DNA of 64,000 bases, taken from the UHGV virus genome UHGV-0279745. One strand, given 5' to 3'. The position numbers were made by a program, and so were the translations under genes. This document shows positions 1-64,000 of this stretch, piece after piece. The notes beneath the pieces were generated by a model, which worked only from the letters and a program-made list of their open reading frames with translations, made no database searches and had not been told where the DNA came from. The stretch is from a virus. Numbering within the stretch: position 1 is the stretch's first letter; each line of letters begins with the position of its first letter.

Positions 1-180
1 TAGGTTATCTGTTGCACCAGATGTTTCATGTGTCTTTTCAGTTGCTGAAGAAACAGATTGCACCACAGTAGGGTTAGCAAAGTTGGTTTCAATTGGTATC
101 ACTTTTACCCGATCTGTACCACGGGGTTTGTCTTCCGCGACGATACCAATTGAGAAAAAATCAACACTGGATTTCTCCAT
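1..180 (-). CDS. hypothetical protein, 5' part only (continues past window start)
   Basis: ATG at 180..178 on minus strand with AAGGA about 9 nt upstream; 60 codons open to the window edge (MEKSSVDFFSIGIV...). Confidence 0.35.
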   Translation of the reverse strand, partial: MEKSSVDFFSIGIVAEDKPRGTDRVKVIPIETNFANPTVVQSVSSATEKTHETSGATDNL

Positions 181-210
181 CGGGACGTTCCTTAGATCGG
201 AATTGATTTC

Positions 211-231
211 AGATATATATTACTTAAGTGA
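211..231 (+). promoter_or_regulatory. candidate early-type phage promoter element, copy 1 (agatatatattacttaagtga)
   Basis: One of three near-identical AT-rich motifs in the window; followed by a 10-bp-stem hairpin at 234..260. Confidence 0.4.
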
Positions 232-313
232 ATAGGGGCTGAACTGGCACTTCAGCCCCTACGGACACGTTTCATTCGAAACGGATTGATTAAACCATTT
301 GGGGAGACAGATC

Positions 314-457
314 ATGTCTACTAAAAAGAAAGAAAGTCTCAATGAGCTGCTCAAACGGCTTAAAGACTACACTCCATTTAGTACCTGTTATCGGAAGGTA
401 CTAAAATTTTACAGTCTGCCCCTTTATTCTGCTACTCGGGATACCGGTAGGGGGTAG
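314..457 (+). CDS. small lysine-rich hypothetical protein (47 aa)
   Basis: ATG with GGAGA about 6 nt upstream; not in ORF track (under 60 aa); lies in the long leader downstream of promoter copy 1. Confidence 0.25.
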   Translation: MSTKKKESLNELLKRLKDYTPFSTCYRKVLKFYSLPLYSATRDTGRG

Positions 458-601
458 GGGGCATTATGTATACGGATATAAATAGCGGAGGTATACGTAG
501 TATACCGACATACTCTTCCCAGAGGAACGTAGTGACTTCCTTATACCTCTTTTACAATCCATAATAATAGACTCCCCTTTATTGAGATTAGCGAGTAAAT
601 C

Positions 602-1336
602 ATGAGAGAATTATTAGACGATATCTTTACTAACACCAATTTAGAACTTTCTTCTACGGTGGTTAATGAACTAATAGGGCAATCCCAACCTGCTAAGTTA
701 GTCTCTGCTGAAACAATTAAACCCGAAGATTATCCAGACAGTGACGTTATCGACAGCATGGTTGACGAATACACGATAAGCAGTCACGCCAACCGGTTCT
801 TCTTTGTTCTTAATACCGAAACCAGCGTCATTTTATTCTATAAATTGATCAGTGACGCCGAACTTGAAGTCGTAGCGGAACATGTTCGCCTCATTGCCAG
901 CACGCCTACCGTTTCCGATGTTACGTTTATTGGAGGAAGCAGTATGCTGACGCTATACTCTTACTTCCCACTGTTTAGACATGGGGTAGGGTTAATCAAG
1001 CATGTAGAAAACCTTCCCACTGATGTAGAATTAACGTTGCTCGGCCGGGACATCAGTCTTTATCCCTTAAAAGATAACGGTAAGTTATACGGTTTACGTA
1101 TCTATGTTTCTTGGTTAGAGGGATACCGCGTTATTGAACTGATTGCATCAGGCTTAACAAAACAAATCCCAGAGGCGGAAACGATTTCTAAAGCCACTCA
1201 CCTAGTTGAGATTAATCCAGACGATCCGTTTTTACAGTATCACACAGAAAATTCCCTTCGTGGTGTCGCTGCCGTAAAAGGGTGGAGTTGTGCTGAGATT
1301 ACGAAGGGCTATCTGCTGCTAATTAAAACCGCGTAA
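602..1336 (+). CDS. hypothetical protein, tandem paralog family A member 1
   Basis: ORF track; shares N-terminal LDDIF motif with 3166 ORF and the C-terminal GW..G..LL motif of the family. Confidence 0.6.
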   Translation: MRELLDDIFTNTNLELSSTVVNELIGQSQPAKLVSAETIKPEDYPDSDVIDSMVDEYTISSHANRFFFVLNTETSVILFYKLISDAELEVVAEHVRLIASTPTVSDVTFIGGSSMLTLYSYFPLFRHGVGLIKHVENLPTDVELTLLGRDISLYPLKDNGKLYGLRIYVSWLEGYRVIELIASGLTKQIPEAETISKATHLVEINPDDPFLQYHTENSLRGVAAVKGWSCAEITKGYLLLIKTA

Positions 1337-1362
1337 GTAAAAACCTAAAAGGAGAATATATC

Positions 1363-1917
1363 ATGTATCTGACTAAACTGAAAAATGAAATTATCCAATC
1401 CCTTGAAAAAGGTGTAGGTGAACATTTCTTTAACTGTCCCTATACCGTACTGACCAATACCATTATTCAGCCAGGTGCGATGATAGTAGGGGTGAGTGTA
1501 CAAGCTGTGGAGGAAACCCCGCTGCGTCGCAACATCACGCGTAAAACGCATATCCCATTTAGAACGGGCTTTACAGATTACCTTCAGAGCTTACTGAAAG
1601 ATAGCGTTTGGAAAACAGGCAGCTTCTTCCACGATGGGAAGACTTCCACGCTGGTTTATAAAGAGAACACCAAGTATCTGGTTGATTTTCTCTTAGCGCG
1701 TCAATACGATTTCTTTCCATCCCCTTCTGGCACCACCCCTGATAATCCAGGTAAGTTATTAAACCAAGACGAAGCCGAAGCACTCTTTACAAGACTTCGG
1801 AATGAGCACTGCGATGTTGATGACTGGGAAACGTTGATCGCTGTCGCCAAAGTACATGGTTGGTATACTGTACGTAAAATCGGTCAGCAGTTGTTGTTCT
1901 TAGCTTACCCTGCTTAA
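1363..1917 (+). CDS. hypothetical protein, paralog family A member 2
   Basis: ORF track; strong RBS (ctaaaaggag); C-terminal HGWYTVRKIGQQLLFLA motif. Confidence 0.65.
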   Translation: MYLTKLKNEIIQSLEKGVGEHFFNCPYTVLTNTIIQPGAMIVGVSVQAVEETPLRRNITRKTHIPFRTGFTDYLQSLLKDSVWKTGSFFHDGKTSTLVYKENTKYLVDFLLARQYDFFPSPSGTTPDNPGKLLNQDEAEALFTRLRNEHCDVDDWETLIAVAKVHGWYTVRKIGQQLLFLAYPA

Positions 1918-1946
1918 GTAACGAAAAACCCTAAAGGAGAGTAAAA

Positions 1947-3098
1947 ATGCGAAATATTATTTCTAAGCCAGGACATGCCAAGATCCTAAAAGAACTGATG
2001 GACAGATGCTATAATCGGACTTGGTCACTACCAAGCTTAACCATCGAGTCTTCATTACAACGTGAGTTGTTTGGTTATAACTTGGGCTGTTGTGTACTTA
2101 GTGAATACAACCAGGTTATCGCGCCTGTCGATGTCTGTACTTCCGATGAAGAAATTGAAGGTTACCAGTTCACAGCTTACACAAATTGTGGACTAAATTA
2201 CCGTAAACTCGTTGTTAGGGAAATGAGTAGCAACCGGAAGATTATGTTTAAGGTCTTCCCAAGTGGTAAAGTCAGTAATTTATGTTTTCAGCTTGAGAAA
2301 GTGCCCTTTCACGGTGCAGCCATTTTAACTAAACCAGAACTCCTGTTATTAAGCGGGTTAATTGGCTTTGAAGTAAAAACCATCAAAGTTGAGCAGGAAC
2401 TTACACGAAACGATTTCGGCTCAACTTGGTACGAAAGTTTCTTCCGCTACGAAATGTTAAGTGATAAAGCTATCAAACTCACTTACCGTTCTACCGACGA
2501 CATCGTTTACCACATTTTAATTAGCGGCGAACCCCACCAGATTATTGAAGTCGGAGGAGAAAAATCCGTGCGTACCTTAAAAGATGAATTAACTGATTTT
2601 GTTAACAAAATTGATAACGTGGGTATCAGTGAATTATTGTTCCCGATTCAACATCCAGAGCTGCTTGACGAGAAATCTGAAAACGTGGTTATGGGTGTGC
2701 ATTTACTTCCTGACCATCTTGCTATCTACCGTACACTTTCTAAGAATCAACTTAAAGTGTGGTGCCTGTTAAAAGACCTTTTAACAGAGGCGGGGTGGTC
2801 GTGTAGTGTAGATGTTAACTGTGAAGGAGTTGCGTTCTTCATCACAATAGGCAATCGTAGTTTTTCTGTCGATTTACCTACTCGCAGCTATTACAATTTC
2901 TTCCCGACCGCAGAAGGACGTACTGAAAAAGAACCCGCATTACTGCTCAGTGCTGAGGAGTCCAATGCGTTAATGGCGAAACTAAAGGCGAAAGACGAGA
3001 AGCTGGATGCTTTACATCTACCTATAATCGGGAAAGACTACGGTTGGGCTGACGTGCAAAAATACGGCAGTCAGCTGTTGTTTGTTGCTGACCTTTAA
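1947..3098 (+). CDS. hypothetical protein, paralog family A member 3
   Basis: ORF track; RBS ctaaaggag; C-terminal GWADVQKYGSQLLFVA motif. Confidence 0.65.
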   Translation: MRNIISKPGHAKILKELMDRCYNRTWSLPSLTIESSLQRELFGYNLGCCVLSEYNQVIAPVDVCTSDEEIEGYQFTAYTNCGLNYRKLVVREMSSNRKIMFKVFPSGKVSNLCFQLEKVPFHGAAILTKPELLLLSGLIGFEVKTIKVEQELTRNDFGSTWYESFFRYEMLSDKAIKLTYRSTDDIVYHILISGEPHQIIEVGGEKSVRTLKDELTDFVNKIDNVGISELLFPIQHPELLDEKSENVVMGVHLLPDHLAIYRTLSKNQLKVWCLLKDLLTEAGWSCSVDVNCEGVAFFITIGNRSFSVDLPTRSYYNFFPTAEGRTEKEPALLLSAEESNALMAKLKAKDEKLDALHLPIIGKDYGWADVQKYGSQLLFVADL

Positions 3099-3123
3099 TA
3101 AGTGAAACTACACTTTCTCTAAC

Positions 3124-3150
3124 TGCCGCGCTTTAGTCGCGGCTTTTGTT
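3124..3150 (+). terminator. putative intrinsic terminator
   Basis: gccgcg-loop-cgcggc hairpin followed by ttttgtt. Confidence 0.5.
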
Positions 3151-3165
3151 AAGAAGGAAATAGAA

Positions 3166-3939
3166 ATGAAAGTCCATTTAGACGACATCTTTAAAACCGA
3201 ACCGTATATGATCGAAGGTTCGCTAACATCACTACTATTTGCCGATAGATTAGATCGTACGCTGCAATTACAATCGGTCGAATCTGCACCCGTTGATGAT
3301 GTAGAGCGTTACGAGCGCATCAATCATACGCGGGGTGAGTATCGTCGCTATAAGCCAAATTCACTAAGCATCAAGCTCTGGCAAGTGAGCACAGGTAAAG
3401 TATTAACTTATCGCGCTGTCGGTAGTTATTACATTCAACAAGCCAAAGAATGGCTAGAGAAAGTTAAAGAACTGAACTTCGATCTACTGAGCAAAAAACT
3501 GCGCGATCATAACGCCAGTTTGCCGATACGTAATTATTTCTCCACGATTGAAAATAGTCGATGCTTCGTTTCACGTGAAACCACGATATTACCTGGGGCT
3601 GATGTTCAGACGACACTAAAAGATGTGGTTGTGAAGAAAATCTTTCATGAATCTGAACACGTTGGATTTCGTATCTATTTAACGCACAAGAGACCATTTA
3701 CCGTGATTCACGTTGTTACCGCACCCGAAGGCTCAGCGGTTATTCGAGAACTTCCTGATGCTCGAGACCGTTGCCCTAATGAGCCGCTTTATTTAATGTC
3801 AGGAACAAAATCAACCGCGTTGATGTCCCGTTACAGCATGTTAGATGTTGTTGACGCTGCTATGAAACTGGGTTGGAAAGAAGTGCAGCAACATGGTAAA
3901 CAATTGCTGTTTATTGCCGATGTAAAACTTAATCAATAG
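3166..3939 (+). CDS. hypothetical protein, paralog family A member 4
   Basis: ORF track; N-terminal LDDIF and C-terminal LGWKEVQQHGKQLLFIA motifs. Confidence 0.65.
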   Translation: MKVHLDDIFKTEPYMIEGSLTSLLFADRLDRTLQLQSVESAPVDDVERYERINHTRGEYRRYKPNSLSIKLWQVSTGKVLTYRAVGSYYIQQAKEWLEKVKELNFDLLSKKLRDHNASLPIRNYFSTIENSRCFVSRETTILPGADVQTTLKDVVVKKIFHESEHVGFRIYLTHKRPFTVIHVVTAPEGSAVIRELPDARDRCPNEPLYLMSGTKSTALMSRYSMLDVVDAAMKLGWKEVQQHGKQLLFIADVKLNQ

Positions 3940-3951
3940 TGAGGTGGTACC

Positions 3952-4530
3952 GTGTACCGATTAATAGAAATGCGAAAAGACGTTTGGTTGGAAAACCTCG
4001 TCGATGGGGAGCTTGAGGGAATAGAGCTTTCCTTACCAGAAAGAGCGGACACGGTATTGGTCTTTCTGATAAAACAGGCAGCGAAGGAACCGGTAGGAAT
4101 CTTCAGCGTGGACTATAAAGACCCACGAGGGATTCATTTACGGAACATTTGCAGTGGTTTGGAAAGCTTACCGGCTAATCCGTTCTTAAACTACGCAAAA
4201 CGTAAACTCCAGCCAGGGCAACATCTCTGGGTAGTTCTAGCGCCTGATACACGCATTATACGTGACGACCTGACTGCGTTTGTCCAAGCAACGAAAGTCA
4301 GTTTGTACAATCCTAATGCGGATCGTACCGATATGCCGTTTACAATCACCTTAGAAGACGATGGAACGCAAGAGGGTATTGAGGCAATTACGGAATTAGT
4401 AAACTCTTATCCGGTAGCGTCTATTGAGTTAGAAAACCCAAACCGATTACCGTTGGGTGATTTACTCGAATGGATTGAGCTGAATACCGAGTTCCTCATT
4501 AACTCCCGGCAGTACCGGTTCGATGTATAA
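3952..4530 (+). CDS. hypothetical protein
   Basis: ORF track; GTG start with GAGGTGG RBS. Confidence 0.55.
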   Translation: MYRLIEMRKDVWLENLVDGELEGIELSLPERADTVLVFLIKQAAKEPVGIFSVDYKDPRGIHLRNICSGLESLPANPFLNYAKRKLQPGQHLWVVLAPDTRIIRDDLTAFVQATKVSLYNPNADRTDMPFTITLEDDGTQEGIEAITELVNSYPVASIELENPNRLPLGDLLEWIELNTEFLINSRQYRFDV

Positions 4531-4532
4531 CA

Positions 4533-4570
4533 TCGGTGGGGGTAAACCCCCCACCTTTTATTTTTTTGTT
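4533..4570 (+). terminator. intrinsic terminator
   Basis: ggtggggg-taaa-cccccacc hairpin followed by a long T-run. Confidence 0.7.
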
Positions 4571-4592
4571 CGTTAATATTAAAAATAATTTC

Positions 4593-4614
4593 AGATATAT
4601 ATTACCTAGGTGAG
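4593..4614 (+). promoter_or_regulatory. candidate early-type phage promoter element, copy 2 (agatatatattacctaggtgag)
   Basis: Contains TATATTAC; lies between a terminator and the next gene; followed by a gtgagag/ctctcac hairpin (4610..4631). Confidence 0.45.
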
Positions 4615-4660
4615 AGTACAAAAGCTCTCACTTAATAAAACCATTTTAGGAGTATTAAAG

Positions 4661-5032
4661 ATGAAAAACGAATTATTTAAAGACCCGTTTGTTGTATTAA
4701 TGATCGTTACTCGCGCTGCCACTAACCCAGAAAACCTGAAACGTTTACTTACTAACGAAGCATACCTTATCGAACAGCGTGACGCGCAGTTAGCCAAACC
4801 GCACGCTGAAGGCCAGGCGAAAGACCTTATCTCTATTTTCCGTAACGAAGAATGGCGTAAAAACAACGAGCTGTCCGACAACTTGACGGTTGCAATTGCA
4901 AAACTCTTGACACTGTTCAATCTCGACAAAGACATTAACCAAAGCCTTTCTACAGAAGAACGTCTGGAAATGATAAGAGGTATCGGAGATAGTTATACAC
5001 AGATTAAAGCATTCCCCAACACAGTTATTTAA
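4661..5032 (+). CDS. hypothetical early protein, dispersed paralog of the 62129 gene
   Basis: ATG at 4661 with extended RBS ttaggagtattaaag; N-terminus MKNELFKDPFVVLMI identical to the 62129 ORF; first 44 coding nt identical. Confidence 0.7.
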   Translation: MKNELFKDPFVVLMIVTRAATNPENLKRLLTNEAYLIEQRDAQLAKPHAEGQAKDLISIFRNEEWRKNNELSDNLTVAIAKLLTLFNLDKDINQSLSTEERLEMIRGIGDSYTQIKAFPNTVI

Positions 5033-5078
5033 TTTCATAATTTGTGGGAATTTCCCCATAACCCGAAGGAGCATTTCA

Positions 5079-5540
5079 ATGAAAACCTTTATCACATTCT
5101 TAATAACCATTTTAACTTTCGGCCTCAATAGCGCACACGCCGCTATCAACAGCTGGGAACAAATACAAAACCCTGGGCAGGCAGTTTACGAAATCGAGGA
5201 CACCGCCGGAAACGGACTGTCTATCAACTGTGACACAGAAACTGCGAATCGCAAATTTTACGGTCGCATGGTTTGGTATTACGGTGAACCCGTAGGTGCA
5301 ACTAACGCGGAAGATAACACGATGGATATTGTCGTAAACGGCAAAACCTATAACATCCCTACCGTGGACGGTAGTGACAAAGCAGAACACGCTTGGGTTG
5401 CTTTCGTTAAAGCTATCGGTAATGCCAAAACTTTCAGTGTGAGTATCAATGGTAACGATGCCGCTAACTTTACCGTAGAAGGCGAACGTCTGTCTGAAAC
5501 TTTCTTCCAAAACTGTGGACACACCCGTCCTAACAAATAA
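5079..5540 (+). CDS. small secreted protein (predicted signal peptide)
   Basis: ORF track; hydrophobic N-terminus ending AHA; Cys residues. Confidence 0.65.
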   Translation: MKTFITFLITILTFGLNSAHAAINSWEQIQNPGQAVYEIEDTAGNGLSINCDTETANRKFYGRMVWYYGEPVGATNAEDNTMDIVVNGKTYNIPTVDGSDKAEHAWVAFVKAIGNAKTFSVSINGNDAANFTVEGERLSETFFQNCGHTRPNK

Positions 5541-5568
5541 CTATTAGTCTTTTTTAGAGTGCGTGAAA

Positions 5569-5955
5569 ATGAATATCAGAACTATACTTTATACCATCAT
5601 TATTTTCTGTGCGGTCGGAATTACTGGCACTTATGCTTTCGGTGATTCAGATGTCCGTTATTACGAACCGGCTCCTGACTCACCGATTATCAACCCGGAT
5701 GAGACGCCTACGTTAATGCGCAGTTTCGGTAAACTACAAGTTTATCGTTTAGTGCGTGGTGAAACGTGTACGGGATTACTCATTGCTGACACCCGTGCAC
5801 AAGTCTACCAACGTCTGACGGATATCGCCTGCGAACAACCAAAAGTCATGTCAGTTAGTATCCATCCGCTATCAGTTGGTAACTATACCGCTGTGGACTT
5901 CTTTCACAACGCCGAATTAATCGGACGTGTTACCTTAAATCGCCCTGCTGAATAA
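5569..5955 (+). CDS. small exported or membrane protein
   Basis: ORF track (5563 GTG alternative start); hydrophobic N-terminal segment. Confidence 0.5.
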   Translation: MNIRTILYTIIIFCAVGITGTYAFGDSDVRYYEPAPDSPIINPDETPTLMRSFGKLQVYRLVRGETCTGLLIADTRAQVYQRLTDIACEQPKVMSVSIHPLSVGNYTAVDFFHNAELIGRVTLNRPAE

Positions 5956-5973
5956 TCTAAAGGAGTAGTTATA

Positions 5974-6459
5974 ATGAAACGTTTACACACATTGATGTTC
6001 TTTCTGGTTTTCTTGTTTATCGGTGTCACGCCAACTGTAGATGCGGCCTCCGTAGACGAATTGCTTACCTGCGATGGAAACGCTTGGGAAGGTCAGCCAA
6101 ATGCGTGCCCAAACATCAACGACTTGTACGATACCGATAAGTCGTTTAAAGCCGTTGTTGATAAAACATTAGACCCTGTGGGACTGGATGGTATGTTCGG
6201 CTCTAAAGGTTACATGGATGGCCCTGGTGGTAACATGTATCCGGTAAACATCAACAACAAAATCTGGATTGAAAGTGGCGGTTGTAAAGCTAACGCTTGT
6301 GGTTGGGAATACATCGTAACGCTATACAACCCACACACCAAGAAACTCGTCGGCTATTACTACAACATCGACCCCGGTTATCTGATTTGGTTCGGTGATA
6401 TCGGTGTTGCCGAATTCGCTTACCTGGTTAAGAAATACGTAGAACAATCTAAATACTAA
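5974..6459 (+). CDS. small secreted cysteine-containing protein
   Basis: ORF track; signal peptide ending VDA; strong RBS ctaaaggag; multiple Cys. Confidence 0.65.
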   Translation: MKRLHTLMFFLVFLFIGVTPTVDAASVDELLTCDGNAWEGQPNACPNINDLYDTDKSFKAVVDKTLDPVGLDGMFGSKGYMDGPGGNMYPVNINNKIWIESGGCKANACGWEYIVTLYNPHTKKLVGYYYNIDPGYLIWFGDIGVAEFAYLVKKYVEQSKY

Positions 6460-6470
6460 GGACTTTTATC

Positions 6471-6881
6471 ATGAAAACTATCATCAATACTCTTCTCATT
6501 GCAATGGCTGTTCTGTTCTCTGTCAACGCTACAGCAAAAACAATACAGTTGCCAGACAATATTAAGTACGTCAATAGTACCGATGATTTCTATTGTACGG
6601 AAATTGACGGGTTGTACTGCCAGGCGAAAAGCCTGTTTAAATACAAAGGTAGCAGATACGTATTCATCGTTGAGCAAGGTGGTGCCTGGTGCTACGACAG
6701 CCCAATGTCCGTACTCAACCTCGAAACGTGGAAGGCTCAGCGTCTCGAATACAACGACAAACGTCTGTGCTCTGGTAATAACAAACCATTCTTCGAAGTC
6801 GTAGATGGTGTGCCAATGGTAGGGATATTAGACACTTCGGAAAAACCTATCGTTGTAGCTATGGATAAACTTAAAATTTAA
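6471..6881 (+). CDS. small secreted cysteine-containing protein
   Basis: ORF track; signal peptide ending ATA; 5 Cys. Confidence 0.65.
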   Translation: MKTIINTLLIAMAVLFSVNATAKTIQLPDNIKYVNSTDDFYCTEIDGLYCQAKSLFKYKGSRYVFIVEQGGAWCYDSPMSVLNLETWKAQRLEYNDKRLCSGNNKPFFEVVDGVPMVGILDTSEKPIVVAMDKLKI

Positions 6882-6891
6882 GGAGTAACTC

Positions 6892-7281
6892 ATGCGTCTC
6901 GTCTGCGTTTTAGCATTCTTCTTCTCCCTGAGTGTAGCAGCATCTACTCAAGTTAACGATTTACTGCTAACCCCAAACAACAATACCGATTACCAGTACA
7001 ATCCTCCGGGGTTTGAAGTTTGTGAAGTCGGTGAAACAATCTGCCAAGAAGTCGGCGCAGACGGGCGCTATATTCTGGTAAAAGCTGATGGTGGCACAAT
7101 GTGTCCCGCAGGTTATTACTTTCTGCTCGATTCCGTCGCAAGAGAGGTTCTTCCTATCACCACGAAAACGTGCGACCCTACCGTTGTCTTAACTCTCGCT
7201 AAAAGCAAATCTCGCGACCGTTATCTGATCGTTATCGAAGAACGGGGCAAGATGGCTGGTGCTATCGAATTAGATCATTGA
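6892..7281 (+). CDS. small secreted cysteine-containing protein
   Basis: ORF track; signal peptide ending AAS; 4 Cys. Confidence 0.65.
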   Translation: MRLVCVLAFFFSLSVAASTQVNDLLLTPNNNTDYQYNPPGFEVCEVGETICQEVGADGRYILVKADGGTMCPAGYYFLLDSVAREVLPITTKTCDPTVVLTLAKSKSRDRYLIVIEERGKMAGAIELDH

Positions 7282-7289
7282 GTGTAGTC

Positions 7290-7320
7290 TTGGCCCCGAT
7301 ACGTTCGGGGTCCTTTTTAC
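7290..7320 (+). terminator. intrinsic terminator
   Basis: ggccccga/tcggggtcc hairpin plus T-run. Confidence 0.6.
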
Positions 7321-7347
7321 GACATGTTTACCTAAAGGAGTATTAAA

Positions 7348-7824
7348 ATGCAATTATCTAACGTTTACCAAGCTGCGCAATTTCATCATGACCTGTCGGC
7401 TAAACCTGAACAAATTCGCCACAACTTAACGGTGGCCTGGAAACTGCTGCGTATCGCCGAAGCCTCGCGCCTTAACGATCAGTCGACGATTATCGAAACG
7501 GTGCGCACACTACATCCAGTCGACCTGGAAACAATCTGGACCTTTGATTTAACCCGAATTTATCACCGTCGTTTTAATGCGGCAGTTGATGCGATCCGTC
7601 CTTACTTTCACCACCTGCGGACAACACGCGAAAATGACACTGCACTTGAATGGGTATTGGTACAAAGCGTATGGAGCGACTACATTTATCTCCTTTCTTT
7701 AGAGACGGGTGAATGTATCGTTGCTAACGAAGTTTTTTCAAGTAACGCAGAAATGTATCGTTCCTTCGCGACGATTAAAGGTGAAACACAACCTATTTTA
7801 TCACTCACGCACTTAGGGCTGTAA
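7348..7824 (+). CDS. hypothetical protein
   Basis: ORF track; RBS cctaaaggagtattaaaatg. Confidence 0.65.
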   Translation: MQLSNVYQAAQFHHDLSAKPEQIRHNLTVAWKLLRIAEASRLNDQSTIIETVRTLHPVDLETIWTFDLTRIYHRRFNAAVDAIRPYFHHLRTTRENDTALEWVLVQSVWSDYIYLLSLETGECIVANEVFSSNAEMYRSFATIKGETQPILSLTHLGL

Positions 7825-7827
7825 TTA

Positions 7828-7861
7828 GCCCGGCCCCGTTTACTCGGGGCTTCTTTTTTTG
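7828..7861 (+). terminator. intrinsic terminator
   Basis: gccccg/cggggc hairpin plus T8. Confidence 0.65.
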
Positions 7862-7880
7862 ATCTAAAAGGAAAGACCAG

Positions 7881-8489
7881 ATGAACGAAATTACATTAGT
7901 TCGTTTTCTTGAAGCGATGCAAAATGCAGAGCGCTTTTCGCATACGCCTTTATTCATTGACTTAATGGAAGAAGAAGTAGAGGGATTCCTGGCATACCCT
8001 CGCTTACGGGAATATTTTAAACGTAAAACACCGACTGCTTACGAAAAGTTGGTTTACGCGCTTGAGAACAGTACAACATTGTTAACGTCACCTTTTAAGG
8101 CGTTGGAGGCTTTAGACCCGGCTGGTACCACAAGTATCCCACAACGTGTCGTGTTCTACTATATCGACCACGATCGAATCAAAGCCGATGTTGTTAACTG
8201 GATCTCTGAAAACGCAGTTCCTGAAACACGCACTTTTAATCTCTGTCCTGTAGAAGAAGGGTGGAAGGTCGGTAGCCACTATTCTTACCCGTACCAATCC
8301 ATTAAATCGCCGTTTTTATACCCGGTTTATCTGGATGACGTTACACCTGGAAATTGTATCCCGGTAACAAATCTGATCTGTACATTGACGATGGAAGTCT
8401 TAGCCACAAAGGCGGGACAGGTTTGGGTAGAAAACACGAAGAACGTCGATTATTGGACTTCAATGGGTTATCACCTGTACACCAAATAA
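7881..8489 (+). CDS. hypothetical protein
   Basis: ORF track; RBS aaaggaaaga. Confidence 0.65.
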   Translation: MNEITLVRFLEAMQNAERFSHTPLFIDLMEEEVEGFLAYPRLREYFKRKTPTAYEKLVYALENSTTLLTSPFKALEALDPAGTTSIPQRVVFYYIDHDRIKADVVNWISENAVPETRTFNLCPVEEGWKVGSHYSYPYQSIKSPFLYPVYLDDVTPGNCIPVTNLICTLTMEVLATKAGQVWVENTKNVDYWTSMGYHLYTK

Positions 8490-8492
8490 CGT

Positions 8493-8540
8493 TTGGGAGA
8501 ACCTTCGGGTTCTCCCTTTCTTTATTTTTTTTTCTTTTTA
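8493..8540 (+). terminator. intrinsic terminator
   Basis: gggagaacc-ttcg-ggttctccc hairpin plus long T-run. Confidence 0.7.
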
Positions 8541-8569
8541 CACCACACTCCGTCTTTATGGAGGTGGGT

Positions 8570-11074
8570 ATGCTAAAAGTTGAACGGATTATACTCAAAG
8601 GTTTTACGGGGATGGGATTACATGAAATTGAAACCTTCGATTTCACTATCCAGTCTCCGACAACAATTATCCTGGGTGGGAACGGCTGCGGGAAAACCAG
8701 TCTACTGTCTGTGTTCCTACCCTTAGCACCGGCTAAAACCGAATTCAGGGACGGCGGTTCTTACACAAACTACTGTTTAGTTGGCGATCAACGCTATCGT
8801 TTCAAAGTTGCCCGTAAAGGCAACTCTTTGGTTTGCGATATTGAGAACCTGACCACGGGGGCAAAGATCGTCGAGCAAGGTAATGCGAAAGTCTACAACT
8901 CCCGTGTTGAAGAAATCACAGGTATTACAAAAGAGATTAAAGAATTATTAAATGGTGAGGTGTTGTTAACCGATGCGGGAACCGAATTACGCCGCAAATG
9001 GTTTTACCGTTTAAGTACCTCTGATCTCACTTACGCGTTAGGGTTTTATCAACGTTTACGTAAAAACCTTACTGCCTTAAATGGGGGTATTGAAATCACC
9101 AGCCGTAAGATCGCCGAATTACGGACGCGTGTTATTGAGAACGAGGAAGAACGGCAGCAGTTAGCGACGAGATTAAAAGGTTTGGAATCGGATTTACGTG
9201 AACTGAACCGAGAAATCGAACAGTTACCAGGATTAAATCGTGCCGTCACCATCGAAACAATCCAAGCGTTATTAAACAGCTTGGGTCCAACCATCGACGC
9301 AATATTACAACATCGTGGTGGATTGCCTACTGATGAACAGATACTGGCCGCGCGACAAAACGAAGCGACGGCCCGCGAAGCCGTCGTGTCTACTGAAACA
9401 GAGGTATCGATGTTGAATAAAGACTTGTCGCTACTGATGGATGAGTCGACACGACAAGACTACCTGATGCGGAATCACGAAGGTCTCAAGAATACACTGG
9501 CACGTTTACGTGAGTTACTTACCAAATGGGACACCGAGCATCTCTTTCCGGGTTTATTTAACGACAACATCAATTTAGACCAACTTCGTGCGGCTACCGA
9601 CGCGCGTGTTTGGGGGCAACGGTTAGGAACAACACTGGACGCAATTCATTCAACCGAAAAACTTAATGTTTTGGAAGAACGGCTTCTGGTGATGGATCAA
9701 AAAACCGCAGGGTTGCGGGATAGACTCCAGCGAGTGGAGAACGTTTTACAGAATTTAAATCACGAACGTAATCACTACTTAGAAACAGCGGAAGTGGATT
9801 GCCCGCAGTGTCGGTTTAAGTTCCGTCCTGGCGTTACGCGTTCTTTACCTGAACTTGAGTCTTCGATTCGCGGACAACAACAGCAGCGCACGGAACTGCA
9901 AACGCAGTTAGAGACTCTATTACGCGATCGTGTTGAGTTAGAATCCGATGTAACTTATATGCGGCAGGTTCGTGAGATTGTACTGACGTATTCAAAGGAC
10001 CCGGTATTGAGCATGTTCTTTAAGCGTTTGCAAGAACGTAACGTTTTCACAGAATCACGTGAACAGTTCGGGAGTCTATGCGCAGCGTTTGACAGTGAGT
10101 TGTACTCTGCTATTGAGTACCATGAAACCCGTCAACGGTTAGTGAAGGCGGAAAAAGAATGGCAGGATGCCGTGGCGGCCGTTGGTAACGTCGATGGTGC
10201 TTTACAACAGAAAATTGCTTTCCAACAGTCACGATTAGGTAAAGCCACAGAGATGCTCTCAATGCGTCGTAGAGAGTACGAACTGGCTAACACGACACTT
10301 ACCTATCTGGTGAATGTTAAACGTGCTGTAGATGATTTCAGTGCGTTATTCGAACGGTTAGAGAGTGATGTTAAGGTTACGTTGACAAATACGGTCGTCG
10401 AGGAACTCTTACGTGCACGAGAAGGGAAGCTGGATGCTTTTACAACCGCACGCGAACGTTATCGTCAGATGGAAAATGAATTGAATCAGCTCAACAGTTT
10501 GGAACGCGAACTTGCTGACTTACAAGCCCAGCAATTCAATAACAAACTGATGATTCAAGCCTTCTCTCCAGAAAAGGGTGTACTTAGAAAGTATTTTTAC
10601 AACGCTATCGTTAGAATCACAGAGTTAATGACGCGTTATATCGAACAGGTCTGGACGTACCCCATGCGCGTTATGCCTTGTGACCTCACTGACGGCGATT
10701 TGGATTATACTTTTCCTGTCCAGCTAAAAACGCATCCTGAGCCTGTTCCTGACGTGCGTAAAGGGTCTAAGGCGCAGCGTGCGATATTTAATCTGATGTT
10801 CAGGCTGACTGCGTACAAAGCGCTGAAGTTGCATCAGTTTCCGTTGCTTTTGGATGAGCCTTCGGAAGGCATGGATGAGGAGCACCGTAACAACCTGGTC
10901 GGTTTTATTAAAACGTTAGCAAACTCGGGAGAATTTTCCCAACTGTTGGTAGTCTCCCACGAAGCCGAGGTTCATTCTAAACTTAATGAAGCATCGTACT
11001 GTGTCATCGAACCGGAAGGGGTGACATTGCCTGCGGTGTATAACGAAGGAGTAAAAATTGTTTATGCAAACTGA
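8570..11074 (+). CDS. SbcC/Rad50-like recombination ATPase
   Basis: Start moved to ATG 8570 (RBS GGAGGTGGG, downstream of terminator); Walker A GGNGCGKTS, long coiled-coil middle, CPQC zinc hook, C-terminal LLDEPSEGMD. Confidence 0.7.
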   Translation: MLKVERIILKGFTGMGLHEIETFDFTIQSPTTIILGGNGCGKTSLLSVFLPLAPAKTEFRDGGSYTNYCLVGDQRYRFKVARKGNSLVCDIENLTTGAKIVEQGNAKVYNSRVEEITGITKEIKELLNGEVLLTDAGTELRRKWFYRLSTSDLTYALGFYQRLRKNLTALNGGIEITSRKIAELRTRVIENEEERQQLATRLKGLESDLRELNREIEQLPGLNRAVTIETIQALLNSLGPTIDAILQHRGGLPTDEQILAARQNEATAREAVVSTETEVSMLNKDLSLLMDESTRQDYLMRNHEGLKNTLARLRELLTKWDTEHLFPGLFNDNINLDQLRAATDARVWGQRLGTTLDAIHSTEKLNVLEERLLVMDQKTAGLRDRLQRVENVLQNLNHERNHYLETAEVDCPQCRFKFRPGVTRSLPELESSIRGQQQQRTELQTQLETLLRDRVELESDVTYMRQVREIVLTYSKDPVLSMFFKRLQERNVFTESREQFGSLCAAFDSELYSAIEYHETRQRLVKAEKEWQDAVAAVGNVDGALQQKIAFQQSRLGKATEMLSMRRREYELANTTLTYLVNVKRAVDDFSALFERLESDVKVTLTNTVVEELLRAREGKLDAFTTARERYRQMENELNQLNSLERELADLQAQQFNNKLMIQAFSPEKGVLRKYFYNAIVRITELMTRYIEQVWTYPMRVMPCDLTDGDLDYTFPVQLKTHPEPVPDVRKGSKAQRAIFNLMFRLTAYKALKLHQFPLLLDEPSEGMDEEHRNNLVGFIKTLANSGEFSQLLVVSHEAEVHSKLNEASYCVIEPEGVTLPAVYNEGVKIVYAN

Positions 11075-11243
11075 TTGGTTCCGTCGTATTGTGGATGCGG
11101 TAGGGTTTGGCTTCATGTCCATTTTAGCGGTTCTTTATGTCATGTTTTGTGTGGTGATGATTTTATGGGTAGTTTCATCTTATCTGATTAAACTATCGTG
11201 GGGTTCAATTTGGCGTCAACGCGAATGCGAATGGCGGAATTAG
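11064..11243 (+). CDS. small membrane protein (59 aa), translationally coupled to the SbcC-like gene
   Basis: ATG at 11064 with GAAGGAG RBS inside the 3' end of the upstream gene; one hydrophobic helix. Confidence 0.5.
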   Translation: MQTDWFRRIVDAVGFGFMSILAVLYVMFCVVMILWVVSSYLIKLSWGSIWRQRECEWRN

Positions 11244-11253
11244 GAGAGGGAAT

Positions 11254-11352
11254 ATGGTTGTAGGGGTTCTGTTAACACTTGGCTCGTTGTGGTTAATTGG
11301 TAAAGGTTTAAACTGGCTGATTAAACGTCACCGTTGGGCGTTCGAAGATTAA
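11254..11352 (+). CDS. tiny membrane protein (32 aa)
   Basis: GGAGAGGG RBS then ATG; MVVGVLLTLGSLWLIGKG... single TM helix; not in ORF track. Confidence 0.3.
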   Translation: MVVGVLLTLGSLWLIGKGLNWLIKRHRWAFED

Positions 11353-11409
11353 CCACCCAAATAATCCAGAAGATACCCTCCGGTGTGAGGGTATTGACAG
11401 GAGCAGAAA

Positions 11410-11538
11410 ATGACCACGATAAACGCTACGAATGTAGCGATATCCGCACTATACGACGCGGAACTTTCATGGGGTGGATTAATAATCACCACAGCCATAT
11501 TAGCCGCTGCGGCTTTCGTCATCGCGCGTTGGTTTTAA
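11410..11538 (+). CDS. tiny membrane protein (42 aa)
   Basis: CAGGAG RBS then ATG; hydrophobic C-terminal helix; not in ORF track. Confidence 0.3.
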   Translation: MTTINATNVAISALYDAELSWGGLIITTAILAAAAFVIARWF

Positions 11539-11569
11539 TTTTACTTTTTTGCGTCTCTAAGGTTTGCAA

Positions 11570-12013
11570 ATGGAAATTTATTTGTTGAACGCATCTTCTA
11601 AAGTCGGTGAGCGACAAGCTGCCGATTTACTCAAACTACACTACCGTTACTTAGACCACCAGGCCACGTTACTGAAAATCAAAATGTCGGTGCCGAAGTT
11701 AAATGCGCGACAGCTGATCGAAGGTAACTGCATAGTTCTGGTGTATCAGGATGATGTCGCGGTAGGATACTGTAGTTATCGGAATCGTAACGGCTCACTT
11801 AAGATACGTTCGGTATACGTGCTCCCAGACCATCGTCAACGGGGTGTAATGAAAGAGATTTTCAAAGCAATTGCAGCTGATGAAGTTTTCGGCGAGATTG
11901 TTACTGGCATGTATGCGAAATGTAAAGAAGCAAAAGAGTATTTCATCCGACGCGGCTATCAGGCGGTTTACTCACGCGATCGTGAGTGGGTCGATTTTAG
12001 CAAAACATTCTAA
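11570..12013 (+). CDS. GNAT-family N-acetyltransferase (putative)
   Basis: ATG at 11570; GNAT motif A-like VLPDHRQRGVMKEIF. Confidence 0.55.
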   Translation: MEIYLLNASSKVGERQAADLLKLHYRYLDHQATLLKIKMSVPKLNARQLIEGNCIVLVYQDDVAVGYCSYRNRNGSLKIRSVYVLPDHRQRGVMKEIFKAIAADEVFGEIVTGMYAKCKEAKEYFIRRGYQAVYSRDREWVDFSKTF

Positions 12014-12079
12014 AAACAATAAAGCTCTCTTGGCGTACCTCACTATGAGTGTGAGAAATTTACGTCAGGAGAGCTAATT

Positions 12080-12325
12080 ATGTTAAAATCGTACGGAGTG
12101 GGTGGTTTGGATACGAGTATTTGTTGGAAAGAATACGAACGTGCGAAAGCGTTCTTACAGCATCCCAATGTGGGGACAATAGGTAAGGTCTGTTTCGGCA
12201 AACCTTCACTGACGGCTTGTATCCAAGGGGCTTTAGGGACGTTGCCACCCGAAACACATTTCGAGCCTGAGGAGAATATGAATGTTCACAGAGAACCCAT
12301 CAATTTACGGCATACCGTTGAATGA
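12080..12325 (+). CDS. hypothetical protein
   Basis: ORF track; RBS caggagagc; overlaps next gene by 44 nt. Confidence 0.45.
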   Translation: MLKSYGVGGLDTSICWKEYERAKAFLQHPNVGTIGKVCFGKPSLTACIQGALGTLPPETHFEPEENMNVHREPINLRHTVE

Positions 12326-12650
12326 AATTGATATTCTGCAAATTTGTTATCAGTGCGGCGACTTCGGTAAGACACAAGTAACGCCGTTAGTTAAGCTTTT
12401 AGGTTACTTGCCTGAAATCGAGTTACCTTTTGTTAAACCTAGCTTAGTTCGTCGCGCATCGTGTCGCGAAGCTTATTTGCTCTGGAAACACAATATTTCA
12501 GTAGAGAAGGTCTGGGACCGTATGAACGATCATCAGTTCCGTGAGCAGGTCGTGCACACGCTTAACTTGGCACTGACTATGCAACGCCTGGGCTTACAAC
12601 ACGAGGGTTTAGAAGCGGCGGTCAAGCAATGGATTACGAAAAATCGATAA
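12282..12650 (+). CDS. hypothetical protein
   Basis: ORF track; RBS gaggaga. Confidence 0.5.
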   Translation: MFTENPSIYGIPLNEIDILQICYQCGDFGKTQVTPLVKLLGYLPEIELPFVKPSLVRRASCREAYLLWKHNISVEKVWDRMNDHQFREQVVHTLNLALTMQRLGLQHEGLEAAVKQWITKNR

Positions 12651-12737
12651 TGGGTAAAACATATATCGCTATACTTGTCGAGCTATCAATCGGCGGTACA
12701 CGTTTTAATACTACACATCAACTCCGGGCGTTTCGTT

Positions 12738-13235
12738 ATGTTAACGGTACGTAAAGAATCTGAAATTGGTAACGATCTTTTTAATGCGCCCGAAGACTAT
12801 AAAGTCGTTACCATTAATTGCGTAGGAGCGATGGGTCGCGGTATTGCACTCGCGTGTCGTGAACGCTACCCCAACCTTTACCAGGATTATCGTAAGCGGT
12901 GTCGTGAAAACGAAATTAAGATTGGAAACGTTTACGTTTACTCTGACGAAAAGTGTATCTTGCTCCCCACGAAAACCCATTGGCGCTTAAAGTCCCAGGT
13001 TTCTTATGTTACTGCGGGCATTACCGCACTAGCGGATTGTGCTGAGGATCTGGATACCAGCGTTGCTATCCCTCCACTGGGAATGGCAAACGGGTGGTTA
13101 GATTCCTGGGAAAGACAAGAAATCTTTTTGTGGCTTTACAAAAAACTTGAATCAAGGAGACAACACTACACGTTATACTTACCTGATAAGTTGTACCAAG
13201 AAGCAGAGTCATTAATTCCAAACTCTTTTAAATAG
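12738..13235 (+). CDS. macro-domain-like protein (tentative; ADP-ribose binding/processing fold)
   Basis: ATG 12738 preferred over TTG 12675; motif VTINCVGAMGRGIALA resembles the macro-domain glycine-rich loop; assignment from motif only. Confidence 0.4.
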   Translation: MLTVRKESEIGNDLFNAPEDYKVVTINCVGAMGRGIALACRERYPNLYQDYRKRCRENEIKIGNVYVYSDEKCILLPTKTHWRLKSQVSYVTAGITALADCAEDLDTSVAIPPLGMANGWLDSWERQEIFLWLYKKLESRRQHYTLYLPDKLYQEAESLIPNSFK

Positions 13236-13253
13236 ATATTATCATTAGGGCAC
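13234..13253 (+). promoter_or_regulatory. candidate promoter-like element, variant class (agatattatcattagggcac)
   Basis: Shares the AGATAT..TTATC core with two other intergenic sites and resembles the early motif. Confidence 0.25.
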
Positions 13254-13335
13254 ACAACAAAGGAGTATTAGCTGTCCGCGCCGTCATTTCGTCTTACGGA
13301 ATACGGAAATGTATAAATCCAACTGGAGAAACAAA

Positions 13336-14034
13336 ATGTTTCGTATCTTCTTTCTTTTACTGGTAACACTTTTCGCGTTTAACGCACAGGCGTCAACGTC
13401 AACGCCACATTCTAAGCATCAGCGTGAGTTTGCACAAATCCAACATCGGTTCGAAAAAGTCAGCCCGTTAATTGTGGAAATCTCACGAAAGCAGGGCGTT
13501 GATCCCAAGCTGATGATTACGCTGATTTATCGTGAATCGCGTTTTGATCCCAAGGCTTACAACAAAAGCTCACGAGCACATAGCCTGGTACAAATGCTTC
13601 CAAGTACCAAACGTAATCTGCTAAAGCTTTATGGAAAAGAATTAGGTCTTAGTCAGAACGCCGATTTGTATAATCCGCGCAACGCTGTTTTGCTGGCTAC
13701 CGCGTATGTTAAACATCTTGAGAAGGGGTTAACCAAACGACTCAAACGCAAGCCCACCATGGCTGAAATTGCGTTAGCTTACCACTGGGGTGAAAGTGGC
13801 GCTCACACGCGAATCAAAAGCAAATCTCGAGCAGCACAACGAGAAATGGCAGGCTTTATGAAAGACGCCGCGTTCTATAGCGCGAAAATCGATGTGCCTG
13901 TTGTTGTGGGCTCGGCCCCACGTCAGCTTGCGTTTGCGAAGAAAACACCACGTCAGATTCAACTGGCGGAAGTTAGTAGAATTTGGGATACGATAAACAC
14001 GAGTTTTCCAATCAATAGAGGAGTTACCCTTTGA
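13336..14034 (+). CDS. secreted lytic transglycosylase (SLT domain)
   Basis: ATG 13336 with GGAGA RBS; signal peptide MFRIFFLLLVTLFAFNAQA; SLT motif ESRFDPKAYNKSSRAHSLVQMLPST. Confidence 0.6.
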   Translation: MFRIFFLLLVTLFAFNAQASTSTPHSKHQREFAQIQHRFEKVSPLIVEISRKQGVDPKLMITLIYRESRFDPKAYNKSSRAHSLVQMLPSTKRNLLKLYGKELGLSQNADLYNPRNAVLLATAYVKHLEKGLTKRLKRKPTMAEIALAYHWGESGAHTRIKSKSRAAQREMAGFMKDAAFYSAKIDVPVVVGSAPRQLAFAKKTPRQIQLAEVSRIWDTINTSFPINRGVTL

Positions 14035-14540
14035 GCATCGTAGTAACCGATTGGTATAAAGGCATTACAAAAGCCGCACAATTGACCGCGAAAGACGTTT
14101 ACAGTATCGTCCGAAGCAGTATCGAAGACGAGATTAAGTCGGATGAAGAATTCGCTGAGAAACACGAATTTTACGATGCTTTACCCACAGCATTCGGCGA
14201 CGACGAAGAAGAAGGTTTAGAGTTTGACTGGAACGTCAACCTTGCCTTACTGTGGATTTGTGGTTTACGGCCAACGGTAAAAGAAACCGAAGAAGGAAAA
14301 GTCTTGCTTTGGAATTTTACCGGGCAGTATAACCGTAATTTAGTCTTTAAACAGGCGTATATGGACGCTACTGTAGAACTTCAAAATCTACTGCTTGGCG
14401 AAAACACATACTGCCAACGCAGTTTCTTAACGATTCTGGAAAAACTTGTGTCGACACACAAAGTCTGGCGTAAAGAAGACGCCCCGGAACATATGTTCAT
14501 TTTAGAGTACGCTGTCATTCCAAATCAGCCGTTCTTCTAA
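14031..14540 (+). CDS. hypothetical protein
   Basis: ORF track; TTG start overlapping upstream stop, AGGAG 7 nt upstream. Confidence 0.5.
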   Translation: MSIVVTDWYKGITKAAQLTAKDVYSIVRSSIEDEIKSDEEFAEKHEFYDALPTAFGDDEEEGLEFDWNVNLALLWICGLRPTVKETEEGKVLLWNFTGQYNRNLVFKQAYMDATVELQNLLLGENTYCQRSFLTILEKLVSTHKVWRKEDAPEHMFILEYAVIPNQPFF

Positions 14541-14544
14541 TCCC

Positions 14545-14586
14545 TACCCCTTACCCTATACGGTGTAAGGGGTACTTTTATTTTCA
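14545..14586 (+). terminator. intrinsic terminator
   Basis: ccccttac/gtaagggg hairpin plus T-run. Confidence 0.6.
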
Positions 14587-14606
14587 TTCCCTAAAGGAGC
14601 AGAGTT

Positions 14607-15086
14607 ATGATAAAATTCATTTGGCGTTATCCAACGCGTTTTTGGTTTGTGGTACTTGAACTGTGTATGGTTCTTGTAGCGGTTACTTTTGTCGAAGCGC
14701 CCGCCTCGCAGTTGGCCATTTTCTGCCTTTTCGTGACTGTCCCTGTATGGGTGATTGCGAAGGCTATTAAGTTCGTCATGGTGTGTTGGGCGAATTATAC
14801 CTGTCCGTATAAGCCTAAACAAATCATGAAATGGCTGATGTATATTGAAGAACGTTTACCGGCGCAACATAAATTACTGGGCTGGTCGTCAATGTTGGAT
14901 ATTGCACTAGAAACCAATGCAAAGTTCCCCGGTGCGAAAAACCCTTATTTGTTGATGGCGGTAATTGTTGCACAACAAAAACTGGTGGGTGACCGTTGGT
15001 TGCCAGAAGAAGCGAAAGCGTATATCCGTAAACATCCAAAAGCTTTTTACTCGGTAGGACAATGGCGTAACTTGCCATTATTTTAA
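14607..15086 (+). CDS. membrane protein (multiple predicted TM helices)
   Basis: ORF track; RBS cctaaaggagc; hydrophobic N-terminal half. Confidence 0.65.
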   Translation: MIKFIWRYPTRFWFVVLELCMVLVAVTFVEAPASQLAIFCLFVTVPVWVIAKAIKFVMVCWANYTCPYKPKQIMKWLMYIEERLPAQHKLLGWSSMLDIALETNAKFPGAKNPYLLMAVIVAQQKLVGDRWLPEEAKAYIRKHPKAFYSVGQWRNLPLF

Positions 15087-15140
15087 CTTTTTTACATAAC
15101 CCTTAGTTGATTTGAACAAACCTAAAAGAGGACTATTAAA

Positions 15141-16076
15141 ATGACTTTTCCATCTGAAGTAATTCACGAACTGGCTAACACGCTACGTCGTTACCATAGC
15201 AGCAAGACGATGCAAACCAATGTGGGTGCGACCGCCGACTTTTTACGTGGTTATTTCCTGGGCAGAAATCCAACGTCGATTACACAGGAAACGGTTTTCT
15301 CTATCGAACGTACCTCCTTAATCCTTCCAATTGATAATTTCACTGCGTTTCAAGAAAGGAATACGTTCAACTTCTCTATGGGAATGCTGTATTCGACCAT
15401 CGCCATTAATCCCATCATGAGAGATGACCCATCTTTCGTGCCTTACCAACATACAACGGATCACGGTAATTGGTTCGTTGTGGTAGAACAAGGTGCGAAT
15501 CAGTATGATGTTGTTGCAGCTCGTGACGAAGCTTTCTTTGATTTAGGGCAGATTTATCGCCGTCAAGAAATTGCGTTTGACCTACGTCAAGGTAATATCG
15601 GATTAAGTGGGTCTGCTGTCTATTTCATCCTGAGTAGTTGGTCACATGTAGGTTTTGTGCTGATGAAAAAAGGACCGTTGTTCAACTCACCGTTGGTAAA
15701 ATACCATAACCCTGAGGAAGGAGATCATGACGAAGAAGAAACGGTACCTAGCACAGAAGTCGCCGTTTGTGAAAACTACGATGATCTGAAATCTGTACTC
15801 GTTAAGCGTGATGTTTTCGAATCGTTAAACCTGGATTTCCCCGGTGACGAAAATGAAATATCCGTAGCTGACCTGGTAGAAGCGTTGTGTCAGAAAGACC
15901 AAGCTAACGAAATTAGCGACGAAGAAGCAGAACTCTTCCAAGTTCAACAACTCGTCAGCAAGGTTATCGGTGGACAGGGAATCGTTGACACTCTTATGGC
16001 TCTACCGCCGAAGAAACGAACTCAGAAGTATATTCGTGAGCTGGTTCTTGAAAACCTGGGTCAAACCAAAAAGTAA
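15141..16076 (+). CDS. hypothetical protein
   Basis: ORF track; RBS aaaagaggac. Confidence 0.65.
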   Translation: MTFPSEVIHELANTLRRYHSSKTMQTNVGATADFLRGYFLGRNPTSITQETVFSIERTSLILPIDNFTAFQERNTFNFSMGMLYSTIAINPIMRDDPSFVPYQHTTDHGNWFVVVEQGANQYDVVAARDEAFFDLGQIYRRQEIAFDLRQGNIGLSGSAVYFILSSWSHVGFVLMKKGPLFNSPLVKYHNPEEGDHDEEETVPSTEVAVCENYDDLKSVLVKRDVFESLNLDFPGDENEISVADLVEALCQKDQANEISDEEAELFQVQQLVSKVIGGQGIVDTLMALPPKKRTQKYIRELVLENLGQTKK

Positions 16077-16083
16077 TTTAAAT

Positions 16084-16118
16084 CCCCTACTCCTCCGGGA
16101 GTAGGGTTAATTCTTTTT
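16084..16118 (+). terminator. intrinsic terminator (CCCTACTCC/GGAGTAGGG stem family)
   Basis: ccctactcc-tccg-ggagtaggg plus T-run. Confidence 0.7.
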
Positions 16119-16137
16119 CCACCTTAGGAGTATTAAA

Positions 16138-16689
16138 ATGTTTCCATCGTCTGAATATTTAACTCATCTGGCTTACGGTATTCGCCGTGGTTCTGTTTTC
16201 CGCACACGTTTAAAGGATATAAATTTCCTGGCTAATTTCTTATTTGATCGTTTGTGGGATGGCGATAGTGTTTACAAAAAGATCACCGTAACACAACTTT
16301 ATTCCCTTATAGCAGCATCTGAAATTGTGCCTACGGATATTCGTCGATTTAAACGACAGCATAACGGGGATGTTACAATCAGCTTTCTTGATCGTTCTCC
16401 TATTACCGTTGAAATCGACGATCGTATTGACGCTAATAGTGAAATGTCTGGTTGGAAGATTCTGTTTGATTGTGGCAATCGTTATGCGGTACTTGGTTCC
16501 TCTGATGAGCGCGACTTCCCATTCGACAAACCCTACTACTACCTCAGTGAAGACGATTTCCCGGATAAAGAATCCAACATCTTTTTAAACGGAGACACAG
16601 TTTACTTCATTTTTCGTACCTGGAACGATGTTGCTGCTATGATTGCTCAAGGCGTCATCGATTACCGTAAACTAGAAGTTGACATTTAA
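16138..16689 (+). CDS. hypothetical protein
   Basis: ORF track; RBS ccttaggagtattaaaatg. Confidence 0.65.
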   Translation: MFPSSEYLTHLAYGIRRGSVFRTRLKDINFLANFLFDRLWDGDSVYKKITVTQLYSLIAASEIVPTDIRRFKRQHNGDVTISFLDRSPITVEIDDRIDANSEMSGWKILFDCGNRYAVLGSSDERDFPFDKPYYYLSEDDFPDKESNIFLNGDTVYFIFRTWNDVAAMIAQGVIDYRKLEVDI

Positions 16690-16700
16690 AATAAAAGCTA

Positions 16701-16731
16701 CCCTACTCCCGAAGGAGTAGGGTAATCTTTT
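16701..16731. terminator. bidirectional intrinsic terminator between convergent genes
   Basis: ccctactcc-cgaa-ggagtaggg flanked by A-run upstream and T-run downstream. Confidence 0.7.
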
Positions 16732-17355
16732 TTAGTTAACTAACCCGTTAGCTTTAAGAATCTCTAACATTTGGTTGTTTAACTCTTTTAATTTTTTGTT
16801 CTCTTCTGTCAACGCAGCAACTTTCTCACCTAATGGAATAGATTCACGAATTTTATTTTTTCGTGCCGCTTCCATCTGCAAGTGTTGTTCCTCCGTTACC
16901 TTTCCTTCATACTCGAGCGTTGTAATTTCAACTTTCGGCTCAATCCCTAGTGTATGCGTGAGAATATCTGAAACGTCTTTTGTTATAGACGACACTTTCA
17001 CGTAATCCGGTACCAGTGCCAAATCTACCACTAACACATTTCGTTGATACGTGATCCCGGATAAACCTGGGTATGATTCCAGGTAGGTGTCAGGTATGTA
17101 TACAACTTGACCGTCCCGAGATTTAAATGTCAGAATCGATGCACTAACATTCGCATCTGCTAAATATTCTTCACGTCCTAGCCCTACTGGCTGGTAATAC
17201 GAGTTATAAACGTCAATATTCTGACGTACTAAATCTGGGAAGGTACGTGACGCTTCTACCGTATAAATGACCGTCTCGGCTAAAGTAAACGGTGTTTTTA
17301 CTTTAAACAGTCCCGTGGTGTTGACTGGTACCTGGAGTGGTAAACGCGTAGCCAT
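16732..17355 (-). CDS. hypothetical protein (possible virion protein)
   Basis: ORF track; minus-strand pair with 17359..18732. Confidence 0.6.
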   Translation of the reverse strand: MATRLPLQVPVNTTGLFKVKTPFTLAETVIYTVEASRTFPDLVRQNIDVYNSYYQPVGLGREEYLADANVSASILTFKSRDGQVVYIPDTYLESYPGLSGITYQRNVLVVDLALVPDYVKVSSITKDVSDILTHTLGIEPKVEITTLEYEGKVTEEQHLQMEAARKNKIRESIPLGEKVAALTEENKKLKELNNQMLEILKANGLVN

Positions 17356-17358
17356 TCA

Positions 17359-18732
17359 TTACTCCTCGTCTAACTCGGTGTACCATTTCGCTTTCCGAGA
17401 CAGGATACGATATTCTACGTTGTCGTATTCAAACACCCAGAAGTAGTTATCAGGGTCAGCCTCATCGACCAGTTTTACAACATCTAAGCTGGTTTGATAC
17501 GGGTGGTATTCTTCCGCAGCAATAAGTGCCTGGAAGAATAACGCCAACCATTCGGTCGTTGTTTTCGACATACGCGCAATATCAGGGTTAGTCGTCGCAA
17601 TTAACGCATAATCCGGGATAGTTTCGTGTAAGGTCGCTTTCCGTGTATCGTTTTCCGGTCCACTGATTACAACACAGTTTAATGATTTATAAACTGTTGG
17701 TAAGTCAGTTACGTCTGTTGTAGGTTTACTGATCGTTTTAGTATTTCTTTCTGCTACCGTCTGGTCTGCCCATTCTCCAAACCGACTGATAGCTTTGACC
17801 CAGAAATCATATGGAAGGATGGGGGAATAAAGCGCCGCCACATCTTCCTCATTGGGTATCCCACGAATTTTCCATCCAGGGACAATTGTAAATTTCGTGG
17901 TAGTGAAAATTTCGGGAAATACTTTTACCCCGATAGGGACAGTAAAGCTAGAATTAGCGAGAATATGTTCTCGCAACGCTTGCTTTATTTTCGTTGGGTT
18001 TTTTCCCGCACGTCCGTAGATAATAACCGACATTGGGACAACTAGGGTAGACTCGTAGTTTTCTTGATCGTGCCAAGTATAGTAGTTGGTTTGGATGGCG
18101 GTATAAGGAAACCCTGCCATTAACTCATTGATTTTCTTATGGTGTTCGGTAAGGTTAAACCCTTCCATCGCCTTTTCAACGACTGACTTGGTCGACAAAA
18201 ATGTGTCGATTGGTGAAATCGGCATCTGTACTTCGATTTCGAACCCTGTGTAATCTTGATCGAAGTCTTCATCCGAGAACCAAACAATGATCTGATTATC
18301 TACATCAGTGTCATCTTGTACTTGATCTGCCGTTACTTCATATTTCCAGCTCACCCAACGTGGGAACCAGTTACTGTTCGTCTGTATCATCGCACCAGAC
18401 TGAACACCAGAAATGGTTGATTGGAATTGGCCTAATAACAGGCGCTGGAATTCGAGTTCGTCATTTCTCAGATTCCCCAAGATGGCTTGCTGGTAAATCC
18501 ATTGAGAAACGGTTAGAATATGATCAGAAAATTCGGCTGGTACAACAACCGTCTGTTTTTCTCGTTTAGACGTAAAAGTCACCAATTGAACTTGCAAATT
18601 GGTTTTAGTAAACGTCTGTTTACTCTTCGCGTACGAGAGTGTCAAATCCGACAGCTCGCCCACCGGAGCGGTGACGCCGTCCTGATTGTCAAACAGTGCC
18701 GGTATCTGAATAAAACCTTGTAAGTCTAACAT
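17359..18732 (-). CDS. hypothetical protein (possible virion protein)
   Basis: ORF track; 457 aa. Confidence 0.6.
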   Translation of the reverse strand: MLDLQGFIQIPALFDNQDGVTAPVGELSDLTLSYAKSKQTFTKTNLQVQLVTFTSKREKQTVVVPAEFSDHILTVSQWIYQQAILGNLRNDELEFQRLLLGQFQSTISGVQSGAMIQTNSNWFPRWVSWKYEVTADQVQDDTDVDNQIIVWFSDEDFDQDYTGFEIEVQMPISPIDTFLSTKSVVEKAMEGFNLTEHHKKINELMAGFPYTAIQTNYYTWHDQENYESTLVVPMSVIIYGRAGKNPTKIKQALREHILANSSFTVPIGVKVFPEIFTTTKFTIVPGWKIRGIPNEEDVAALYSPILPYDFWVKAISRFGEWADQTVAERNTKTISKPTTDVTDLPTVYKSLNCVVISGPENDTRKATLHETIPDYALIATTNPDIARMSKTTTEWLALFFQALIAAEEYHPYQTSLDVVKLVDEADPDNYFWVFEYDNVEYRILSRKAKWYTELDEE

Positions 18733-18757
18733 AATTAAAAATACTCCGAGGTGAGCA

Positions 18758-19261
18758 ATGGGTTCATTTTTTAAAGTGCTTCCGTTCTTCCTTCAGATGT
18801 TAATGGAAGCATTTAAACCAGGAGAAGGAGAAAACGTATCAAGAGCAAGCAAGATAATGACTTTAATCATCACGATCTTGTTGTCGTATTCTGGCTTCGT
18901 CTCCTACGCCTATGTACAACAGTTTCACGCGCTCGTTGCAGTGCAGTCTCATGACACTTATATGTCGCAGTCTTACCAAGAGATGAAACAAGATCGAGAT
19001 AAACTAAAAGAAGATAATGGGAAGTTATACGACAGGCTCTTCGTTTGCCTCGGCCAGAAACCGCCATATGAAAGCACGTTTAATTCATCGAAAGCGAGCG
19101 GTACGGCGAAGGATCTGTCTTCGACAAAACCAGAAACTCCTGTTAATCCAGCTTCAACACCAGAACAACGTAAAGAGGCTTCGGCGAGACCTGTTGGCAA
19201 TTTAAATGCGAACAGTTTTCGACAGGAGATCATAAAGACGCTAACGTCTTCTAAGGAGTGA
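18758..19261 (+). CDS. membrane-anchored hypothetical protein
   Basis: ORF track; RBS GAGGTGA; N-terminal hydrophobic segments. Confidence 0.55.
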   Translation: MGSFFKVLPFFLQMLMEAFKPGEGENVSRASKIMTLIITILLSYSGFVSYAYVQQFHALVAVQSHDTYMSQSYQEMKQDRDKLKEDNGKLYDRLFVCLGQKPPYESTFNSSKASGTAKDLSSTKPETPVNPASTPEQRKEASARPVGNLNANSFRQEIIKTLTSSKE

Positions 19262-19264
19262 TTG

Positions 19265-19720
19265 ATGAAAATGCTGTTATTCATCATGATGGTGTTCGTG
19301 GGGTTGGTGAGTAATAGCTACGGCGACGAAGTTAAACGTCCAGCTTATAGGCCACTGGAACTTCCTCCTACACCACCAATAATGGTGAATTGGAAAATTG
19401 ACAATAATGCAATGCGTGAGTATGTTGCGGATGTCAACACCTATGCTTACTACGTTTATGTCTACACCCGAAATTTAAACCAACAAGCCGTTAAACGTGG
19501 CTGGAGCCCACCAATGCTGGCTCCACTTTGTGAGCGTTATGAGTTACCGAAGTTACATGTTGTACCTGAACGCTTATCTCTTGACGAAAGCTCTTTAACG
19601 CCCCAGGAGATTAGCCGTGACCTATCGCGTAAACTCAATAATTTGTTGTGGAATTACCGTTCCGACCGTCAGACACTACTCGATTCGTATAACCAATACT
19701 TGACATCGTGTTTGTACTGA
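19265..19720 (+). CDS. secreted hypothetical protein
   Basis: ATG 19265 with TAAGGAG RBS; N-terminal signal-like MKMLLFIMMVFVGLVSNSYG. Confidence 0.55.
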   Translation: MKMLLFIMMVFVGLVSNSYGDEVKRPAYRPLELPPTPPIMVNWKIDNNAMREYVADVNTYAYYVYVYTRNLNQQAVKRGWSPPMLAPLCERYELPKLHVVPERLSLDESSLTPQEISRDLSRKLNNLLWNYRSDRQTLLDSYNQYLTSCLY

Positions 19721-19722
19721 CA

Positions 19723-19768
19723 CCCCCTCCTGTACCCATTCGTGGTACAGGAGGGTCTTTCTTTTTAA
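19723..19768 (+). terminator. intrinsic terminator
   Basis: ccctcctgtacc/ggtacaggaggg 12-bp stem plus T-run. Confidence 0.65.
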
Positions 19769-19810
19769 CGTTTGCAACTATTTTAATGTAGACTAACAGG
19801 AGAATTCAAC

Positions 19811-20545
19811 ATGACCTACCCAAAAATTGTCACCCCGTACACACCGACGCTGGTTATTGGTGCTGATGCTGAAACCAAATCATTACGCCCCGATGCTTAT
19901 CTGTTAAGTGCGGGTTTAGTGGCTTTTGACGTCCCTACATTGAAAATGGTCGGTTCCTCATACATCAGGATCGATCCTAACGATCCTAAAGCAAAAGCCA
20001 TTTTCCACGAAGACCCACAAACCGTTGGTTGGTGGGAAGGTAAAGGCGAACCCGAATACGCACCGTCTCGTGAAGCCTATGCGGAAGCATGGGGTGGGAC
20101 GACAGCATTGCCAGACGCGCTCTGGGCGATGCAAAAATGGCTCGGGGAGATCACCGCAAAACACGAGTTTGTGATTACCATGCGTGGTCCTGACTTCGAT
20201 GCGCCGATTTTCATGAACGCATTCGCACAATGTGATATTCCGCCAGGGAAGTTCCGTAAATTCAGTGCACTGGATAGCGATCGTACCGCAGAACGTTTAG
20301 CCTTTGCATTTGGGTTCGAGCCTGACCTAACCGTAGAGCAAATTTACTGGACACGCGGTAAGCCCGCTTTTGAGCACCACGCTATGTGGGATGCGGCAAA
20401 AGAAGCCTACACCACGGCACGTATTTACCACCTCGCTTTGGTCACTCGCCAATACGGGTTTGAACGCGCCAAAGCCTGTCACGAAGAACTGAAAACGGGC
20501 GAGTATGTTGCGCCGCAGATTCGTGATCAATTAACCAGGGATTAA
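19811..20545 (+). CDS. DnaQ-like 3'-5' exonuclease (DEDDh)
   Basis: Exo I GADAET, Exo III HHAMWDA motifs; RBS caggagaa. Confidence 0.6.
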   Translation: MTYPKIVTPYTPTLVIGADAETKSLRPDAYLLSAGLVAFDVPTLKMVGSSYIRIDPNDPKAKAIFHEDPQTVGWWEGKGEPEYAPSREAYAEAWGGTTALPDALWAMQKWLGEITAKHEFVITMRGPDFDAPIFMNAFAQCDIPPGKFRKFSALDSDRTAERLAFAFGFEPDLTVEQIYWTRGKPAFEHHAMWDAAKEAYTTARIYHLALVTRQYGFERAKACHEELKTGEYVAPQIRDQLTRD

Positions 20546-20547
20546 GA

Positions 20548-22068
20548 ATGAAGAACGTTGATGTTGCAGTAATTTACACGGATGGTAGCCATTTGACCTC
20601 CCCGCTCGGTACAGGAGCGGGGATTCATGGATACTTATTTAATCGTGAAGCGATTGAGGATGGTCGGGTTTACCGTCATCCCTCTATTCCCGAGGGGATT
20701 ACGACGTCAGGATACCGCCAGATAAACAAGGATGAAAAACTTCCACCTTTACCAGAAACCGTGGAGTTTATTGACGGTGTTGTGCCTGTACCAAAAATGT
20801 CACACTCCGACGTTGCAGAACTCGTGGCTTTCCTGACCGTCTTCGAACACGCACCTTTCGTTGCCAAAAACTATGTTATCTATATCGATGCCTCTTACGT
20901 TGTCAACACGTATAACGATTGGATTGATGGTTGGGCTGCACGCGGTTGGCGTCGTGCAGACGGTACGCCTATTGCGAACTTGGAATTAATCCAACGGATG
21001 TGGGAGGTTAAACAGCGGTTAAAGAAAGAAGGGAAAGGTATTCGTGTCCTTAAAATTAAAGGGCACTCAGGACGCTATGGAAACGAGCGTGCCGACGAGT
21101 TAGCACGGAAAGGTTCAAGTATTTCGGCTCGAGGTGAGGGGTTAGACTATACACCGTATTGGTCAAAAGACGAGATGCCTGAGGAAGAACAGCAACCAGA
21201 AGTTGTTGGTGAAGGTGTCAATTTGTCTGCTTTTCCCGATATCTGTGTTACGAAGTTCTGTTACCCGATGGTGAACGAACCGCATCCCACTGTTACAGTT
21301 AACGGTAATAAACTTTATTACATGTTCGGTGGGAACCATGCAAAACAGAAGGACGATATCGTCTTCGTTGGTAAGTACATTCCAGATGCACAATTCTGCG
21401 TAATGTTTACCAAAGAACCATGGAACAACGTATACGAGTTGGTAAATACCCACTCTGCGAAAGCGTGGGAAGGGGTGCCCCGTTTACGTCAGTTTGATCC
21501 CATTGCCGTTGTTTTTAACTTATTCGTAAAACGTAAGAAGTTCGCAGAAGCCGCAGGTAACGGTATTCCTGTCGATCGGATGCATTTTAGCGAAGACAAA
21601 AACCTGTGGATGTTTGAAGATCTTTCGATTACACGAATTCTTCGTCCCGCGTTATTGTCTTATCGCTGCATTACGATTCGTGATGAGCTTGCAGGTTGGT
21701 TACGCGATGCCATGGAGGGGAAAAACTCAGTCGTAATGAACGACATTACTGACCTGCTTTACGATGAGAAAGGTAAGCCGAAGAAAGACTTTTATCGTAA
21801 CGTAGATAAAGGTTTTGACGTAACTATCCATATCCCTGGTAGTAAAAACAAGGTTAAAACCATCCTTACTCGAGGTATCGACATACCGACGCGTACGGAA
21901 ATCAACCGTATGAAAGAACCAGAAGGACGATTCTACGTGGCGGTACGGCGTCCAGAACGGCAGTATATCGAGTACGCGTTGGTTTATATTGGGGAAAAAT
22001 ATCATGGGTTGTGGTGTGGCTATTATTCAAACAAACGAATATTGACGGATAAGGAGCTTGAATGCTGA
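20548..22068 (+). CDS. RNase HI-domain protein with about 330-aa C-terminal extension
   Basis: N-terminal RNase H motifs YTDGS ... YIDASYV ... HSGRYGNERADELA; 506 aa total. Confidence 0.65.
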   Translation: MKNVDVAVIYTDGSHLTSPLGTGAGIHGYLFNREAIEDGRVYRHPSIPEGITTSGYRQINKDEKLPPLPETVEFIDGVVPVPKMSHSDVAELVAFLTVFEHAPFVAKNYVIYIDASYVVNTYNDWIDGWAARGWRRADGTPIANLELIQRMWEVKQRLKKEGKGIRVLKIKGHSGRYGNERADELARKGSSISARGEGLDYTPYWSKDEMPEEEQQPEVVGEGVNLSAFPDICVTKFCYPMVNEPHPTVTVNGNKLYYMFGGNHAKQKDDIVFVGKYIPDAQFCVMFTKEPWNNVYELVNTHSAKAWEGVPRLRQFDPIAVVFNLFVKRKKFAEAAGNGIPVDRMHFSEDKNLWMFEDLSITRILRPALLSYRCITIRDELAGWLRDAMEGKNSVVMNDITDLLYDEKGKPKKDFYRNVDKGFDVTIHIPGSKNKVKTILTRGIDIPTRTEINRMKEPEGRFYVAVRRPERQYIEYALVYIGEKYHGLWCGYYSNKRILTDKELEC

Positions 22069-22730
22069 TCGTTTATAGTGAGGTCTTGTCAAAAGCCCCC
22101 CGGTTTTTACAAACTCACTTTATGTATAACGCACGGCAGTATTGGGGCTTTAAAGCCCCTTACTCCGAAGATTGGGAAGTTGTGGAAAAGTTAGCATTTG
22201 TGTTTTCTCTTTCGTTGTTGTGGGAGATCATTGCACTATACAACGCGGGTTGTGATATCCCGGAGAACGGCTTTTTCCAACAACACCTATTCCAAAAATT
22301 CACAGCATCGGTAGAAAATCATGAAGTGCGCAAGGAGTGTATCGGCTACGCAGAGCATTCTGAAGAATTGAGAAAGATTTCCAAATTAGTTATCACGCGG
22401 ACATGGGCTGAATTCGAAACTTACCCCGAAAAAATAATTTGGTTTAATCGTGAACAGTTTATTAAAGAGGCAGTCAGTCAACATCCCGTTCGACTAATCG
22501 TGTTAAAGCCGTCAGATCTCGCCTTACGCCACATCTATTCGTCTCCAGAGGAAATCGTTTTTTCCTCTGGAACAACAGATTATGGTATTTTTAAACAAGG
22601 CGATTCTTGGATTCTTCCACACGATTTAGACGGGTATTTGCTCAGTAGCGATCAAATACATTCGGGTTATGACTCACAGGTGAAGGAGTTTACAGTCGAT
22701 CCTTTTTTCGCTAAAAATATTCTTAGATAG
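22062..22730 (+). CDS. hypothetical protein
   Basis: ORF track; start overlaps upstream stop (ATGCTGA). Confidence 0.55.
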   Translation: MLIVYSEVLSKAPRFLQTHFMYNARQYWGFKAPYSEDWEVVEKLAFVFSLSLLWEIIALYNAGCDIPENGFFQQHLFQKFTASVENHEVRKECIGYAEHSEELRKISKLVITRTWAEFETYPEKIIWFNREQFIKEAVSQHPVRLIVLKPSDLALRHIYSSPEEIVFSSGTTDYGIFKQGDSWILPHDLDGYLLSSDQIHSGYDSQVKEFTVDPFFAKNILR

Positions 22731-22745
22731 ATATTATCCAGGTGT
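22726..22745 (+). promoter_or_regulatory. candidate promoter-like element, variant class (agatagatattatccaggtg)
   Basis: AGATATTATC core upstream of the 22767 gene. Confidence 0.25.
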
Positions 22746-22766
22746 AACACCATTGGAGTTATTAAA

Positions 22767-23507
22767 ATGCTAAAAGTTTATGTCCCTCAATTACAACGTA
22801 TCAATCCCTCGTTGTTCGAGGGAATCTTTTATAAAATTTGGCCACAATACTTCAATGAACGTTTGAAAGACCCAAGGTGGTCGACCGTACAAGGAGAATT
22901 CTTTTATACCGCACAAACCGCCTGCACAGGTATTTTCACTCAGTTCATTGGAGAAATTATTAACGCCGTCAACACTAACCGAACTGTCGACCTACGTGAC
23001 GTTACAGTAGACCTCTCATCAATCTACGATAACTACGATTGTGATGATGCTGTGTTCGAACACTTTTCTGTTGAAGACGTTTGGGAAGCAGTGTACCAGT
23101 GGTTAGAGTATTACGTGAATTACCTACTCTCCCCAGAGATGTTAGAAACCTTCAACAAAGCACTCTTTCCTATTTATAACGACTTACTCAACGTTAAACA
23201 AACAAAGAACCTGGTTGGGTTCTGGTATTCGACCTACGACGCCGAATGTAAGTTGTGGGAAAAAGAAATGATTGCTTACGGGATAGAACGGGGAGACTAT
23301 GTTGAGATTCACTGTGGTTTCTGGCCATTCAGTCACTACGAGAACGCACGGCTTGGTATCTCACGATTGTGGTCGTTTTATCTCTGTGAAGCTACGGGCG
23401 TTATTTACCTTGAAGACAGCGGCGCACAAATCCCTAACGGTACTGTTGTAACATACTGCCAGATTCGTGAAGATCGGGGTCGGCCAATTTATCAGGAGTA
23501 CGTATAA
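22767..23507 (+). CDS. hypothetical protein
   Basis: ORF track; RBS cattggagttattaaaatg. Confidence 0.6.
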   Translation: MLKVYVPQLQRINPSLFEGIFYKIWPQYFNERLKDPRWSTVQGEFFYTAQTACTGIFTQFIGEIINAVNTNRTVDLRDVTVDLSSIYDNYDCDDAVFEHFSVEDVWEAVYQWLEYYVNYLLSPEMLETFNKALFPIYNDLLNVKQTKNLVGFWYSTYDAECKLWEKEMIAYGIERGDYVEIHCGFWPFSHYENARLGISRLWSFYLCEATGVIYLEDSGAQIPNGTVVTYCQIREDRGRPIYQEYV

Positions 23508-24049
23508 TGAAAATACTTATCGATTTCTCACTCAGCGAGTCACGGGGCAAATTAAACAAACTGTTAAGTGAGATGCGTAGCCGCGTTGCGTTTGAACTGC
23601 ACGACGCGATAGCAGTACATGAGAACAAGATTTCTGAAGAACACAGTGGGGTCGAAATTACTATCCTGGATTCAGAAGCGATGGTGAATAATCTCATTGA
23701 ACAGTTAGAGCGAAAAATCCATTCGGCCATGACATACCCACATCTAGTGCGGGTAACTGATCCCGATACGGATATTCACCTGATTCTTGAGAAAGCCTTT
23801 CTACATGCCGCGCATTACTTACAGAATAATGCTCCAGATACCCTCGATGAAGTGTATGTCGCCATATTGCAGCGACAATCTTCAACGACGGATATAATAG
23901 ACACAACGTGTTGGAGCGATATTCTTACCAACGAAACAATGTCCCGTATCCGGGATATTTTCCTTGAGACACTCGGGTTAGTTGAGAAAATCTGCCATGC
24001 TGAGCTCATCTACCTGTCATCAAAATACGGTCAACCTAAAGGAGTATAA
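23507..24049 (+). CDS. hypothetical protein
   Basis: ORF track; TAATG stop-start overlap. Confidence 0.6.
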   Translation: MKILIDFSLSESRGKLNKLLSEMRSRVAFELHDAIAVHENKISEEHSGVEITILDSEAMVNNLIEQLERKIHSAMTYPHLVRVTDPDTDIHLILEKAFLHAAHYLQNNAPDTLDEVYVAILQRQSSTTDIIDTTCWSDILTNETMSRIRDIFLETLGLVEKICHAELIYLSSKYGQPKGV

Positions 24050-24051
24050 TC

Positions 24052-24576
24052 GTGGATATTTTAATTCAGCTTCGCAAGAAAACAACCATTGCCACACCGA
24101 TAGCGCTAGAGGAGAAAATCTCTGGTGCGGTTGCACGCAAGCTCTGTGGTGCTCACGGCTTTAGCGACCATCAGGAGCGGGTCGTTACTGTCGCCACATT
24201 ACACAACTTACGACACACAGTACATTACTGTTTAGTTGACAACGTCACCATCACTCTTGATGATAACGTAAATGTCGACCAACTGCGGCGCGAAATTGTC
24301 CACAAGATCGAGGCTTACAATAGACGTTTCGAACGGGCATGTACGCGTTTAACTGATGACGAAGCACTACGAAAACGTTTGAAACTTGAAATTGAATATG
24401 CAGCGCAACGTTATGGGGTTGGCGGTACCGAACCGTGTCTGACCGAACAAGAAATCACGTTAGCAATCGAGGTTTATACCACTCTCTGCTGCGCCATCCT
24501 AAAAGAGACCAACCACGAAATTACAAAAGCGTTGTTAAACACCGCAGACAAAATCACCCCAATTTTAGGACAATAA
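24052..24576 (+). CDS. hypothetical protein
   Basis: ORF track; GTG start with cctaaaggagta RBS. Confidence 0.55.
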   Translation: MDILIQLRKKTTIATPIALEEKISGAVARKLCGAHGFSDHQERVVTVATLHNLRHTVHYCLVDNVTITLDDNVNVDQLRREIVHKIEAYNRRFERACTRLTDDEALRKRLKLEIEYAAQRYGVGGTEPCLTEQEITLAIEVYTTLCCAILKETNHEITKALLNTADKITPILGQ

Positions 24577-24577
24577 A

Positions 24578-25066
24578 ATGAACTTAAATCATAACTTCGA
24601 TATTCGTGACACCGATTTCGTACATGAATTTCTCAATAACGAAACGCGTGTACGAAAAGAAATTGAAGAAAAGTTGACTCCGTTGGTTGTAGACACTCCC
24701 TGGATGGCGGACTACGCCGCGTCCTACTTTTCTTCTCAGAGCTTATTTGGATACATATTTATCATACTTGACTTCTTCGATCCATCAAGCAAGCGCATAA
24801 CAGAAACATACGTTCGGCAACGCCTACGCCACGGTCGCAACGAGTTCTTAAAGAAAGTTTCTGATGCGTACCACATGGGTCGATTCCCTACTCCGCTAGT
24901 CCCTTATACAGAACCGGAATGGGATAAATTTTATACCCGGATTTGGGTTGAAGACTCTCTCTTGAACGAAATCGTAGAAATCATCAAGCGTAACGAAAAC
25001 CAACTTGCTCTGCAACTATGGGAGTGGCTAAAAGCTAATTATCCTGATTACGTCAAAATCGACTAA
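24578..25066 (+). CDS. hypothetical protein
   Basis: ORF track. Confidence 0.6.
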   Translation: MNLNHNFDIRDTDFVHEFLNNETRVRKEIEEKLTPLVVDTPWMADYAASYFSSQSLFGYIFIILDFFDPSSKRITETYVRQRLRHGRNEFLKKVSDAYHMGRFPTPLVPYTEPEWDKFYTRIWVEDSLLNEIVEIIKRNENQLALQLWEWLKANYPDYVKID

Positions 25067-25070
25067 TAGA

Positions 25071-25104
25071 CACCCTAGCTTCGGCTAGGGTTACTTTATT
25101 TTTA
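25071..25104 (+). terminator. intrinsic terminator
   Basis: ccctagc-ttcg-gctaggg plus T-run. Confidence 0.65.
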
Positions 25105-25125
25105 ACCATTTTAGGAGAATAAACC

Positions 25126-26052
25126 ATGTATTTGTACAAAAGTAAAAAAGTAAAAGGTATTAAAGACTGCCTTAGACAAATGGGGTCTCAGCATCTTGAA
25201 AATGTAATGGAAGAAAACCGAATAAAGGAAAATCCTGTCTCGAAATGGATAAAAAAGAATCGTAACCATTTAACCAATGCCTTTATACCTTACGACGCTG
25301 AGTTAGGTCTCAAAGATCCCCGTTCCCTTCACGCACAAACATTAGCAATTGGATGGCTATACGGTGGTGCTTCCTTAATATCCAACCAAGCACTTAGAGA
25401 ACTTGTTTTCGAGACTGAGATGCCCAGTAAATTCCCTGAAGAATGGTTGGACTTTATACCTACCTGGACTGTGGCAATCGACGTAGGTAAAGAGGATGAG
25501 ACTTTCTTTCTCGGCTATCGAAAAAACGGGAATAGAAGGTTTATCATAATTGCTACAAATACTGATTACGGGTTAACAGAAGGCGTTACCACAATTGCCA
25601 CTTGTTCGTTAGAGCTTCGTAGTGCAGGAAACGGGCTTGTGGAAATCGACTATGCCGACGGTGTGGAGAACGAACAAGAAAAGATGCTATGGTTATCTCT
25701 GGCCAAAGCCGCTACTTCGATGATATTTCTGTGCACGCTAATCCCGCCCAATTACAGGGAGTCTTTTAATGATATTAAGTTCAAGGAAATCAAAAAGAAC
25801 GGTAGTATTAGTTACGACGTTAAACCTCGTGAACGCGATGTTAAGATAGATATCACGCCAGGACAAGTGAATTATCTAAAAGGGTTTAACACTGACTTGA
25901 AAACCATGCAGGGTATCAAACATGCTAAGGCTGCCCACATCCGTCGCGCTCACTGGCGCAGATATTGGGTCGGCCCTAGAAATGGTGAAAGAAAAAGAAA
26001 ACTTTGTTGGATTCCACCTACATTTGTCCGTGGCTACGTACCCCACAATTAA
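25126..26052 (+). CDS. hypothetical protein, tandem paralog family B member 1
   Basis: ORF track; C-terminal AHIRRAHWRRYW..W.PP motif shared with next gene. Confidence 0.65.
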   Translation: MYLYKSKKVKGIKDCLRQMGSQHLENVMEENRIKENPVSKWIKKNRNHLTNAFIPYDAELGLKDPRSLHAQTLAIGWLYGGASLISNQALRELVFETEMPSKFPEEWLDFIPTWTVAIDVGKEDETFFLGYRKNGNRRFIIIATNTDYGLTEGVTTIATCSLELRSAGNGLVEIDYADGVENEQEKMLWLSLAKAATSMIFLCTLIPPNYRESFNDIKFKEIKKNGSISYDVKPRERDVKIDITPGQVNYLKGFNTDLKTMQGIKHAKAAHIRRAHWRRYWVGPRNGERKRKLCWIPPTFVRGYVPHN

Positions 26053-26076
26053 GCTAAAGTGTTTAGGAGTATTAAA

Positions 26077-26976
26077 ATGACAACGAATAATAGACTTTAC
26101 GGGAAAGCGCTAAGACGCATGAGCGAACAAATAGAAAAGGCACACCAAACAATTCACGGATTAGATCAGTGTCGTTTTATTCGGTTCATTAACGAGCATA
26201 AACGTCAAATACCCGTAACGTTTATACCAGTTAAAGATCCGACCTATCGTGAGTATGGCGTTACAGAACAGATTCCCAGACTGATTAAGCAGTCTCTGGG
26301 ACTAGGATGGCAATACGCTGCTGTTGAAATCATCTCGGATGAAGAACTGATGGCGCTCTTAGCAAAAACTGAGAGACTAAAAAATATCCCGTACTTCTGG
26401 ATAGAAACCATCCCTTCATTTACTTTCTCGGTTACTGTAAATCTCGACGAAAGTCCAATCACGTTATTTATCGGAAGACGTCTTTACGAAGGTGAAGAAG
26501 TTCTCTTTGTGATGTCATGCGAAGAACATGGCGAGTCGGTATACATGGAGTTTGAGATTTACACGATCGACAAAAGTAATGATGATTTCGTGGAGTTAAA
26601 GCCGCTCCTTACTTCGGTTAAGGAGAATCAACGACTACTCGACGCGGTCTACATCGGGCTATATCTTTCATCACGAATTAAGCGAACCGAACGTGAGAAG
26701 AAAGAATTTCGCGGAAGGTCCATTCGTTATGTTCCTGATACAGAAATTCGCCCACGTAGTGAAGCAGTCGTTTTAGATGTAAGTCCGGTACAATGGGAAG
26801 ATATAGAGCAGCAACGCAAGGAAGGACACGAGGTTTGTTTGGCGATTTATTGCGCCGCACATATCCGTCGTGCGCATTGGAAGCGTGTATGGTGTGGTAA
26901 AATGTCAGAAATGCGCTGGCGCGAATGGCGATGGATAGCGCCGAGTTACATTTCTGGATTTTATCGTGGGAAATAA
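26077..26976 (+). CDS. hypothetical protein, tandem paralog family B member 2
   Basis: ATG 26077 with gtttaggagtattaaa RBS; C-terminal AHIRRAHWKRVW motif. Confidence 0.65.
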   Translation: MTTNNRLYGKALRRMSEQIEKAHQTIHGLDQCRFIRFINEHKRQIPVTFIPVKDPTYREYGVTEQIPRLIKQSLGLGWQYAAVEIISDEELMALLAKTERLKNIPYFWIETIPSFTFSVTVNLDESPITLFIGRRLYEGEEVLFVMSCEEHGESVYMEFEIYTIDKSNDDFVELKPLLTSVKENQRLLDAVYIGLYLSSRIKRTEREKKEFRGRSIRYVPDTEIRPRSEAVVLDVSPVQWEDIEQQRKEGHEVCLAIYCAAHIRRAHWKRVWCGKMSEMRWREWRWIAPSYISGFYRGK

Positions 26977-26984
26977 ATAGTTTA

Positions 26985-27030
26985 CCCCTAGACCGTGTGG
27001 TCTAGGGGTAACTTTACTTTTTTATTTTTT
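26985..27030. terminator. bidirectional intrinsic terminator between convergent genes
   Basis: cccctagacc-gtgt-ggtctagggg with T-runs on both sides. Confidence 0.65.
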
Positions 27031-27777
27031 GTTTGCCTTAAGCGCTTTTAAGCGTTCGGCAGTAACGTTCAGGCATTCGATTAACTCGTTAACCTGTTTC
27101 ATGAACAGACCAAACAGCTCCACCCAATCGGATGCAAAATCTAACATCATCGTCAGTTCTTTTGCTACATTCGGATGAATGTTTTGTTCAGACAAGATTT
27201 CCGACGTAGTGCGAATGGACTCGATTGACTTGTCGATGTTCGTCCGTAAACGTTTCGTAATTTCAACGTTCAGGGCTTTAGCACGATTAAACGCAACGTC
27301 AATCTCAGACGCGCTGTGGTACGTCTTCTCAATTGGTCGCTGGTCAATAACGTTATTAGTGTACGATTTCGCTAATAAGTTAACCAGGTCTTTCGGGTTA
27401 ACATTACGTAACGGCAAATTAACGTTTTTGTAACGGAAACCAATCGGTAATGACAGTACCCCCACATCATGTGTAAGGGCCGAAAGTTGTTTATCGACCG
27501 GCAGCAGAATACCCGTATAGATGTTTTGTAGTGAACTCCATACGGATTCTAAGCGGTTCAAATGATCCATCACGTAGGTATTAAAACCAGGTGGGACGAT
27601 AACCAACATTCCCGCAAAGTGTAGGAATTTTTCTTGTTGCATCCACTTGGAAACGTCCGACATCTCGTCATAAGTGGTTAATGCAATCTCTTGTTGAGGG
27701 CCGCTAAACCCTTTCGGTAAGATTGCAGACGCTTTAGCGGCGAAGCTAGATAACGCTGCAAGTGGATTTACATTCAT
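27022..27777 (-). CDS. hypothetical protein
   Basis: ORF track; GAGGT RBS on minus strand. Confidence 0.6.
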   Translation of the reverse strand: MNVNPLAALSSFAAKASAILPKGFSGPQQEIALTTYDEMSDVSKWMQQEKFLHFAGMLVIVPPGFNTYVMDHLNRLESVWSSLQNIYTGILLPVDKQLSALTHDVGVLSLPIGFRYKNVNLPLRNVNPKDLVNLLAKSYTNNVIDQRPIEKTYHSASEIDVAFNRAKALNVEITKRLRTNIDKSIESIRTTSEILSEQNIHPNVAKELTMMLDFASDWVELFGLFMKQVNELIECLNVTAERLKALKANKK

Positions 27778-27875
27778 TCTAAAACCTCGGATTATAAGTC
27801 AGGGTTACATAGTAAAGTCTTTTTACAGTTCACCCAAACCTTATGACCGAGACTCTTCCATAAAGGTAAAGCTCG

Positions 27876-28175
27876 ATGAAAATCAAATTACTGACTCGAA
27901 ACACCACACCGCGTTTAGAACCGGAAATTTATCTGACGCCTGTTAAAAAAGGTCAGAACGGTAAACCTATTCAAGTTGGAAAAGTCTTGAGCGTAACGTC
28001 GTGCCCGAGCGGTAAACGTGTTATGGAACTGGAAATTGACGAGCGTAATAAACGCCGTTTCGAGTCTATTGAAAACCCTTATCCTGAAAATGCGGAAGAA
28101 GTTACTGAGTGGGTAGAGACCTACTTTGAATTCTGGCACAACCGCCGTCTTCTTCTTCCGACCAAGAATCGTTAA
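27876..28175 (+). CDS. hypothetical protein
   Basis: ORF track. Confidence 0.55.
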   Translation: MKIKLLTRNTTPRLEPEIYLTPVKKGQNGKPIQVGKVLSVTSCPSGKRVMELEIDERNKRRFESIENPYPENAEEVTEWVETYFEFWHNRRLLLPTKNR

Positions 28176-28190
28176 TTATCGGAGCGCTAA

Positions 28191-29687
28191 ATGGCAGGCC
28201 CAACTAAGCAAGTTATCGGTGAAGTAATTCGTCCACGTTTTAACGTTTACACCATCATGGATCATGCCTTAGGTAACTACGAAAAAGGTGAAGATGGTTT
28301 GTACTACCTTAACGGTGGTTTTGCCCACATCATGGGTTTCGCAGGTCGCGGTAACACTTTTAAATCCACCTTGTTAGATTTCTGTATCTTCCAAATCCTG
28401 CAACGTTATAAAGCAGAGTGGGGTTCTAAGTACGATACAGAAGTGTCCGCTGCCCTCGATCGTTTAGAAACTGGGTACATCTCTGCCATGAACGCCAACG
28501 GTATCGACGACGGAACATCTGTACTGGAGCTTATCCACGAAGGTCGTTATAACCTGGTCGGTTCTGACGTAATGCCTGGGGAACAGTATTACAGTGATTA
28601 TATTCGTGATGAAGTTGAAAAACGCTTCAAACAGTATATGTCTGGTAAGACCCGTGTAACACCGTTCCCCGATCCGGTTCGTCGTAAGTTAAAAGAAATC
28701 CTGGACCCCTGGCTTTATTCTATCGACTCCCTGTCAGAGTGGCATTCCAGTTCGCTGGAAGACAAACACGCAAAAACGGATATCGGGGATTCTGATCAGA
28801 ACATCCTGAACGCCCACGACGCACTGCAAAAATCGAATATGATGAGCCGCTGGCCGTCTGCGTTTGCACGCGGCGGTTTTTACATGGGCTTCGTGGCACA
28901 GATGGCCGATGACTCTGGGAAAGCGATGGCGGGTGGCCGACAGGCTCAAAAAGCAAATGCGAAAATTCTCGACGACGCCAACGACGATTTAAAATTCGCA
29001 GGTATTCCTCGACGTCAGCTTAGCTTTTTAACAAACTCTTTTATCGTCGCGACGAAATCAGGTGAGCTGAAGAAAGACCAGAGCTATAACGCACAGACCG
29101 GTGTTAACGAAGAACTTTATCCGACGTCACGTTCTAAAGCGATGAATGCGTCGGTAAACGACTTGAAGATTATCACCTTTACCCAGTATCGTGCGAAGGG
29201 TGGTCACACCGGTGTGAAATTCCAGATGATCTTCTCTCAGGAAATGGGTCTGTTGTATCACCTGAGCCTGTGGCATTATTTAAGTGACACGCTGAAGAAG
29301 TCAGACTTTGGTTTCACATCAAGCGGTAGTGGAGGTTCCATCAAAGAACTTGACATTCTACCTGGTGTGAAATTCCAACGCACGACAATCCGTGATATGA
29401 TTTCTGATAACGCACGCTTACGTCGCGCTTTAGAAATCACTGCGGCAATTGCGTATATGCAAAACAACTACCATCGTCTTGAAATGAAGTATCATCTCAG
29501 CATGGGTGAGATTTACAAACTGATTGACGAGAAGTGGGACTGGAATGAAATTCTGGATAACACGGTAGAATACTGGATGTTTAAAGACCAGGAAACCAAA
29601 GGCGGTAAACGTACACTGACTGCACGTACCATTCTGGGTATGGCTGTTGATGGGCTAGAACCGAAGTTCCTGACGAAAAAGAAATAA
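28191..29687 (+). CDS. RecA/UvsX-family ATPase (putative recombinase)
   Basis: Walker A-like FAGRGNTFKST and Walker B-like LYSIDSL, which I recall as resembling the T4 UvsX motifs; longer than typical UvsX. Confidence 0.45.
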   Translation: MAGPTKQVIGEVIRPRFNVYTIMDHALGNYEKGEDGLYYLNGGFAHIMGFAGRGNTFKSTLLDFCIFQILQRYKAEWGSKYDTEVSAALDRLETGYISAMNANGIDDGTSVLELIHEGRYNLVGSDVMPGEQYYSDYIRDEVEKRFKQYMSGKTRVTPFPDPVRRKLKEILDPWLYSIDSLSEWHSSSLEDKHAKTDIGDSDQNILNAHDALQKSNMMSRWPSAFARGGFYMGFVAQMADDSGKAMAGGRQAQKANAKILDDANDDLKFAGIPRRQLSFLTNSFIVATKSGELKKDQSYNAQTGVNEELYPTSRSKAMNASVNDLKIITFTQYRAKGGHTGVKFQMIFSQEMGLLYHLSLWHYLSDTLKKSDFGFTSSGSGGSIKELDILPGVKFQRTTIRDMISDNARLRRALEITAAIAYMQNNYHRLEMKYHLSMGEIYKLIDEKWDWNEILDNTVEYWMFKDQETKGGKRTLTARTILGMAVDGLEPKFLTKKK

Positions 29688-29731
29688 ATAGGCTCGGGTA
29701 GGGTAAACCCTACCCGACCTAAGGAGTCATC

Positions 29732-30031
29732 ATGCGTTATCAAACGGAGATTGTGGAACGCTTAAGTGAAGGATTGGCAAGTGTTAATTTAGAAACAGCG
29801 GCCGAATTTCGTGAAGCCTTCACTCACCCGTTTCCCGATCTGGAATCCTTTTGTTTAAAGGTCGCTGAGTATTACTCGAATCTATTAGTACGTTACGGGT
29901 ATGCGCCAGTACGTTCCGAACTTCCTGAAAACACGGAAGCTATCAGCTACTGGATTGACCTGCTTGAAGCAGAAACGTTATCCAATTTACGTAAGGCGGT
30001 AGACAATGAAACTCGAACCAGCGCGGCGTAA
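29732..30031 (+). CDS. hypothetical protein
   Basis: ORF track; RBS cctaaggagtc. Confidence 0.5.
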   Translation: MRYQTEIVERLSEGLASVNLETAAEFREAFTHPFPDLESFCLKVAEYYSNLLVRYGYAPVRSELPENTEAISYWIDLLEAETLSNLRKAVDNETRTSAA

Positions 30032-30674
30032 AAAGGCGGAAGCCTACGCCTTACAAATCTTAAAGTTGGTAGACCCTTCTGGCATTAATGCTGAAGCCGC
30101 GAAGAAAGCCTTCGCACGAATGACCGACGAACAGTTTAACCGACTTCGTAACGGTTTACCTATTTACAACCCGGTGGGAAGTAAAGTCGAAATTGACCAC
30201 CTGCGCAATATCGAGGTGTGCAAAATTCTCGGGGTAAACCTGGAGCAACGACTCTGGTTAACAGAACCAAAAACGGGTGTTTATCACCGTACTCGTTACC
30301 CTCACTTAGTCTTACGCTTGCCTGTCCGTCGTCAGACACAGATGCAAGAAAAGAAAATGGCGGTTGCGAAAAACGACAAAGTTCGCGATAAACTCTCCGG
30401 TCAAGTCGTCGGACCTTCCAAAGCATCCGGGGTGTCCTTCCCAGAGGCATACATCATGTATTCCGATGGTCACGACTGGACACTGAAAGAGTTCTTGTGG
30501 GCGCGTGGTGGTAACGACGCACTACAACGTGCTTTCTATCAATCTCTGCGCCAAACCGGTAAAGGGCGTATTGATTTGCCTGGAGCGGAGCGAACGAGTT
30601 CTAAAGCAACGCGTACGTGGTCAGCGTACCTAAAAGCGATGCATATCGGTAACAACATAGGCCATCCGTCATGA
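30006..30674 (+). CDS. hypothetical protein (start uncertain)
   Basis: ORF track; overlaps upstream gene by 26 nt in another frame. Confidence 0.45.
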   Translation: MKLEPARRKKAEAYALQILKLVDPSGINAEAAKKAFARMTDEQFNRLRNGLPIYNPVGSKVEIDHLRNIEVCKILGVNLEQRLWLTEPKTGVYHRTRYPHLVLRLPVRRQTQMQEKKMAVAKNDKVRDKLSGQVVGPSKASGVSFPEAYIMYSDGHDWTLKEFLWARGGNDALQRAFYQSLRQTGKGRIDLPGAERTSSKATRTWSAYLKAMHIGNNIGHPS

Positions 30675-31393
30675 GATTATCTCGGCGTTTCTTAATCGAT
30701 ATTGATACGTTATTTGATACGCGTTTAGGTTGGGTAAAAGCCGTTAAGCCTGAAAGCTTAGCATTGCTAGACTACGATGTTTATCGTCGTCGCTATACAG
30801 AAGCTTGGGCTGGCGTACTTGGATTTGAAAAATGGGATGAAGAGTGGCGGAAGCGGGATAAGCGCGCGTTGATTAATGCGCAACCTACTGAATTATTGGC
30901 AACAATGAAAAACGAATTCGAGTGTATGTTGCTTGAAATCGAAATGCATTCGCCAATTGAAAAACCCACTCTGACCATCAATACGTGGCCGTATACGGAT
31001 TTAACGGGCGAAGAACTTCAAGCCTTTTTGAATCTGTTTCGGATGTACTACAATAACGTACAAGTTGAATTGGTGTCTTGGTCGTTAGAAGATCTCACAC
31101 CGGGGAGATTGTCGTTGGCGTGGGATTGCTGGATAATGTACGATTGGTTCGAGTGGATTAAGCTTAACGCTACGCACTTGAAAAAACCGATTCCGAGCTT
31201 TACCATCACACACCCTGCCATGCTCACACCAGAACTGACCGGGGAATTGGTTGAACAAATCAAACAAGACGGCGTTAATCCGTTTAAGGAACATATCCGG
31301 TTTATGGCAGAGTGGGTCGGTGTCGACCCACGAGATGCCGCTTTATTTAGTCTTGCTCGCCCTGCTCAGGACGTGCAAACGCCGCCGTCATAA
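30671..31393 (+). CDS. hypothetical protein
   Basis: ORF track; ATGA stop-start overlap. Confidence 0.55.
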   Translation: MRLSRRFLIDIDTLFDTRLGWVKAVKPESLALLDYDVYRRRYTEAWAGVLGFEKWDEEWRKRDKRALINAQPTELLATMKNEFECMLLEIEMHSPIEKPTLTINTWPYTDLTGEELQAFLNLFRMYYNNVQVELVSWSLEDLTPGRLSLAWDCWIMYDWFEWIKLNATHLKKPIPSFTITHPAMLTPELTGELVEQIKQDGVNPFKEHIRFMAEWVGVDPRDAALFSLARPAQDVQTPPS

Positions 31394-31811
31394 TGGACTT
31401 AACATCGATTTGTTCGCCTACTGGTGCCAGCTCCCCTTCTGTTACTTCAACATCAGGAATAACAGGAACGGGGGGCTGGTAGCCCTGGGTTTCTTCGATT
31501 TCCTCATCGTGACGACGTATTTTGATATTACCGCGTTGCATGAGGATGCTATTAAGTGCATTCGCCAAATCTTGGTTAGCTTCGCTGTTTTTCTGTGCAG
31601 CAGCAACACGACGTTTGGAAATGATTTGTTTATCGACGTCGTTAAGCAAAGACCCCAGCCGGTCTACCGTTTTCAAGTCTTTGTGTGCTTGAGGATCGTC
31701 CAAGATGAGATTCACAATCCGTACACGGGCTTGTTGCGTTTGGCGGAGAAGCGATTCTTCGTCGTCCACATCTCCATCAAACGCCTGATATTTCACTTCT
31801 TCGTCAGCCAT
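31347..31811 (-). CDS. acidic hypothetical protein
   Basis: ORF track; GAGGT RBS 8 nt upstream on minus strand; 3' end overlaps the convergent 30671..31393 gene by 47 nt. Confidence 0.55.
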   Translation of the reverse strand: MADEEVKYQAFDGDVDDEESLLRQTQQARVRIVNLILDDPQAHKDLKTVDRLGSLLNDVDKQIISKRRVAAAQKNSEANQDLANALNSILMQRGNIKIRRHDEEIEETQGYQPPVPVIPDVEVTEGELAPVGEQIDVKSIMTAAFARPEQGEQD

Positions 31812-31844
31812 TCTTACTACCTCAATTTCAAAAAGAAGTCAGAC

Positions 31845-31862
31845 AGATATTATCTACGTGAG
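31845..31862 (+). promoter_or_regulatory. candidate promoter-like element, variant class (agatattatctacgtgag)
   Basis: In the divergent intergenic region, about 20 nt upstream of the RBS of the 31883 gene. Confidence 0.3.
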
Positions 31863-31882
31863 ACATTCTTTAGGAGTGAATT

Positions 31883-32431
31883 ATGTTAACAGGAATAATA
31901 ACTCGTTTTAAACAACGGTTAGAGAATAATCGTTTAAAAGCCCTCAGAGAGTCTCTGAAGCAGGAGTTCCATAAGAACACCCACAACCCCTATGTCAGAG
32001 TCTTTACCGGCTTACAATTGCTTACGTTGCCTTTAAACATAAACGAAGAACCCTTTCGTCCCAGCCTTCGCGGTTTCCTCGAATTGCGTGTTAATAACAT
32101 TGACCTCGTTTATCAACGTTTGGCATTTCTCATTAATGAATACCAACGAGCAATTAACAGGAGTTCAATAGAATGGCTACCATTACCTGATGCTTTAAAT
32201 AAACGAAACGACTTGGCGGAATACCGATGGCTAGACACTTATTTTGGGACGTCCAGTCCTGAGGTTGCCGCTTATAAGCTAGGTAAAATACTCGCGCTAA
32301 TTCAACCCTATGAATCAGCGTTCCTTAAACCGGAGTCCGACGAAGACAAAGCGCTGGTAAATCAAACTGCGCATTTATTCCGGGAGTTGGAAACGTTGAT
32401 TGAACACTACCTTTTAGAACGTCCTATTTAA
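31883..32431 (+). CDS. hypothetical protein
   Basis: ORF track; RBS ctttaggagtg. Confidence 0.6.
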   Translation: MLTGIITRFKQRLENNRLKALRESLKQEFHKNTHNPYVRVFTGLQLLTLPLNINEEPFRPSLRGFLELRVNNIDLVYQRLAFLINEYQRAINRSSIEWLPLPDALNKRNDLAEYRWLDTYFGTSSPEVAAYKLGKILALIQPYESAFLKPESDEDKALVNQTAHLFRELETLIEHYLLERPI

Positions 32432-32464
32432 TAAACCAGTAACCCCTTGTAACAAGGTGATGTG

Positions 32465-33307
32465 ATGGATAGCAAAAAAGTAAGTGTGGTCGTGGACGCT
32501 GAAGACGAACGTGCAGGCGGACCACTTCAAACACTATATTGGAATTATAAAGAATTGATCGGATGGAAGCCTTCGGATTATAAACTCGCCGTCGCCAAAC
32601 ATATTCTGTCTCCAGAATTTAAAACACGTTCAAAAGCAACGATGGACGATCGAATACAACGTATCTCCACGAAGCTGAGTTCAGGTAACATCCCTGCACT
32701 ACCTGTCGATCTTACCTGGCGAGGTTTTACAGAAGGGTTGGTGATTACCGGAGTGGAAACACTGCGGATTTGTGTAACCACTTACCGAGGACACTTCAAA
32801 ACAAAAACCGTATCTGAAATTACCACACGCGTGCGTGAAGATCTCGCTCGGGATTTGTTCGAAGATAACGACGAACGACCTAAAGAGTCTGCAACTGCGC
32901 AATTGAACCGTTATTTCCAGAACTGTGGTGAGACCGCAAAGATGATGGTGCATCCGTTATCTCGGCTAACTTGGACTATCTTCGCAAACATGAAAATGAA
33001 TGCGGACTGGTGGTACCGTCTTTCCACAAACTTCGTTAACGATCCTGCTAACTGTGAGCAAACGCCGTCGAAACGAAATGATTTGCGGCACAACATGCAG
33101 CACAATCTAAGGTTAAAAAAGAAGTTTTCCTGGAAATGGTTTATGAGGGTACTCAAGGCAATTGATGTTCGTAGTTTCGAAATCCTTCTGACCTTAAGGC
33201 GTCAGAAAGACAATAAAATCTACGAAGTTCAGGTCACGGTAAACCTTGACGAATACCAAATTGGAGACCAGAATGAAAATCGACCAAATAACCAGTCAGA
33301 TAAATAA
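32465..33307 (+). CDS. hypothetical protein
   Basis: ORF track (ATG one codon after the GTG at 32462). Confidence 0.55.
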   Translation: MDSKKVSVVVDAEDERAGGPLQTLYWNYKELIGWKPSDYKLAVAKHILSPEFKTRSKATMDDRIQRISTKLSSGNIPALPVDLTWRGFTEGLVITGVETLRICVTTYRGHFKTKTVSEITTRVREDLARDLFEDNDERPKESATAQLNRYFQNCGETAKMMVHPLSRLTWTIFANMKMNADWWYRLSTNFVNDPANCEQTPSKRNDLRHNMQHNLRLKKKFSWKWFMRVLKAIDVRSFEILLTLRRQKDNKIYEVQVTVNLDEYQIGDQNENRPNNQSDK

Positions 33308-34547
33308 AGGTCAGTCAGCAATCGATAATTCCGTTAATACGGCAAAGAACGCCGCAAACCGCGTACAATCGACGGTGGAGAATGCGGAGCGTGGTATTAA
33401 AAGCACGGTCGATAGCGTCAACCGATTGTCAGAACGTGCTGGTGAAACATTCAACAAACTGATTGGCGGTGGTAACGAACTGACCAGCAAAATTGGTAAC
33501 CTTTTTGGCGGTAGTGATACCGCCAGTGTTGGCGGAAGTAAGACTGCGGGGAGTTCGGCTTCCGGTGTATCTCCGGGACAAAAAGTTCCCGGGTTTGCAT
33601 CTAATACCAAAGAAACACTTCCTGTCCTCGATCCACAAAAGCGTGACGTTTCTGAACCTTTTAAGAAAAAGGACGAAGATGGTCTAAAAGCGCTAGACTA
33701 CCTAAGTCCGGGTGGGATGGGGAAACTGTTAAATAAAGGGTGGGACAGCATCGGCAGCTTAACCGACTCTGTTTTATCAGGTATCGGCACCGACTTTAAC
33801 TCAGTGAAAAAACGTCTCGAAGGGACGATGAACATTGCTGGGCAACTGGCTAAACTCCCCTCGGAAGTTAGTCAAGAAGTCAACGGCTTTATGTCCGAAG
33901 TCAACAGTATGCGTTATCAAATCACCTCGATCGTTGATGACGTACAGCATACTTTCGACAGCTACAAAGACTTAGACGACTTCTTAGCCATCGATAACCT
34001 GATTAACAGCTTTAAAGGCAGCAACAGTTTCTCCACGTTAGACATTAATACCTCTTCAGCATTGATTTATGGCCTGTCTACCAAACTGAACAGTTATGGT
34101 TTACCGGCTAAAATCGAACCGATGCTTCAAGCGATTACCGATGCGCAAGCGAAAGAGGTACTGTACGGCGAGCTGATGATTCAGGCAGCAGCGACAGGTA
34201 ATCTGGATTCAACGGAATACTATCTGGATAAACTCCAACCGGGGCAAGGGACTCAGATCGCAACCACCGTTATCCAGAACCTTATGGCTAACCTTCGGGT
34301 TGAACCCGGTGTCAGTTTCAAAACGTATGGCACTCGTCTATTAACGTTATTTAAAGGATTAGATGCAAAATGGGACAAAGCGAAAAACATCACGCCAGAA
34401 ATGACTGAACTTAAACTTTACACCTATGCAGGCGTAAATGCGATTCAGGCGCTACTGACCACCGAGAAACGTAATTACGTGATTGCTGCAGGTAGTGTAA
34501 GTTACCAGTCTACCGATAAAATCGTGGAAGACTATTTTGCAATTTAA
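33273..34547 (+). CDS. hypothetical protein with Gly/Ser/Asn-rich N-terminal region
   Basis: ATG 33273 with GGAGA RBS; low-complexity N-terminal third. Confidence 0.55.
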   Translation: MKIDQITSQINKGQSAIDNSVNTAKNAANRVQSTVENAERGIKSTVDSVNRLSERAGETFNKLIGGGNELTSKIGNLFGGSDTASVGGSKTAGSSASGVSPGQKVPGFASNTKETLPVLDPQKRDVSEPFKKKDEDGLKALDYLSPGGMGKLLNKGWDSIGSLTDSVLSGIGTDFNSVKKRLEGTMNIAGQLAKLPSEVSQEVNGFMSEVNSMRYQITSIVDDVQHTFDSYKDLDDFLAIDNLINSFKGSNSFSTLDINTSSALIYGLSTKLNSYGLPAKIEPMLQAITDAQAKEVLYGELMIQAAATGNLDSTEYYLDKLQPGQGTQIATTVIQNLMANLRVEPGVSFKTYGTRLLTLFKGLDAKWDKAKNITPEMTELKLYTYAGVNAIQALLTTEKRNYVIAAGSVSYQSTDKIVEDYFAI

Positions 34548-34557
34548 GAGGCCGGTT

Positions 34558-35379
34558 ATGTCCGAACCACAATTACTGCGTTCCGTATTAAAGAAGATCA
34601 AAAGCCAGGGTGAAGACAATCACGCTTTGGCATTAACGCTGGGTTATCAACCTGGGCGAAATAATCCTAATGGATACGTTAACGCGTCAAACATCGTGCT
34701 TACTCCTGATGAGCGCTTTGTTTATGTCCTATACCTTCGTCGTTTAGGCTACGTTTGTGCGTTACCCGAAAAACTCCCTTTTACCGATGGTATTAACCAT
34801 CTTAACCTTTACTCTAACGGTCGTACTACCGTAGGGAAGATGATCAGTAACTTCTACGCGCAACCTAACGGTGCGAAATTCGACACAATTCACGGTCAGT
34901 TTTTAACGTTAGAAGGCTACTATCATTATTTAAGGATCGTGGACTATCTGTTCTACAAAGGCTACGGAATAAACGCTTTGGGTCGTTTGGAAACTGAATA
35001 TCCTGACATCCGTTTATTACGCACCCTGACTGGGGCTGAATGTATACAACACGGTCGGCGATTAAAGGCGAGTATCTACGGGGGCACGGATTATCGGCCT
35101 GGCGAGTTTAGCAATTACGCAAGCGGTGCATTTCAAAACGCATTATTGCGTAAGCTCCGACTCTTGAAGTTTGACGGAAGCTGCTTAGGTAATGTGTTAT
35201 CGTACTGTCATTCGATGGGATTACCGTTCTTGCATTACTACGTTATGAACGGCCGGGTTATTACACCACCCCATTCGGAATGGCTTCCTAATCTGGTGGT
35301 TTCTATTGTAGAAAACATCGACTTTAACGACACAACGTTCGACATTACGAGCGTCAGTGAAAGTATGGGATTAATCTAA
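34558..35379 (+). CDS. hypothetical protein
   Basis: ATG 34558 with AGAGG RBS. Confidence 0.55.
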   Translation: MSEPQLLRSVLKKIKSQGEDNHALALTLGYQPGRNNPNGYVNASNIVLTPDERFVYVLYLRRLGYVCALPEKLPFTDGINHLNLYSNGRTTVGKMISNFYAQPNGAKFDTIHGQFLTLEGYYHYLRIVDYLFYKGYGINALGRLETEYPDIRLLRTLTGAECIQHGRRLKASIYGGTDYRPGEFSNYASGAFQNALLRKLRLLKFDGSCLGNVLSYCHSMGLPFLHYYVMNGRVITPPHSEWLPNLVVSIVENIDFNDTTFDITSVSESMGLI

Positions 35380-36038
35380 TGGGATTATTCGATACCCTTG
35401 CGCAATTGGAAAAAGCGCAGGAAGAAGAGGTTATTCGCGTTGCAGGCGAATCCATTAAACGTGAAGTGGAAAAGGAATATTGCGTCTGGGTTAAACCTAC
35501 GCAAGCGGGATGGGATTGGCTGCACGCACAGTCCGCCAAGATGTTCATGGACATTCTCATGCCGATAGAAGGTGGGCGTCGCCGTATCCGTATTAAAGAA
35601 GACGGTACAGCACAGCTAACGCTTAAGCGTAAATTCCTGGACGGAAAGGTTGAAGAGAATTCGGATATCGGTATTAGTTCTGCACTCTCTTTTTACAAGG
35701 ACGGTTATTTGGCACACCTGGTGAAACGTATTCACTTAGAACCGGGTGAATTAGCCGATAAAGGTGCTAAGCATTGGGATATTGATATTTTCAGTATCAC
35801 CACCGGACACCCCGCAATTGAAGTTTCGGGTGACTTTAACGATCTCCTCACTGAGATGCGTAGCAGTACCAGCGTCGGTGACTGGGTGAAAGTTGAACTG
35901 GAAGTCGAACGTTACGAGATTGCGGATGTTCTGTCTGTGATTCCGTTTGAGTTTGACGGCCATATTCCGGCTACGCCAAAAGATCCTGAAGACCAAGAAT
36001 ATCTTCGTGATTACTGGGATTCAGTTACCCGTATGTAA
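35379..36038 (+). CDS. hypothetical protein
   Basis: ORF track; TAATG overlap. Confidence 0.6.
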   Translation: MGLFDTLAQLEKAQEEEVIRVAGESIKREVEKEYCVWVKPTQAGWDWLHAQSAKMFMDILMPIEGGRRRIRIKEDGTAQLTLKRKFLDGKVEENSDIGISSALSFYKDGYLAHLVKRIHLEPGELADKGAKHWDIDIFSITTGHPAIEVSGDFNDLLTEMRSSTSVGDWVKVELEVERYEIADVLSVIPFEFDGHIPATPKDPEDQEYLRDYWDSVTRM

Positions 36039-36040
36039 CA

Positions 36041-36082
36041 CCCACCCTACTCCTGACTAGGAGTAGGGTATTTTCATTTTTT
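36041..36082 (+). terminator. intrinsic terminator (CCCTACTCC/GGAGTAGGG stem family)
   Basis: ccctactcc-tgacta-ggagtaggg plus T-run. Confidence 0.7.
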
Positions 36083-36101
36083 ACCCTAAAGGAGAATTAC
36101 C

Positions 36102-36470
36102 ATGCAAGCTCAGTTTTTTAGTACACCCAAAGGTTTCGGTTTTAAATTCCCTGAATTTGTTTTACCAAAACAAGTTATTGAAGTACCCTTCCCCCGTTAT
36201 GTGCAATTAGGACTGCGCACTGTACTTGCCAACTTTTCGGGAAAGACTGTGGAAATTCGTGTGTGGGAAGGTTCGGGAACTCCTGGCGGTGTTATGTTTG
36301 TTGATTACAATTGGATTAAAAGAACAGGTTTTCCGCTTGTACGAACAGTTGAGGCTGCTCGTGGATTACCCTTCCACGTTCTACTGGAAGATATAACGTT
36401 ACCTGTAACTGGCGATTATTCTTCTCCTGCGGATGACGAATACCAAATTCATCTTGTTTTGTTGAAATGA
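36102..36470 (+). CDS. hypothetical protein
   Basis: ORF track; RBS cctaaaggagaa. Confidence 0.6.
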   Translation: MQAQFFSTPKGFGFKFPEFVLPKQVIEVPFPRYVQLGLRTVLANFSGKTVEIRVWEGSGTPGGVMFVDYNWIKRTGFPLVRTVEAARGLPFHVLLEDITLPVTGDYSSPADDEYQIHLVLLK

Positions 36471-36530
36471 TTTTTACAGTTGGGAACAGACTTATGTCTC
36501 CCAAGACTGCGTTTAAGCGGAGAAACAATT

Positions 36531-37058
36531 ATGCGTGGATATATTCTCGATCTTGCAATTTCTGTAGAAGAACTTGTGGAAAAACTCGGCGGTACCGGTC
36601 GCGGACTTCATGAGAAGACCGAAAGCATAGCTCATCTTCTCGAACCAAAATACGTACGGAAACTCCACATGATTGCTTCCGTTCGCAACAAATCCAACCA
36701 CAGGAGAATTCTTCCTGATCGCATAGACGTCTATGAACAAGCTGTGGAAGAAACCAGGCTCTATTTAGAAGATCTGATTAGGAAAATTGAAGAACGGAAA
36801 CGTCAAAAGGCTGCGGAGATAAACGCCAAATACCTAAACCGCGAAGCGTTGTTGAAACAGGTAGAAGACGAAATCGAACGTAACAGTGTTGAAACAGAAC
36901 GCATGAGAACGCAAACCTCCACATCGAATACAGGCCCGTCTACTACGGAAGAGAAGAAATGGTCTGATTTGACTGTGATAGAAAAGATAGGTTGGGGTGC
37001 CGGTATTGCAATCATGGGAGCTGCGGTTGCGTACCTTAAAATAAAGTCTCGTGACTAA
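36531..37058 (+). CDS. coiled-coil protein with C-terminal membrane anchor
   Basis: ATG 36531 with GGAGAAA RBS; C-terminal IGWGAGIAIMGAAVAYL hydrophobic helix. Confidence 0.5.
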   Translation: MRGYILDLAISVEELVEKLGGTGRGLHEKTESIAHLLEPKYVRKLHMIASVRNKSNHRRILPDRIDVYEQAVEETRLYLEDLIRKIEERKRQKAAEINAKYLNREALLKQVEDEIERNSVETERMRTQTSTSNTGPSTTEEKKWSDLTVIEKIGWGAGIAIMGAAVAYLKIKSRD

Positions 37059-37072
37059 ATCGGGTATCGGAA

Positions 37073-37618
37073 ATGAAACAAATACAGTTAACTGATCACG
37101 TTAATGCGTTTAAACACTTTCTGGATAACGCGGGTATAAAACCTGGCGAACAGACAGACGCATGGACTGCACGTGTTTACGGAAGTATTGGCAAAGTCTG
37201 TGAATCCACGACAACACACGATGGGTTGTTTGTTGCTAAAGCAGTAGGTATTGCCTTGTGGGATCTTGCTGCTTTGGTTTACGTGATGAATAACGGGGAT
37301 TTACGCCCCCTTGAAAAATCGTTACACAGACTACTAGCCATTAAGAAATGGAAAAACGAACATCCTGAGACAATCGCGGTGACGTTGATGCCAGAAGCGG
37401 TACTTGCTATCAAAGCGGTACGCAGTTGTACCGCACGCGCACAAATGGAGCGTCGACTACACCTCACGACGCTCTTTTATCAGTTGGCTAGAATTGTAAA
37501 GATGAACGGCCTAATCTTCGACCGGGTTCTACAAAACGGACGTATAAGTTGGACAGAAGAACTAAGCAGTTCTCCGTTCTATACAAAACTAAAGCTTAAA
37601 GACATTTTGAAGGATTAA
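37073..37618 (+). CDS. hypothetical protein
   Basis: ORF track. Confidence 0.55.
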   Translation: MKQIQLTDHVNAFKHFLDNAGIKPGEQTDAWTARVYGSIGKVCESTTTHDGLFVAKAVGIALWDLAALVYVMNNGDLRPLEKSLHRLLAIKKWKNEHPETIAVTLMPEAVLAIKAVRSCTARAQMERRLHLTTLFYQLARIVKMNGLIFDRVLQNGRISWTEELSSSPFYTKLKLKDILKD

Positions 37619-37619
37619 C

Positions 37620-37928
37620 ATGGAAAACTATTCGGGTTGGGCAATTTCGCAGTGCATTGGTTATTCTTTACGTTCTTTAGTGCGTACACTTTATAACAAA
37701 AACTCAGGCGAAGCTATTACACCACAGTTACTGGGCAAATTGGAAGTCGAAGTTAACCACAAATTAAAGCAGTTACTCGACAGCCACGTAAGAACAATGC
37801 GTTGGGAGTTCTTGCTACGTGGTAAGAAGCCAACAATTACCGTTGTAGCAGAAGGCAGTGAAATCGTACTGCAATCCAACGCAGACCTATTTGAAATTTT
37901 AACTGAACTCGAAAGGGACAAAATCTGA
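37620..37928 (+). CDS. hypothetical protein
   Basis: ORF track. Confidence 0.55.
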   Translation: MENYSGWAISQCIGYSLRSLVRTLYNKNSGEAITPQLLGKLEVEVNHKLKQLLDSHVRTMRWEFLLRGKKPTITVVAEGSEIVLQSNADLFEILTELERDKI

Positions 37929-38248
37929 TGGTTACGAACGACAATATCAAGAAAAAGATTGACGAAATTATAAGCGTCAGTTTAGATAGAATCGAATTAA
38001 TTCCCGAAACTAAGGAGATCAAATATTACGTTCCTGCGGACGAACTATTTCCAGGTCTTCTTAGAATCTCACCAAAAAAGGTTGAAGAGGCTAAACGGCA
38101 ATTCGAAGTTCGTGGCCTTAAGGTTGACATTGTTAACAAAAAACATTTCCATGTAACGTATAGCCAGGAAAACATTATATTTAGTCCTGAACAAGCGCAA
38201 CGTAATTTAGATATTTTAACGAAACGAATGGGGAATAATAACAAATGA
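37928..38248 (+). CDS. hypothetical protein
   Basis: ORF track; ATGA overlaps. Confidence 0.55.
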
Positions 38249-39279
38249 AACAGTATTTAGCGTTAATGCAAGACATTCTGGATAACGGTGTTGTCAAGAA
38301 AGACCGCACAGGTGTAGGGACACTATCTGTATTTGGTCGTCAACTACGTTTTGATCTGAAAGAAGGTTTCCCATTAGTTACTACGAAGAAGGTTCACCTG
38401 AAAAGTATCATTCATGAACTGTTGTGGTTCTTAAACGGTGACACTAACGTGAAGTACCTGCAAGAGAACGGGGTAAAAATCTGGAACGAATGGAGTGATG
38501 AAGAGGGGAACTTAGGGCCAGTTTATGGTAAACAATGGCGCGAATGGCGCGACTGTAAAGTTGTGGAGTGTCATGACGTAAGACGTACACAACAACTAAT
38601 GCAGCGGGGTTACAAGTATATTGGGAATATGAAGGAAGATGGTACGACGTATTTGGTTTATGAAAAACCACATGACCAGATCAGCAAAGTTATCCAACAA
38701 CTTCGTGAAGACCCTGACTCCCGCCGTATTATCGTTAGCGCCTGGAATGTAAGTGACCTGGACGACATGGCACTTAATCCGTGTCATAACTACTTCCAGT
38801 TCTACACTACAGAAATGACACTGCTTGAGCGACTGGATTGGTACGAAGCAAATGAACCGGAAAAATTTGCGAACGCGCCACTTATTAATCACGAAGATAT
38901 TGATGATGAAGAACGACTTCATGAAACTTTGGATCGTGAAGGTATCCCTCGTCGTAAGCTTTCATGTTTTTACATGATGCGCAGCAACGATGTCGCATTA
39001 GGAAAACCGTTCAACATCGCGTCATACGCTCTGTTAACTCATATAGTTGCCCAACAAGTGAATATGGTTCCCGATGAGTTAGTTTATAGTGGGGTCGATG
39101 TGCATTTATATCTGAACCACATCGATCAAATAAAACTCCAGTTGACTCGTGAGCCGTACCCGTTACCTAAATTGGTTATTAAACGTAAACCCGAATCTAT
39201 CTTCGACTACAAATACGAGGACTTTGAAGTAGTCGGTTACCAATCACACCCACACATCGCTATGCCTGTCGCGGTGTAA
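38245..39279 (+). CDS. thyA: thymidylate synthase (ThyA family) with two insertions
   Basis: Near-identical blocks to bacterial ThyA as I recall it ([71 protein letters not shown]); 344 aa versus about 264 for E. coli ThyA. Confidence 0.85.
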
Positions 39280-39308
39280 ACTACCACTTAACTAAAAGGA
39301 ATGATGAA

Positions 39309-39755
39309 ATGTCTAAAACTCATGTTAACTATAACATCGTAGTAGAAGAATTATCAAAAGGTTTAACTGATCTGGATTCTAAAGATAATCCGTTTACCGA
39401 TCGTTATGGAGCCAAAGCTTTATCTGAGTTCCGTACTATCCGCTACGGTACAGGCAGACAGACAGGACTTACAGACTTTGCTGTCGAGTTAGCTAAGAAC
39501 CATAAAGGGAAGGTATTATTCGTTAATCCAAAAGGGTTCTTAGAAGACGATGTGCTGTTCCGTTTGGGTCTCGAAGACTTGCCGGAGAATATCACGCAAA
39601 TCATCGGTTACCAAATGGGTACAGAAAAAGAAAAATACAGCCTTGTTATTGTAGATAACGCTGGGGTTTTCTTTAGCATTTTCCGTTACATGAAGTTCTT
39701 TCGCTTACTGGCAAACTCAGTAACTAAAGACGTTGTAATCCATTTAATGGGTTAA
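39309..39755 (+). CDS. hypothetical protein
   Basis: ORF track; RBS aaaaggaatga. Confidence 0.55.
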   Translation: MSKTHVNYNIVVEELSKGLTDLDSKDNPFTDRYGAKALSEFRTIRYGTGRQTGLTDFAVELAKNHKGKVLFVNPKGFLEDDVLFRLGLEDLPENITQIIGYQMGTEKEKYSLVIVDNAGVFFSIFRYMKFFRLLANSVTKDVVIHLMG

Positions 39756-39776
39756 TTAATGATGAGGGAATTCTTT

Positions 39777-39926
39777 ATGACGAATGATGTCATTAAAGTT
39801 ACTATAAAGTATATCAATCTGAATAAGAGAATCCGTTGCAAAGTAAATCGTAAAGCTATCGCTAGTCGCTGGCGTAAAGGTCCACACAAGGGTCGTAAAC
39901 GCTTTCTGGCTTTTGGGGATGTCTGA
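39777..39926 (+). CDS. small basic protein (49 aa)
   Basis: ATG with GAGGG RBS; RWRKGPHKGRKRF motif; not in ORF track. Confidence 0.35.
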   Translation: MTNDVIKVTIKYINLNKRIRCKVNRKAIASRWRKGPHKGRKRFLAFGDV

Positions 39927-40288
39927 TGAAAAAACCACGATTTCACAGCCTGAGATTCTTTACAGGTGCTCTATATTTTGTTGGCTACAACCGTGTACGT
40001 AAGGGTCCTGGTAAATCGAAGATGCGCATCGTGCGATATAAAGAAACGCCACCAGGTCTAGCACCGATGGCGAAACTTCTGTCGCCGTTCGCTAACCTTA
40101 AAATCAAAACTGTTAACCCCTTTGTAAGAAATTTGGGAACTAAAATGTCTGAAGAAGTTAAAGTAGAAACCGTTAAAGAAACTGATGAATTTGCAATCCC
40201 TGGCTTAGACCCGGAAGCTACCGTAGAGAAGGGTGCTGACCCAACTACGGAAGACGATAACTGCTCAGGTGGGGCTTGCAAAATTTAA
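39926..40288 (+). CDS. hypothetical protein with basic N-terminus and acidic C-terminus
   Basis: ORF track; RVRKGPGKSKMRI motif similar to upstream small ORF. Confidence 0.45.
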   Translation: MKKPRFHSLRFFTGALYFVGYNRVRKGPGKSKMRIVRYKETPPGLAPMAKLLSPFANLKIKTVNPFVRNLGTKMSEEVKVETVKETDEFAIPGLDPEATVEKGADPTTEDDNCSGGACKI

Positions 40289-40294
40289 CAGTTC

Positions 40295-40338
40295 CTGGGG
40301 TGCTTATGTAGCACCCCTAATCCTTATTCTTTTTGTTT
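40295..40338 (+). terminator. intrinsic terminator
   Basis: ggggtgc/gcacccc hairpin plus T-rich tail. Confidence 0.6.
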
Positions 40339-40357
40339 AAACTAATGGAGTTTTAAA

Positions 40358-41191
40358 ATGGGCGAACGTTTTGACATCAACACTATTTACAACATCGTAG
40401 TTAATCCTGGTCAACACCTGGAAGAAGTTAACGCGCAACTGCGCGCTCTGAATGAGAATGCAGTACAGTTCGATGCTATTTACACAATTGGTGTAAACCC
40501 TGGCACCAACCGTATTCGTGTAGAAGGTAAACGCCACACCGGTAATCAAGAACTGGACATCGAAACAATTGTAGCGCCTATTAAGCTTACCGATGCTGTT
40601 TACAACGGCACGGTAATGCATACAGAATCTGTTCCGGTCTACTCTATTGAAAACTGTGTAGAACGTGTTAAAGGTTGGTCTAAAGAACGTGGTATTCTCG
40701 ATAACGGTAAACTGGAAACCCAAATCACGAAGTTCTTTGAAGAGTTAGGTGAAATTGCGGCGGGTATCAGTAAAAACAAACCTGAGTTGATCATGGATGG
40801 TATTGGTGATGCGTTGGTGGTTCTGGTAAACATCATCGAATTAGGGGATGCTTATTCTGGTCACCTTACAGTGGCAGAAGACTGCATCGAGTCTGGTCTA
40901 CGCTTAGGTGTGGAAGATGTAGCTGAAGTTGAAGAAAATTTAAACAACGCTGGATACCCACATCAACAATACCTTCACGCTATTGAAAGTTTTGCCACAA
41001 CCTTTATGGAAGGCAAAGATCATGGTTTCGATTTCGTTAGCCTGGGTTTAGCTCATCTTGCTCGTATCGCCTTGTATTACAAACTGGACATTCGTCATTG
41101 TTTCTCTTTGGCCTGGCACGAAATCAAAGACCGTAAAGGTTACCTGAACGCCGACGGTATCTTTGTAAAAGAAGCAGACCTGGCGAAATAA
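40358..41191 (+). CDS. MazG-like nucleoside triphosphate pyrophosphohydrolase domain protein
   Basis: C-terminal half shows EELGEIA ... DGIGDALVVL ... WHEIKDRKG pattern typical of MazG/all-alpha NTP-PPase. Confidence 0.55.
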   Translation: MGERFDINTIYNIVVNPGQHLEEVNAQLRALNENAVQFDAIYTIGVNPGTNRIRVEGKRHTGNQELDIETIVAPIKLTDAVYNGTVMHTESVPVYSIENCVERVKGWSKERGILDNGKLETQITKFFEELGEIAAGISKNKPELIMDGIGDALVVLVNIIELGDAYSGHLTVAEDCIESGLRLGVEDVAEVEENLNNAGYPHQQYLHAIESFATTFMEGKDHGFDFVSLGLAHLARIALYYKLDIRHCFSLAWHEIKDRKGYLNADGIFVKEADLAK

Positions 41192-41197
41192 ATAAAA

Positions 41198-41250
41198 GTA
41201 CCTACCTCCTTTCGGAGGTAGGTAGACTTTCTTATTTTTTTTTCTTTTTT
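41198..41250. terminator. bidirectional intrinsic terminator between convergent genes
   Basis: cctacctcc-tttc-ggaggtagg with long T-run downstream and A-run upstream. Confidence 0.7.
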
Positions 41251-41813
41251 TAAGCGCCTGGAACAATCCCAGAAGAGATATACGTCAAACCGTCAAGTTC
41301 AGTGACTTTAATCAACTTCGAAATATCCTTACCATCGGACGGCAGCTCCGTTAAGTACACCTCCAGCCGCCCTGTCCATGCCAAAGACGTCCCATTCATG
41401 GTAATGATGGTTTTATCTTTGCTGTCTGGTGCAGCTGTTGGGTTCTTAACTTCGTCGTCAGTAATCTGTAAATTGTACTTATTGCGGAAAAGCTGTAGTA
41501 CCTCAGATACCGTAGCCGCATTAACACCCGCAACAGAAACTACAAAATCACCTAAGAGGTGCTCTAAATCCAAACGACGATAAATAACGTCGATTTTACC
41601 AAACGTTTTCTGTTCAATAATTCCCTGGACGCTAAGTTGGGTATTTAATCGCGTAAATTGAGTTTCTGGTGTTTCTACCGCAGGAATATGTGACGGTGTA
41701 CCAAAATTCAACTTATCGATTGTAATACCTTTCTCTACCAAACCAGGATTCTTTTTTACTAATAACTCATAAACCAGTTGTTTTCCTGATTTACCTAATA
41801 GCGTATTAGCCAT
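41250..41813 (-). CDS. hypothetical protein (probable virion-module protein)
   Basis: ORF track; downstream of the giant gene in the same minus-strand block. Confidence 0.6.
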   Translation of the reverse strand: MANTLLGKSGKQLVYELLVKKNPGLVEKGITIDKLNFGTPSHIPAVETPETQFTRLNTQLSVQGIIEQKTFGKIDVIYRRLDLEHLLGDFVVSVAGVNAATVSEVLQLFRNKYNLQITDDEVKNPTAAPDSKDKTIITMNGTSLAWTGRLEVYLTELPSDGKDISKLIKVTELDGLTYISSGIVPGA

Positions 41814-41829
41814 TATTTCCTCTCAAACA

Positions 41830-44001
41830 TTAACGTGCTTGCGGCAAGAAGATGTTCGCGATCTGGCGTGCTGGAAGCACATCAAACGCAGAGTTAATAA
41901 AACTGCCCTGTGACCACGCAGATGCCCAGTTCTGCGCCCAAATGCTTCCTTGGATCTTGGCACGCTCTATACCGTTCGTACGTTCGTACAACGTCGCTGC
42001 GCCCAAACACGCCATAAACTCACTGAATTTATTATCGTCGTCCCAAACACCTGTGTCTGTAACGATGGGCATATACATCACACGGGACAAATCACGGATG
42101 GTAACATTGATATCACAAGACAGTGGAACAGAATCACCTGGTCGCCAACCTAAACCACCCACACCGAATTGTAAAGACAAAGACGTTACGATAGCGTTAC
42201 GGAACGAGAATCGACCTTGTGAGTAACACTCCAGATAAAACGGATGAGTGAATGATTGCTTACCCGTCGCAATTGGACATACTGCGGCGATCCAGAAGGA
42301 CAGTGGGACTAGAATTTCCTGGAAGATATCCAGGTCACTTCCCGACCATGCACGTAAAGGTATTGTCAAGTTAATATCATCGCCCGAGGCATCTGAACTG
42401 TCCCACACCTCTGGGAAGTCAATGACGGATGAATTATATAACGACATAATCCCCGTTAGATGCAACGTATCTGCTAACCCACGCATTACGGACTTAAAGC
42501 CCGTAATTAATGAATCGACCGCGTTGAAGCCGGTTTGCCCGCCGGACAAGTTTACTTCAAGTTGACGAGCTTTCGCCGTCATTGAGTTAACTGTGCTAGA
42601 GATCTCCGGCTCTTTTGTAGAATTAGAGAACGAACGAGAGACGGTGTCCTTCCCATCGATTCTCCAGGTTACCCACTGAGAACCGTTGTAGATTTCGGAC
42701 AGCGCCTGTGCTTTAATCCCTTCAATCTGTTCGCCAACCACTTTAACAAAGTCGCCGAAGAACGTCTCCATAGTCGATTCTTTACCTTTATCCGCCCAGG
42801 ACTGTATCGTATTCTGTTGTCCCTCGGTGAGGTTACTCGCATCGGCATTTTCCAAATCCTCATTCATTTTGTTTTGGATTTCTGCCGCCTGCGCCTCTAG
42901 GTCGCTTGCCGTTCCCCCAGTTTGTAACCCGGAACTAAACGCATCGAGAACCCCTTTCTCCAGTTCATCAACGCTGTTAATATCTTTACCCGACGCGTCT
43001 TTCGCCGCATAACCACCGCGTTCGGAAGCGGCTAACCGTTCCATGTCTTGCAAAGAAACTTCGTAATTTCTCACATCGTCAGAATACGAAGCTGCACCAT
43101 ACGTGCTATCCAGATAGAAATTTCGTATCCGCTCGGCGAGTTCGTCGTCACTTGAGGACTGCTTACGAAGCTCTTTTAAACGTTGATTCTGATAGTTCGC
43201 CAAAGTTTGATAACGGTTGATCATCTTAAAGACATCGAATTCACCGCCCTTTTTCCAAACCTCCGGTAACGCTTCAAAAGCCTCATCGCGTGCTTTTTTG
43301 TTCCCTTTTCCATCTCCGTCTTGACTGACCTGGAAGGTACCTAAGATACCCGTAGGAACCAAACGACGATAAACAAGTTGCGTATTCAAGATGTTCTGTA
43401 CAGCACGCAAATACAGATGCATCGTCGGTTTAACGTAATAATAACGCGACGTTTCTTTATTCAACGCTGCCGCGAGAATGCGTGGAGTAATTAAAATTAC
43501 CGCAAAAGCGACAGTACCCACCGTTGCCCATATCGCTGCCGCGCCGATATAACTTGCTATCGTACGGATCATTCCCGGATAGTCACCCGTACGCGCTAAA
43601 TATGCTAAGTTGGAATCGTACATATTCGCAAAGAACGCGGCCATGCCCAGATATTTCGGCTTTCCGAAACGGCAATGTACGTAAAACGAATTTTGGTTAA
43701 TACTTTCGTAATAATACGTCCCTAAGCGATAAGAAGCGGTTGGCATACCGTTAGCCAACGCCTTTTTCTCCGCCTCACGATTACCGGGTCGTGCAAATGC
43801 CCCAGTTGATGGGGGGTCTGCAAACCACGTAAACTGCGGAGGGCTATTAATCGCTTTACTACCGCCCATGGTCGTATCTTCAAAAGACATCATACCGTTA
43901 GAGTAGCGTCGCAAGGCCAGAAAACGTTCATCTCGGCCTTCCAACTCTCCCTTAAATAGATTTCTGACCCAGCTTGAGTCGTTAGCTGATCTAGCGTCCA
44001 C
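41830..44001 (-). CDS. hypothetical large protein (probable virion protein)
   Basis: ORF track; GTG start with AGAGG RBS; 723 aa. Confidence 0.65.
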   Translation of the reverse strand: MDARSANDSSWVRNLFKGELEGRDERFLALRRYSNGMMSFEDTTMGGSKAINSPPQFTWFADPPSTGAFARPGNREAEKKALANGMPTASYRLGTYYYESINQNSFYVHCRFGKPKYLGMAAFFANMYDSNLAYLARTGDYPGMIRTIASYIGAAAIWATVGTVAFAVILITPRILAAALNKETSRYYYVKPTMHLYLRAVQNILNTQLVYRRLVPTGILGTFQVSQDGDGKGNKKARDEAFEALPEVWKKGGEFDVFKMINRYQTLANYQNQRLKELRKQSSSDDELAERIRNFYLDSTYGAASYSDDVRNYEVSLQDMERLAASERGGYAAKDASGKDINSVDELEKGVLDAFSSGLQTGGTASDLEAQAAEIQNKMNEDLENADASNLTEGQQNTIQSWADKGKESTMETFFGDFVKVVGEQIEGIKAQALSEIYNGSQWVTWRIDGKDTVSRSFSNSTKEPEISSTVNSMTAKARQLEVNLSGGQTGFNAVDSLITGFKSVMRGLADTLHLTGIMSLYNSSVIDFPEVWDSSDASGDDINLTIPLRAWSGSDLDIFQEILVPLSFWIAAVCPIATGKQSFTHPFYLECYSQGRFSFRNAIVTSLSLQFGVGGLGWRPGDSVPLSCDINVTIRDLSRVMYMPIVTDTGVWDDDNKFSEFMACLGAATLYERTNGIERAKIQGSIWAQNWASAWSQGSFINSAFDVLPARQIANIFLPQAR

Positions 44002-44007
44002 GTTTTA

Positions 44008-44040
44008 CCTCTAAAAAAACGGGGGTAGTTTCCTACCCCC
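44008..44040 (-). terminator. putative intra-operon terminator/attenuator on minus strand
   Basis: On the minus strand: gggggtag/ctaccccc hairpin followed by T7, located between the giant gene and the 723-aa gene. Confidence 0.45.
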
Positions 44041-44049
44041 CTGTTGTTA

Positions 44050-47000
44050 TTACGCCGATTTACGACTAACGTCGAGTTGTGGCGCTGGTTGGGTTATTGA
44101 CACGTTACGTGACGCCGAACCCGGAGCGGTTGACGCAGGGTTAGCCGGTCCGTTTTGCATAGCCTGTGGTCGCTGACGAAGAATTGTTACAATCTCTTTC
44201 AGGTAGCCCGCAGACTCTTTTGCAACCGCCAGCTGCTGTACGCTGATCGGATCACCGCTGTTCACTGTAGAGCCGGTCTGTGCATCGGAAGTTACTGTTG
44301 GTGCAGGGCGGACTGATTTCTCCATCTGCTGTCTAGCACCTTCTTTTACTTTAGCAACATCCTCTTCGGCCAGGCCGTCAGCACGAGCATTTTGACCCAC
44401 CGTATCTACAACAACTGACGCATCACTCGGTGTCACGTCGCCGCCGGGGCTCGGCACCGCCGGACCACCGCCCGTCGCAGCTTTAATGTCATCGGCCCCC
44501 ATTGCACCTTTATCTGCTAAGGCTGTGTCACGATTCGCCTCGTTCGCAGCTGGCAGGTTATCTGCCGGGCCTGTGATGGACGGATCGTTAGCAGCGCCCG
44601 CAGCGATGGCTGGGGATGACGGCATTGGCGTTACGCCAGTCGTCAAGTCTTTCACCGATGCCTGATTGCCCGCAATTGCGTTTGTTCCTACTGCACCAAT
44701 CTTACCACCCATGATGCTGAGCACTTCATCCAAACTACGCAATTTTCCATTCTTGTAGAAAATTGTGCTGTTTGCCGCGATTTGATCGGCCGATGCACCA
44801 CGCGATGACGGACCGTTCGGATCACGCTTCCATTCTTGCAGGAATTTCTTACCGCCACCTTGTCCTAAGAAGTGGTAGAGGTAAACTGCCGCACCGGGAG
44901 GATCGATGCCACCTAAATCCTTTCTGGCTTTCTCGATATTGTCACGAATATGGCGGACACCAAGCAGGGCATTCGCCCACGGGTCATACTGGTCGGTTTG
45001 CGGGATACCGTAACGTCTAGCGTAAGCTTTCATCTGCTCACTCCAGGTACCGTTGATGAACTGGAACAAGCCAGCTGCAGAACTTCCTTTAGCTTTGATG
45101 CCGTATCTAAGTCCTGATTCTGCTTGTGCCATTCCCAGCGCTAACGCTGGAGGAACACCCATCATCTTCGCTACGTCTATAATCAGTGCTGCGACCGCAT
45201 TCAGGTTAGGCTTCAATCCGTCACCCAACGTTGAAATTGGATACTTAGCCGCTAACGTTTTATAATCACCGTCTTGCATCTCGCCAAGCTTCACACCGAA
45301 GTTACCGGTACTAAACGCGGCGTAATTCTTAGCCCCCATCTGACCATAAGCACCAGCCAAATCGTTTGGCGTGCCGTAATTACCACCGTCATTCGCTGCC
45401 GGTTGAAGCAGATCGCGATAAGAGGAGGAAGTATTCATCTGTTGCCGAGGTGGTTGGTCCTTCTCGTCATCGGTCAAGAACATCTGAGTCGCACGATCTT
45501 TTCGCTGCCAGTTCACACGGAAACCAGCAGAAGGCGTAGCACGCAGCGTTTTACGTACTGCCAAATCAGCTTCCTTAGACAGTTCTTTCAGGTTCTCTAA
45601 CTCCGTTGCAACTGAACCAGCGTCAGTGTTAGCATCACCCCCTAACGGGTTAAACGGTACCTCCCACACCGATTGGCGAATACCCCCTTTCAGGTTGTAC
45701 GCACCACGCATCATCAGTGCGATTTCATACAAGAACCCGCCTGTAACGCGTAGGTCCATCGGATCGGCAGCAGGGACATAACGTTTCACCCCAACCACGT
45801 ACGTCATGAAGACAGGTAAGAAGCGGTTATAGAACCAGTTCTTGTACCGATCTTCTTTTGGTCCACCAATAGCGTCAGGTGCAATCACTGCAATCGCACG
45901 TTTCCAGTCTCCTTTATACGTACAACTTTTCACATCAGTGTCTTGCAACACTTGACGTTCTAGGAGCGTATAGAGGTTACGGGTTGTTTGAGTAATGCTC
46001 ACCGCACCATAAGCTTTCAACCTTACAGATTCCAAATCACGGAGATCGGTTTCTTTAGGTAAGCTTCTCCAGTCAACTTGAACCTGAACTTGTTCGGTGC
46101 CGTCTTCCCAACCTTCAACCTTTGCAACCTCTTTGTTGCGTTCCGCATCCGCTTGAGCCAACGCTTGGGTCGATTCCGCCACAGAAGCAACTTTGTGTCC
46201 TTCGGCCACGCTGCCCGTAGCATTTACATCCTTACGTTTTTCATCACGACGCATGTTAATCGAACGAAGCACGCGTTCTTGTGCTTCAACGACTTCTTCA
46301 CCTGACAAAAACTCGGCCGGGGTAAACGTTACGAAATCCCACGCTTTAGAGAACCAACCTTGGTTAACCTTGCGGGGGTCTTCTAATGCACGGAATGCAG
46401 GTGCGTCTTTCGACATCTTCATTTTGTTAAAGATGTTCAACATGTCTGCTTTCGACACTTTCGCTGGATTACCGACGTCTGCTAACGCGATATCGTTATC
46501 CATCGATTTCAGTGCCGTAATCCAACGTAAGTAAATAGGCACAAAACGTTGTAGCATAAACGCACTAAACGCCAGCATTTCGCCTTTGTCTTCTACGTTA
46601 GTACCAAACCCTTCGGCCAGTTTCTTCACATCGTCACCAGACAAACCACGCAGCTGCGCTTGACCGTTCTCTGTATAAGAGATATACGGTTTCAAGTTGT
46701 CTTCTAAATAACGTGCTTTTGCACCGTCGTCGGAAGACCATTCATCATGGTCTCTAAAACCGTACTGCGCCAATCGCATGTTATCTAGGTACTGGGCATT
46801 TACACGATCTTTAGTTTTATAATAAAACCACGTTAACCCTGCGCCAGCGGCTACCAAACCGATAATCGGCCAGCCAACCGCAGTTACCACTGCAGATGCA
46901 GCTGTCGCGACAGCACTCACCGCAGGGACAGCCAAACGGGTCACGGCAAACTTACCAACGTTCCACAACGCTTTGCCTGCAAATCCGACCGGCTTGAAGA

Positions 47001-50000
47001 TTCCCCATTTTGCAAGTTTACCTAAGATTGAACCCACTGTGCCTAAAATACTCACGATTGGTCCTACCAACGGCAATCCTTTAAGGAAATCCATTACCCC
47101 ACGTTTACCACCTTTCTTCTCAGCCTCTTTCTTAGCCTTTTCCTCTTCCTTAGAACGCCGACGGCGTCGGAAGAACTGGAAGTAATCGCGTTTTTCATCA
47201 CTGGCAGGCGGCTTATTGCGTTGGCCGAACTTACTGAACATAGTTCTTAACAAACCTTCCGAAGCACCTGCTTTTTCCGCAGAATCACGCATGGTGTTAA
47301 ACCATGACATTTCCTGAAGATTAACCATTCGGTTCAGGCGTTCCAGTAAAGCTGACCCAACGCTACGGGCTTTCTGTTTCCCTTTATTAATCACACGTCC
47401 AGCGCTATCCGTTACGGTGTCTAAGTCTTCTTTTGCCGCATCGATGATACGTGTTTTAGACACCTTGCCTCTTGCGTAGATGTGCTGACGATAAAACTCA
47501 GCAACATCGTCATCGCGTCCTGCTAAACGACTCTCCATTCGATAACGTGTGCCGATATCGTAACGTGGGTCTCGGAAAGTATCGACCATATCGCTTGCAC
47601 GGCCACGGAAACGATCAAACCAACCACGTGCGGCACCGCCCCAACGAGAAAGACGACCACCTACCGCACTGCGATAACGGGACATTCTGTCACGCATCCG
47701 ACCACGCCAATCCCGGAACCCCTGAAAATGTTCACGGAACCCATCACGTATGTCTTTAGCACGTTGGAATAATCCTTTAACTGAGCTGGCTCCCGTATTC
47801 CGTTCCATCTGTTCTGTCCAGGTATCATCTTCTGGTTCACCTGGCAATCTCCGGTTAAGGAGTTTGTAGATACGGATTAAGATGTGGTTAGTTTTACGGC
47901 CGTTCGACCATGAGAACACACTAAACCCACCACCAGAACCCCCTTCCTTACGGTTCTGCCACCAACGTGTCAGAGGGTTATCAGAAGCCAACTCTTTGAG
48001 CTTCTCAAATCCGCGTTTTGCATTGTTCCACAAACGTGCTGGCATTCCCGTTACACGGGAAATCATGCTTTGTAAACGGGTTTTCTCTGCACCCTCTGGA
48101 ACCTCATTTAACCACTCGCGTGCTTTCTCGAACAACGAAGCCGCTTTAGGCGAAATGAAACCCAGAAGTTTCTTCGGTAAAGTCACAGCTTTGTTTACCG
48201 CCGTTCCTGCTTTCCCAGAAATGTACTGGAAAAGCGCTTGAACTTTACCACCTTTGTAGAAACGCAGTTTACCTGCGGCAGCCAAATCAGCAGCAGCTAA
48301 GATTAAATTACCCGCTTCATCGACGATGTCACGTCCCAGTTTAATATCGTCGAGAGTTTTAAGTTGAATCAGCTTCTCAGTTTTCGGGTCAGCCTGGTAA
48401 TATTCCCCAGCTTCTAAACGACTTCCTTGTAATACGACGTTGCCACGTTCATCGTAGATGTCGCGAACGCCTAAAACACCTTTACCGAAAGCTACGGCAG
48501 AATTCCAACCCGTCGATAATGTACCGGTTACTAACCCTTTCAGTCGGCTAAATACGCCGGGACCTTCGGAGGAACCGCCTGAGAATTTCCCACGAATAAA
48601 ACCACCTAATGCTTGTAGGCGATCTTTCCCACGTAGGAACAGATTCTTACCAAACCGTCCTACACCAGAACCGGTATCCCAAAGCACTCCAGCCCAGCGA
48701 CGTAACAAACCTGTCTCGCCTAGTACAATACGTTTGCGCTTACGACGACGTTTACGGCCCGATTCACTCGAACTTTCAGGTTCGTCGCCGTCATCACGAC
48801 TACCGCCTAAACTGGCTAGAAGAATACCTTCCTCATCCATGTTCTTAACGTGTTTGAGGATATCTTGCACGGTGCTAGATTCAGGCTGTTTACGTACGGC
48901 ATCAATCAATCGATCGAACTGTTGTTCCAGCCCGGCGTTCGTATCTGGACGGCTGCTTAAGAGCTCAACAAAGTTGGTAGATTTCTCTCCATAAAGTACC
49001 GCAGCGAGTTGACGGGCGCTTAAACCACGACCGCGACCACCTTTTCCACCACCACGTACGTTGGACAGTTCTTTGTCTTCAAAGCTCGGCTCTGCTCCTG
49101 CACCCATCCGACGCAAGTAATCACCCAACGCAGAACCATTTTGCAGCTTACGTTGAATCTCTTGCTCACGGGTTAACGAACGGCCAGAACGGGTCTTACC
49201 CATCGACAGGTCGTTAAATAGCGTATAGGGATCGTTAATGTCCTTATCGACTTCGAAAATGTCGTTCTTCGCATCGTATTTAAAAATACCGGAATCGCGA
49301 AGTGCGTTCTCGCCGTAAATCACAGACGCAGCATCAACCGTGTCTTGACGTGCACGAATCGTTGACTGAATAGCGGCTATTTTGTTTGAAATCGCATTAC
49401 TCAGTTCATGGTGACCGCCAACCAGTTCCGCAGAACGGGCTTCTAAAACACCCTGAATCGCTTCCACAGCGTTTGCGTTCATGTAACGATACATGTGCAT
49501 CGGGTCTTTCAATAAAGACCCTACATCGAACGCTTTCCCTTCCGAGGCACGAGACTCGATGTAGTCCGCTAACGCCTGACGTGTTTTCCTATCGAGCGTT
49601 TTATCTTTATCGATAAAGTCGACAGTGTCGTTGATGTACGTCTGTAAACGTTTGCGCTGATCGTCATTAGCAACGGCCTTACGTACACGATTACCAATAA
49701 CTTTGCGATCAACCATACCGCGCGTGGTCAGGTCGTATACCTGATCGTGGTGTTCGCCATACCCACGACGAATAGATTTGTTAATCTCGGACAGTAACGT
49801 CGGAATAACTTCGGTGATACTAAGGTAAGCTTTACGATCGAATTTCGCTGCGGCAGAAAGAGATTCCGCAGAGCGATCGTCTAATGCTAAGGTTTCGCGA
49901 CGTAGCGGGTTAACTAGCCCCAATTCGTGCATTAGTCGAAACAGATCAGCTAACGGACCGCTTGTTTCTCCCGCTATTGCCGAGTTAGAAATAGACGACA

Positions 50001-51174
50001 AATTTCCAAAGCCATACTTCGCCAACTGTAGGCGTTTCATGACTTCTGGGTTTTTCTCTAACTCGCCACGGGTCCAGTTCTGAAGACGCTCGATCTGGGG
50101 TTGTAAGAGACGTTTTGCTAACCAACCACCTGCAAAACCTGCCGCTTTATTACGCGAGTTTGTGTTACGACGGTCAGGAGACAACGATGAGCTGTCCGAC
50201 ATGTCAAAGTCATCTTCCTGAGCCATCCCTAGAACTTGTTCTAGAATCCCACGACCATCACTAAAGATGTTCGAGATTTTCTTCTTCGCGTTTTCGCGAA
50301 TCTGACCAATGAAATTATCTGCGTAGTGTAAGGGGTTCATCCACTCCGCAGCTTTACGTTTTACATTAGCCCAACGAATTTCAGAAAACTCTTCCTTCGC
50401 GTAGTCGGGTAGTGCCGTGTTCTTAACGATGGCTTCTAATGCCGGGGTGTTGCGTGCAAACTCGTCTTGTTTGAGTTTCGCAATATCCTGCAAAGCAAAC
50501 AATGTCCGATATTGCAGCTCTAACTGCTTACGCTGAACATTCAACAACACGCCACGACTTAAGCTAGTCGTTAAGTTGACGTCTTTTGCAATACCGATTA
50601 CGGTCTGGAACAGCGCGTCGGACTTCATGTCCTTAATCGTGTCGCGCAAGCGGTCTTCAACCATCCCCTCTTGCGCCTCACGTTGCTGGTCCGCTGTTTG
50701 CGGTGCACCTGAGAACACGCTGTCCAGCTCACGATCCATCATCGCTTGTTTAGGATCGTAATTCCCATAGTCGATTTGATCGTTACGTGCCCACTTGTCG
50801 ATTTTCCGTGTTACGGATTCCGGTAAATACCGTTTCAGTGTTGGGCCTAACTGTCTCGCTTGCATCTTAACGACGCGAGACGTCTTTTCAATCTCGTCTT
50901 TCGTATGGGCCAGAATGTCTTGACCTGCGGCTTTAACGTTTTGATAGCCTTCGTAGGCTTCTGCCGCAGGTTTAGGCATCCCTTTTAAAATAACCTGATC
51001 ACGTTTGTTTTCGGGCCAGATAGTCGACAACGCCGACTTACGGGCAGCACGAAATGTGTCCATGACCGGGTTACGCGATTGGTCTTGTTGACGAGGGGGC
51101 TCATCAAAATCGTCCCAGTCGTCCATGTTATCAAGATCGATTTCATCGAAATCATCTTTACCTTTTTTAGCCAT
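44050..51174 (-). CDS. giant virion-type protein (2374 aa) with transmembrane segments and C-terminal lytic transglycosylase (SLT) domain
   Basis: Uninterrupted 7.1-kb ORF; SLT motif GMAQAESGLRYG...GLFQF encoded about 44830..45160; Gly/Ala-rich hydrophobic helices about 46800..47090; acidic N-terminus. Confidence 0.8.
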   Translation of the reverse strand: MAKKGKDDFDEIDLDNMDDWDDFDEPPRQQDQSRNPVMDTFRAARKSALSTIWPENKRDQVILKGMPKPAAEAYEGYQNVKAAGQDILAHTKDEIEKTSRVVKMQARQLGPTLKRYLPESVTRKIDKWARNDQIDYGNYDPKQAMMDRELDSVFSGAPQTADQQREAQEGMVEDRLRDTIKDMKSDALFQTVIGIAKDVNLTTSLSRGVLLNVQRKQLELQYRTLFALQDIAKLKQDEFARNTPALEAIVKNTALPDYAKEEFSEIRWANVKRKAAEWMNPLHYADNFIGQIRENAKKKISNIFSDGRGILEQVLGMAQEDDFDMSDSSSLSPDRRNTNSRNKAAGFAGGWLAKRLLQPQIERLQNWTRGELEKNPEVMKRLQLAKYGFGNLSSISNSAIAGETSGPLADLFRLMHELGLVNPLRRETLALDDRSAESLSAAAKFDRKAYLSITEVIPTLLSEINKSIRRGYGEHHDQVYDLTTRGMVDRKVIGNRVRKAVANDDQRKRLQTYINDTVDFIDKDKTLDRKTRQALADYIESRASEGKAFDVGSLLKDPMHMYRYMNANAVEAIQGVLEARSAELVGGHHELSNAISNKIAAIQSTIRARQDTVDAASVIYGENALRDSGIFKYDAKNDIFEVDKDINDPYTLFNDLSMGKTRSGRSLTREQEIQRKLQNGSALGDYLRRMGAGAEPSFEDKELSNVRGGGKGGRGRGLSARQLAAVLYGEKSTNFVELLSSRPDTNAGLEQQFDRLIDAVRKQPESSTVQDILKHVKNMDEEGILLASLGGSRDDGDEPESSSESGRKRRRKRKRIVLGETGLLRRWAGVLWDTGSGVGRFGKNLFLRGKDRLQALGGFIRGKFSGGSSEGPGVFSRLKGLVTGTLSTGWNSAVAFGKGVLGVRDIYDERGNVVLQGSRLEAGEYYQADPKTEKLIQLKTLDDIKLGRDIVDEAGNLILAAADLAAAGKLRFYKGGKVQALFQYISGKAGTAVNKAVTLPKKLLGFISPKAASLFEKAREWLNEVPEGAEKTRLQSMISRVTGMPARLWNNAKRGFEKLKELASDNPLTRWWQNRKEGGSGGGFSVFSWSNGRKTNHILIRIYKLLNRRLPGEPEDDTWTEQMERNTGASSVKGLFQRAKDIRDGFREHFQGFRDWRGRMRDRMSRYRSAVGGRLSRWGGAARGWFDRFRGRASDMVDTFRDPRYDIGTRYRMESRLAGRDDDVAEFYRQHIYARGKVSKTRIIDAAKEDLDTVTDSAGRVINKGKQKARSVGSALLERLNRMVNLQEMSWFNTMRDSAEKAGASEGLLRTMFSKFGQRNKPPASDEKRDYFQFFRRRRRSKEEEKAKKEAEKKGGKRGVMDFLKGLPLVGPIVSILGTVGSILGKLAKWGIFKPVGFAGKALWNVGKFAVTRLAVPAVSAVATAASAVVTAVGWPIIGLVAAGAGLTWFYYKTKDRVNAQYLDNMRLAQYGFRDHDEWSSDDGAKARYLEDNLKPYISYTENGQAQLRGLSGDDVKKLAEGFGTNVEDKGEMLAFSAFMLQRFVPIYLRWITALKSMDNDIALADVGNPAKVSKADMLNIFNKMKMSKDAPAFRALEDPRKVNQGWFSKAWDFVTFTPAEFLSGEEVVEAQERVLRSINMRRDEKRKDVNATGSVAEGHKVASVAESTQALAQADAERNKEVAKVEGWEDGTEQVQVQVDWRSLPKETDLRDLESVRLKAYGAVSITQTTRNLYTLLERQVLQDTDVKSCTYKGDWKRAIAVIAPDAIGGPKEDRYKNWFYNRFLPVFMTYVVGVKRYVPAADPMDLRVTGGFLYEIALMMRGAYNLKGGIRQSVWEVPFNPLGGDANTDAGSVATELENLKELSKEADLAVRKTLRATPSAGFRVNWQRKDRATQMFLTDDEKDQPPRQQMNTSSSYRDLLQPAANDGGNYGTPNDLAGAYGQMGAKNYAAFSTGNFGVKLGEMQDGDYKTLAAKYPISTLGDGLKPNLNAVAALIIDVAKMMGVPPALALGMAQAESGLRYGIKAKGSSAAGLFQFINGTWSEQMKAYARRYGIPQTDQYDPWANALLGVRHIRDNIEKARKDLGGIDPPGAAVYLYHFLGQGGGKKFLQEWKRDPNGPSSRGASADQIAANSTIFYKNGKLRSLDEVLSIMGGKIGAVGTNAIAGNQASVKDLTTGVTPMPSSPAIAAGAANDPSITGPADNLPAANEANRDTALADKGAMGADDIKAATGGGPAVPSPGGDVTPSDASVVVDTVGQNARADGLAEEDVAKVKEGARQQMEKSVRPAPTVTSDAQTGSTVNSGDPISVQQLAVAKESAGYLKEIVTILRQRPQAMQNGPANPASTAPGSASRNVSITQPAPQLDVSRKSA

Positions 51175-51203
51175 AACGTTTAATCCGTATCAGGAGATTT
51201 AGC

Positions 51204-52823
51204 GTGAATAAACTTAATTGGGTTGACTTTTATCTGCTCAATGTAAACAAGTCTCTTGTGTCGCGATTACGACCCGTCACGACCACGGATACTTTCCAGG
51301 GGTTAACAAAAAACTTTCACCCCGAAGGTCTTTACTCTACAGAGATATTTGGACTCACGGGGAGTGAAGCGCGAGACTCTACTTTCTCTTATATCGATAT
51401 TAAACTCGATATCATTTCGCCGACGGTGTGTTTGGCGTTATTCCAACTCAAACAACTCTACGAAGAAATTTGTTCTGGAAAACGCTACGCAACGTGGAGC
51501 GAAAAAGAAAAAGATTTCGAACCGGCCTTGCCGGGAGACCCAGGCGCAGATACCGGTTTTAACTTCTTCCTCAGTCACTATAACGATTTAAAACCTAAGC
51601 GTAACGAGTCCCTACAACGTGACGAAACCGTGGATTTCTTTTTGAAATTCCGTCCCGTTAGTCTTAGTCGATACGTTCTCGTGTTACCCGCGGGTTTACG
51701 CGATTTAGTAATTCGACAAGATGGTAGAGAACAGGAAGAAGAAATCGGCGGGATGTATCGTCGGTTGGTATCACTCGCCAGGGCGATCCCTGACCGAGCA
51801 ACCCGTGTTGAATTAACTAACCCCGTACGCTGGAAGCTGCAACAAACCTTCAACGATATCTGGATGTATTTCTTTAACATCCAAGACGGTAAAGGGGGTT
51901 TCCAACGTCGTAAAGTGACGTCTCGTAAATTAATGAACGGGACACGTAACGTACTGTCCTCATTCTCGACGGGGTCTAAGTGCATGGGTCGTGAAGACGC
52001 TATTCGTCCCACCGACACCAAAATTGGTTTATACCAGGGCTTAAAAGCGTTACTCCCCGTTGCGCAATACCAGATACGTGAACGTTACCTCGGTAACATC
52101 CGTGCTGGTGACGGCAACCTTTACGGCGTAAACACCAAAACCCTTAAACGTGAATTCTTGGAAGTAGGTGGTCGTGTATACGACACATTCACCACCGACG
52201 ATGGGATTGAATCCTTAATCAACCGAATGGAAGCTCGCGAGCTTCGCCATCAGCCGATTATGTTGGACGACACCCACTACGTTGCGTTGGTTTACCAAGA
52301 CACCAAACATTTTAAGGTGTTCTACGATATTGAAGAACTTCCTAAAACGTTTGACCGAAAATTCGTCCACGGTATGACGCTCGTCGAATTGCTTTATTTG
52401 TCGGGCTACGAGCTTTGGAACGATTATTTCGGTTTCGTTACACGTTATCCCGTTACAGGCCGAGGCTCGACGTATTCATCGACCATAAGATTGGAGACCA
52501 CCACATCATCTTTATACTTAAAAGAACTGGAAGATGACTGGGAAACTGAAAAACCCCGAGGGGCTATCAGCTACCCTGACCGGTCGGTTCCTACCTTCGT
52601 TGAGTCGATGGCACCACACCCTTCACGCTTAGGTGGCTTAGGGGGTGACTACGACGGCGATACCGGGTCGTTTAACGCGCCTATGTCCCAGGAAGCACTC
52701 GAGGAAAACCGGAATTGGATACACTCGAAAAACTACTGGTTCGATTCTGATGGGAACTTTAAAATCAATCCTATCAACAACGTGATTAAACGTGCAACGC
52801 AAGCGTTATTAAAGAACCCATAA
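51204..52823 (+). CDS. multisubunit RNA polymerase beta-prime-like subunit (N-terminal catalytic fragment), putative
   Basis: GTG start with CAGGAG RBS; aa 482-486 DYDGD (nt 52647..52661) followed by NAPMSQEALEE, matching the beta-prime NADFDGD...PL..EA..EA active-site region. Confidence 0.5.
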   Translation: MNKLNWVDFYLLNVNKSLVSRLRPVTTTDTFQGLTKNFHPEGLYSTEIFGLTGSEARDSTFSYIDIKLDIISPTVCLALFQLKQLYEEICSGKRYATWSEKEKDFEPALPGDPGADTGFNFFLSHYNDLKPKRNESLQRDETVDFFLKFRPVSLSRYVLVLPAGLRDLVIRQDGREQEEEIGGMYRRLVSLARAIPDRATRVELTNPVRWKLQQTFNDIWMYFFNIQDGKGGFQRRKVTSRKLMNGTRNVLSSFSTGSKCMGREDAIRPTDTKIGLYQGLKALLPVAQYQIRERYLGNIRAGDGNLYGVNTKTLKREFLEVGGRVYDTFTTDDGIESLINRMEARELRHQPIMLDDTHYVALVYQDTKHFKVFYDIEELPKTFDRKFVHGMTLVELLYLSGYELWNDYFGFVTRYPVTGRGSTYSSTIRLETTTSSLYLKELEDDWETEKPRGAISYPDRSVPTFVESMAPHPSRLGGLGGDYDGDTGSFNAPMSQEALEENRNWIHSKNYWFDSDGNFKINPINNVIKRATQALLKNP

Positions 52824-52832
52824 GGCTAAGCA

Positions 52833-55800
52833 ATGCTGCTCATTAAACAGTTTAACCAACGCTTCTCGGTGCGTAAAACTGACGAGTTTGGTAATCCGAG
52901 GATTATCCCGCTCGAGAAGCTACAGATACCACGTGGTTCTGTACTCCATGTCATTGATCTCGACCAGGTGGTATTAGCGCCACCTGCAACACTCGAGATT
53001 ATTCAACCGTTAGAAAAACCTGCACAGGTTCGTCACCACTTTAAATTACCGGAAGACGGTATTAGCGGTCATCCGCGCAACAAACCTGTTCAGGGGCAAG
53101 AACGTGCTATCTTTGCTTACCACCGTGCAAACCGCCCGATGCGTCGTCTTACCTCAGACGATCTGGTTCGCAAAGACTTAAAAGTTCTCCTGGTCGAGAA
53201 CTACACACCGATGCTATCGCACTACTACTATCCTGACACCCAGTTAGCCTGGTACGATAGACTGCGTAACATCCAACTGTTGATGATTAACCAGTTCAAA
53301 TACGACACGCAAGAATACATGCGTCAGAACTATTTCGTTATTGAACTGGGTTCGACTCTACCTTCGTTCCAGAAGTTTCAAACAACCTATAACGACCGCG
53401 TTAAGAGCAAGATTGAGAAGTTCCAGGACTTCAACTTGCTGTGGTTATTGGAGTTGTTTGCTTGGGCTTATGGAAAACAATCCGATTCCCTATTCTCGGG
53501 AATGGATTTAACTCAGCTGTCACGAATGAACTTTATCTTCACCCACAACACGGGCTTTACGTCCATGAACATGGGTGTTGTAGAGAAAATGCGTAAGTCG
53601 TCCGGCGGTCGTTTAAGTGATGACCAAATGGCCAGGATGTTCTACCGTACGCTGGTGCGTGTAATGACACAAGCACCGTCTAACGCGTACGAAGCTGAAT
53701 TCCTAACGCCTGAAGGCGACGAGCGTGTTTTCCTTAAAGACGTCGAAGAAGAAACCGTTGATGTTGTCGACGATGACGATGTTGTTAATGACGCTGTGGT
53801 GGAATCCGATAACACCTTCGATGAAAAAGAAGACGTTGTTATTGAAGAACCGAAGGAAGACGTCAAACCGACGACCATCGTCGTCGAGAAAGTCATTCCA
53901 CATGACGAGATTATTAAACAGGAAGCACAACGCTTAGCTGAAGCGGGCCGCTTAAGTTCTAAAGCATATCAGTTCCTGTCAGAATCGTCTAAACGTTTCG
54001 TTCAGCTACCTAACCCGTATAACCCGAAAGAAACCTACGGGGAAGCACTGACTGTTCACGAGAAAGATATTGTCGTTAAAGCCGAACCGAAAAAAGTTCA
54101 GCGGCTTGTTACCGATGAAGGGTGGGCAGAGAACGTCACCGACCAGATGGTGAAACAATACAACCAGACCATGATGACCAAAGACGTACTGGCGGCGGTC
54201 GCCAGTTCACAACGTTTGGGTCTGGCGGTTCACAACCACACGGTGGAAAAAGAAGTTTCTGTTACAGGAACTATCGAGCACCACACTTTACGTGTTCAGC
54301 CAGTCGGTGGTGAGCCAACAACCGTTCGCTTCTCTATCCCAGGCTTGACCGAGGACGGTACTTGGGTCGCTAATGGTGTCGAATACACCATGCGTCGCCA
54401 ACGTGTGGACTTACCGATTCGTAAAGTTGCACCGGATACTGTCGCACTGACTACCGCTTACGGTAAAAACTTTGTCCGTCGTAGTGATAAGGTCGCGAAC
54501 GATTACGGTCGTTGGTTAACCAACGCGATTATCACACGCGCTGTTGACCCAACAAACACCGAAGTCACCGATGCACGTTTAGCAAATGTGTTCGATCCTA
54601 CGCAACATCTGCCTCGTCAGTATACGGAGATTGCACGCCGTATTGCCAGCTTTAATGCGAACGGCTATATGTGGAACTTCGACTACAAAGAAGCCGTTAA
54701 CTTCTTTAACGACGAGCAACTCAGAGACGCCGATGCTGCCAAACTTCTGCCAGTGGCGAAACGTCCGCGTAGTGAAACAATCCTGGCAATGGATGACAAA
54801 TCCATGCTTTACGGTGTGAACGGAAACAAAGTTGAACCGGTGGGGACTATCGCAGAGGTACTGGGCTTTAATAACCAGAAAGTGCCTCGCGAAATGACCG
54901 AGCTGTCTTTGATGGGTAAATCTTTGTCGCTTGGTTTTATCTTCTCGTTCTATCTTGGACTCCAGGGAATGTTGAAACATTTCGGTATCCAGTACGAGTT
55001 GGTTCCTACAGGACAGCGTGTTGATAAGAATGCCTACGACAGTATTATTCGACTACAAGACTGTAAACTTTTAGTTACTTGCGATAACGATCAGCAGAGG
55101 ATGATTCTGCATGGTTTGGATCGCTATCTCAAACACCTGGTTGCTTATACCGAATCAGAAGCAGACCGCGAAGACATTTACCTGAACTTATTACGTGAAG
55201 CAGATGGCCTAACGCCACGGTACATCAACGAGCTGAAACAGATGCGGTCCGCGTTTGTTGACGACATGCACGCACGTATCCTCAGGAAAATGGGTGAGCC
55301 GGAAACCTTTATTGGCTTGCTGGAACGTTCTAACGAACTGTTACAAACCGACCACTCTTTACCAGAGATTAACGGCGATGAAATGATGTTCTTAGGAAAT
55401 CAGAGGATTGCCTACCACATCTATACTGCGATGGTCAGAGCGATGCGTAACTACAATAACGCACCGGGCAGTAACCGTAAGTTCGAACTGACGCAAGATA
55501 TGGTTTGGGGTGCTATTAACTCCGACCCGTCGGTACTTTTGGCACCAGGCGCTAACCCTATCCAGTCAATTAAAGAAAAAGACGTTATTACGATGGGGGG
55601 TACAGGTGGTCGTAATCGTAAAACGATGGTCTACCACACACGTGAGTTCCAACCCAGTGATATCGGGATAGTCTCGGGTAACACCGTAGATAACGGCGAC
55701 GTAGGGATTACTGCTTTCGTCACCAATAACCCACGTTTTGACACCGTTGACGGTACTACGTTTAAGCGTGAAGAGAAAACCCCGAAACCGAGCGATACCC

Positions 55801-56999
55801 TTTCGTTTATTGACGGGTTAGTACCCGATACGTTAATGGACGATGCAAAACGTCAAAACTTCGTTGGGATTCAGTTAGGTTCTGCCACCAGTTGTAATGG
55901 GGCAACCACAACCCCGTATCGTACTGAACAGGAGAAATTCGTCGCTCACCGTACTTCGGTGAAACATGCACGCGTTATTGATAAAGCAGGTAAGATTACT
56001 GGTCTGTCGAAAGACCACATTGAAATTACGTACGAAGATGGAAGTAAAGAAGCCTTTCCTCTAGGGCGCTGGTTCGGCCCCCACGAAGGTACCTTCTATC
56101 CGCACACCTTGGTAACACGCTGGAAAGCCGGTGACAAGCTCCCGGCCGGAGCAGTGATTACGTACAACGAGCAACACTTTGAACCTGATATTTACGATCC
56201 TACTCAGGTTTCCTGGAAAAACGGGGTGCTGGCCACCGTTGCTTTATTAGAAGCTGAAGAAGTTATCGAAGACTCCAACGCAATTTCTGAACGGTTCGCG
56301 AAGAAAATGGTGGGGCAGGTAACAAAGCTGAAAGAAGTGACGATTAACAGCAACCAGATGCTTTTGGAAATCGTGAATGAGGGCGACCACGTAGACGTCG
56401 ATACAATCCTATGCACGTTTACTGACGACTTGACGGGCGATATGAGTGCCTTTAGTCAGGAAGCAGCCGCAACGTTGCAAAGTTTAAGTTCGTACGCACC
56501 TCGTGCAGGGGTACGTGGTATCGTGGATAAAATCGAAGTGGTGTATCACGGTGAAACCGAAGACATGACACCAAGCCTTGCTGAACTGGTGCGTAAATAC
56601 GACAGAATTCGTCGTAAAGCCGCACTGGCAGTCGGACGTGGTGATCCGGTTTCAGGCAGTGTAAACGGCGACTACCGTGTCGAAGGTGTACCCTTGGCCT
56701 TTAACTCACTTTGTGTTCGATTCTTTATTACACACGACGTTGAGATGGCCGCTGCGGATAAGATGGTTATTGCTAACCAGCTAAAAACCACCGTACAAGA
56801 AGTCATGTACGGCGACAACAAAACAGAGGATGGCGATGACCTGGACGTGTTGTTCGGTCGCGATTCCGTCGATGCGCGTATCGTAGGTTCAATCCAACGT
56901 ATCGGTACCGCGAATGCTGTAGGTGAACAAGCCGGGATTCTCATCGGGCGTATACTCGATGGGGAGGCTGTGCCTGATTTACCCGCGACACTTAAATAA
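52833..56999 (+). CDS. large hypothetical protein (1388 aa), possibly a further RNAP subunit or virion protein
   Basis: ORF track; immediately downstream of the beta-prime-like gene; no motif recognised with confidence. Confidence 0.7.
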   Translation: MLLIKQFNQRFSVRKTDEFGNPRIIPLEKLQIPRGSVLHVIDLDQVVLAPPATLEIIQPLEKPAQVRHHFKLPEDGISGHPRNKPVQGQERAIFAYHRANRPMRRLTSDDLVRKDLKVLLVENYTPMLSHYYYPDTQLAWYDRLRNIQLLMINQFKYDTQEYMRQNYFVIELGSTLPSFQKFQTTYNDRVKSKIEKFQDFNLLWLLELFAWAYGKQSDSLFSGMDLTQLSRMNFIFTHNTGFTSMNMGVVEKMRKSSGGRLSDDQMARMFYRTLVRVMTQAPSNAYEAEFLTPEGDERVFLKDVEEETVDVVDDDDVVNDAVVESDNTFDEKEDVVIEEPKEDVKPTTIVVEKVIPHDEIIKQEAQRLAEAGRLSSKAYQFLSESSKRFVQLPNPYNPKETYGEALTVHEKDIVVKAEPKKVQRLVTDEGWAENVTDQMVKQYNQTMMTKDVLAAVASSQRLGLAVHNHTVEKEVSVTGTIEHHTLRVQPVGGEPTTVRFSIPGLTEDGTWVANGVEYTMRRQRVDLPIRKVAPDTVALTTAYGKNFVRRSDKVANDYGRWLTNAIITRAVDPTNTEVTDARLANVFDPTQHLPRQYTEIARRIASFNANGYMWNFDYKEAVNFFNDEQLRDADAAKLLPVAKRPRSETILAMDDKSMLYGVNGNKVEPVGTIAEVLGFNNQKVPREMTELSLMGKSLSLGFIFSFYLGLQGMLKHFGIQYELVPTGQRVDKNAYDSIIRLQDCKLLVTCDNDQQRMILHGLDRYLKHLVAYTESEADREDIYLNLLREADGLTPRYINELKQMRSAFVDDMHARILRKMGEPETFIGLLERSNELLQTDHSLPEINGDEMMFLGNQRIAYHIYTAMVRAMRNYNNAPGSNRKFELTQDMVWGAINSDPSVLLAPGANPIQSIKEKDVITMGGTGGRNRKTMVYHTREFQPSDIGIVSGNTVDNGDVGITAFVTNNPRFDTVDGTTFKREEKTPKPSDTLSFIDGLVPDTLMDDAKRQNFVGIQLGSATSCNGATTTPYRTEQEKFVAHRTSVKHARVIDKAGKITGLSKDHIEITYEDGSKEAFPLGRWFGPHEGTFYPHTLVTRWKAGDKLPAGAVITYNEQHFEPDIYDPTQVSWKNGVLATVALLEAEEVIEDSNAISERFAKKMVGQVTKLKEVTINSNQMLLEIVNEGDHVDVDTILCTFTDDLTGDMSAFSQEAAATLQSLSSYAPRAGVRGIVDKIEVVYHGETEDMTPSLAELVRKYDRIRRKAALAVGRGDPVSGSVNGDYRVEGVPLAFNSLCVRFFITHDVEMAAADKMVIANQLKTTVQEVMYGDNKTEDGDDLDVLFGRDSVDARIVGSIQRIGTANAVGEQAGILIGRILDGEAVPDLPATLK

Positions 57000-57002
57000 T
57001 CT

Positions 57003-57030
57003 CGAGGGGTGGGTCGCTCCCACCCTTGTA
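57003..57030 (+). terminator. hairpin, possible weak terminator
   Basis: ggggtggg-tcgct-cccaccc but poor T-run. Confidence 0.35.
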
Positions 57031-57046
57031 AACTCCGGAGAAGAGA

Positions 57047-57340
57047 ATGTCTATTCTAGATAAAATCAAACAGCGGCACGGTATTCCGACTGGGAAAAAT
57101 ATTACCCAGCAAAACGTGGAGGGATACAGTCCCATTCAACGTACCAACTACGTGTCTTTAGGTAATACTGTCGAATTAGCAACGGAGATTGTGCATGGTC
57201 TGATTCGCGGTAACTCAGGAATGTCTGACCGTATCGGTGATCAGAAACTGCTGAAACGTGATATCGCAGATCTGGTGGGCGCGCGTTTGTACGCGATGCT
57301 TCAGGCGAACATCAGCACGAATAAAGAGGTTAAACAATGA
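57047..57340 (+). CDS. hypothetical protein
   Basis: ORF track; RBS ccggagaagaga. Confidence 0.55.
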   Translation: MSILDKIKQRHGIPTGKNITQQNVEGYSPIQRTNYVSLGNTVELATEIVHGLIRGNSGMSDRIGDQKLLKRDIADLVGARLYAMLQANISTNKEVKQ

Positions 57341-58797
57341 TCAGTTTATACTCGCTGAATGCGGTTACTAACGCCATGAAACTGTGCAAACAGCATAATG
57401 TTCAGCTTGGCACAGACGTTGACTCTCCGGTTGATTTGCTCAACCGCGCGGTCGACCCTACCCGCGTTTTCGATACCACAATCACCGACGAACAGTTCTT
57501 CCAGGAACTGCCCGCGATTACGCAGCTTAAACGTCCTGTAGACGGTACGGCGGAAGCTTCGATTATTCATGACGGTGCTGTTGAAGTTGAAGCACTGCGT
57601 GTTGACGATCATGAAACCACGCTATTCGAACTGAAGAACATGGCCATTCAGCGTTGCAACGGGATGCTGGATTTTGCCCGTAACGTTGTTCAACCATTTG
57701 TGCAGCTGGTTATCCAAAATAACACGATTGAAGATGTCAAACCGTTGGTTGAAGACTGGAACCTGATTCCGGTAGGTATCGATCCGTGTGTGGATTCCCC
57801 AGTTGTCCAGGCGCTGATTCAAGAAATCGCCAACCCGATGGGCAACGGTACGACTTACGACCCGATCAAGTTCGATGTACCGGCCGACATCGAGATTCCG
57901 GAAACAGGTGTAAAAGCGTATGATGAACTGGTGCGTAAATTACTGAATGACCTGAATCTCAGCATGTACGATGCAGCAAAACTGCTGCTGGCAGGTAACT
58001 ACACCGTACCTGTTGCAGATAAAGCACCGGAGATGGTAAAAGAACGTGTTCTGGTACTGCTGTTGTCTTCGTTCTTCATTGAACGTCCGTGGCCTGACTC
58101 AGGTGTTGACGCCCTGAAATGGAAAGCGGAAATGGGCCGTGCCTATTACACGTCTATCGGTTGGGTATACGGTTTCGAAAAAGCGGTGGCTAACCGTGTC
58201 GCCACAGGTAACATCGTTTACTCTTACGATACCAACGAGAAAAACGTCTATATCTGTCAGGAAACGATGGACGACTACCTGGAAAAAGGCGGTATCGTTG
58301 AAGCCCTGTTGGGTGCCATTTACCTGATGGACGAAGGCGACTATAACGTTTCCGCACGTGTCGCGTCTCTGCTGGAAAACCAGAAAGCCTACGTTGAAGC
58401 TTACAATCGTCGTGCGATTATCGTTCAGAAACGAAATGAACTCGATTGGGTAAGTCGTAACCGTCAGGCACTGAAAACTGCGTTCTCGATTGCAATCGAC
58501 CAGCTCGACCAGGGCTACCTGACTGTTGGCGAGCTGACGCGCACTCGCGAAGAAGTCAAACAGGTTGTTATGGGGATTTGTGATGATTTCTTTGTCAACG
58601 CAGACGAAGACATTACGTTGTTTATCATCCGGACTGCATGTAACTCCGTATTCTGCGCCTACGAAATTGATCCGCTGATGCGTGCGATTCATACCGCGAT
58701 GATTGAGAACACCGATCCGGCAGAAGCCGCAACCAGTTGGATGATTGACTATGTACTGAACTGGATCGCAGGTTCAGTATTTGTCGATAAACTTTAA
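57337..58797 (+). CDS. hypothetical protein
   Basis: ORF track; ATGA overlap with upstream gene. Confidence 0.65.
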   Translation: MISLYSLNAVTNAMKLCKQHNVQLGTDVDSPVDLLNRAVDPTRVFDTTITDEQFFQELPAITQLKRPVDGTAEASIIHDGAVEVEALRVDDHETTLFELKNMAIQRCNGMLDFARNVVQPFVQLVIQNNTIEDVKPLVEDWNLIPVGIDPCVDSPVVQALIQEIANPMGNGTTYDPIKFDVPADIEIPETGVKAYDELVRKLLNDLNLSMYDAAKLLLAGNYTVPVADKAPEMVKERVLVLLLSSFFIERPWPDSGVDALKWKAEMGRAYYTSIGWVYGFEKAVANRVATGNIVYSYDTNEKNVYICQETMDDYLEKGGIVEALLGAIYLMDEGDYNVSARVASLLENQKAYVEAYNRRAIIVQKRNELDWVSRNRQALKTAFSIAIDQLDQGYLTVGELTRTREEVKQVVMGICDDFFVNADEDITLFIIRTACNSVFCAYEIDPLMRAIHTAMIENTDPAEAATSWMIDYVLNWIAGSVFVDKL

Positions 58798-58815
58798 CGC
58801 GCTTAGGAGGTGATC

Positions 58816-59544
58816 GTGAGTGCGATTGAAACAGCCCGTCGTGACCCTACTAAGGTTCATGCGGACTTGGTAAATAACGGCACGGTCACCACTACCAAAG
58901 GGGGATGTTACATTTACATCCCCGTTGGGTTTGTGGCGAAAGAGTTGGCGGTTATTTCTTCTACGGTAACAATTGTAGGGATCTTTGCGATTTCTACCGA
59001 CCGTAAAACATATGGGGTGTCCAGCGTTACAACGCTTATGGAGATTACCCCAACGGCGTTTGAAGAGATCGACGTCTTTGGTGTTCCTTATTACGAATTT
59101 CGTTTTGATCCCGGTACAGTGGTTTTCCCCAACCGCAATTTACAGGTGTTGTCTCACCCTATTTACAACATTGCGTCGTATATTTACGACTTTGGTAATC
59201 GTCCTTTCTGGTTTACTGCAGCGGATGATGCTGAACTCTTGGCACCTGATAAAGTCAAGAAATGGAACGGTTTTACTGTATTTGCCGATCAGATTACCGC
59301 TGACGTTTACGCAGCACACACACAGCGTAAAGTAGGTGATCCGAGAACGTTCTTCCGTTACACGCTGAAGAAAGATAGCGATCTTAACAACCCTGTGCAG
59401 TTTATTCCATTGCGCAGTGGTTCACTTAACAAAACGTCGAGACTGGCGAAGCTTGCGGACGTGGAACTTAAACGTGGTATTCGTTCTGCGCTACAGGTTG
59501 ACCCGGTGCGTGCCGAACCGCTCGAAGATTTGTTTATGAGGTAA
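58816..59544 (+). CDS. hypothetical protein
   Basis: GTG 58816 with AGGAGG RBS (58810 GTG is too close to the RBS). Confidence 0.55.
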   Translation: MSAIETARRDPTKVHADLVNNGTVTTTKGGCYIYIPVGFVAKELAVISSTVTIVGIFAISTDRKTYGVSSVTTLMEITPTAFEEIDVFGVPYYEFRFDPGTVVFPNRNLQVLSHPIYNIASYIYDFGNRPFWFTAADDAELLAPDKVKKWNGFTVFADQITADVYAAHTQRKVGDPRTFFRYTLKKDSDLNNPVQFIPLRSGSLNKTSRLAKLADVELKRGIRSALQVDPVRAEPLEDLFMR

Positions 59545-59575
59545 TCTTACCTTTTACTTTTACTCGGGGAAAACA

Positions 59576-60379
59576 ATGGACAATTTAACACTGCGTTACA
59601 ACTGCGTAGCGTTAGCCGGTGTTAACGCTCCAGCCACACTGGAGAAAGACGCGGATGGTTATTACCGCGTACTATTGGGTGCTTTGAATATCTTTAACTC
59701 GGAAGGGATTTTTTACGCCTATAACGAGTCTAAGCACGTATTCGAACGCTCGAACATCTTTATGCGTAAAGTGAAAGCAGGGAATCTGTTCGGGGAAGAA
59801 GATCACCCGGCACCAGAACCCGGTATGACCGAAGCGCAATGGATCGATCGCAACGAATGGATTGAGACGAAAAACGTCTGTATGCACATTCGTGAAGTTG
59901 AAGTGATTCCAACCGACCAAACCTGTAACGGGTTACCGGTTATGGAAATCTGGGGCTGGGTTAAGCCGAACCGCGAACGTGGTCCGTACTTAGCAGAAGC
60001 ACTCGAAAACCCACACCAGAACGTGTGTTTCTCTCTGCGTGCAATCGTACGTGAAGGTTATGTAGGTGGTGTGAAAACACGTCGCCTGGATCGCCTGGTA
60101 ACGTTTGACTGGGTTATCGAAGACGGGTTGCAGATTTGTAACAAATACTCTGCGATTCAACGCGGTAGTAAAGTGGCTCAAGAATCCACACGCGTTCTGT
60201 TGGACCGTCGCGTCTCTCTCCAGGCGCTGGAGGACATTCTGCGAAATCCTAACACCACGTCTACCATCGCGACAGAATCTCGTCGTGGTGAAGTTCGTGC
60301 GTTAGCGCAGGAGTACCTGGCCATCGCTAATAAGAAAACTAACCTGCGTGTTATGGGTTTAGGTAACGGGAAGTGGTAA
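59576..60379 (+). CDS. hypothetical protein
   Basis: ORF track. Confidence 0.6.
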   Translation: MDNLTLRYNCVALAGVNAPATLEKDADGYYRVLLGALNIFNSEGIFYAYNESKHVFERSNIFMRKVKAGNLFGEEDHPAPEPGMTEAQWIDRNEWIETKNVCMHIREVEVIPTDQTCNGLPVMEIWGWVKPNRERGPYLAEALENPHQNVCFSLRAIVREGYVGGVKTRRLDRLVTFDWVIEDGLQICNKYSAIQRGSKVAQESTRVLLDRRVSLQALEDILRNPNTTSTIATESRRGEVRALAQEYLAIANKKTNLRVMGLGNGKW

Positions 60380-61018
60380 ATGGCTGATACTATTGAACCT
60401 TCGTTGGTGAAGTGGTTAGAGCAACAACTGCCGCGCACCGCAAAGAAAGTTTCTTTGAAAAAGTTAGATAGCGCCCCGTTGCATATCAGCGATCGAAAGA
60501 TTTCGGTTTTCACGCCTCGGATTCCTTATAGCGTTTACAGAGACGAAGACAAAACGGTACCCCGTATTTGCTGCTCTGTCGATTTAGAACGTTGCCTGCG
60601 TGGTGTCCGTCGCTACTTTACACCTGCGGAAACCGCAACCGCCGTGCCACGTTTTTATCTGTATGGGTTCGACGAACGTGATGTTGTACAGCCCTCGATA
60701 GAACTGTCGGCTGAACCCTACCGCGCTAATGAAGTGTGGATTGTTCCTCACCGCTTATCGAACTGGGAAATTAAACCCAGTTTAGTCGGTGAACTGCGTT
60801 TAGTTCGACTGGCAAACAACGGATACACCCACACGTTAGCAGTAGCGCTTAACCAAGACGTTCGTTTGAATGCTAACCAGCTATTAAAAGGTGGTTCATT
60901 CTACGAACTTACTGTAACGTGTAGTGAACGGGAACCTCAGATTACGATTTCTGATGCAAAAGAAATCTCTCGGGGTATTTTTGACGCTGCGTTAAACGAA
61001 TACACTGTAACTCCATAA
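60380..61018 (+). CDS. hypothetical protein
   Basis: ORF track; abuts upstream stop. Confidence 0.6.
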   Translation: MADTIEPSLVKWLEQQLPRTAKKVSLKKLDSAPLHISDRKISVFTPRIPYSVYRDEDKTVPRICCSVDLERCLRGVRRYFTPAETATAVPRFYLYGFDERDVVQPSIELSAEPYRANEVWIVPHRLSNWEIKPSLVGELRLVRLANNGYTHTLAVALNQDVRLNANQLLKGGSFYELTVTCSEREPQITISDAKEISRGIFDAALNEYTVTP

Positions 61019-61067
61019 TCGCCCAGTTCATGGTCTGCAACCCGAATTTGTCGATTGTGAGGGAAGC

Positions 61068-61367
61068 ATGAAAGTGGTTAACATTGCCATACCTCCGACT
61101 TTGCAAACTTTAACGCCTGAGGAATTGAAAGCACTAACAATCTATGCCGTTCAAGAGCATGCTGGAAAGGAAGTGCTTTCTTCGATACTCGCTGAACGTT
61201 TTGACACCAAACGTAAAGTCAACAACATTGTCGCAGGTATTTCACAACAAGATATCGCGAAATTTTATTGCGATGTGCGTCAAGCCGGTACCGAAATCGA
61301 CTTTACACGTACTTACCTCTTGTTAACTGAACCGTTTCGGTTCATTCTTTCGATTAAGCAGTCCTAA
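61068..61367 (+). CDS. hypothetical protein
   Basis: ORF track. Confidence 0.55.
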   Translation: MKVVNIAIPPTLQTLTPEELKALTIYAVQEHAGKEVLSSILAERFDTKRKVNNIVAGISQQDIAKFYCDVRQAGTEIDFTRTYLLLTEPFRFILSIKQS

Positions 61368-61433
61368 TTTTTTTATTTTACAATTTCTACCGTTATTGTG
61401 TCGGAGGAACTTCTACAAAAAGGATAATCAAAA

Positions 61434-61985
61434 ATGTTCAATTTAGATAGTGACGGCGTGTTCGCGAGTTGGCGTAAATACGTGTTGACCCACCACTTTC
61501 AAGGAATGTCCATACAAGAATTTCATGGAATGCCGGAATTGCACCGCCGTGCACTGGTCCGGGAAATGTATTTAAAGGACCCGGATCTTTTCTATAAACT
61601 AGACCCTATACCCGAGGCTGCAAAAATCCTCGAAACGGTAGAAAGTCTGGGGGAATGCTGGGCGATATTAACGTCGGGTTCGGAAGACCATTTCGATCAC
61701 GACCGTGTTGTTGAGTGTAAAAAATTATTCTTCGAGAAACACTTTGGTGTGCCTGGTCACAAAGTTATCGTAACCACAAGCTCTGCAGAAAAAGCGACTT
61801 ACGCTGATAAGGGGAGATTGTTAGTGGATGACTATGGCCGGAATTGCCGTGAGTGGGTGTTAAAGAACGGGACCGCGATCTATACGCGGACGGATGAGCC
61901 TGACGTTGACGCCATTTGCCGACAACTCAGAACATTCGCAGAAAATCCCTTCGAATACTCAGGTCAGATTTTGTGCGTGCAGTAA
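61434..61985 (+). CDS. HAD-superfamily 5'(3')-deoxyribonucleotidase-like protein (putative)
   Basis: N-terminal FNLDSDGVF matches the HAD motif I (DxDGV) as found in NT5C-type nucleotidases. Confidence 0.45.
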   Translation: MFNLDSDGVFASWRKYVLTHHFQGMSIQEFHGMPELHRRALVREMYLKDPDLFYKLDPIPEAAKILETVESLGECWAILTSGSEDHFDHDRVVECKKLFFEKHFGVPGHKVIVTTSSAEKATYADKGRLLVDDYGRNCREWVLKNGTAIYTRTDEPDVDAICRQLRTFAENPFEYSGQILCVQ

Positions 61986-61992
61986 AACCATT

Positions 61993-62036
61993 CGGCTAGT
62001 CTATTCATCGAATAGACTAGCCCACCTTTATTTTAA
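61993..62036 (+). terminator. intrinsic terminator
   Basis: gctagtctattc-atcg-gaatagactagc 12-bp stem plus T-run. Confidence 0.7.
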
Positions 62037-62055
62037 CCCTATTGAAAATTATCTT

Positions 62056-62077
62056 AGATATATTTTACTTAGGTGAG
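62056..62077 (+). promoter_or_regulatory. candidate early-type phage promoter element, copy 3 (agatatattttacttaggtgag)
   Basis: Same motif and same terminator-promoter-gene arrangement as copy 2. Confidence 0.4.
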
Positions 62078-62128
62078 CGTTGTAGAATTACACGCTATTC
62101 GACTGTTTAACCTAAAGGAGTATTAAGA

Positions 62129-62518
62129 ATGAAAAACGAATTATTTAAAGACCCGTTTGTTGTATTAATGATTTCTACTCGTGCTATCACACGTCAAGAT
62201 GACCTGGAACGATTAATTACAGATGAAACTTATCTGTGCGAGCAACGTGACAAACTACTGAACAAAGAATGTTCTTGTGAAGATATCGGTCCTCTAGTGA
62301 CTATCGTCCATAACCCAGAGTGGCGTAGAAACAACGAATTGTCTGATATCTTGAGTGTTTCGCTTGCAAAACTGGCAATGTTGTTCTCTCTCGATAAAGA
62401 CCTTAAACAATGTCTTACTACGCCAGAGCGCATCAAAATGTTTGAAGGCATTCGGGAATCAGTTAAACAAATTAACGCTATCAAAAGCAATTGGATACTC
62501 TCTAGCGTAGGTAGCTAA
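62129..62518 (+). CDS. hypothetical early protein, dispersed paralog of the 4661 gene
   Basis: RBS cctaaaggagtattaaga; first 44 nt of CDS identical to 4661..4704; protein similar along full length. Confidence 0.7.
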   Translation: MKNELFKDPFVVLMISTRAITRQDDLERLITDETYLCEQRDKLLNKECSCEDIGPLVTIVHNPEWRRNNELSDILSVSLAKLAMLFSLDKDLKQCLTTPERIKMFEGIRESVKQINAIKSNWILSSVGS

Positions 62519-62519
62519 G

Positions 62520-62909
62520 ATGGAATGGCCAAAAGAACTTATCAAAGTCTGTCGTGACCCCTTCACCTTATGGATTCTGTGTAGCTTACGTCGTGATGAC
62601 AGATTCTATACTTTCGTAACAGACCCACAAGCACTTGAGCTCCACGTAAAACGCGTTGAGGCGCATTTAGAGACGTTAAAAGAGGAAAGCAATACCATCG
62701 TACCTAAAGATGCGTTTTTGTGCCGTATGGCGTCTCCTAAGTGGCGTGAAGCGCATCGACTAAAAGCACCTACGCTCCCGGATATGGTGCAAGAGCTTGC
62801 AAGGGTAGTAAGCGCTGACCATATCCTTTATCGAAACATTATCCAAGAACCTGACGATTGGAAAAACCATCGTATTCTGTTGGCACGCTGTCAGTTCACA
62901 TTCTCTTAA
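62520..62909 (+). CDS. hypothetical protein
   Basis: ORF track. Confidence 0.55.
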   Translation: MEWPKELIKVCRDPFTLWILCSLRRDDRFYTFVTDPQALELHVKRVEAHLETLKEESNTIVPKDAFLCRMASPKWREAHRLKAPTLPDMVQELARVVSADHILYRNIIQEPDDWKNHRILLARCQFTFS

Positions 62910-62930
62910 TCGACTTGTAAGGTATTATCA

Positions 62931-63602
62931 ATGGAAGCTACTGAAATTAATAAATTCTGGGAACGTGTACTTAGCCACTTCCGCGATTTCTATCGCTATA
63001 CCGATAGCGCACATCGACTAGACCACATTCTTTCTGTGAAGTCGAACGCTGTTCGTATCGCTTACCTGTTGAACGAAACTCAACACTTAAAGAATGTTCT
63101 GGTTGCTGTGGCAGCGCACGATATTTTCTCCACACCTGCTGACCGTGCCTCCCACCACATCAAAGCATTCAATTACGTGCTTGATTCTGCACCTATTCTC
63201 AGACGTCGCTTTAAACTTACCTCCGACGATGTAACCGAGGTAGCGTATGCAGTATTAGAACATCGGAGTTCCCACAAAGGTGGTTATAATTCCATTGTTT
63301 CTGAAATTGTCGCTGCCGCCGATCGCGGTATCCCTACCGTCGAAGAAGTTAAAAATTACATGCACCGCTCTTACTTATACGCACGTGACCATGGAAAATC
63401 CGTTACCGATTCAAAATTCCATGCAATCAGTCACGTGCAAAATAAGTTCGGTCGTAATGGTAAATCTCGTGTTCCTGATTGGTATAACGCATTGTTTGCG
63501 AAAGAAATCTTGGAACGCCAAGAGTACGTTGAAATGCTCGACTTAGCGTATTTCACCGACGAAATCATCACTGGCTTAGAAAGCCGTCTTCAACAACAGT
63601 AA
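62931..63602 (+). CDS. hypothetical protein, possible HD-domain phosphohydrolase
   Basis: ORF track; H...HD pattern (AHRLDH ... VAAHDIF); weak. Confidence 0.5.
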   Translation: MEATEINKFWERVLSHFRDFYRYTDSAHRLDHILSVKSNAVRIAYLLNETQHLKNVLVAVAAHDIFSTPADRASHHIKAFNYVLDSAPILRRRFKLTSDDVTEVAYAVLEHRSSHKGGYNSIVSEIVAAADRGIPTVEEVKNYMHRSYLYARDHGKSVTDSKFHAISHVQNKFGRNGKSRVPDWYNALFAKEILERQEYVEMLDLAYFTDEIITGLESRLQQQ

Positions 63603-63621
63603 ACCTTAAGGAATAAATCAA

Positions 63622-64000
63622 ATGGCACAAGTAATGTCTACTAAAGAACTGGCTGCAATGATCGACGCGCTGGAAACTCCGGCAATGACTCTGGACGAAA
63701 GCGCGGTACTTAACGCAGACCCGTTAATCAAAATCTACGAAGAATCACTTCCGGTCATCAAAGTGAACGACACCGATTATCGTCTAACGCTACAGGATGC
63801 GGATGCGGTTCGCCAACACGATGCGAACTTCCTGGAAGTCTACGGTAAGGTTGCATCAGAACTTATCGTTGAGAAAGCGAAAGCAGACGACGAACTGGTC
63901 GCACTGGACCTTACCACGAATATTGGTAATGCGTCGTTCTCTACGGTGTTCTCACGTCCAACTGGGGAAACAGTAGGGGCGTCTGAATGGGCAGCTTCTA
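63622..64000 (+). CDS. hypothetical protein, 5' part only (runs off window end)
   Basis: ATG with AAGGAA RBS; open frame to the end of the window; not in ORF track because truncated. Confidence 0.5.
   Translation, partial: MAQVMSTKELAAMIDALETPAMTLDESAVLNADPLIKIYEESLPVIKVNDTDYRLTLQDADAVRQHDANFLEVYGKVASELIVEKAKADDELVALDLTTNIGNASFSTVFSRPTGETVGASEWAAS

Follow-up and report, generated by a model that had tools for sequence, protein, structure and literature searches.

Within a 64-kb stretch of phage DNA (the window), positions 8570..11074 of the + strand encode a predicted SbcC/Rad50-type ATPase of 834 aa, the ortholog of SPN3US gp186 and phiKZ gp165; the hairpin, the promoter-like element, the small 3′ ORF and the UvsX-like gene described below lie on the same strand. 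The gene starts at ATG 8570. The same methionine opens 13/13 aligned orthologs, and it is preceded by a ribosome-binding site (GGAGGTGGGT; 8560..8569), read from the sequence, and by a terminator-like hairpin, so that the limits 8570..11074 assigned in an earlier, sequence-only reading of this DNA were right. An ORF lister gave a longer version of the gene (8354..11074) with a TTG start at 8354. We dismissed this start, since the extension takes in the terminator-like hairpin as well as the last part of the gene before it, and is absent from every ortholog.

The hairpin, GGGAGAACC-TTCG-GGTTCTCCC followed by a T-run (8495..8516), was identified by a terminator scan and lies between the SbcC gene and the upstream gene at 7881-8489. 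In an alignment, hairpin and T-run are conserved 5′ of the SbcC gene in seven relatives, with stem sequences that vary between clades. Conservation also points to a possible phage-RNAP promoter at 8538..8560, in which TTAC is found ~20 nt 5′ of a TATG at 8557-8560: across eight aligned upstream regions of SbcC the TATG is invariant, and the T-run and TAC are mostly kept (TAC in 7/8 rows). In phiKZ, late promoters have a TATG whose G is the +1 position; the motif of middle promoters is AAanTTACc, at around -24 (PMC4666361). The TTAC...TATG element 5′ of SbcC is thus a possible candidate for a phage-RNAP promoter. Bracketed by the conserved terminator and this promoter-like element, SbcC appears to form its own transcription unit in the clade of this phage.

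At its 3′ end, the SbcC stop codon is overlapped by a small ORF (11058..11243; 61 aa from TTG, or 59 aa from ATG 11064) with one predicted transmembrane helix (Kyte-Doolittle maximum 2.82 over aa 22-40). This ORF matched phrog_16515 at 6.6e-5, and its counterparts are Asesino gp208 and SPN3US gp187, the latter noted as a TM protein (PMC5105663). It is probably co-transcribed with SbcC, and its product is probably a 61-aa single-pass membrane protein co-translated with SbcC. Anchoring or gating of the SbcC complex by such a protein would be odd in a phage that keeps its DNA inside a protein-shelled nucleus.

The SbcC/Rad50-type identity with a zinc hook, proposed in the sequence-only reading, is borne out by database searches: the whole protein matched PHROG_77 ‘SbcC-like’ at 4.7e-91, and its top solved-structure matches were Rad50 heads, with both lobes aligned (1.3e-5 in a single-sequence search). 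In a PDB profile search, the SbcC ortholog profile matched P. furiosus Rad50 at 4.9e-14. The best Pfam match was SMC_N (2e-8), which spans aa 4-808 but at 34.3 bits is under the cut-off of 40, and the best NCBIfam match was Rad50 (1.6e-11), at 43 bits far under the cut-off of 847. With these curated cellular models below cut-off, the family assignment is based on motifs, on profiles and on families specific to phages. A weak Pfam PIN_12 match (aa 589-682, E 0.028) was put down to coiled-coil noise.

The protein has a split ABC ATPase head, with an N-terminal Walker A and C-terminal signature, Walker B, D-loop and switch histidine. Residues given in the following description are invariant in 13 orthologs. 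The Walker A/P-loop, GGNGCGKTS, lies at 8675..8701 (aa 36-44; N38, G39, G41, K42). The signature-like motif, GSKAQ, lies at 10763..10777 (aa 732-736; S733), and is aligned with S-x-G-Q of 5da9, the signature of Rad50. It is followed by the Walker B, LLLDE, at 10844..10858 (aa 759-763; D762, E763), by the D-loop, SEGMD (aa 765-769; D769), which together with the Walker B occupies 10844..10876, and by the H-loop/switch histidine motif, VVSHE, at 10949..10963 (aa 794-798; S796, H797). Between the two halves lies the zinc-hook motif, CPQC, at 9800..9811 (aa 411-414; C411, P412, C414). Only 29 columns are invariant across the 13 orthologs, which share 17-87% identity; the ATPase and hook residues are among them, and the CPxC hook is kept in 13/13 orthologs, down to 17% identity. 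The motifs therein appear to be conserved beyond chance. The Walker A, long coiled coil and C-terminal DE motif reported earlier are all present, as GGNGCGKTS, the two arms described below and LLLDE; the earlier hook at about 9793..9810 is real, with its exact position corrected to 9800-9811.

Two predicted coiled-coil arms flank the hook: an N-terminal (ascending) arm at 9017..9781 (~aa 150-404) and a C-terminal (descending) arm at 9848..10651 (~aa 427-694). Both were placed from composition, a low-confidence model and PDB profile matches, and their limits are approximate. The arms are of similar length (~255 and ~268 residues) and of heptad-type composition: E/K/R/Q/L/A make up 53% of residues in aa 151-410 and 415-690, and Pro+Gly content is low (6.5% and 4.3%, respectively). 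In a single-sequence AlphaFold model of low confidence (pLDDT 41.7), helices cover aa 105-404 and 427-694 and leave ~20 non-helical residues between the arms, around the CPQC hook. The ortholog profile also found matches in the coiled-coil parts of SMC2 and human RAD50, and in coiled coils designed to be antiparallel. By analogy with solved Rad50/SbcC complexes, the two arms would pack in antiparallel fashion.

The match to SMC2 arms, the rank of SMC_N as top Pfam match, and the GenBank labels of relatives (‘SMC domain-containing protein’ or ‘Smc’) would also suit an SMC/condensin-type organiser that compacts or segregates phage DNA. We consider this very unlikely. The invariant CPxC hook, a hallmark of Rad50/SbcC, is at the apex in a non-helical stretch of ~20 residues, probably too short for a globular SMC hinge domain, and Pfam returned no hinge match. 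Moreover, the head best matches Rad50, a dedicated Mre11-type partner co-occurs (see below), and no kleisin-like partner was seen.

The window belongs to a phiKZ-like (Chimalliviridae-type) jumbo phage. Its closest relatives are the Erwinia phages Asesino and phiEaH2 (71% aa), then Salmonella phage SPN3US (58%). For SbcC itself, full-length tblastn identity is 71% to Asesino gp207 and 58% to SPN3US, falling to ~21% for a member of the phiKZ group; full-length matches with at least 80% coverage were found in 141 phage records, in phiKZ-like jumbo phages. The genes around SbcC are in the same order as in Asesino (gp201-gp226) and SPLA5c, and the flanking genes are shared within the SPN3US/Erskinevirus clade. 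Megablast with 7000-13000 as the query found no counterpart among GenBank phages, such that the phage is known there only at the protein level; IMG/VR contigs match the window at 95-98% nucleotide identity. Published work on relatives shows the orthologs to be essential: SPN3US gp186 (SbcC) is essential, as judged from amber mutants, with gp27 being the SbcD (PMC5105663); antisense knock-down of phiKZ 165 causes a fitness defect (PMC12571901); and Tn insertions in phiKZ 165 are not tolerated in Tn-seq (PMC12676376). We conclude that the gene at 8570..11074, as judged from its sequence, is an SbcC/Rad50-type ATPase of predicted DNA-end-processing function that is ordinary for phiKZ-like giant phages, all of which carry one.

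Among the genes next to SbcC, Pfam and PHROG scans recognised a GNAT and a macro domain, the others being unknowns. This bears on whether the gene might instead encode an SMC-like ATPase (Lamassu LmuB, PtuA or AAA_15 type) that serves in defence or counter-defence and works with some other effector, not in the processing of DNA ends. PADLOC LmuB matched the protein over aa 2-803 (1.1e-18), and there were weak matches to Pfam AAA_15 and AAA_21 and to the PtuA P-loop. However, the LmuB score is tiny next to that of PHROG_77 and is what one would expect from a Rad50-like protein, and the other PADLOC/Pfam matches of this kind are confined to the P-loop. No LmuA/LmuC-like or other effector gene adjoins SbcC, and the neighbours have neither a PADLOC match nor nuclease/effector domains. 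SbcC is also a core gene, both essential and conserved by vertical descent, and it occurs together with SbcD. A defence role is highly improbable.

The sequence-only reading had stated that no SbcD/Mre11 nuclease gene adjoins SbcC, and had named beforehand an SbcD-like domain in an adjacent ORF as the sign that would speak against this. Profile and domain scans of the neighbours revealed no such domain: Pfam and PHROG scans of the ORFs at 7348-7824, 7881-8489, 11334-11588 and 11564-12013, and of 25 further ORFs, detected no metallophosphatase. Searches of the whole window were also negative. A tblastn search with SPN3US SbcD against the 64-kb window gave a best E of only 0.84; an SbcD profile run against all 420 six-frame segments of the window (hmmsearch --max) gave a best E of 5.9; and the regular expression DxH...GDxxD...GNH had no match in the six-frame segments. 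The claim of no adjacent SbcD/Mre11 gene is therefore upheld by domain scans, tblastn and six-frame profile search alike. Since the window covers 8.5 kb upstream and 53 kb downstream of SbcC without an SbcD, the gene is not part of an operon of the gene 46-47 or sbcDC type. It should be noted that jumbo-phage SbcD is so divergent that a domain scan of the neighbours could have missed even an adjacent copy.

Two ORFs in the window were considered as SbcD and rejected. The first, labelled ‘endodeoxyribonuclease/exonuclease’ (244 aa) and located 9 kb downstream, proved to be an exonuclease of the DEDD (Rv2179c-like) type and not a metallophosphatase; the second, a 383-aa ORF at 1947-3098 of equal length to SbcD, has no Pfam match, and its PHROG matches are only to families of unknown function. 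The DEDD exonuclease (19811-20545) and an RNase H-like protein (20548-22068) are the only nuclease-like genes within ~10 kb of SbcC, and both are syntenic in Asesino and SPLA5c, which would be compatible with SbcC pairing with one of these nearer nucleases. We give this next to no credence: ~15 unrelated genes lie in the 9-kb gap, the canonical partner SbcD is encoded in the genome (see below), and no Rad50-family ATPase is known to partner with DEDD or RNase H nucleases.

A candidate for the canonical partner was found on IMG/VR contig 3300029126_000001, which shares 97.7% nucleotide identity with the window in an 8.5-kb comparison and has the same gene order as the window at both ends of the latter (collinear). 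On this contig, SbcC lies at 53684-56185 and a 382-aa SbcD-like ORF at ~143104-144252, on the same strand and 86.9 kb downstream of the SbcC stop codon; by collinearity, this would place the gene ~34 kb to the right of the window. The 382-aa ORF matched PHROG_100 ‘SbcD-like’ at 1.2e-59. Pfam Metallophos was matched by 11/11 close SbcD orthologs (best 2.9e-5), with the closest copy at E ~0.03, below threshold. All five Mre11 phosphoesterase motifs (DxH, GD, G-T-x-S-H-D, HG, HxH) are invariant in 12 SbcD orthologs that share 23-73% identity. Against solved structures, neither a single-sequence search nor a profile of close orthologs gave a match in the PDB; only a more diverse ortholog profile did so, and 21/21 of its top 21 matches were Mre11/SbcD, including those of T. 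maritima, P. furiosus, E. coli and human (best 2.3e-7). Alignment of the SbcD profile with the single E. coli SbcD sequence using hhalign gave 43% probability, confined to motif V, and was given no weight here. Sequence comparison thus shows the partner gene to be a predicted Mre11-family SbcD metallophosphatase, encoded in a genome of the same species, on a collinear contig that is 97.7% identical to the window but a separate molecule.

A distant SbcD is the rule among relatives. Both genes were found in 12/12 related genomes checked explicitly, where they are 72-120 kb apart by the shorter way round the genome; SPN3US, Stratton and phiEaH2, for example, encode SbcC and SbcD far apart. Searches by tblastn with SbcC and with SbcD returned 290 phage records each, with nearly equal genus counts. 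Consistent with this, the two genes have been described as ‘drastically separated’ in SPN3US, phiKZ and relatives (Thomas et al. 2016; PMC5105663). We conclude that the split SbcC/SbcD arrangement is ordinary and already known, and that the lack of an adjacent nuclease is a trait of gene organisation and not of the protein family; the neighbouring nuclease is missing because phiKZ-like genomes have a scattered gene order, as is known.

The sequence-only reading had left two options, a partner gene located elsewhere or no partner at all. Of these, the former proved correct, with an SbcD-like gene 86.9 kb downstream on the same-species contig, and the latter did not. If the nuclease were truly absent, SbcC would be an orphan Rad50-like ATPase that acts alone or with host SbcD, as the absence of any SbcD-like sequence from the 64-kb window might suggest. 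However, the window is only part of the genome: an SbcD-less 64-kb slice of a genome of ~225 kb (as judged from the length of the IMG/VR contig; 220-250 kb in relatives) says nothing on absence of SbcD from the genome. On the collinear contig of the same species the SbcD-like gene is intact and retains every catalytic motif, SbcC and SbcD are both present in the 12 related genomes, and the pair is practically universal in jumbo phages (PMC7824862). An orphan SbcC is accordingly a most unlikely reading.

We therefore favour, with a probability of about 90%, the interpretation that this phiKZ-like jumbo phage makes an SbcCD/Mre11-Rad50 complex for the processing of DNA ends, of which the gene encodes the SbcC subunit, with SbcD ~87 kb downstream. 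By inference, SbcC would form a complex with SbcD, bind zinc, contribute to resection and act within the phage nucleus. As in solved Rad50/SbcC complexes, each SbcC chain would fold back on itself and so bring together the two halves of its ABC ATPase head, one N-terminal and one C-terminal. Two chains would be joined at the apex of their ~260-aa antiparallel arms by one Zn2+ held between both CPQC motifs, and the heads would bind an SbcD nuclease dimer. ATP binding and hydrolysis would then clamp SbcCD on DNA ends or hairpins and license cutting and resection by SbcD, and the resected ends may supply a phage UvsX-type recombinase for recombination-dependent replication and repair. A UvsX-like recombinase gene lies at 28191..29687 (phrog_97, 1.1e-55), syntenic with the ‘UvsX-like recombinase’ of SPLA5c; by analogy with the T4 pathway, its product is a likely downstream user of ends resected by SbcCD. 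There is a slight chance that SbcC has a second role without SbcD, such as SMC-like DNA tethering or organisation, or that the complex is anchored or gated by the small membrane protein. The correct annotation label is SbcC (Rad50-like) subunit of a phage SbcCD complex, rather than ‘orphan’; this has little significance beyond annotation.

T5 D13/D12 are a phage Rad50/Mre11 pair, and T4 gp46/gp47 form the same predicted enzyme as that proposed here: an ABC ATPase with a coiled coil and a CxxC hook, plus an Mre11-type nuclease. In T4, gp46/gp47 start recombination-dependent replication with UvsX, and the role is probably the same here, given the UvsX-like gene in the window. The T4 genes are clustered, with two small ORFs between them, whereas those of the phage studied here are ~87 kb apart. 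The contrast with the adjacent pairs of T4 and T5, drawn in the sequence-only reading, is thus real, but it is not new, since published work describes the split as usual among phiKZ-like phages (PMC5105663). According to the same study, some 300 residues more than in T4 gp46 separate the two ATPase halves, and no BLASTP-level similarity to T4 is reported (PMC5105663). SPN3US gp186 and phiKZ gp165 resemble the SbcC of the window in length (~830 aa), invariant motifs, CPxC hook and distant SbcD, with no difference of substance.

Among cellular systems, the best structure matches were to archaeal-type Rad50-Mre11 (P. furiosus, T. maritima), at 4.9e-14 for Rad50 and 2.3e-7 over the five motifs for Mre11, although motif III of the phage SbcD reads G-T-P-S-H-D as compared to G-N-H-D in archaeal Mre11. 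For E. coli SbcCD (6S85, 6S6V), the C-terminus of SbcC aligns with the head motifs of the phage SbcC (hhalign, 93.5% probability), and the SbcD structures are matched by the phage SbcD profile. However, E. coli SbcC is 1048 aa long, its sequence similarity to the phage protein is confined to the motifs, and sbcD and sbcC overlap in one operon, whereas the phage genes are separate, distant transcription units. Lamassu LmuB has its general architecture and ABC head in common with the phage SbcC (PADLOC, 1.1e-18), but this match is ~70 orders of magnitude weaker than that to the phage SbcC family; the phage SbcC is without LmuA/LmuC neighbours, and it is an essential protein, passed on vertically, that has SbcD as its partner.

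The mechanical open reading frame runs on the + strand from a TTG at 8354 to a stop at 11074, and is the sole gene of this region. Because a G+C-rich hairpin with a T-run (8495-8516) and then GGAGGTGGGT precede the ATG at 8570, and because the Met encoded there is the first residue in 13 of 13 aligned orthologs, we assign the SbcC gene to 8570..11074 (834 aa), exactly the limits proposed in the sequence-only reading. The longer start, TTG 8354, is ruled out by the hairpin and by the ortholog start. The upstream layout (8495-8569) is conserved across eight phages of three genera: the hairpin has a TTCG-type loop and a stem whose sequence varies by clade with pairing maintained, followed 3′ by the T-run, TTTTTAC(A/G)C and TATG. 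The TATG (8557-8560) is invariant in the eight phages; it lies 10 nt 5′ of the ATG in the window and ~33 nt from it in phiEaH2 and SPN3US. Promoters of the phiKZ non-virion RNAP have a TATG in which G is +1, and a middle-promoter motif, AAanTTACc, near -24 (PMC4666361); the TTAC and TATG elements upstream of SbcC resemble these.

The whole protein matches PHROG_77, 'SbcC-like subunit of palindrome specific endonuclease' (4.7e-91). Pfam SMC_N covers aa 4-808 (2e-8, slightly under its gathering score), Rad50 is the top NCBIfam match (1.6e-11, but far under the equivalog cut-off), and hhalign against the C-terminus of E. coli SbcC gives 93.5% probability. Among solved structures, Rad50 ATPase heads match best, with alignment over both N and C lobes, at 1.3e-5 with the single sequence and 4.9e-14 with an ortholog profile. 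Located in the sequence, all on the + strand, are Walker A (GGNGCGKTS, aa 36-44, nt 8675-8701), CPQC (aa 411-414, nt 9800-9811), a signature-like GSKAQ (aa 732-736), Walker B (LLLDE, aa 759-763), a D-loop (SEGMD, aa 765-769) and a switch-His motif (VVSHE, aa 794-798). Both ~260-residue flanks of the CPQC are low in Pro/Gly and high in E/K/R/Q/L/A, and a low-confidence single-sequence model (pLDDT 41.7) predicts helix at aa 105-404 and at aa 427-694 and leaves the region around the hook non-helical. We aligned the protein with 12 orthologs, at 87% down to 17% identity, from jumbo phages of Erwinia, Salmonella, Pseudomonas, Escherichia, Ralstonia, Vibrio, Aeromonas and Xanthomonas. Given that only 29 columns are invariant down to 17% identity, and that these include P-loop residues, C411-P412-x-C414, the signature Ser, the Walker B D-E, the D-loop Asp and the switch His, the alignment indicates a motif set beyond chance. 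An SMC condensin fails the hinge test, since a hook is present in place of the hinge. PADLOC returned LmuB (1.1e-18), and such weak generic matches would fit a Lamassu-type or other defence ATPase; however, Lamassu partner genes are not nearby, so we read the LmuB match as general Rad50/SMC resemblance and consider the defence reading weak. We retain the assignment to SbcC.

No nucleotide-level match to the SbcC region was found among GenBank phages, and full-length protein matches occur in 141 jumbo-phage records. The nearest relatives are the proteins of Asesino, Stratton and phiEaH2, all Erwinia phages (71%), and those of the Salmonella SPN3US group (58%). Gene order near SbcC parallels Asesino gp201-gp226 and SPLA5c, with a DEDD exonuclease, an RNase H-like protein, a UvsX-like recombinase, RNAP beta pieces, thymidylate synthase and a giant tail-fibre gene in common. 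Asesino is a nucleus-forming phage confirmed by experiment (PMC11724907); on this basis, together with the protein likeness to Asesino and SPN3US and the synteny, we assign the window to a jumbo phage that is phiKZ-like and of Chimalliviridae type.

Several other genes of the window deserve description. A 61-aa ORF (11058-11243, +) overlaps the SbcC stop by 17 nt and matches phrog_16515, and its residues 22-40 form a single, strongly hydrophobic helix; its counterparts after SbcC are Asesino gp208 and SPN3US gp187, a TM protein (PMC5105663), whereas the annotations of Churi (phiKZ group), Goslar and RSF1 show none there. Small accessory genes follow (11564-14034, +). The one at 11564-12013 encodes a GNAT acetyltransferase and the one at 13309-14034 an SLT transglycosylase; between them, at 12675-13235, lies a gene for a macro-domain protein that matches phrog_335 'phosphatase' and is labelled Appr-1-p processing in Asesino. 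A 2374-aa ORF (44050-51174, -), located where G+C is raised (0.48-0.52) and GC skew is negative, is syntenic with an SPLA5c gene annotated 'tail fiber protein'.

The sequence-only reading saw no adjacent gene for SbcD, the Mre11-type nuclease partner, and this holds for the full 64 kb. The domain search that it proposed for the two neighbours gave only a PHROG family of unknown function (7881-8489) and the GNAT acetyltransferase, and domain scans detected no metallophosphatase among 27 further window ORFs. SPN3US SbcD produced only chance tblastn matches across the window (best E 0.84), a profile HMM built from 12 jumbo-phage SbcDs and run unfiltered on every one of the 420 six-frame segments reached a best E of 5.9, and the generic pattern DxH...GDxxD...GNH has no match across the window. 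A DEDD 3′-5′ exonuclease (Pfam Rv2179c-like 2.5e-11; phrog_255) and, directly after it, a 506-aa RNase H-domain protein (phrog_3265, 4.2e-170) occupy 19811-22068 (+); that either nuclease is instead the partner of SbcC is suggested by proximity alone. The phiKZ counterpart of the RNase H protein is presumably 'RNase HI domain protein 155'. Protein 155 was strongly essential in an antisense screen (PMC12571901).

We searched for the window's own lineage in IMG/VR. A 225,000-bp contig, 3300029126_000001, encodes an SbcC with 99% protein identity, shares 97.7% DNA identity with the window across 8.5 kb, and is collinear with both window ends (602 to 45715; 62931 to 108021). It carries a 382-aa SbcD-like ORF (~143104-144252) on the same strand as SbcC; this ORF lies downstream, 86.9 kb from the SbcC stop and ~34 kb past the window's right end. 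Thus, of the two options left by the sequence-only reading, a partner elsewhere is borne out; true absence is contradicted, as this same-species contig and all relatives examined carry SbcD. Measured the shorter way round the genome from match or record coordinates, SbcC-SbcD spacing is 72-120 kb in all 12 genomes (SPN3US, Stratton, phiEaH2, SPLA1a, SPFM19, pEa_SNUABM_38, D3, RSF1, PS119XW, pEt-SU, N1M2 and the contig). tblastn with SbcC and with SbcD matched 290 phage records each, with almost identical genus counts.

The distant ORF matches PHROG_100 'SbcD-like' (1.2e-59). Pfam Metallophos is weak for this closest copy (E 0.034), but each of 11 orthologs is hit (best 2.9e-5). Across 12 orthologs with 23-73% identity, the five phosphoesterase motifs do not vary: D22-x-H24, G57-D58, G97-T98-x-x-H101-D102, H180-G181 and H212-x-H214. 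The 12-ortholog profile matches Mre11/SbcD structures from T. maritima, P. furiosus, E. coli and human (best E 2.3e-7, residues 12-244; top 21 matches all Mre11/SbcD). Narrower queries failed to reach this family, a sign of how far jumbo-phage SbcD has diverged. Motif III in the jumbo phages reads G-T-[PS]-[SD]-H-D, in contrast to canonical G-N-H-D/E, the Asn being replaced by a two-residue insertion context (T-x-S). That Asn normally contacts the scissile phosphate. The immediate surroundings of the SbcD gene are also conserved in distant phiKZ-like phages (the contig's 140113-147246 stretch, L020, and loci L041-L046): the gene sits between a ~180-220-aa ORF that overlaps its start and a ~277-aa ORF that overlaps or abuts its stop (phiKZ 064/065/066), and in L020 an RNAP beta'-type fragment with an NADFDGD motif lies just upstream. 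The antisense screen placed phiKZ 064 and 066 among the genes required for growth (PMC12571901).

By analogy with the solved Rad50-Mre11/SbcCD complexes, which both proteins match, and with the T4 genetics reviewed in PMC5105663, a pair of SbcC chains would engage their heads with ATP, extend long antiparallel arms and share one zinc at the CPQC hooks. An SbcD dimer, whose interaction with SbcC is likewise inferred, would dock onto the heads; ATP turnover, presumably inside the phage nucleus, would clamp DNA ends or hairpins and license cutting and resection. The products may then feed a UvsX-type recombinase (28191-29687, +; phrog_97, 1.1e-55), 17 kb downstream of SbcC and likely the next step in the same recombination pathway, for recombination-dependent replication.

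These features agree with known phages. In SPN3US, gp186 is the SbcC subunit, homologous to phiKZ ORF165 and essential by amber mutation, and gp27 is SbcD; the genes for this pair 'have been drastically separated' in SPN3US, in phiKZ and in their relatives (Thomas et al. 2016, PMC5105663), and lie at 168900-171407 (SbcC) and 21020-22168 (SbcD) in the SPN3US record. SbcC orthologs were required for growth in three experiments: the SPN3US amber mutant (PMC5105663), a phiKZ antisense knock-down (PMC12571901) and phiKZ Tn-seq (PMC12676376). Iyer et al. describe the pair as 'practically universally conserved' in jumbo phages (PMC7824862). We conclude that the SbcC family, its essentiality and its separation from SbcD are all already published, and that the present gene adds only one more, slightly divergent member, from a lineage represented in IMG/VR and not in GenBank.

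Follow-up and report, generated by a model that had tools for sequence, protein, structure and literature searches.

A probable AdfM-type macrodomain gene and a separate GNAT, hairpin and EF-Tu look-alike module in an SPN3US-like jumbo phage

Background

Giant phages encode an enzyme, named anti-DarT factor macro (AdfM) in 2026, that defeats the bacterial DarTG2 defence (Morgan et al., Cell Rep 2026, PMC13309987). Described representatives are PhiKZ gp104, PhiPA3 gp108, Goslar gp83 and Asesino gp217. PhiKZ gp104 strips the T-linked ADP-ribose made by DarT2 from DNA, and this protein alone rescues DarT2 toxicity in E. coli. Active-site roles are described for its residues N23 and K78, and for N22 and K80 of Thermus DarG (PMC13309987). 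The PhiKZ, PhiPA3 and Asesino proteins are imported into the phage nucleus in a PicA-mediated process, and localisation to the phage nucleus is the sole test applied to Asesino gp217, which nevertheless carries the name AdfM (PMC13309987).

A comparable strategy is represented by AdfN, an orphan NADAR-domain anti-DarT1 enzyme of T4-like phages (PMC11825919). AdfN is a phage-encoded, antitoxin-like hydrolase that clears DarT-made ADP-ribose from the phage's own DNA, and the macrodomain protein considered here would be another. They differ in fold (NADAR rather than macro), in the modified base and the toxin (guanine and DarT1 rather than thymine and DarT2), and in the phage group that carries them (PMC11825919).

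The phage and the gene block

The window analysed is a stretch of 64,000 nucleotides from the virus genome UHGV-0279745. Its source is an undescribed, SPN3US-like nucleus-forming jumbo phage of the Chimalliviridae. The window contains split RNA polymerase beta subunit genes, its gene order is collinear with that of SPN3US, and Seoulvirus is placed within the Chimalliviridae. A megablast search with positions 11000-14600 gave no match in the phage collection. The nearest relatives, at ~86% DNA identity, are Salmonella enterica assemblies and metagenome contigs, and the phage is known from these only. The best homologues of the macro protein in the phage collection are ~65% identical, which points to a new lineage.

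A first-pass annotation of this DNA had recognised a GNAT acetyltransferase by the string RQRGVMKEIF and a macro-like protein by the string INCVGAMGRGIALA. Both strings are where they were said to be, in real and conserved open reading frames that are far beyond chance, and the two family assignments are correct, with Pfam matches above the cut-offs and PHROG matches for both proteins and DarG profile matches for the macro protein. RQRGVMKEIF is encoded on the + strand in the ORF 11564/11570-12013, which probably starts at the ATG at 11570 (147 amino acids). INCVGAMGRGIALA is encoded in the + strand ORF 12675/12738-13235, with a probable start at the ATG at 12738 (165 amino acids). Gene calls in all close relatives give these same lengths. 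Comparison with the nearest relative, at ~86% DNA identity, shows purifying selection on both genes (dN/dS 0.065 for the GNAT gene and 0.084 for the macro gene).

The two genes had been described as neighbours. They do share one conserved, co-oriented block, which runs from an SMC/SbcC-like gene to a transglycosylase gene in every GNAT-bearing genome, but they are not adjacent: two small genes, both conserved, lie in between (12080-12325 and 12282-12650). Scans of positions 11000-13400 for sigma-70 promoters and intrinsic terminators yielded no matches above chance, and an Rfam scan of positions 11000-13500 returned nothing.

The joint explanation that we favour, with a probability of roughly 0.78, is that the block holds two separate units, namely an AdfM macro gene and a module made up of the GNAT gene, an RNA hairpin and a gene for an EF-Tu look-alike. 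Folds, catalytic residues, orthology, synteny, co-occurrence and RNA structure with covariation were computed; we infer the enzymatic activity, nuclear localisation and DarT2 target of the window's macro protein, and any activity of the GNAT module.

A macrodomain gene related to adfM

The gene at 12738-13235 (+ strand) encodes a stand-alone, DarG2-type macrodomain of 165 amino acids. It is a clear relative and an orthologue of AdfM, to judge from profile matches, predicted fold, active-site residues and synteny, and DarG macrodomains are its closest counterparts both by sequence and by modelled structure. The generic Pfam Macro model gives 27.5 bits (cut-off 22), whereas DarG models give ~125 bits (NCBIfam DarG, E=2.5e-36; PADLOC DarG, E=3.8e-37); the protein also matches phrog_335 (E=1.7e-36). 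In a phmmer search of the PDB, the DarG macrodomains 5m3i (2e-25) and 5m31 (1.5e-20) lead, and the next class appears at 0.03, with Poa1p-type ADP-ribose-1''-phosphatases reaching E values of only 0.03-0.07. An AF2 model of the protein (pLDDT 93.4, pTM 0.90) has 175 Foldseek matches in the PDB at E<=0.001. The best of these are macrodomains, which places the model in the macrodomain fold: 5m3e, 5m3i and 5m31 come first (E ~1e-13, target TM 0.85), 7omu, a DarTG structure, follows, and TARG1 (3e-7) is among the next.

The first-pass annotation had named a missing macro fold or missing ADP-ribose-binding residues as grounds for giving up its assignment. The fold is present in the model, and so are the residues. 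The catalytic Asn and Lys are retained as N27 and K79. Neither varies among 26 homologues, and in alignments they correspond to N23/K78 of PhiKZ AdfM and to N22/K80 of Thermus DarG.

Like the described AdfM proteins, the window copy is a stand-alone macrodomain of ~160-165 amino acids from a chimallivirus, with DarG2-like sequence and fold and the catalytic Asn/Lys pair. It also occupies the genomic position of Asesino gp217, with which it shares 61.6% identity and synteny, the order SMC ... macro, then SLT being found in both. It differs from them in belonging to a new lineage, only 36% identical to PhiKZ gp104, the one member that has been tested biochemically. With the DarG2 proteins (DarG of Thermus aquaticus and M. 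tuberculosis, 5M3E, 5M31 and 5M3I; Thermosipho DarTG, 7OMU) it shares the macrodomain class and the active-site residues, and these proteins match it best in sequence and in structure (32-34% identity, target TM 0.85). Unlike them, it is phage-encoded and has neither a C-terminal DarT-binding domain nor a darT neighbour.

Assignment as the DarG antitoxin of a DarTG operon was rejected. The NCBIfam match covers only positions 7-156 of the 338 in the profile, and the PADLOC match too is confined to the macro half. The former scores 125.6 where NCBIfam requires 250, and the genes alongside are a hypothetical gene and the transglycosylase gene, with no adjacent darT. We infer that the window protein acts instead as an orphan antitoxin.

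The idea that a phage macro protein might counter DarT-like toxins had been put forward from short motifs. Synteny with Asesino gp217, 61.6% identity to it and the retained catalytic residues indicate that the idea is probably right for this gene. The role is supported, by analogy, through experiments on the orthologues PhiKZ gp104 and Asesino gp217, and the idea is one that has already been published (PMC13309987). By the same analogy, the macro protein would be made in the cytoplasm and then imported into the phage nucleus, in a manner that may depend on the cognate PicA. Within the nucleus it would use Asn27 and Lys79 to hydrolyse the ADP-ribose that host DarT2 places on thymidines of single-stranded phage DNA, and its removal could keep replication and packaging running in DarTG2 hosts. 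With this gene the recently defined AdfM family gains a divergent lineage that is associated with Salmonella, and the position of AdfM in a conserved block is confirmed for enterobacterial chimalliviruses. This does not amount to new biology, and it helps to predict which jumbo phages are resistant to DarTG2.

An atypical GNAT protein

The gene at 11570-12013 (+ strand) encodes a GNAT-fold acetyltransferase of 147 amino acids. It is orthologous to SPN3US gp75, Asesino gp212 and phiEaH2 gp114, in a small clade confined to phages. Across the CoA-binding core it scores above threshold with the Pfam models Acetyltransf_7 (32.1 bits, cut-off 27) and Acetyltransf_1 (32.1 bits, cut-off 20.7), and it matches phrog_3810 (E=1.5e-25). 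The GNAT fold is confirmed, and the nearest structures are 3FIX, 3FNC, NatD, RimI, HP0935 and PaiA. RQRGVMKEIF does fall at the position of GNAT motif A, where R89-Q-R-G92-V-M94 corresponds to the consensus Q/R-x-x-G-x-G/A for acetyl-CoA pyrophosphate binding. However, as a GNAT motif the string is atypical: all 24 members have Met in place of the last G/A, and many have K, Y or H where the window copy has G92. An invariant Phe also occupies the position of the motif-B tyrosine in this family. Activity is not assured, given the atypical motif A and this Phe. The protein shares with the GNAT superfamily its fold and a Pfam score past threshold, and differs in its motif A, in having no subfamily assignment, and in its N-terminal 50 residues, which are specific to the clade and include the invariant residues H24, Y25 and Q31.

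The structural neighbours span protein and small-molecule acetyltransferases, among them several protein N-terminal acetyltransferases such as RimI, so no substrate can be deduced. When a profile of the family was searched against 1.84 billion representatives, ~12 phage-type clusters were found and then only a generic GNAT tail, so that no informative cellular relative came up. The first-pass annotation had offered the GNAT as a candidate host-modifying or counter-defence enzyme. This suggestion found no backing: PADLOC matched neither the GNAT nor the two middle genes as defence components, and we found no literature on a chimallivirus or SPN3US GNAT.

Several narrower identities were considered and set aside. 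With the RimI model TIGR01575 the protein scores 15 bits against a cut-off of 86.4, and the annotation "ribosomal-protein-alanine acetyltransferase" that some GenBank records carry is unsupported. Scores for ArsN2 and MshD are far under the model cut-offs. The SpeG-like spermidine acetyltransferases of phiEaH2 and Caitlin that were tested in a study published in PNAS in 2023 are products of a different gene (YP_007237670 and YP_009292176, respectively), the members of the present family in these phages being phiEaH2 gp114 (YP_007237764, 163 amino acids) and YP_009292274 of Caitlin.

A structured spacer and an EF-Tu look-alike

The spacer that follows the GNAT gene contains a conserved, covarying stem-loop at 12023-12075 (+ strand), with a minimum free energy of -29.5 kcal/mol (z = -7.3). 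Mean column identity in the spacer is 71% among phages whose GNAT proteins are 26-40% identical. RNAalifold predicts 13 pairs, 3 of them with compensatory double changes, and 10 of 10 distinct homologous spacers give one tiered hairpin of -32 to -42 kcal/mol. The hairpin is unique within the window and corresponds to no Rfam family. Its 3' arm holds the Shine-Dalgarno sequence AGGAG (12067-12071) of the downstream gene, which starts at 12080, and its apical loop includes TATG (12044-12047). The predicted RNA structure would thus occlude the ribosome-binding site of that gene. The invariant TTTACG of the hairpin was also considered as a general promoter motif, but this is not supported: WTTTACGY has 24 matches in the window, compared with 17.8 +/- 4.1 expected.

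The gene at 12080-12325 (+ strand; phrog_28329) encodes a protein of 81 amino acids that resembles the N-terminal part of EF-Tu and is orthologous to SPN3US gp74, Asesino gp213 and ChrisDB gp215. Its dN/dS is 0.158 relative to the nearest relative. Residues ~17-57 resemble EF-Tu residues ~2-41, which comprise the N-terminus, strand 1, the P-loop and helix A. NCBIfam EF-Tu models match the window copy with E=3e-4 and the Erwinia copies with ~5e-6. With a profile of the family, 59 of the 60 PDB matches listed are EF-Tu chains, with E values down to 3e-6, and the sole other match among those listed is a weak one to eIF2-gamma (E=0.037). Apart from this local match, in which Erwinia phage copies keep HVNVGTIGHVDH exactly, the look-alikes differ from EF-Tu in being only 62-109 amino acids long, in having no G domain past helix A, and in having an unrelated N-terminal motif (CW-EY-R) that is conserved among them. 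Most members have lost the P-loop GK[ST], and across the family this site reads GKPS, DDT, SRS or GRS. The protein is therefore not an EF-Tu or another translational GTPase: its 81 amino acids resemble only residues ~2-41 of EF-Tu and contain neither a complete G domain nor an intact GxxxxGK[ST].

The look-alike gene lies directly downstream of the GNAT gene in every locus examined, and the gap between them is always 66-80 nucleotides. Among the 53 phage records with the GNAT, all of them from Erwinia, Salmonella, Escherichia or Proteus jumbo phages, tblastn finds the look-alike in 48; the remaining records, a Wellington-type lineage, were recognised through the hairpin and an ORF (L004, L014). 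The GNAT gene thus belongs to a fixed module of GNAT, structured spacer and EF-Tu look-alike, and not with AdfM.

Alternative explanations and possible roles

The macro protein might be a general hydrolase of ADP-ribose derivatives rather than a DNA de-ADP-ribosylase, for example an ADP-ribose-1''-phosphatase, an O-acetyl-ADP-ribose deacetylase, a protein or RNA de-MARylase, or a degrader of ADP-ribose-based immune signals. GenBank and PHROG labels of homologues ("putative Appr-1-p processing protein", "phosphatase") agree with such a function, as does the proposal, in a comparative review of jumbo phages, that Macro domains degrade soluble ADP-ribose signals (PMC7824862), and TARG1, the structural class next after DarG, works on proteins. 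However, sequence and fold are clearly nearest to DarG macrodomains, the Poa1p-type matches are weak, and orthologues act on DarT2-modified DNA and are required against DarTG2, and we consider a general hydrolase quite improbable. A very improbable alternative is that the macrodomain and the GNAT serve one pathway, perhaps making and removing an acetyl-ADP-ribose-type product or co-modifying a host target. Their presence in the same co-oriented block in all GNAT genomes could be read in this way, and the first-pass annotation had implied such a pairing. Yet 267 phage records, among them PhiKZ-like Pseudomonas phages, contain AdfM, 214 more than the 53 with the GNAT, so the two do not form a functional pair. 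Moreover, PhiKZ AdfM alone neutralises DarT2 in E. coli (PMC13309987), and in the lineages examined the GNAT module and the macro gene are separated by anything from 1 to 5 genes, while the spacing of the GNAT and EF-Tu-like genes is fixed.

With the macro gene as an AdfM orthologue and the GNAT in a unit of its own, the role of the latter can be considered separately. The GNAT could be a catalytically degenerate protein that uses the fold for binding or as a scaffold, as the invariant Met closing motif A, the K, Y or H at its central Gly in many members and the Phe in place of the usual general-acid Tyr might suggest. However, main-chain amides bind the CoA pyrophosphate, and the motif-B Tyr is missing in many active GNATs. 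The window copy also keeps R89 and G92, passes the Pfam thresholds over the CoA-binding core, and is under strong purifying selection (dN/dS 0.065), all of which makes degeneracy improbable. Another proposal, which we regard as unlikely, gives the GNAT a part in host takeover, as a protein acetyltransferase that targets the translation apparatus together with the look-alike or by acting on it. EF-Tu or its mimic might be what it acetylates, or the mimic might divert, as a decoy or by competition, some enzyme or defence factor recognising the N-terminal region of EF-Tu. Several observations are consistent with this: the GNAT and look-alike genes lie side by side, strictly co-occur and are separated by a conserved regulatory hairpin; the small protein resembles EF-Tu specifically; the GNAT has several protein N-terminal acetyltransferases, RimI included, among its structural neighbours; and RimI acetylates the N-terminus of E. 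coli EF-Tu (PMC9079301). Phage GNATs that modify host machinery do exist, Rac being an example cited in a review (PMC7824862). On the other hand, the GNAT scores far below the cut-off of the RimI model (15 bits versus 86.4), small-molecule acetyltransferases are equally numerous among its neighbours, and the EF-Tu-like segment is internal rather than N-terminal in the small protein. The matching part of EF-Tu is also a strand, P-loop and helix that are largely buried, and surface mimicry of folded EF-Tu is therefore unlikely.

More doubtful still is a fuller proposal for this previously undescribed module, which is strictly conserved in SPN3US, Erskinevirus, Machinavirus and Wellington-type chimalliviruses. 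The target of the module might be host EF-Tu, or else some enzyme or defence factor recognising the N-terminal region of EF-Tu, with the ribosome-binding site of the look-alike gene locked in the hairpin and perhaps opened by transcription from the late-promoter-like loop TATG. If this were true, the module would be a translation-directed takeover or counter-defence device. The module is conserved in several genera and gives a way to test how nucleus-forming phages might deal with the host translation apparatus, which remains outside the phage nucleus.

The second small gene

The gene at 12282-12650 (+ strand) encodes a conserved hypothetical protein of 122 amino acids as listed, which has no Pfam, NCBIfam or PADLOC match. 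It matches phrog_11720 (E=8.7e-31) and the C-terminal part of SPN3US gp72, with homology that begins near residue 22-33. By tblastn it is 34-42% identical to sequences from SPN3US, Asesino, phiEaH2 and JGI contigs, and its dN/dS relative to the nearest relative is 0.056.

Organization of the 11570-13235 region

Four co-oriented genes lie on the + strand within 11570-13235. They encode a GNAT-fold protein of 147 amino acids (11570-12013, +) carrying RQRGVMKEIF, a small protein of 81 amino acids (12080-12325, +), a hypothetical protein of 122 amino acids as listed (12282-12650, +), and a macrodomain protein of 165 amino acids (12738-13235, +) carrying INCVGAMGRGIALA. The first-pass annotation had placed GNAT and macro-like motifs in two neighbouring genes; both motifs are present and belong to real genes, but the block consists of four genes rather than just two. 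The starts at 11570 and 12738 yield GNAT and macro proteins of the same lengths as in all close relatives, and purifying selection acts on each of the four genes (dN/dS 0.06 to 0.16 against the nearest relative, whose DNA identity is 84-93% across the four genes). The GNAT and macro family assignments are sustained: each protein scores above the curated Pfam cut-offs and is matched strongly in PHROG.

The macro gene as an AdfM orthologue

A sequence search of solved proteins ranks two DarG macrodomains nearest to the macro protein, that of M. tuberculosis (E=2e-25) and that of Thermus aquaticus (E=1.5e-20), whereas non-DarG macrodomain classes score E>=0.03 in the same search. A confident AlphaFold2 model (pLDDT 93.4, pTM 0.90), built from 26 homologues, has as its best PDB matches the DarG structures 5M3E, 5M3I and 5M31 (E ~1e-13; target TM 0.85); a Thermosipho DarTG complex comes next, and TARG1 is among the matches that follow. 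The macro fold and the residues of the ADP-ribose site are thus both present, and the macrodomain assignment stands. The DarG models of NCBIfam (an equivalog) and PADLOC both match the protein at ~1e-36, but in their macro half only; unlike a true DarG antitoxin, it therefore has no DarT-binding domain.

[quoted passage not shown] In that study, the phage nucleus imports PhiKZ gp104, which strips DarT2-made ADP-ribose from a TNTC oligonucleotide, loses its activity when the conserved Asn is mutated, and, acting alone, rescues E. coli from DarT2 toxicity (PMC13309987). Resistance to DarTG2 requires PhiKZ gp104. Asesino gp217 (YP_009290835.1) is included as an AdfM in the published alignment and was seen in the nucleus (PMC13309987). 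[quoted passage not shown] On these grounds of sequence and position, we classify the window macro protein as an AdfM orthologue. By analogy, the window copy would share AdfM activity, nuclear localization and protective effect. The anti-DarT role proposed for this gene in the first-pass annotation is therefore right as judged by its orthologues, and is a result already published as AdfM.

A GNAT-hairpin-EF-Tu look-alike module

The GNAT and macro genes do not form the pair that had been assumed. AdfM homologues are found in 267 phage records, Pseudomonas PhiKZ-like phages included, versus 53 for this GNAT, all of them Erwinia, Salmonella, Escherichia or Proteus jumbo phages. PhiKZ AdfM functions on its own, and one to five genes, depending on the lineage, separate the GNAT module from the macro gene. 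The assumed pairing should be replaced by a module composed of the GNAT gene, a spacer hairpin and a small gene resembling part of EF-Tu, and it is this module that deserves follow-up.

The GNAT family is small and confined to phages, with 12 cluster representatives at E<=1e-10 among 1.84 billion; beyond these, matches extend to the generic CoA-binding core only. Its structural neighbours include protein N-terminal and small-molecule acetyltransferases in an even mixture, and therefore no substrate can be deduced from them. In motif A, which is atypical (R89-Q-R-G92-V-M94), the Met is invariant and G92 varies; in motif B an invariant Phe stands where a tyrosine is usual; and a clade-specific N-terminal helix contains invariant H24, Y25 and Q31. 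The protein does not match the RimI model. Nor is it the SpeG-like spermidine acetyltransferase, an additional, unrelated GNAT carried by SPN3US, phiEaH2 and Caitlin, active from phiEaH2 and Caitlin and inactive from SPN3US (PMC9992855); this is a different gene in the same genomes. We found no PADLOC match to the GNAT and no literature on it, and a host-modifying or counter-defence function is unsupported. Distant relatives on two Wellington-like JGI metagenomic contigs (L004, 7614-8483; L005, 2393-3262) have tandem GNAT genes of 124 and 160 amino acids, where the window has one.

At the DNA level, the spacer between the GNAT and small genes is conserved (mean column identity 71%), even though the GNATs beside it share only 26-40% identity. 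In the window it forms a long predicted hairpin (12023-12075, +; -29.5 kcal/mol, z = -7.3), which occurs there once and matches no Rfam family. RNAalifold predicts 13 consensus pairs, three with compensatory double changes, and the changes span genera. The same tiered hairpin is predicted in each of 10 distinct homologous spacers, with differing apical stems. The AGGAG Shine-Dalgarno sequence of the small gene is in the 3' arm, 8 nucleotides upstream of the ATG, and is buried by the hairpin as modelled. The loop of the window hairpin contains TATG, as does the apical region in most lineages; the PhiKZ non-virion RNA polymerase has TATG as its late-promoter and start-site motif (PMC4666361). 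We speculate that transcripts might start at this TATG, thereby freeing the ribosome-binding site.

In every lineage examined, the next gene, 66-80 nucleotides past the GNAT stop, is a homologue of the window gene at 12080-12325. tblastn detects it in 48 of the 53 GNAT-bearing records; the other five form the divergent group of Wellington, Kwan and pEa_SNUABM_11, and Wellington-type loci (L014, L004) have a conserved spacer and start codon at this place. The 81-amino acid product resembles EF-Tu residues ~2-41, comprising the N-terminus, strand 1, P-loop and helix A. With a profile built from six phage members, EF-Tu chains account for 59 of the 60 PDB matches listed (E down to 3e-6), the sole other being a weak match to eIF2-gamma (E=0.037). 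Against the NCBIfam EF-Tu models, the Erwinia copies score E ~5e-6 and that of the window 3e-4. The Erwinia copies retain HVNVGTIGHVDH exactly, but GK[ST] in the P-loop is lost and is not conserved across the family. In some GenBank records the gene is annotated as "putative elongation factor Tu" or "putative GTPase"; the protein is far too short to be either, and these labels are wrong.

The window phage and its relatives

Megablast against a phage collection gave no match. Protein comparisons show collinearity of the block with Salmonella phage SPN3US, with the Erwinia phages Asesino, phiEaH2, Caitlin and ChrisDB, and with metagenomic contigs, the common order being an SMC/SbcC-like gene, small ORFs, GNAT, small genes, macro and an SLT transglycosylase. 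Elsewhere, the window encodes a UvsX-like recombinase and a giant tail protein, and it carries multisubunit RNA polymerase beta genes that are split. [quoted passage not shown]

The closest relatives (91-95% protein identity) come from Salmonella enterica assemblies and sequencing-run assemblies, on contigs that reach 226 kb. They include L006 (NCBI GCA_014613015.1, contig AAWEAX010000007.1, 226,167 bp) and the sources of proteins P0008 and P0009. Within this block, the closest relatives have ~86% DNA and ~91% protein identity and are filed under Salmonella enterica isolate assemblies, which suggests an unrecognized jumbo phage accompanying, or contaminating, those isolates.

The SMC/SbcC-like ORF as listed (8354-11074, +) has a TTG start and overlaps the gene before it. 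Alignment to homologues begins only at ~residue 46-51, and the P-loop region near residue 95, so the true start is probably near 8558-8570. SLT-type transglycosylase domains occur twice in the window, once in a stand-alone gene (13309-14034, +) that adjoins the macro gene and is called from 13336 in relatives (232 amino acids), and once near the C-terminus of a 2374-amino acid tail/tape-measure-like protein (44050-51174, -).

What the first reader, a model, noticed from the sequence alone, without database searches (positions are those of the whole stretch)
13234..13253. Second, shorter motif class (AGATATTATC...) at three intergenic sites
agatattatcattagggcac (13234), agatagatattatccaggtg (22726) and agatattatctacgtgag (31845) share the AGATAT-TTATC core and resemble a truncated version of the early motif. 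All lie just upstream of plus-strand genes. They could be a lower-affinity variant or a distinct temporal promoter class.
Basis: seen in the sequence. Interest (0 to 1): 0.45.

Follow-up and report, generated by a model that had tools for sequence, protein, structure and literature searches.

The report
Second early-promoter class in a jumbo phage
The three AGATATTATC sites are real, conserved promoter elements of a phiKZ-like giant phage, most likely a second subclass of the promoters read by the RNA polymerase the phage injects. This is a refinement of a known system, not a new kind of element.

Summary
AGATATTATC occurs exactly three times (13234, 22729, 31845), all on the + strand at gene boundaries, against 0.08 expected by chance.

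[quoted passage not shown] The motif is not a truncated early motif. Aligned without gaps, it is a full-length, in-register variant of the clade's early element:
- Early class (E): AGATATATATTAC-N6-G
- This class (S): AGATAGATATTAT-N6-G

The two differ at coupled positions -14 (T to G) and -7 (C to T). S-class also has a variable discriminator and mostly short, unstructured leaders, whereas E-class transcripts begin with a 5' hairpin.

All three sites are conserved at orthologous positions in SPN3US, phiEaH2 and metagenomic relatives, while the flanking sequence diverges. SPN3US has about 14 S sites and phiEaH2 about 13, all co-oriented with genes. These include sites upstream of the non-virion RNA polymerase genes (the beta' gene in 9 of 9 genomes from 5 genera).

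The S consensus fits the published early promoters of phages OBP and N1M2, and the experimentally mapped AR9 promoter (ATATATTAT-N6-G+1).

Best reading: promoters for the virion RNA polymerase, driving early genes. Whether their timing or strength differs from E-class is untested.

The parts
13214..13249 (+). S1 promoter element, -35 to predicted +1. Core AGATATTATC is at 13234-13243, T(-7) at 13242, and the predicted start G at 13249. The element overlaps the stop codon of the upstream gene (12675-13235).
   Evidence: Sequence. Matrix score 23.7 bits. Orthologous AAATAGATATTATy-N5-GGGCAC is conserved in phiEaH2, SPN3US and IMG/VR relatives.
13249..13336 (+). S1 leader of about 88 nt, with a conserved sequence and predicted structure, upstream of the SLT transglycosylase gene.
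   Evidence: Alignment and RNAalifold. Blocks GGGCAC..ACAAAGGAG..GTCCGCGCCGT..ACGGAAA are conserved, and 3 pairs show compensatory change.
13337..14540 (+). S1 transcription unit: a secreted SLT transglycosylase (13337-14034) and a phrog_8114 protein (14031-14540). A hairpin plus T-run follows at 14541-14590.
   Evidence: Pfam SLT E = 8e-15. PHROG hits. Intergenic sequence.
22709..22744 (+). S2 promoter element. Full motif AGATAGATATTATCCAGGTG is at 22725-22744, the core at 22729-22738, and the predicted +1 G at 22744. The leader to ATG 22767 is 23 nt. The element overlaps the stop codon of gene 22062-22730.
   Evidence: Sequence. Score 20.6 bits. Conserved in 4 IMG/VR relatives, in SPN3US at 184048 and in phiEaH2 at 107613, although the downstream protein is only 33-35% identical to the SPN3US one.
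22767..25066 (+). S2 transcription unit: four genes of unknown function (phrog_8219, phrog_8379 and two without a family). It ends at the terminator at 25072-25091.
   Evidence: Terminator.
31825..31860 (+). S3 promoter element, in a 71-nt divergent intergenic region after the minus-strand gene 31347-31811. Sequence CAAAAAGAAGTCAGACAGATATTATCTACGTG. Core at 31845-31854, predicted +1 G at 31860, leader of 23 nt to ATG 31883.
   Evidence: Sequence. Best matrix score in the window, 35.3 bits. The AAAAAGAAsTCAGACAGATATTATyT block is conserved upstream of the ortholog in 10 of 11 clade contigs, with protein identity 44-99%.
31883..36038 (+). S3 transcription unit: five genes of unknown function (phrog_8650, 4910, 5028, 652, 7768). 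It ends at a hairpin plus T-run at 36039-36090.
211..231 (+). E1, long early-class motif AGATATATATTACTTAAGTGA, for comparison. Predicted +1 G at 230, followed directly by a 5' hairpin.
   Evidence: minimum free energy -18.2 kcal/mol for +1..+32.
4593..4613 (+). E2, long early-class motif AGATATATATTACCTAGGTGA. It follows the terminator hairpin at 4531-4570. Predicted +1 at 4612.
62056..62076 (+). E3, long early-class motif AGATATATTTTACTTAGGTGA. It follows a terminator hairpin. Predicted +1 at 62075.

Best explanation
S1-S3 are promoters of a second, discrete subclass of the early promoter of an SPN3US/phiEaH2-like (phiKZ-related) jumbo phage.

**Architecture**
- An A-tract lies near -30.
- The element AGATAGATATTAT spans -19 to -7. 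Its last six bases, TATTAT, occupy -12 to -7, like a bacterial -10 box.
- Six variable bases follow, then a conserved G that is the predicted transcription start.

**Who reads it (inferred)**
The sites would then fire without prior phage protein synthesis. In related genomes, sites of this class drive operons that include the genes for the second, non-virion polymerase.

**How it differs from the long E-class early promoter (AGATATATATTAC-yTAGGT-G)**
- G instead of T at -14.
- T instead of C at -7.
- No conserved discriminator.
- Transcripts mostly run over about 23-35 nt of unstructured leader straight to the ribosome-binding site, instead of starting with a 5' hairpin. S1 is the exception, with an 88-nt leader.

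**Shown versus inferred**
- Shown: motif reality, discreteness of the class, orthologous conservation and gene context.
- Inferred: the start site, the polymerase identity and the timing.
For: **Non-random and complete set.** The exact 10-mer occurs 3 times against 0.08 expected. A matrix trained on SPN3US finds only the 3 S and 3 E sites in the window.

**Same register as the early motif.** S2 and S3 match at 17 of 21 positions, and the N6-G rule holds for 45 of 48 S-type and 62 of 66 E-type sites across clade loci.

**Phylogenetic footprint.** S1, S2 and S3 are each conserved at the orthologous position in SPN3US (174958, 184048, 191606) and phiEaH2 (98733, 107613, 116308). S3 is conserved in 10 of 11 contigs, while flanks and proteins diverge to 33-50% identity.

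**Genome-wide census.** SPN3US has 14 S, 6 E and 2 hybrids. phiEaH2 has 13 S, 4 E and no hybrids. All are on the coding strand of the downstream gene. Coupling of -14 and -7 gives Fisher p = 6e-4 and 4e-4.

**Link to the non-virion polymerase genes.**
- An S-type element lies about 38 nt before the nvRNAP beta' gene in 9 of 9 genomes from 5 genera.
- S-type elements also precede the gp76-gp77 (nvRNAP beta) and gp22-gp23 loci.
- Subunit identities come from PMC5105663.
- In phiKZ the nvRNAP is encoded among the early genes and vRNAP transcribes the early genes (PMC10914365; PMC5312081).

**Fit to known early promoters.**
- S sites match the experimentally mapped AR9 early promoter AAATATATATTAT-N6-G+1 with 1-3 mismatches of 14 informative positions.
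- They match the OBP consensus BSHAWWWWWTTTYARRYAKATATTATYWWADTG with 4 mismatches of 33.

**Polymerase conservation.** The vRNAP beta subunit in the window is 76-82% identical to those of SPN3US and phiEaH2, consistent with a shared promoter specificity.
Against: - No transcript 5' ends or expression kinetics exist for any phage of this clade in the searched literature. The start site, the polymerase and the timing are therefore inferred by analogy with phiKZ and AR9.
- AR9 vRNAP is reported to be very sensitive to single deviations from its consensus. A two-base variant could therefore be read differently.
- The S-specific bases G-14, T-7 and C-6 create the near-palindrome AGATA-T-TATCT, which could instead be a regulator site. 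They also move the element toward the sigma-70 extended -10 consensus.
- S1 and S2 have no terminator upstream. Their operons could also be reached by read-through, so the promoters are not strictly required.
- The clade loci used for the 45/48 and 62/66 counts were fetched with motif patterns, so those counts are biased. The SPN3US and phiEaH2 censuses are not.
Confidence: 0.68

Rival explanations
1. S-class sites are promoters of a later (middle or 'delayed') class. They would be read by the non-virion RNA polymerase, possibly with an extra factor, rather than by the virion enzyme.
For: - They form a discrete class with coupled substitutions and a different leader architecture.
- phiKZ middle promoters are not recognised by purified nvRNAP alone and remain poorly defined.
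- AR9 vRNAP tolerates few deviations from its consensus.
Against: - S-type elements directly precede all three nvRNAP gene loci, often after a minus-strand gene and with no E-type site nearby. Those genes must be transcribed before nvRNAP exists.
- The motif does not resemble the phiKZ middle motif (AT-rich/TACT near -22 to -24) or the late motif (TATG at the start site).
- It matches the early consensus of OBP, N1M2 and AR9.
Confidence: 0.14
2. S-class sites are recognised by the host sigma-70 RNA polymerase as -10-dependent promoters. TATTAT lies at -12 to -7, G at -14, and the start is 7 nt downstream.
For: - The geometry is identical to a bacterial -10 box.
- Both S-specific substitutions (G-14, T-7) move the element toward TGnTATAAT, whereas the E-class C at -7 is incompatible with sigma-70 (sequence; -10 rules as summarised).
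- Some phiKZ-related phages depend on the host polymerase (PMC5468394, listed).
Against: - There is no -35 element. The consensus scan calls none of the three sites, and sigma-70-like sites are not enriched (26 found against 33 expected).
- The invariant AGATAG upstream of the hexamer has no role in sigma-70 recognition.
- Orthologous or same-class sites carry G at -11 (ATGTTAT): the CR5, Phobos and EarlPhillipIV nvRNAP promoters, SPN3US 100819, 109897 and 238185, and phiEaH2 26767. That abolishes a sigma-70 -10 box.
- AR9 promoters with the same TATTAT hexamer are used independently of the host polymerase.
Confidence: 0.08
3. The motif is the operator of a dimeric phage DNA-binding protein that binds the inverted repeat AGATA-T-TATCT and regulates neighbouring genes. 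On this reading it is not itself a polymerase recognition element.
For: - S3 is a perfect 5+5 inverted repeat and gives reverse-strand matrix hits.
- The bases that define S-class are exactly those that create the symmetry.
- The clade encodes HTH proteins (SPN3US annotation).
Against: - Conservation is asymmetric. The left half and a further 4-8 upstream bases are nearly invariant. The outer right-half bases are only 50-80% conserved, and in the window they read TATCA, TATCC and TATCT.
- Orientation always matches the downstream gene, and there is a fixed N6-G and a fixed distance to the start codon.
- The element is in register with, and homologous to, the non-palindromic E-class promoter.
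Confidence: 0.06
4. The three sites are a chance recurrence of an AT-rich 10-mer in AT-rich intergenic DNA.
For: The window is 42-48% GC with AT-rich spacers, and a 10-mer picked after the fact always looks enriched.
Against: - 0 of 100 shuffles reach 3 copies.
- An independently trained matrix recovers the sites.
- The sites are conserved at orthologous positions across genera.
Confidence: 0.01

Closest known systems
Early (virion RNA polymerase) promoters of phiKZ-related jumbo phages of the OBP/N1M2 type (…TTTYARRYAKATATTATYWWADTG), and the AR9 early promoter AAATATATATTAT-N6-G+1
   Same: - An AT-rich element of about 13 nt ending in ATATTAT.
- K (G or T) two bases before ATATTAT.
- An upstream A/T tract.
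- A start purine 6 nt after the element.
- Many copies per genome, co-oriented with early or non-structural operons, including RNA polymerase and transglycosylase genes.
   Different: - In OBP, N1M2 and AR9 this is the only early consensus reported. Here it coexists with a second, even more conserved class (E).
- The -19 to -13 block AGATAGA is clade-specific.
- Start sites have not been mapped in this clade.
The long early motif of the same clade (E-class, AGATATATATTACyTAGGTGAGAG), which is phiKZ/201phi2-1-type TATATTAC
   Same: - Same register and length.
- Same upstream A-tract followed by TTTC.
- Same AGAT start and the same ATATTA core.
- Same N6-G geometry and the same strand bias.
- Found in the same genomes.
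   Different: - T rather than G at -14, and C rather than T at -7.
- Nearly invariant discriminator yTAGGT and initial transcribed GAGAG.
- Transcripts begin with a 5' hairpin (mean -7.9 against -2.9 kcal/mol, p = 9e-6).
- Leaders are longer (44-56 nt).
- Usually placed after a terminator and ahead of small host-takeover-like ORFs.
- About 2-3 times rarer than S-class in complete genomes.
Bacterial sigma-70 -10 / extended -10 promoter element
   Same: Hexamer TATTAT at -12 to -7, with the start 7 nt downstream and G at -14.
   Different: - No -35 element.
- No T at -15.
- Strong conservation of -19 to -13, which sigma-70 does not read.
- Variants with G at -11 are tolerated.
- Context is a phage that carries its own polymerases.

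Membership tests
phiKZ-related jumbo-phage early (vRNAP) promoter | A highly conserved AT-rich element of about 10 nt or more, centred near -10 (review PMC7598289). | tested here: met
   AGATAGATATTAT is nearly invariant across 30 sites in 3 genomes.
phiKZ-related jumbo-phage early (vRNAP) promoter | A conserved start nucleotide 6 nt downstream of the element (phiKZ, phiR1-37; AR9 N6-G+1). | tested here: inconclusive
   A G is conserved exactly 7 nt after the last T in 45 of 48 S sites and in all three window sites. That this G is the actual 5' end has not been measured.
phiKZ-related jumbo-phage early (vRNAP) promoter | Located upstream of, and co-oriented with, early operons. Absent from late structural gene clusters. 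| tested here: met
   - All sites are co-oriented with the downstream gene.
- They precede the nvRNAP loci, an SLT transglycosylase and genes of unknown function.
- None precedes the minus-strand virion or tail genes.
- 'Early' status itself is assigned by analogy with phiKZ.
phiKZ-related jumbo-phage early (vRNAP) promoter | Transcription independent of phage protein synthesis and of the host RNA polymerase. | not testable with these tools
   This needs infection experiments with chloramphenicol and rifampicin. No such data for this clade were found in the library.
phiKZ-related jumbo-phage early (vRNAP) promoter | The phage encodes and packages a multisubunit vRNAP. | tested here: met
   The window encodes orthologs of the SPN3US vRNAP subunits: gp240/gp241 (51204-56999, 76-82% identity), gp218 (30006-30674) and gp244 (58810-59544).
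OBP/N1M2-type early promoter consensus | Match to BSHAWWWWWTTTYARRYAKATATTATYWWADTG, including T at the last position of ATATTAT. | tested here: met
   S1, S2 and S3 each have 4 mismatches of 33 and match the ATATTAT core exactly. E sites mismatch at the final T (consensus from PMC7058600).
Sigma-70 host promoter | A -35 hexamer 16-18 nt upstream of the -10 box, and an invariant A at -11. | tested here: not met
   No sigma-70-type call at any S site. Same-class and orthologous sites carry G at -11.
phiKZ late (nvRNAP) promoter | T-3 A-2 T-1 G+1 (TATG) overlapping the start site. | tested here: not met
   The -3..+1 bases are TAGG, GGTG and CGTG at S1-S3. Definition.
phiKZ middle promoter | A weak AT-rich/TACT motif centred at -22 to -24, with no conserved -10 element. 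| tested here: not met
   S sites have a strongly conserved -19 to -7 element and no TACT. Definition.

The most novel reading that the evidence does not exclude
SPN3US-like jumbo phages run a two-tier early programme from two discrete promoter subclasses that differ at coupled positions -14 and -7.

- E-class (C at -7, conserved discriminator, 5'-hairpin leaders) would give exclusive, very strong immediate-early expression of host-takeover genes.
- S-class (G at -14, T at -7, near-palindromic, mostly short leaders) would drive the second polymerase and other early functions, with different strength, timing or shut-off.

The difference could arise from a second recognition mode of the virion polymerase, from a symmetric regulator, or from dual use by the host sigma-70 holoenzyme. 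That would make promoter-class discrimination by a sigma-less multisubunit polymerase directly testable with two natural templates.
Probability: 0.3. Interest if true: 0.6.

Novelty: new member of a known kind. Interest (0 to 1): 0.38.

Why it matters
How the sigma-less, split-subunit virion RNA polymerases of phiKZ-like phages recognise promoters is still unresolved. Reviews state that only one early motif per phage can be found bioinformatically.

In the SPN3US/phiEaH2 clade, which includes a genetic model phage with amber mutants, there are two sharply separated and deeply conserved versions of that motif. The commoner one sits in front of the genes for the second polymerase.

This gives a better promoter map for annotating these genomes. 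It also provides a natural pair of templates, differing at -14 and -7, for probing promoter recognition and early-gene scheduling. It does not reveal a new kind of element.

Tried and rejected
- **Megablast of 12 kb of the window against phage genomes:** no match. The phage is only protein-level related to known genomes.
- **Collection scan with AGATATTATYYASGTG:** The 14-base pattern returned mostly chance hits in unrelated contigs. Only the seven hits in clade-sized jumbo contigs that I examined were used.
- **Rfam over the whole window:** nothing.
- **Function of the genes downstream of the S sites:** no assignment beyond the SLT transglycosylase, so gene function could not be used to assign a temporal class.
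- **Expression data for the clade:** searches for an SPN3US-clade transcriptome or proteomic time course, and for the literal motif strings, gave nothing usable.
- **Literature access:** the OBP genome paper is not held, and the phiKZ dRNA-seq supplements are not held.
- **Upstream ORF behind S1:** a conserved leader peptide was considered. The 14-codon frame in the window and in SPN3US is cut to 4 codons in phiEaH2, so it was rejected.
- **N4-style hairpin promoter:** considered and rejected, because AGATA-T-TATCT would leave a 1-nt loop.
- **'Truncated early motif':** rejected on the ungapped 17-of-21 alignment.

Full report
**1. What the window is**

The 2374-aa minus-strand protein at 44050-51174 matches the giant tail/transglycosylase protein of SPN3US, phiEaH2, Asesino and relatives at about 59% identity. 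Gene order follows SPN3US from about 162 to 225 kb.

The window also carries orthologs of the SPN3US virion RNA polymerase (vRNAP) subunits. The large beta subunit (52833-56999) is 82% identical to Erskinevirus and 76% to SPN3US.

There is no nucleotide-level match to deposited phages. Four IMG/VR contigs of 107-225 kb are close relatives. The source is therefore an undescribed phiKZ-related jumbo phage of the SPN3US/phiEaH2 clade. Such phages transcribe with two of their own multisubunit polymerases: vRNAP for early genes, and the non-virion polymerase (nvRNAP) for middle and late genes.

**2. The observation**

AGATATTATC occurs exactly three times, at 13234, 22729 and 31845. All are on the + strand. 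Chance expectation is 0.08, and 0 of 100 shuffles reached three.

- In S2 and S3 the motif starts exactly 38 nt before the ATG (22767 and 31883), and each gene has a GGAG ribosome-binding site.
- S1 lies about 100 nt before ATG 13337 of a signal-peptide SLT transglycosylase.
- S1 and S2 overlap the stop codon of the preceding gene.
- S3 lies in a 71-nt divergent spacer after a real minus-strand gene (31347-31811, phrog_5894).

**3. Relation to the 'early motif'**

Its 20-mer is found in 64 stretches of IMG/VR. Most of these, and all whose size matches a named genome (SPN3US, phiEaH2, CR5, Caitlin, ChrisDB, Huxley, Phobos), lie in jumbo contigs of this clade. A few contigs showed a different, AAATATATATTAT-type motif.

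The short motif is not a truncation of this. Shifted by 4 nt and aligned without gaps, it is the same element:
- S2 is AGATAGATATTATCCAGGTGT.
- S3 is AGACAGATATTATCTACGTGA.
- Each matches the 21-nt motif at 17 of 21 positions.

Both classes obey 'element, N6, G'. The G is present in 45 of 48 S-type and 62 of 66 E-type unique sites among clade loci. The way those loci were fetched biases these two counts.

Taking that G as +1, the classes differ as follows:

| Feature | E-class | S-class |
|---|---|---|
| -14 | T | G |
| -7 | C | T |
| Discriminator | nearly invariant yTAGGT | variable |

**4. Is it functional? Comparative evidence**

A matrix built only from ten SPN3US S sites scores the window as follows:

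| Site | Bits |
|---|---|
| S3 | 35.3 |
| S1 | 23.7 |
| E2 | 23.2 |
| E1 | 22.5 |
| S2 | 20.6 |
| E3 | 14.6 |

Nothing else scores above 11 bits except reverse-strand shadows. The maximum in shuffles was 14.6.

Each window site has an ortholog at the same place in SPN3US (174958, 184048, 191606) and in phiEaH2 (98733, 107613, 116308).

Upstream of the S3 gene family, the block AAAAAGAAsTCAGACAGATATTATyT is kept in 10 of 11 contigs. Protein identity there falls to 44% and the remaining spacer changes. The eleventh contig has AGATAGATGTTATCT.

For S2, the SPN3US protein is only 33-35% identical, yet the motif AGATAGATATTATC is intact.

**5. Census in complete genomes**

I used the class-neutral pattern A[GT]AT[AG]TTA[CT]-N6-[GA].

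| Genome | E | S | Hybrids |
|---|---|---|---|
| SPN3US | 6 | 14 | 2 |
| phiEaH2 | 4 | 13 | 0 |

- All are co-oriented with the downstream gene.
- The few remaining hits lack the upstream half of the motif and lie inside genes.
- The -14 and -7 states are coupled (Fisher p = 6e-4 and 4e-4), so these are two classes rather than a continuum.
- Consensus E: gAtTa.AAat.aTtTCAGATATATATTACtTAgGTG.
- Consensus S: .a.tc.AAaaa.tttcAGATAGATATTATct..gtG.
- All 13 E transcripts would begin with a hairpin at or within two bases of +1. Mean minimum free energy over the first 32 nt is -7.9 kcal/mol, against -2.9 for S (Mann-Whitney p = 9e-6).
- E leaders are 44-56 nt or longer. S leaders are mostly 23-35 nt.

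**6. Which polymerase?**

This step is inferred. Thomas et al. identify SPN3US gp34/gp35 and gp77 as nvRNAP subunits, and gp42, gp218, gp240, gp241 and gp244 as vRNAP subunits. RefSeq tag numbers equal 266 minus those numbers.

An S-type element lies about 38 nt before the nvRNAP beta' gene, in a short divergent spacer, in 9 of 9 genomes from five genera:
- SPN3US, phiEaH2, Asesino and Kwan: AGATAGATATTATC.
- Caitlin and Huxley: ATATATATTATC.
- CR5, Phobos and EarlPhillipIV: CATATATGTTATC.

S-type elements also precede the gp76-gp77 and gp22-gp23 loci.

In phiKZ, nvRNAP is encoded among the early genes, and the early genes are transcribed by vRNAP. The nvRNAP genes cannot depend on nvRNAP itself.

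The S consensus also fits published early promoters:
- AR9, experimentally mapped (AAATATATATTAT-N6-G+1): 1-3 mismatches of 14 informative positions.
- OBP: 4 mismatches of 33, including T at the end of ATATTAT.

I therefore assign S1-S3 to vRNAP with about 0.7 confidence.

**7. Rivals**

- **Host sigma-70.** The hexamer geometry fits, and both S-specific bases move toward TGnTATAAT. However, there is no -35 element, and the conserved -19 to -13 block is unexplained. Same-class sites tolerate G at -11, which a sigma-70 -10 box does not.
- **nvRNAP or a middle class.** This conflicts with the position ahead of the nvRNAP genes. The motif also does not resemble the phiKZ middle or late motifs.
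- **A symmetric regulator binding AGATA-T-TATCT.** This is possible, because the S-specific bases create the symmetry. But conservation is asymmetric, and orientation and spacing behave like a promoter.
- **Chance.** Excluded.

**8. Novelty and score**

Early promoters of phiKZ-related phages are a known kind, and the S consensus is essentially the OBP/N1M2/AR9 type. The sites here are new members.

Two points were not found stated in the accessible literature. First, two discrete and deeply conserved subclasses coexist in one clade. Second, the commoner one serves the nvRNAP genes. The original prediction papers (the AR9 genome paper and the OBP paper) were not readable here, so prior description cannot be excluded.

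Whether the classes differ in timing or strength is open. Interest is moderate at 0.38.

Noticed in passing
window 13249-13336 (also L214, L215, L216, L010, L045): The roughly 88-nt leader between S1 and the SLT transglycosylase gene is strongly conserved across genera. Conserved blocks are GGGCAC..ACAAAGGAG..GTCCGCGCCGT-[variable loop]-ACGGAAAAGTA. It has a predicted 5' helix and a hairpin with 3 compensatory pairs. An SD-like AAAGGAG followed by a short frame is not conserved as a peptide. This may be a regulatory 5' UTR. There is no Rfam match.
   Followed up: partly
window 230-262, 4612-4630, 62075-62097; SPN3US and phiEaH2 E sites: Every long (E-class) early motif is followed by a stem-loop that starts at or within two bases of the predicted +1 (G-AGAGTTA…TAACTCTC type). 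Mean minimum free energy is -7.9 kcal/mol for the first 32 nt, against -2.9 for S-class leaders. This suggests a 5'-hairpin signature of immediate-early transcripts.
   Followed up: partly
window 31845-31855: The S3 core AGATA-T-TATCT is a perfect 5+5 inverted repeat. The bases that distinguish S-class from E-class (G-14, T-7, C-6) are exactly those that create this symmetry.
   Followed up: partly
L221, L222, L224 (CR5, Phobos, EarlPhillipIV); SPN3US 100819, 109897, 238185; phiEaH2 26767: A recurrent sub-variant, ATGTTAT (G at the predicted -11), replaces ATATTAT at some S-type sites. This includes the nvRNAP beta' promoter of Derbicusvirus members.
   Followed up: no
window 18733-18757, 27778-27875, 51175-51203: Three other spacers where + strand transcription must restart after minus-strand genes carry neither the S nor the E motif. 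One of them lies ahead of the vRNAP beta genes at 51204-56999. These presumably hold promoters of another, unrecognised class (middle or late).
   Followed up: no
window 31251-31889 (+) versus 31347-31811 (-): The 212-aa TTG ORF on the + strand that runs through S3 is probably a shadow of the real minus-strand gene (phrog_5894, E = 1.6e-55). S3 is therefore intergenic, not inside a coding sequence.
   Followed up: yes
SPN3US 4431 and L014:2580: Rare hybrids, AGATAGATATTACCTAAGTG (G at -14 with C at -7), carry the E-type discriminator. SPN3US 238185 is the opposite hybrid, and its phiEaH2 ortholog (162338) is a regular S site. The classes therefore interconvert occasionally.
   Followed up: no
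window 4531-4570, 14541-14590, 25072-25091, 36039-36090, 61990-62035: Strong hairpin plus T-run terminators bound the S- and E-driven units. Genes immediately after these terminators (for example 14607, 25126, 36102) have no recognisable promoter motif.
   Followed up: no
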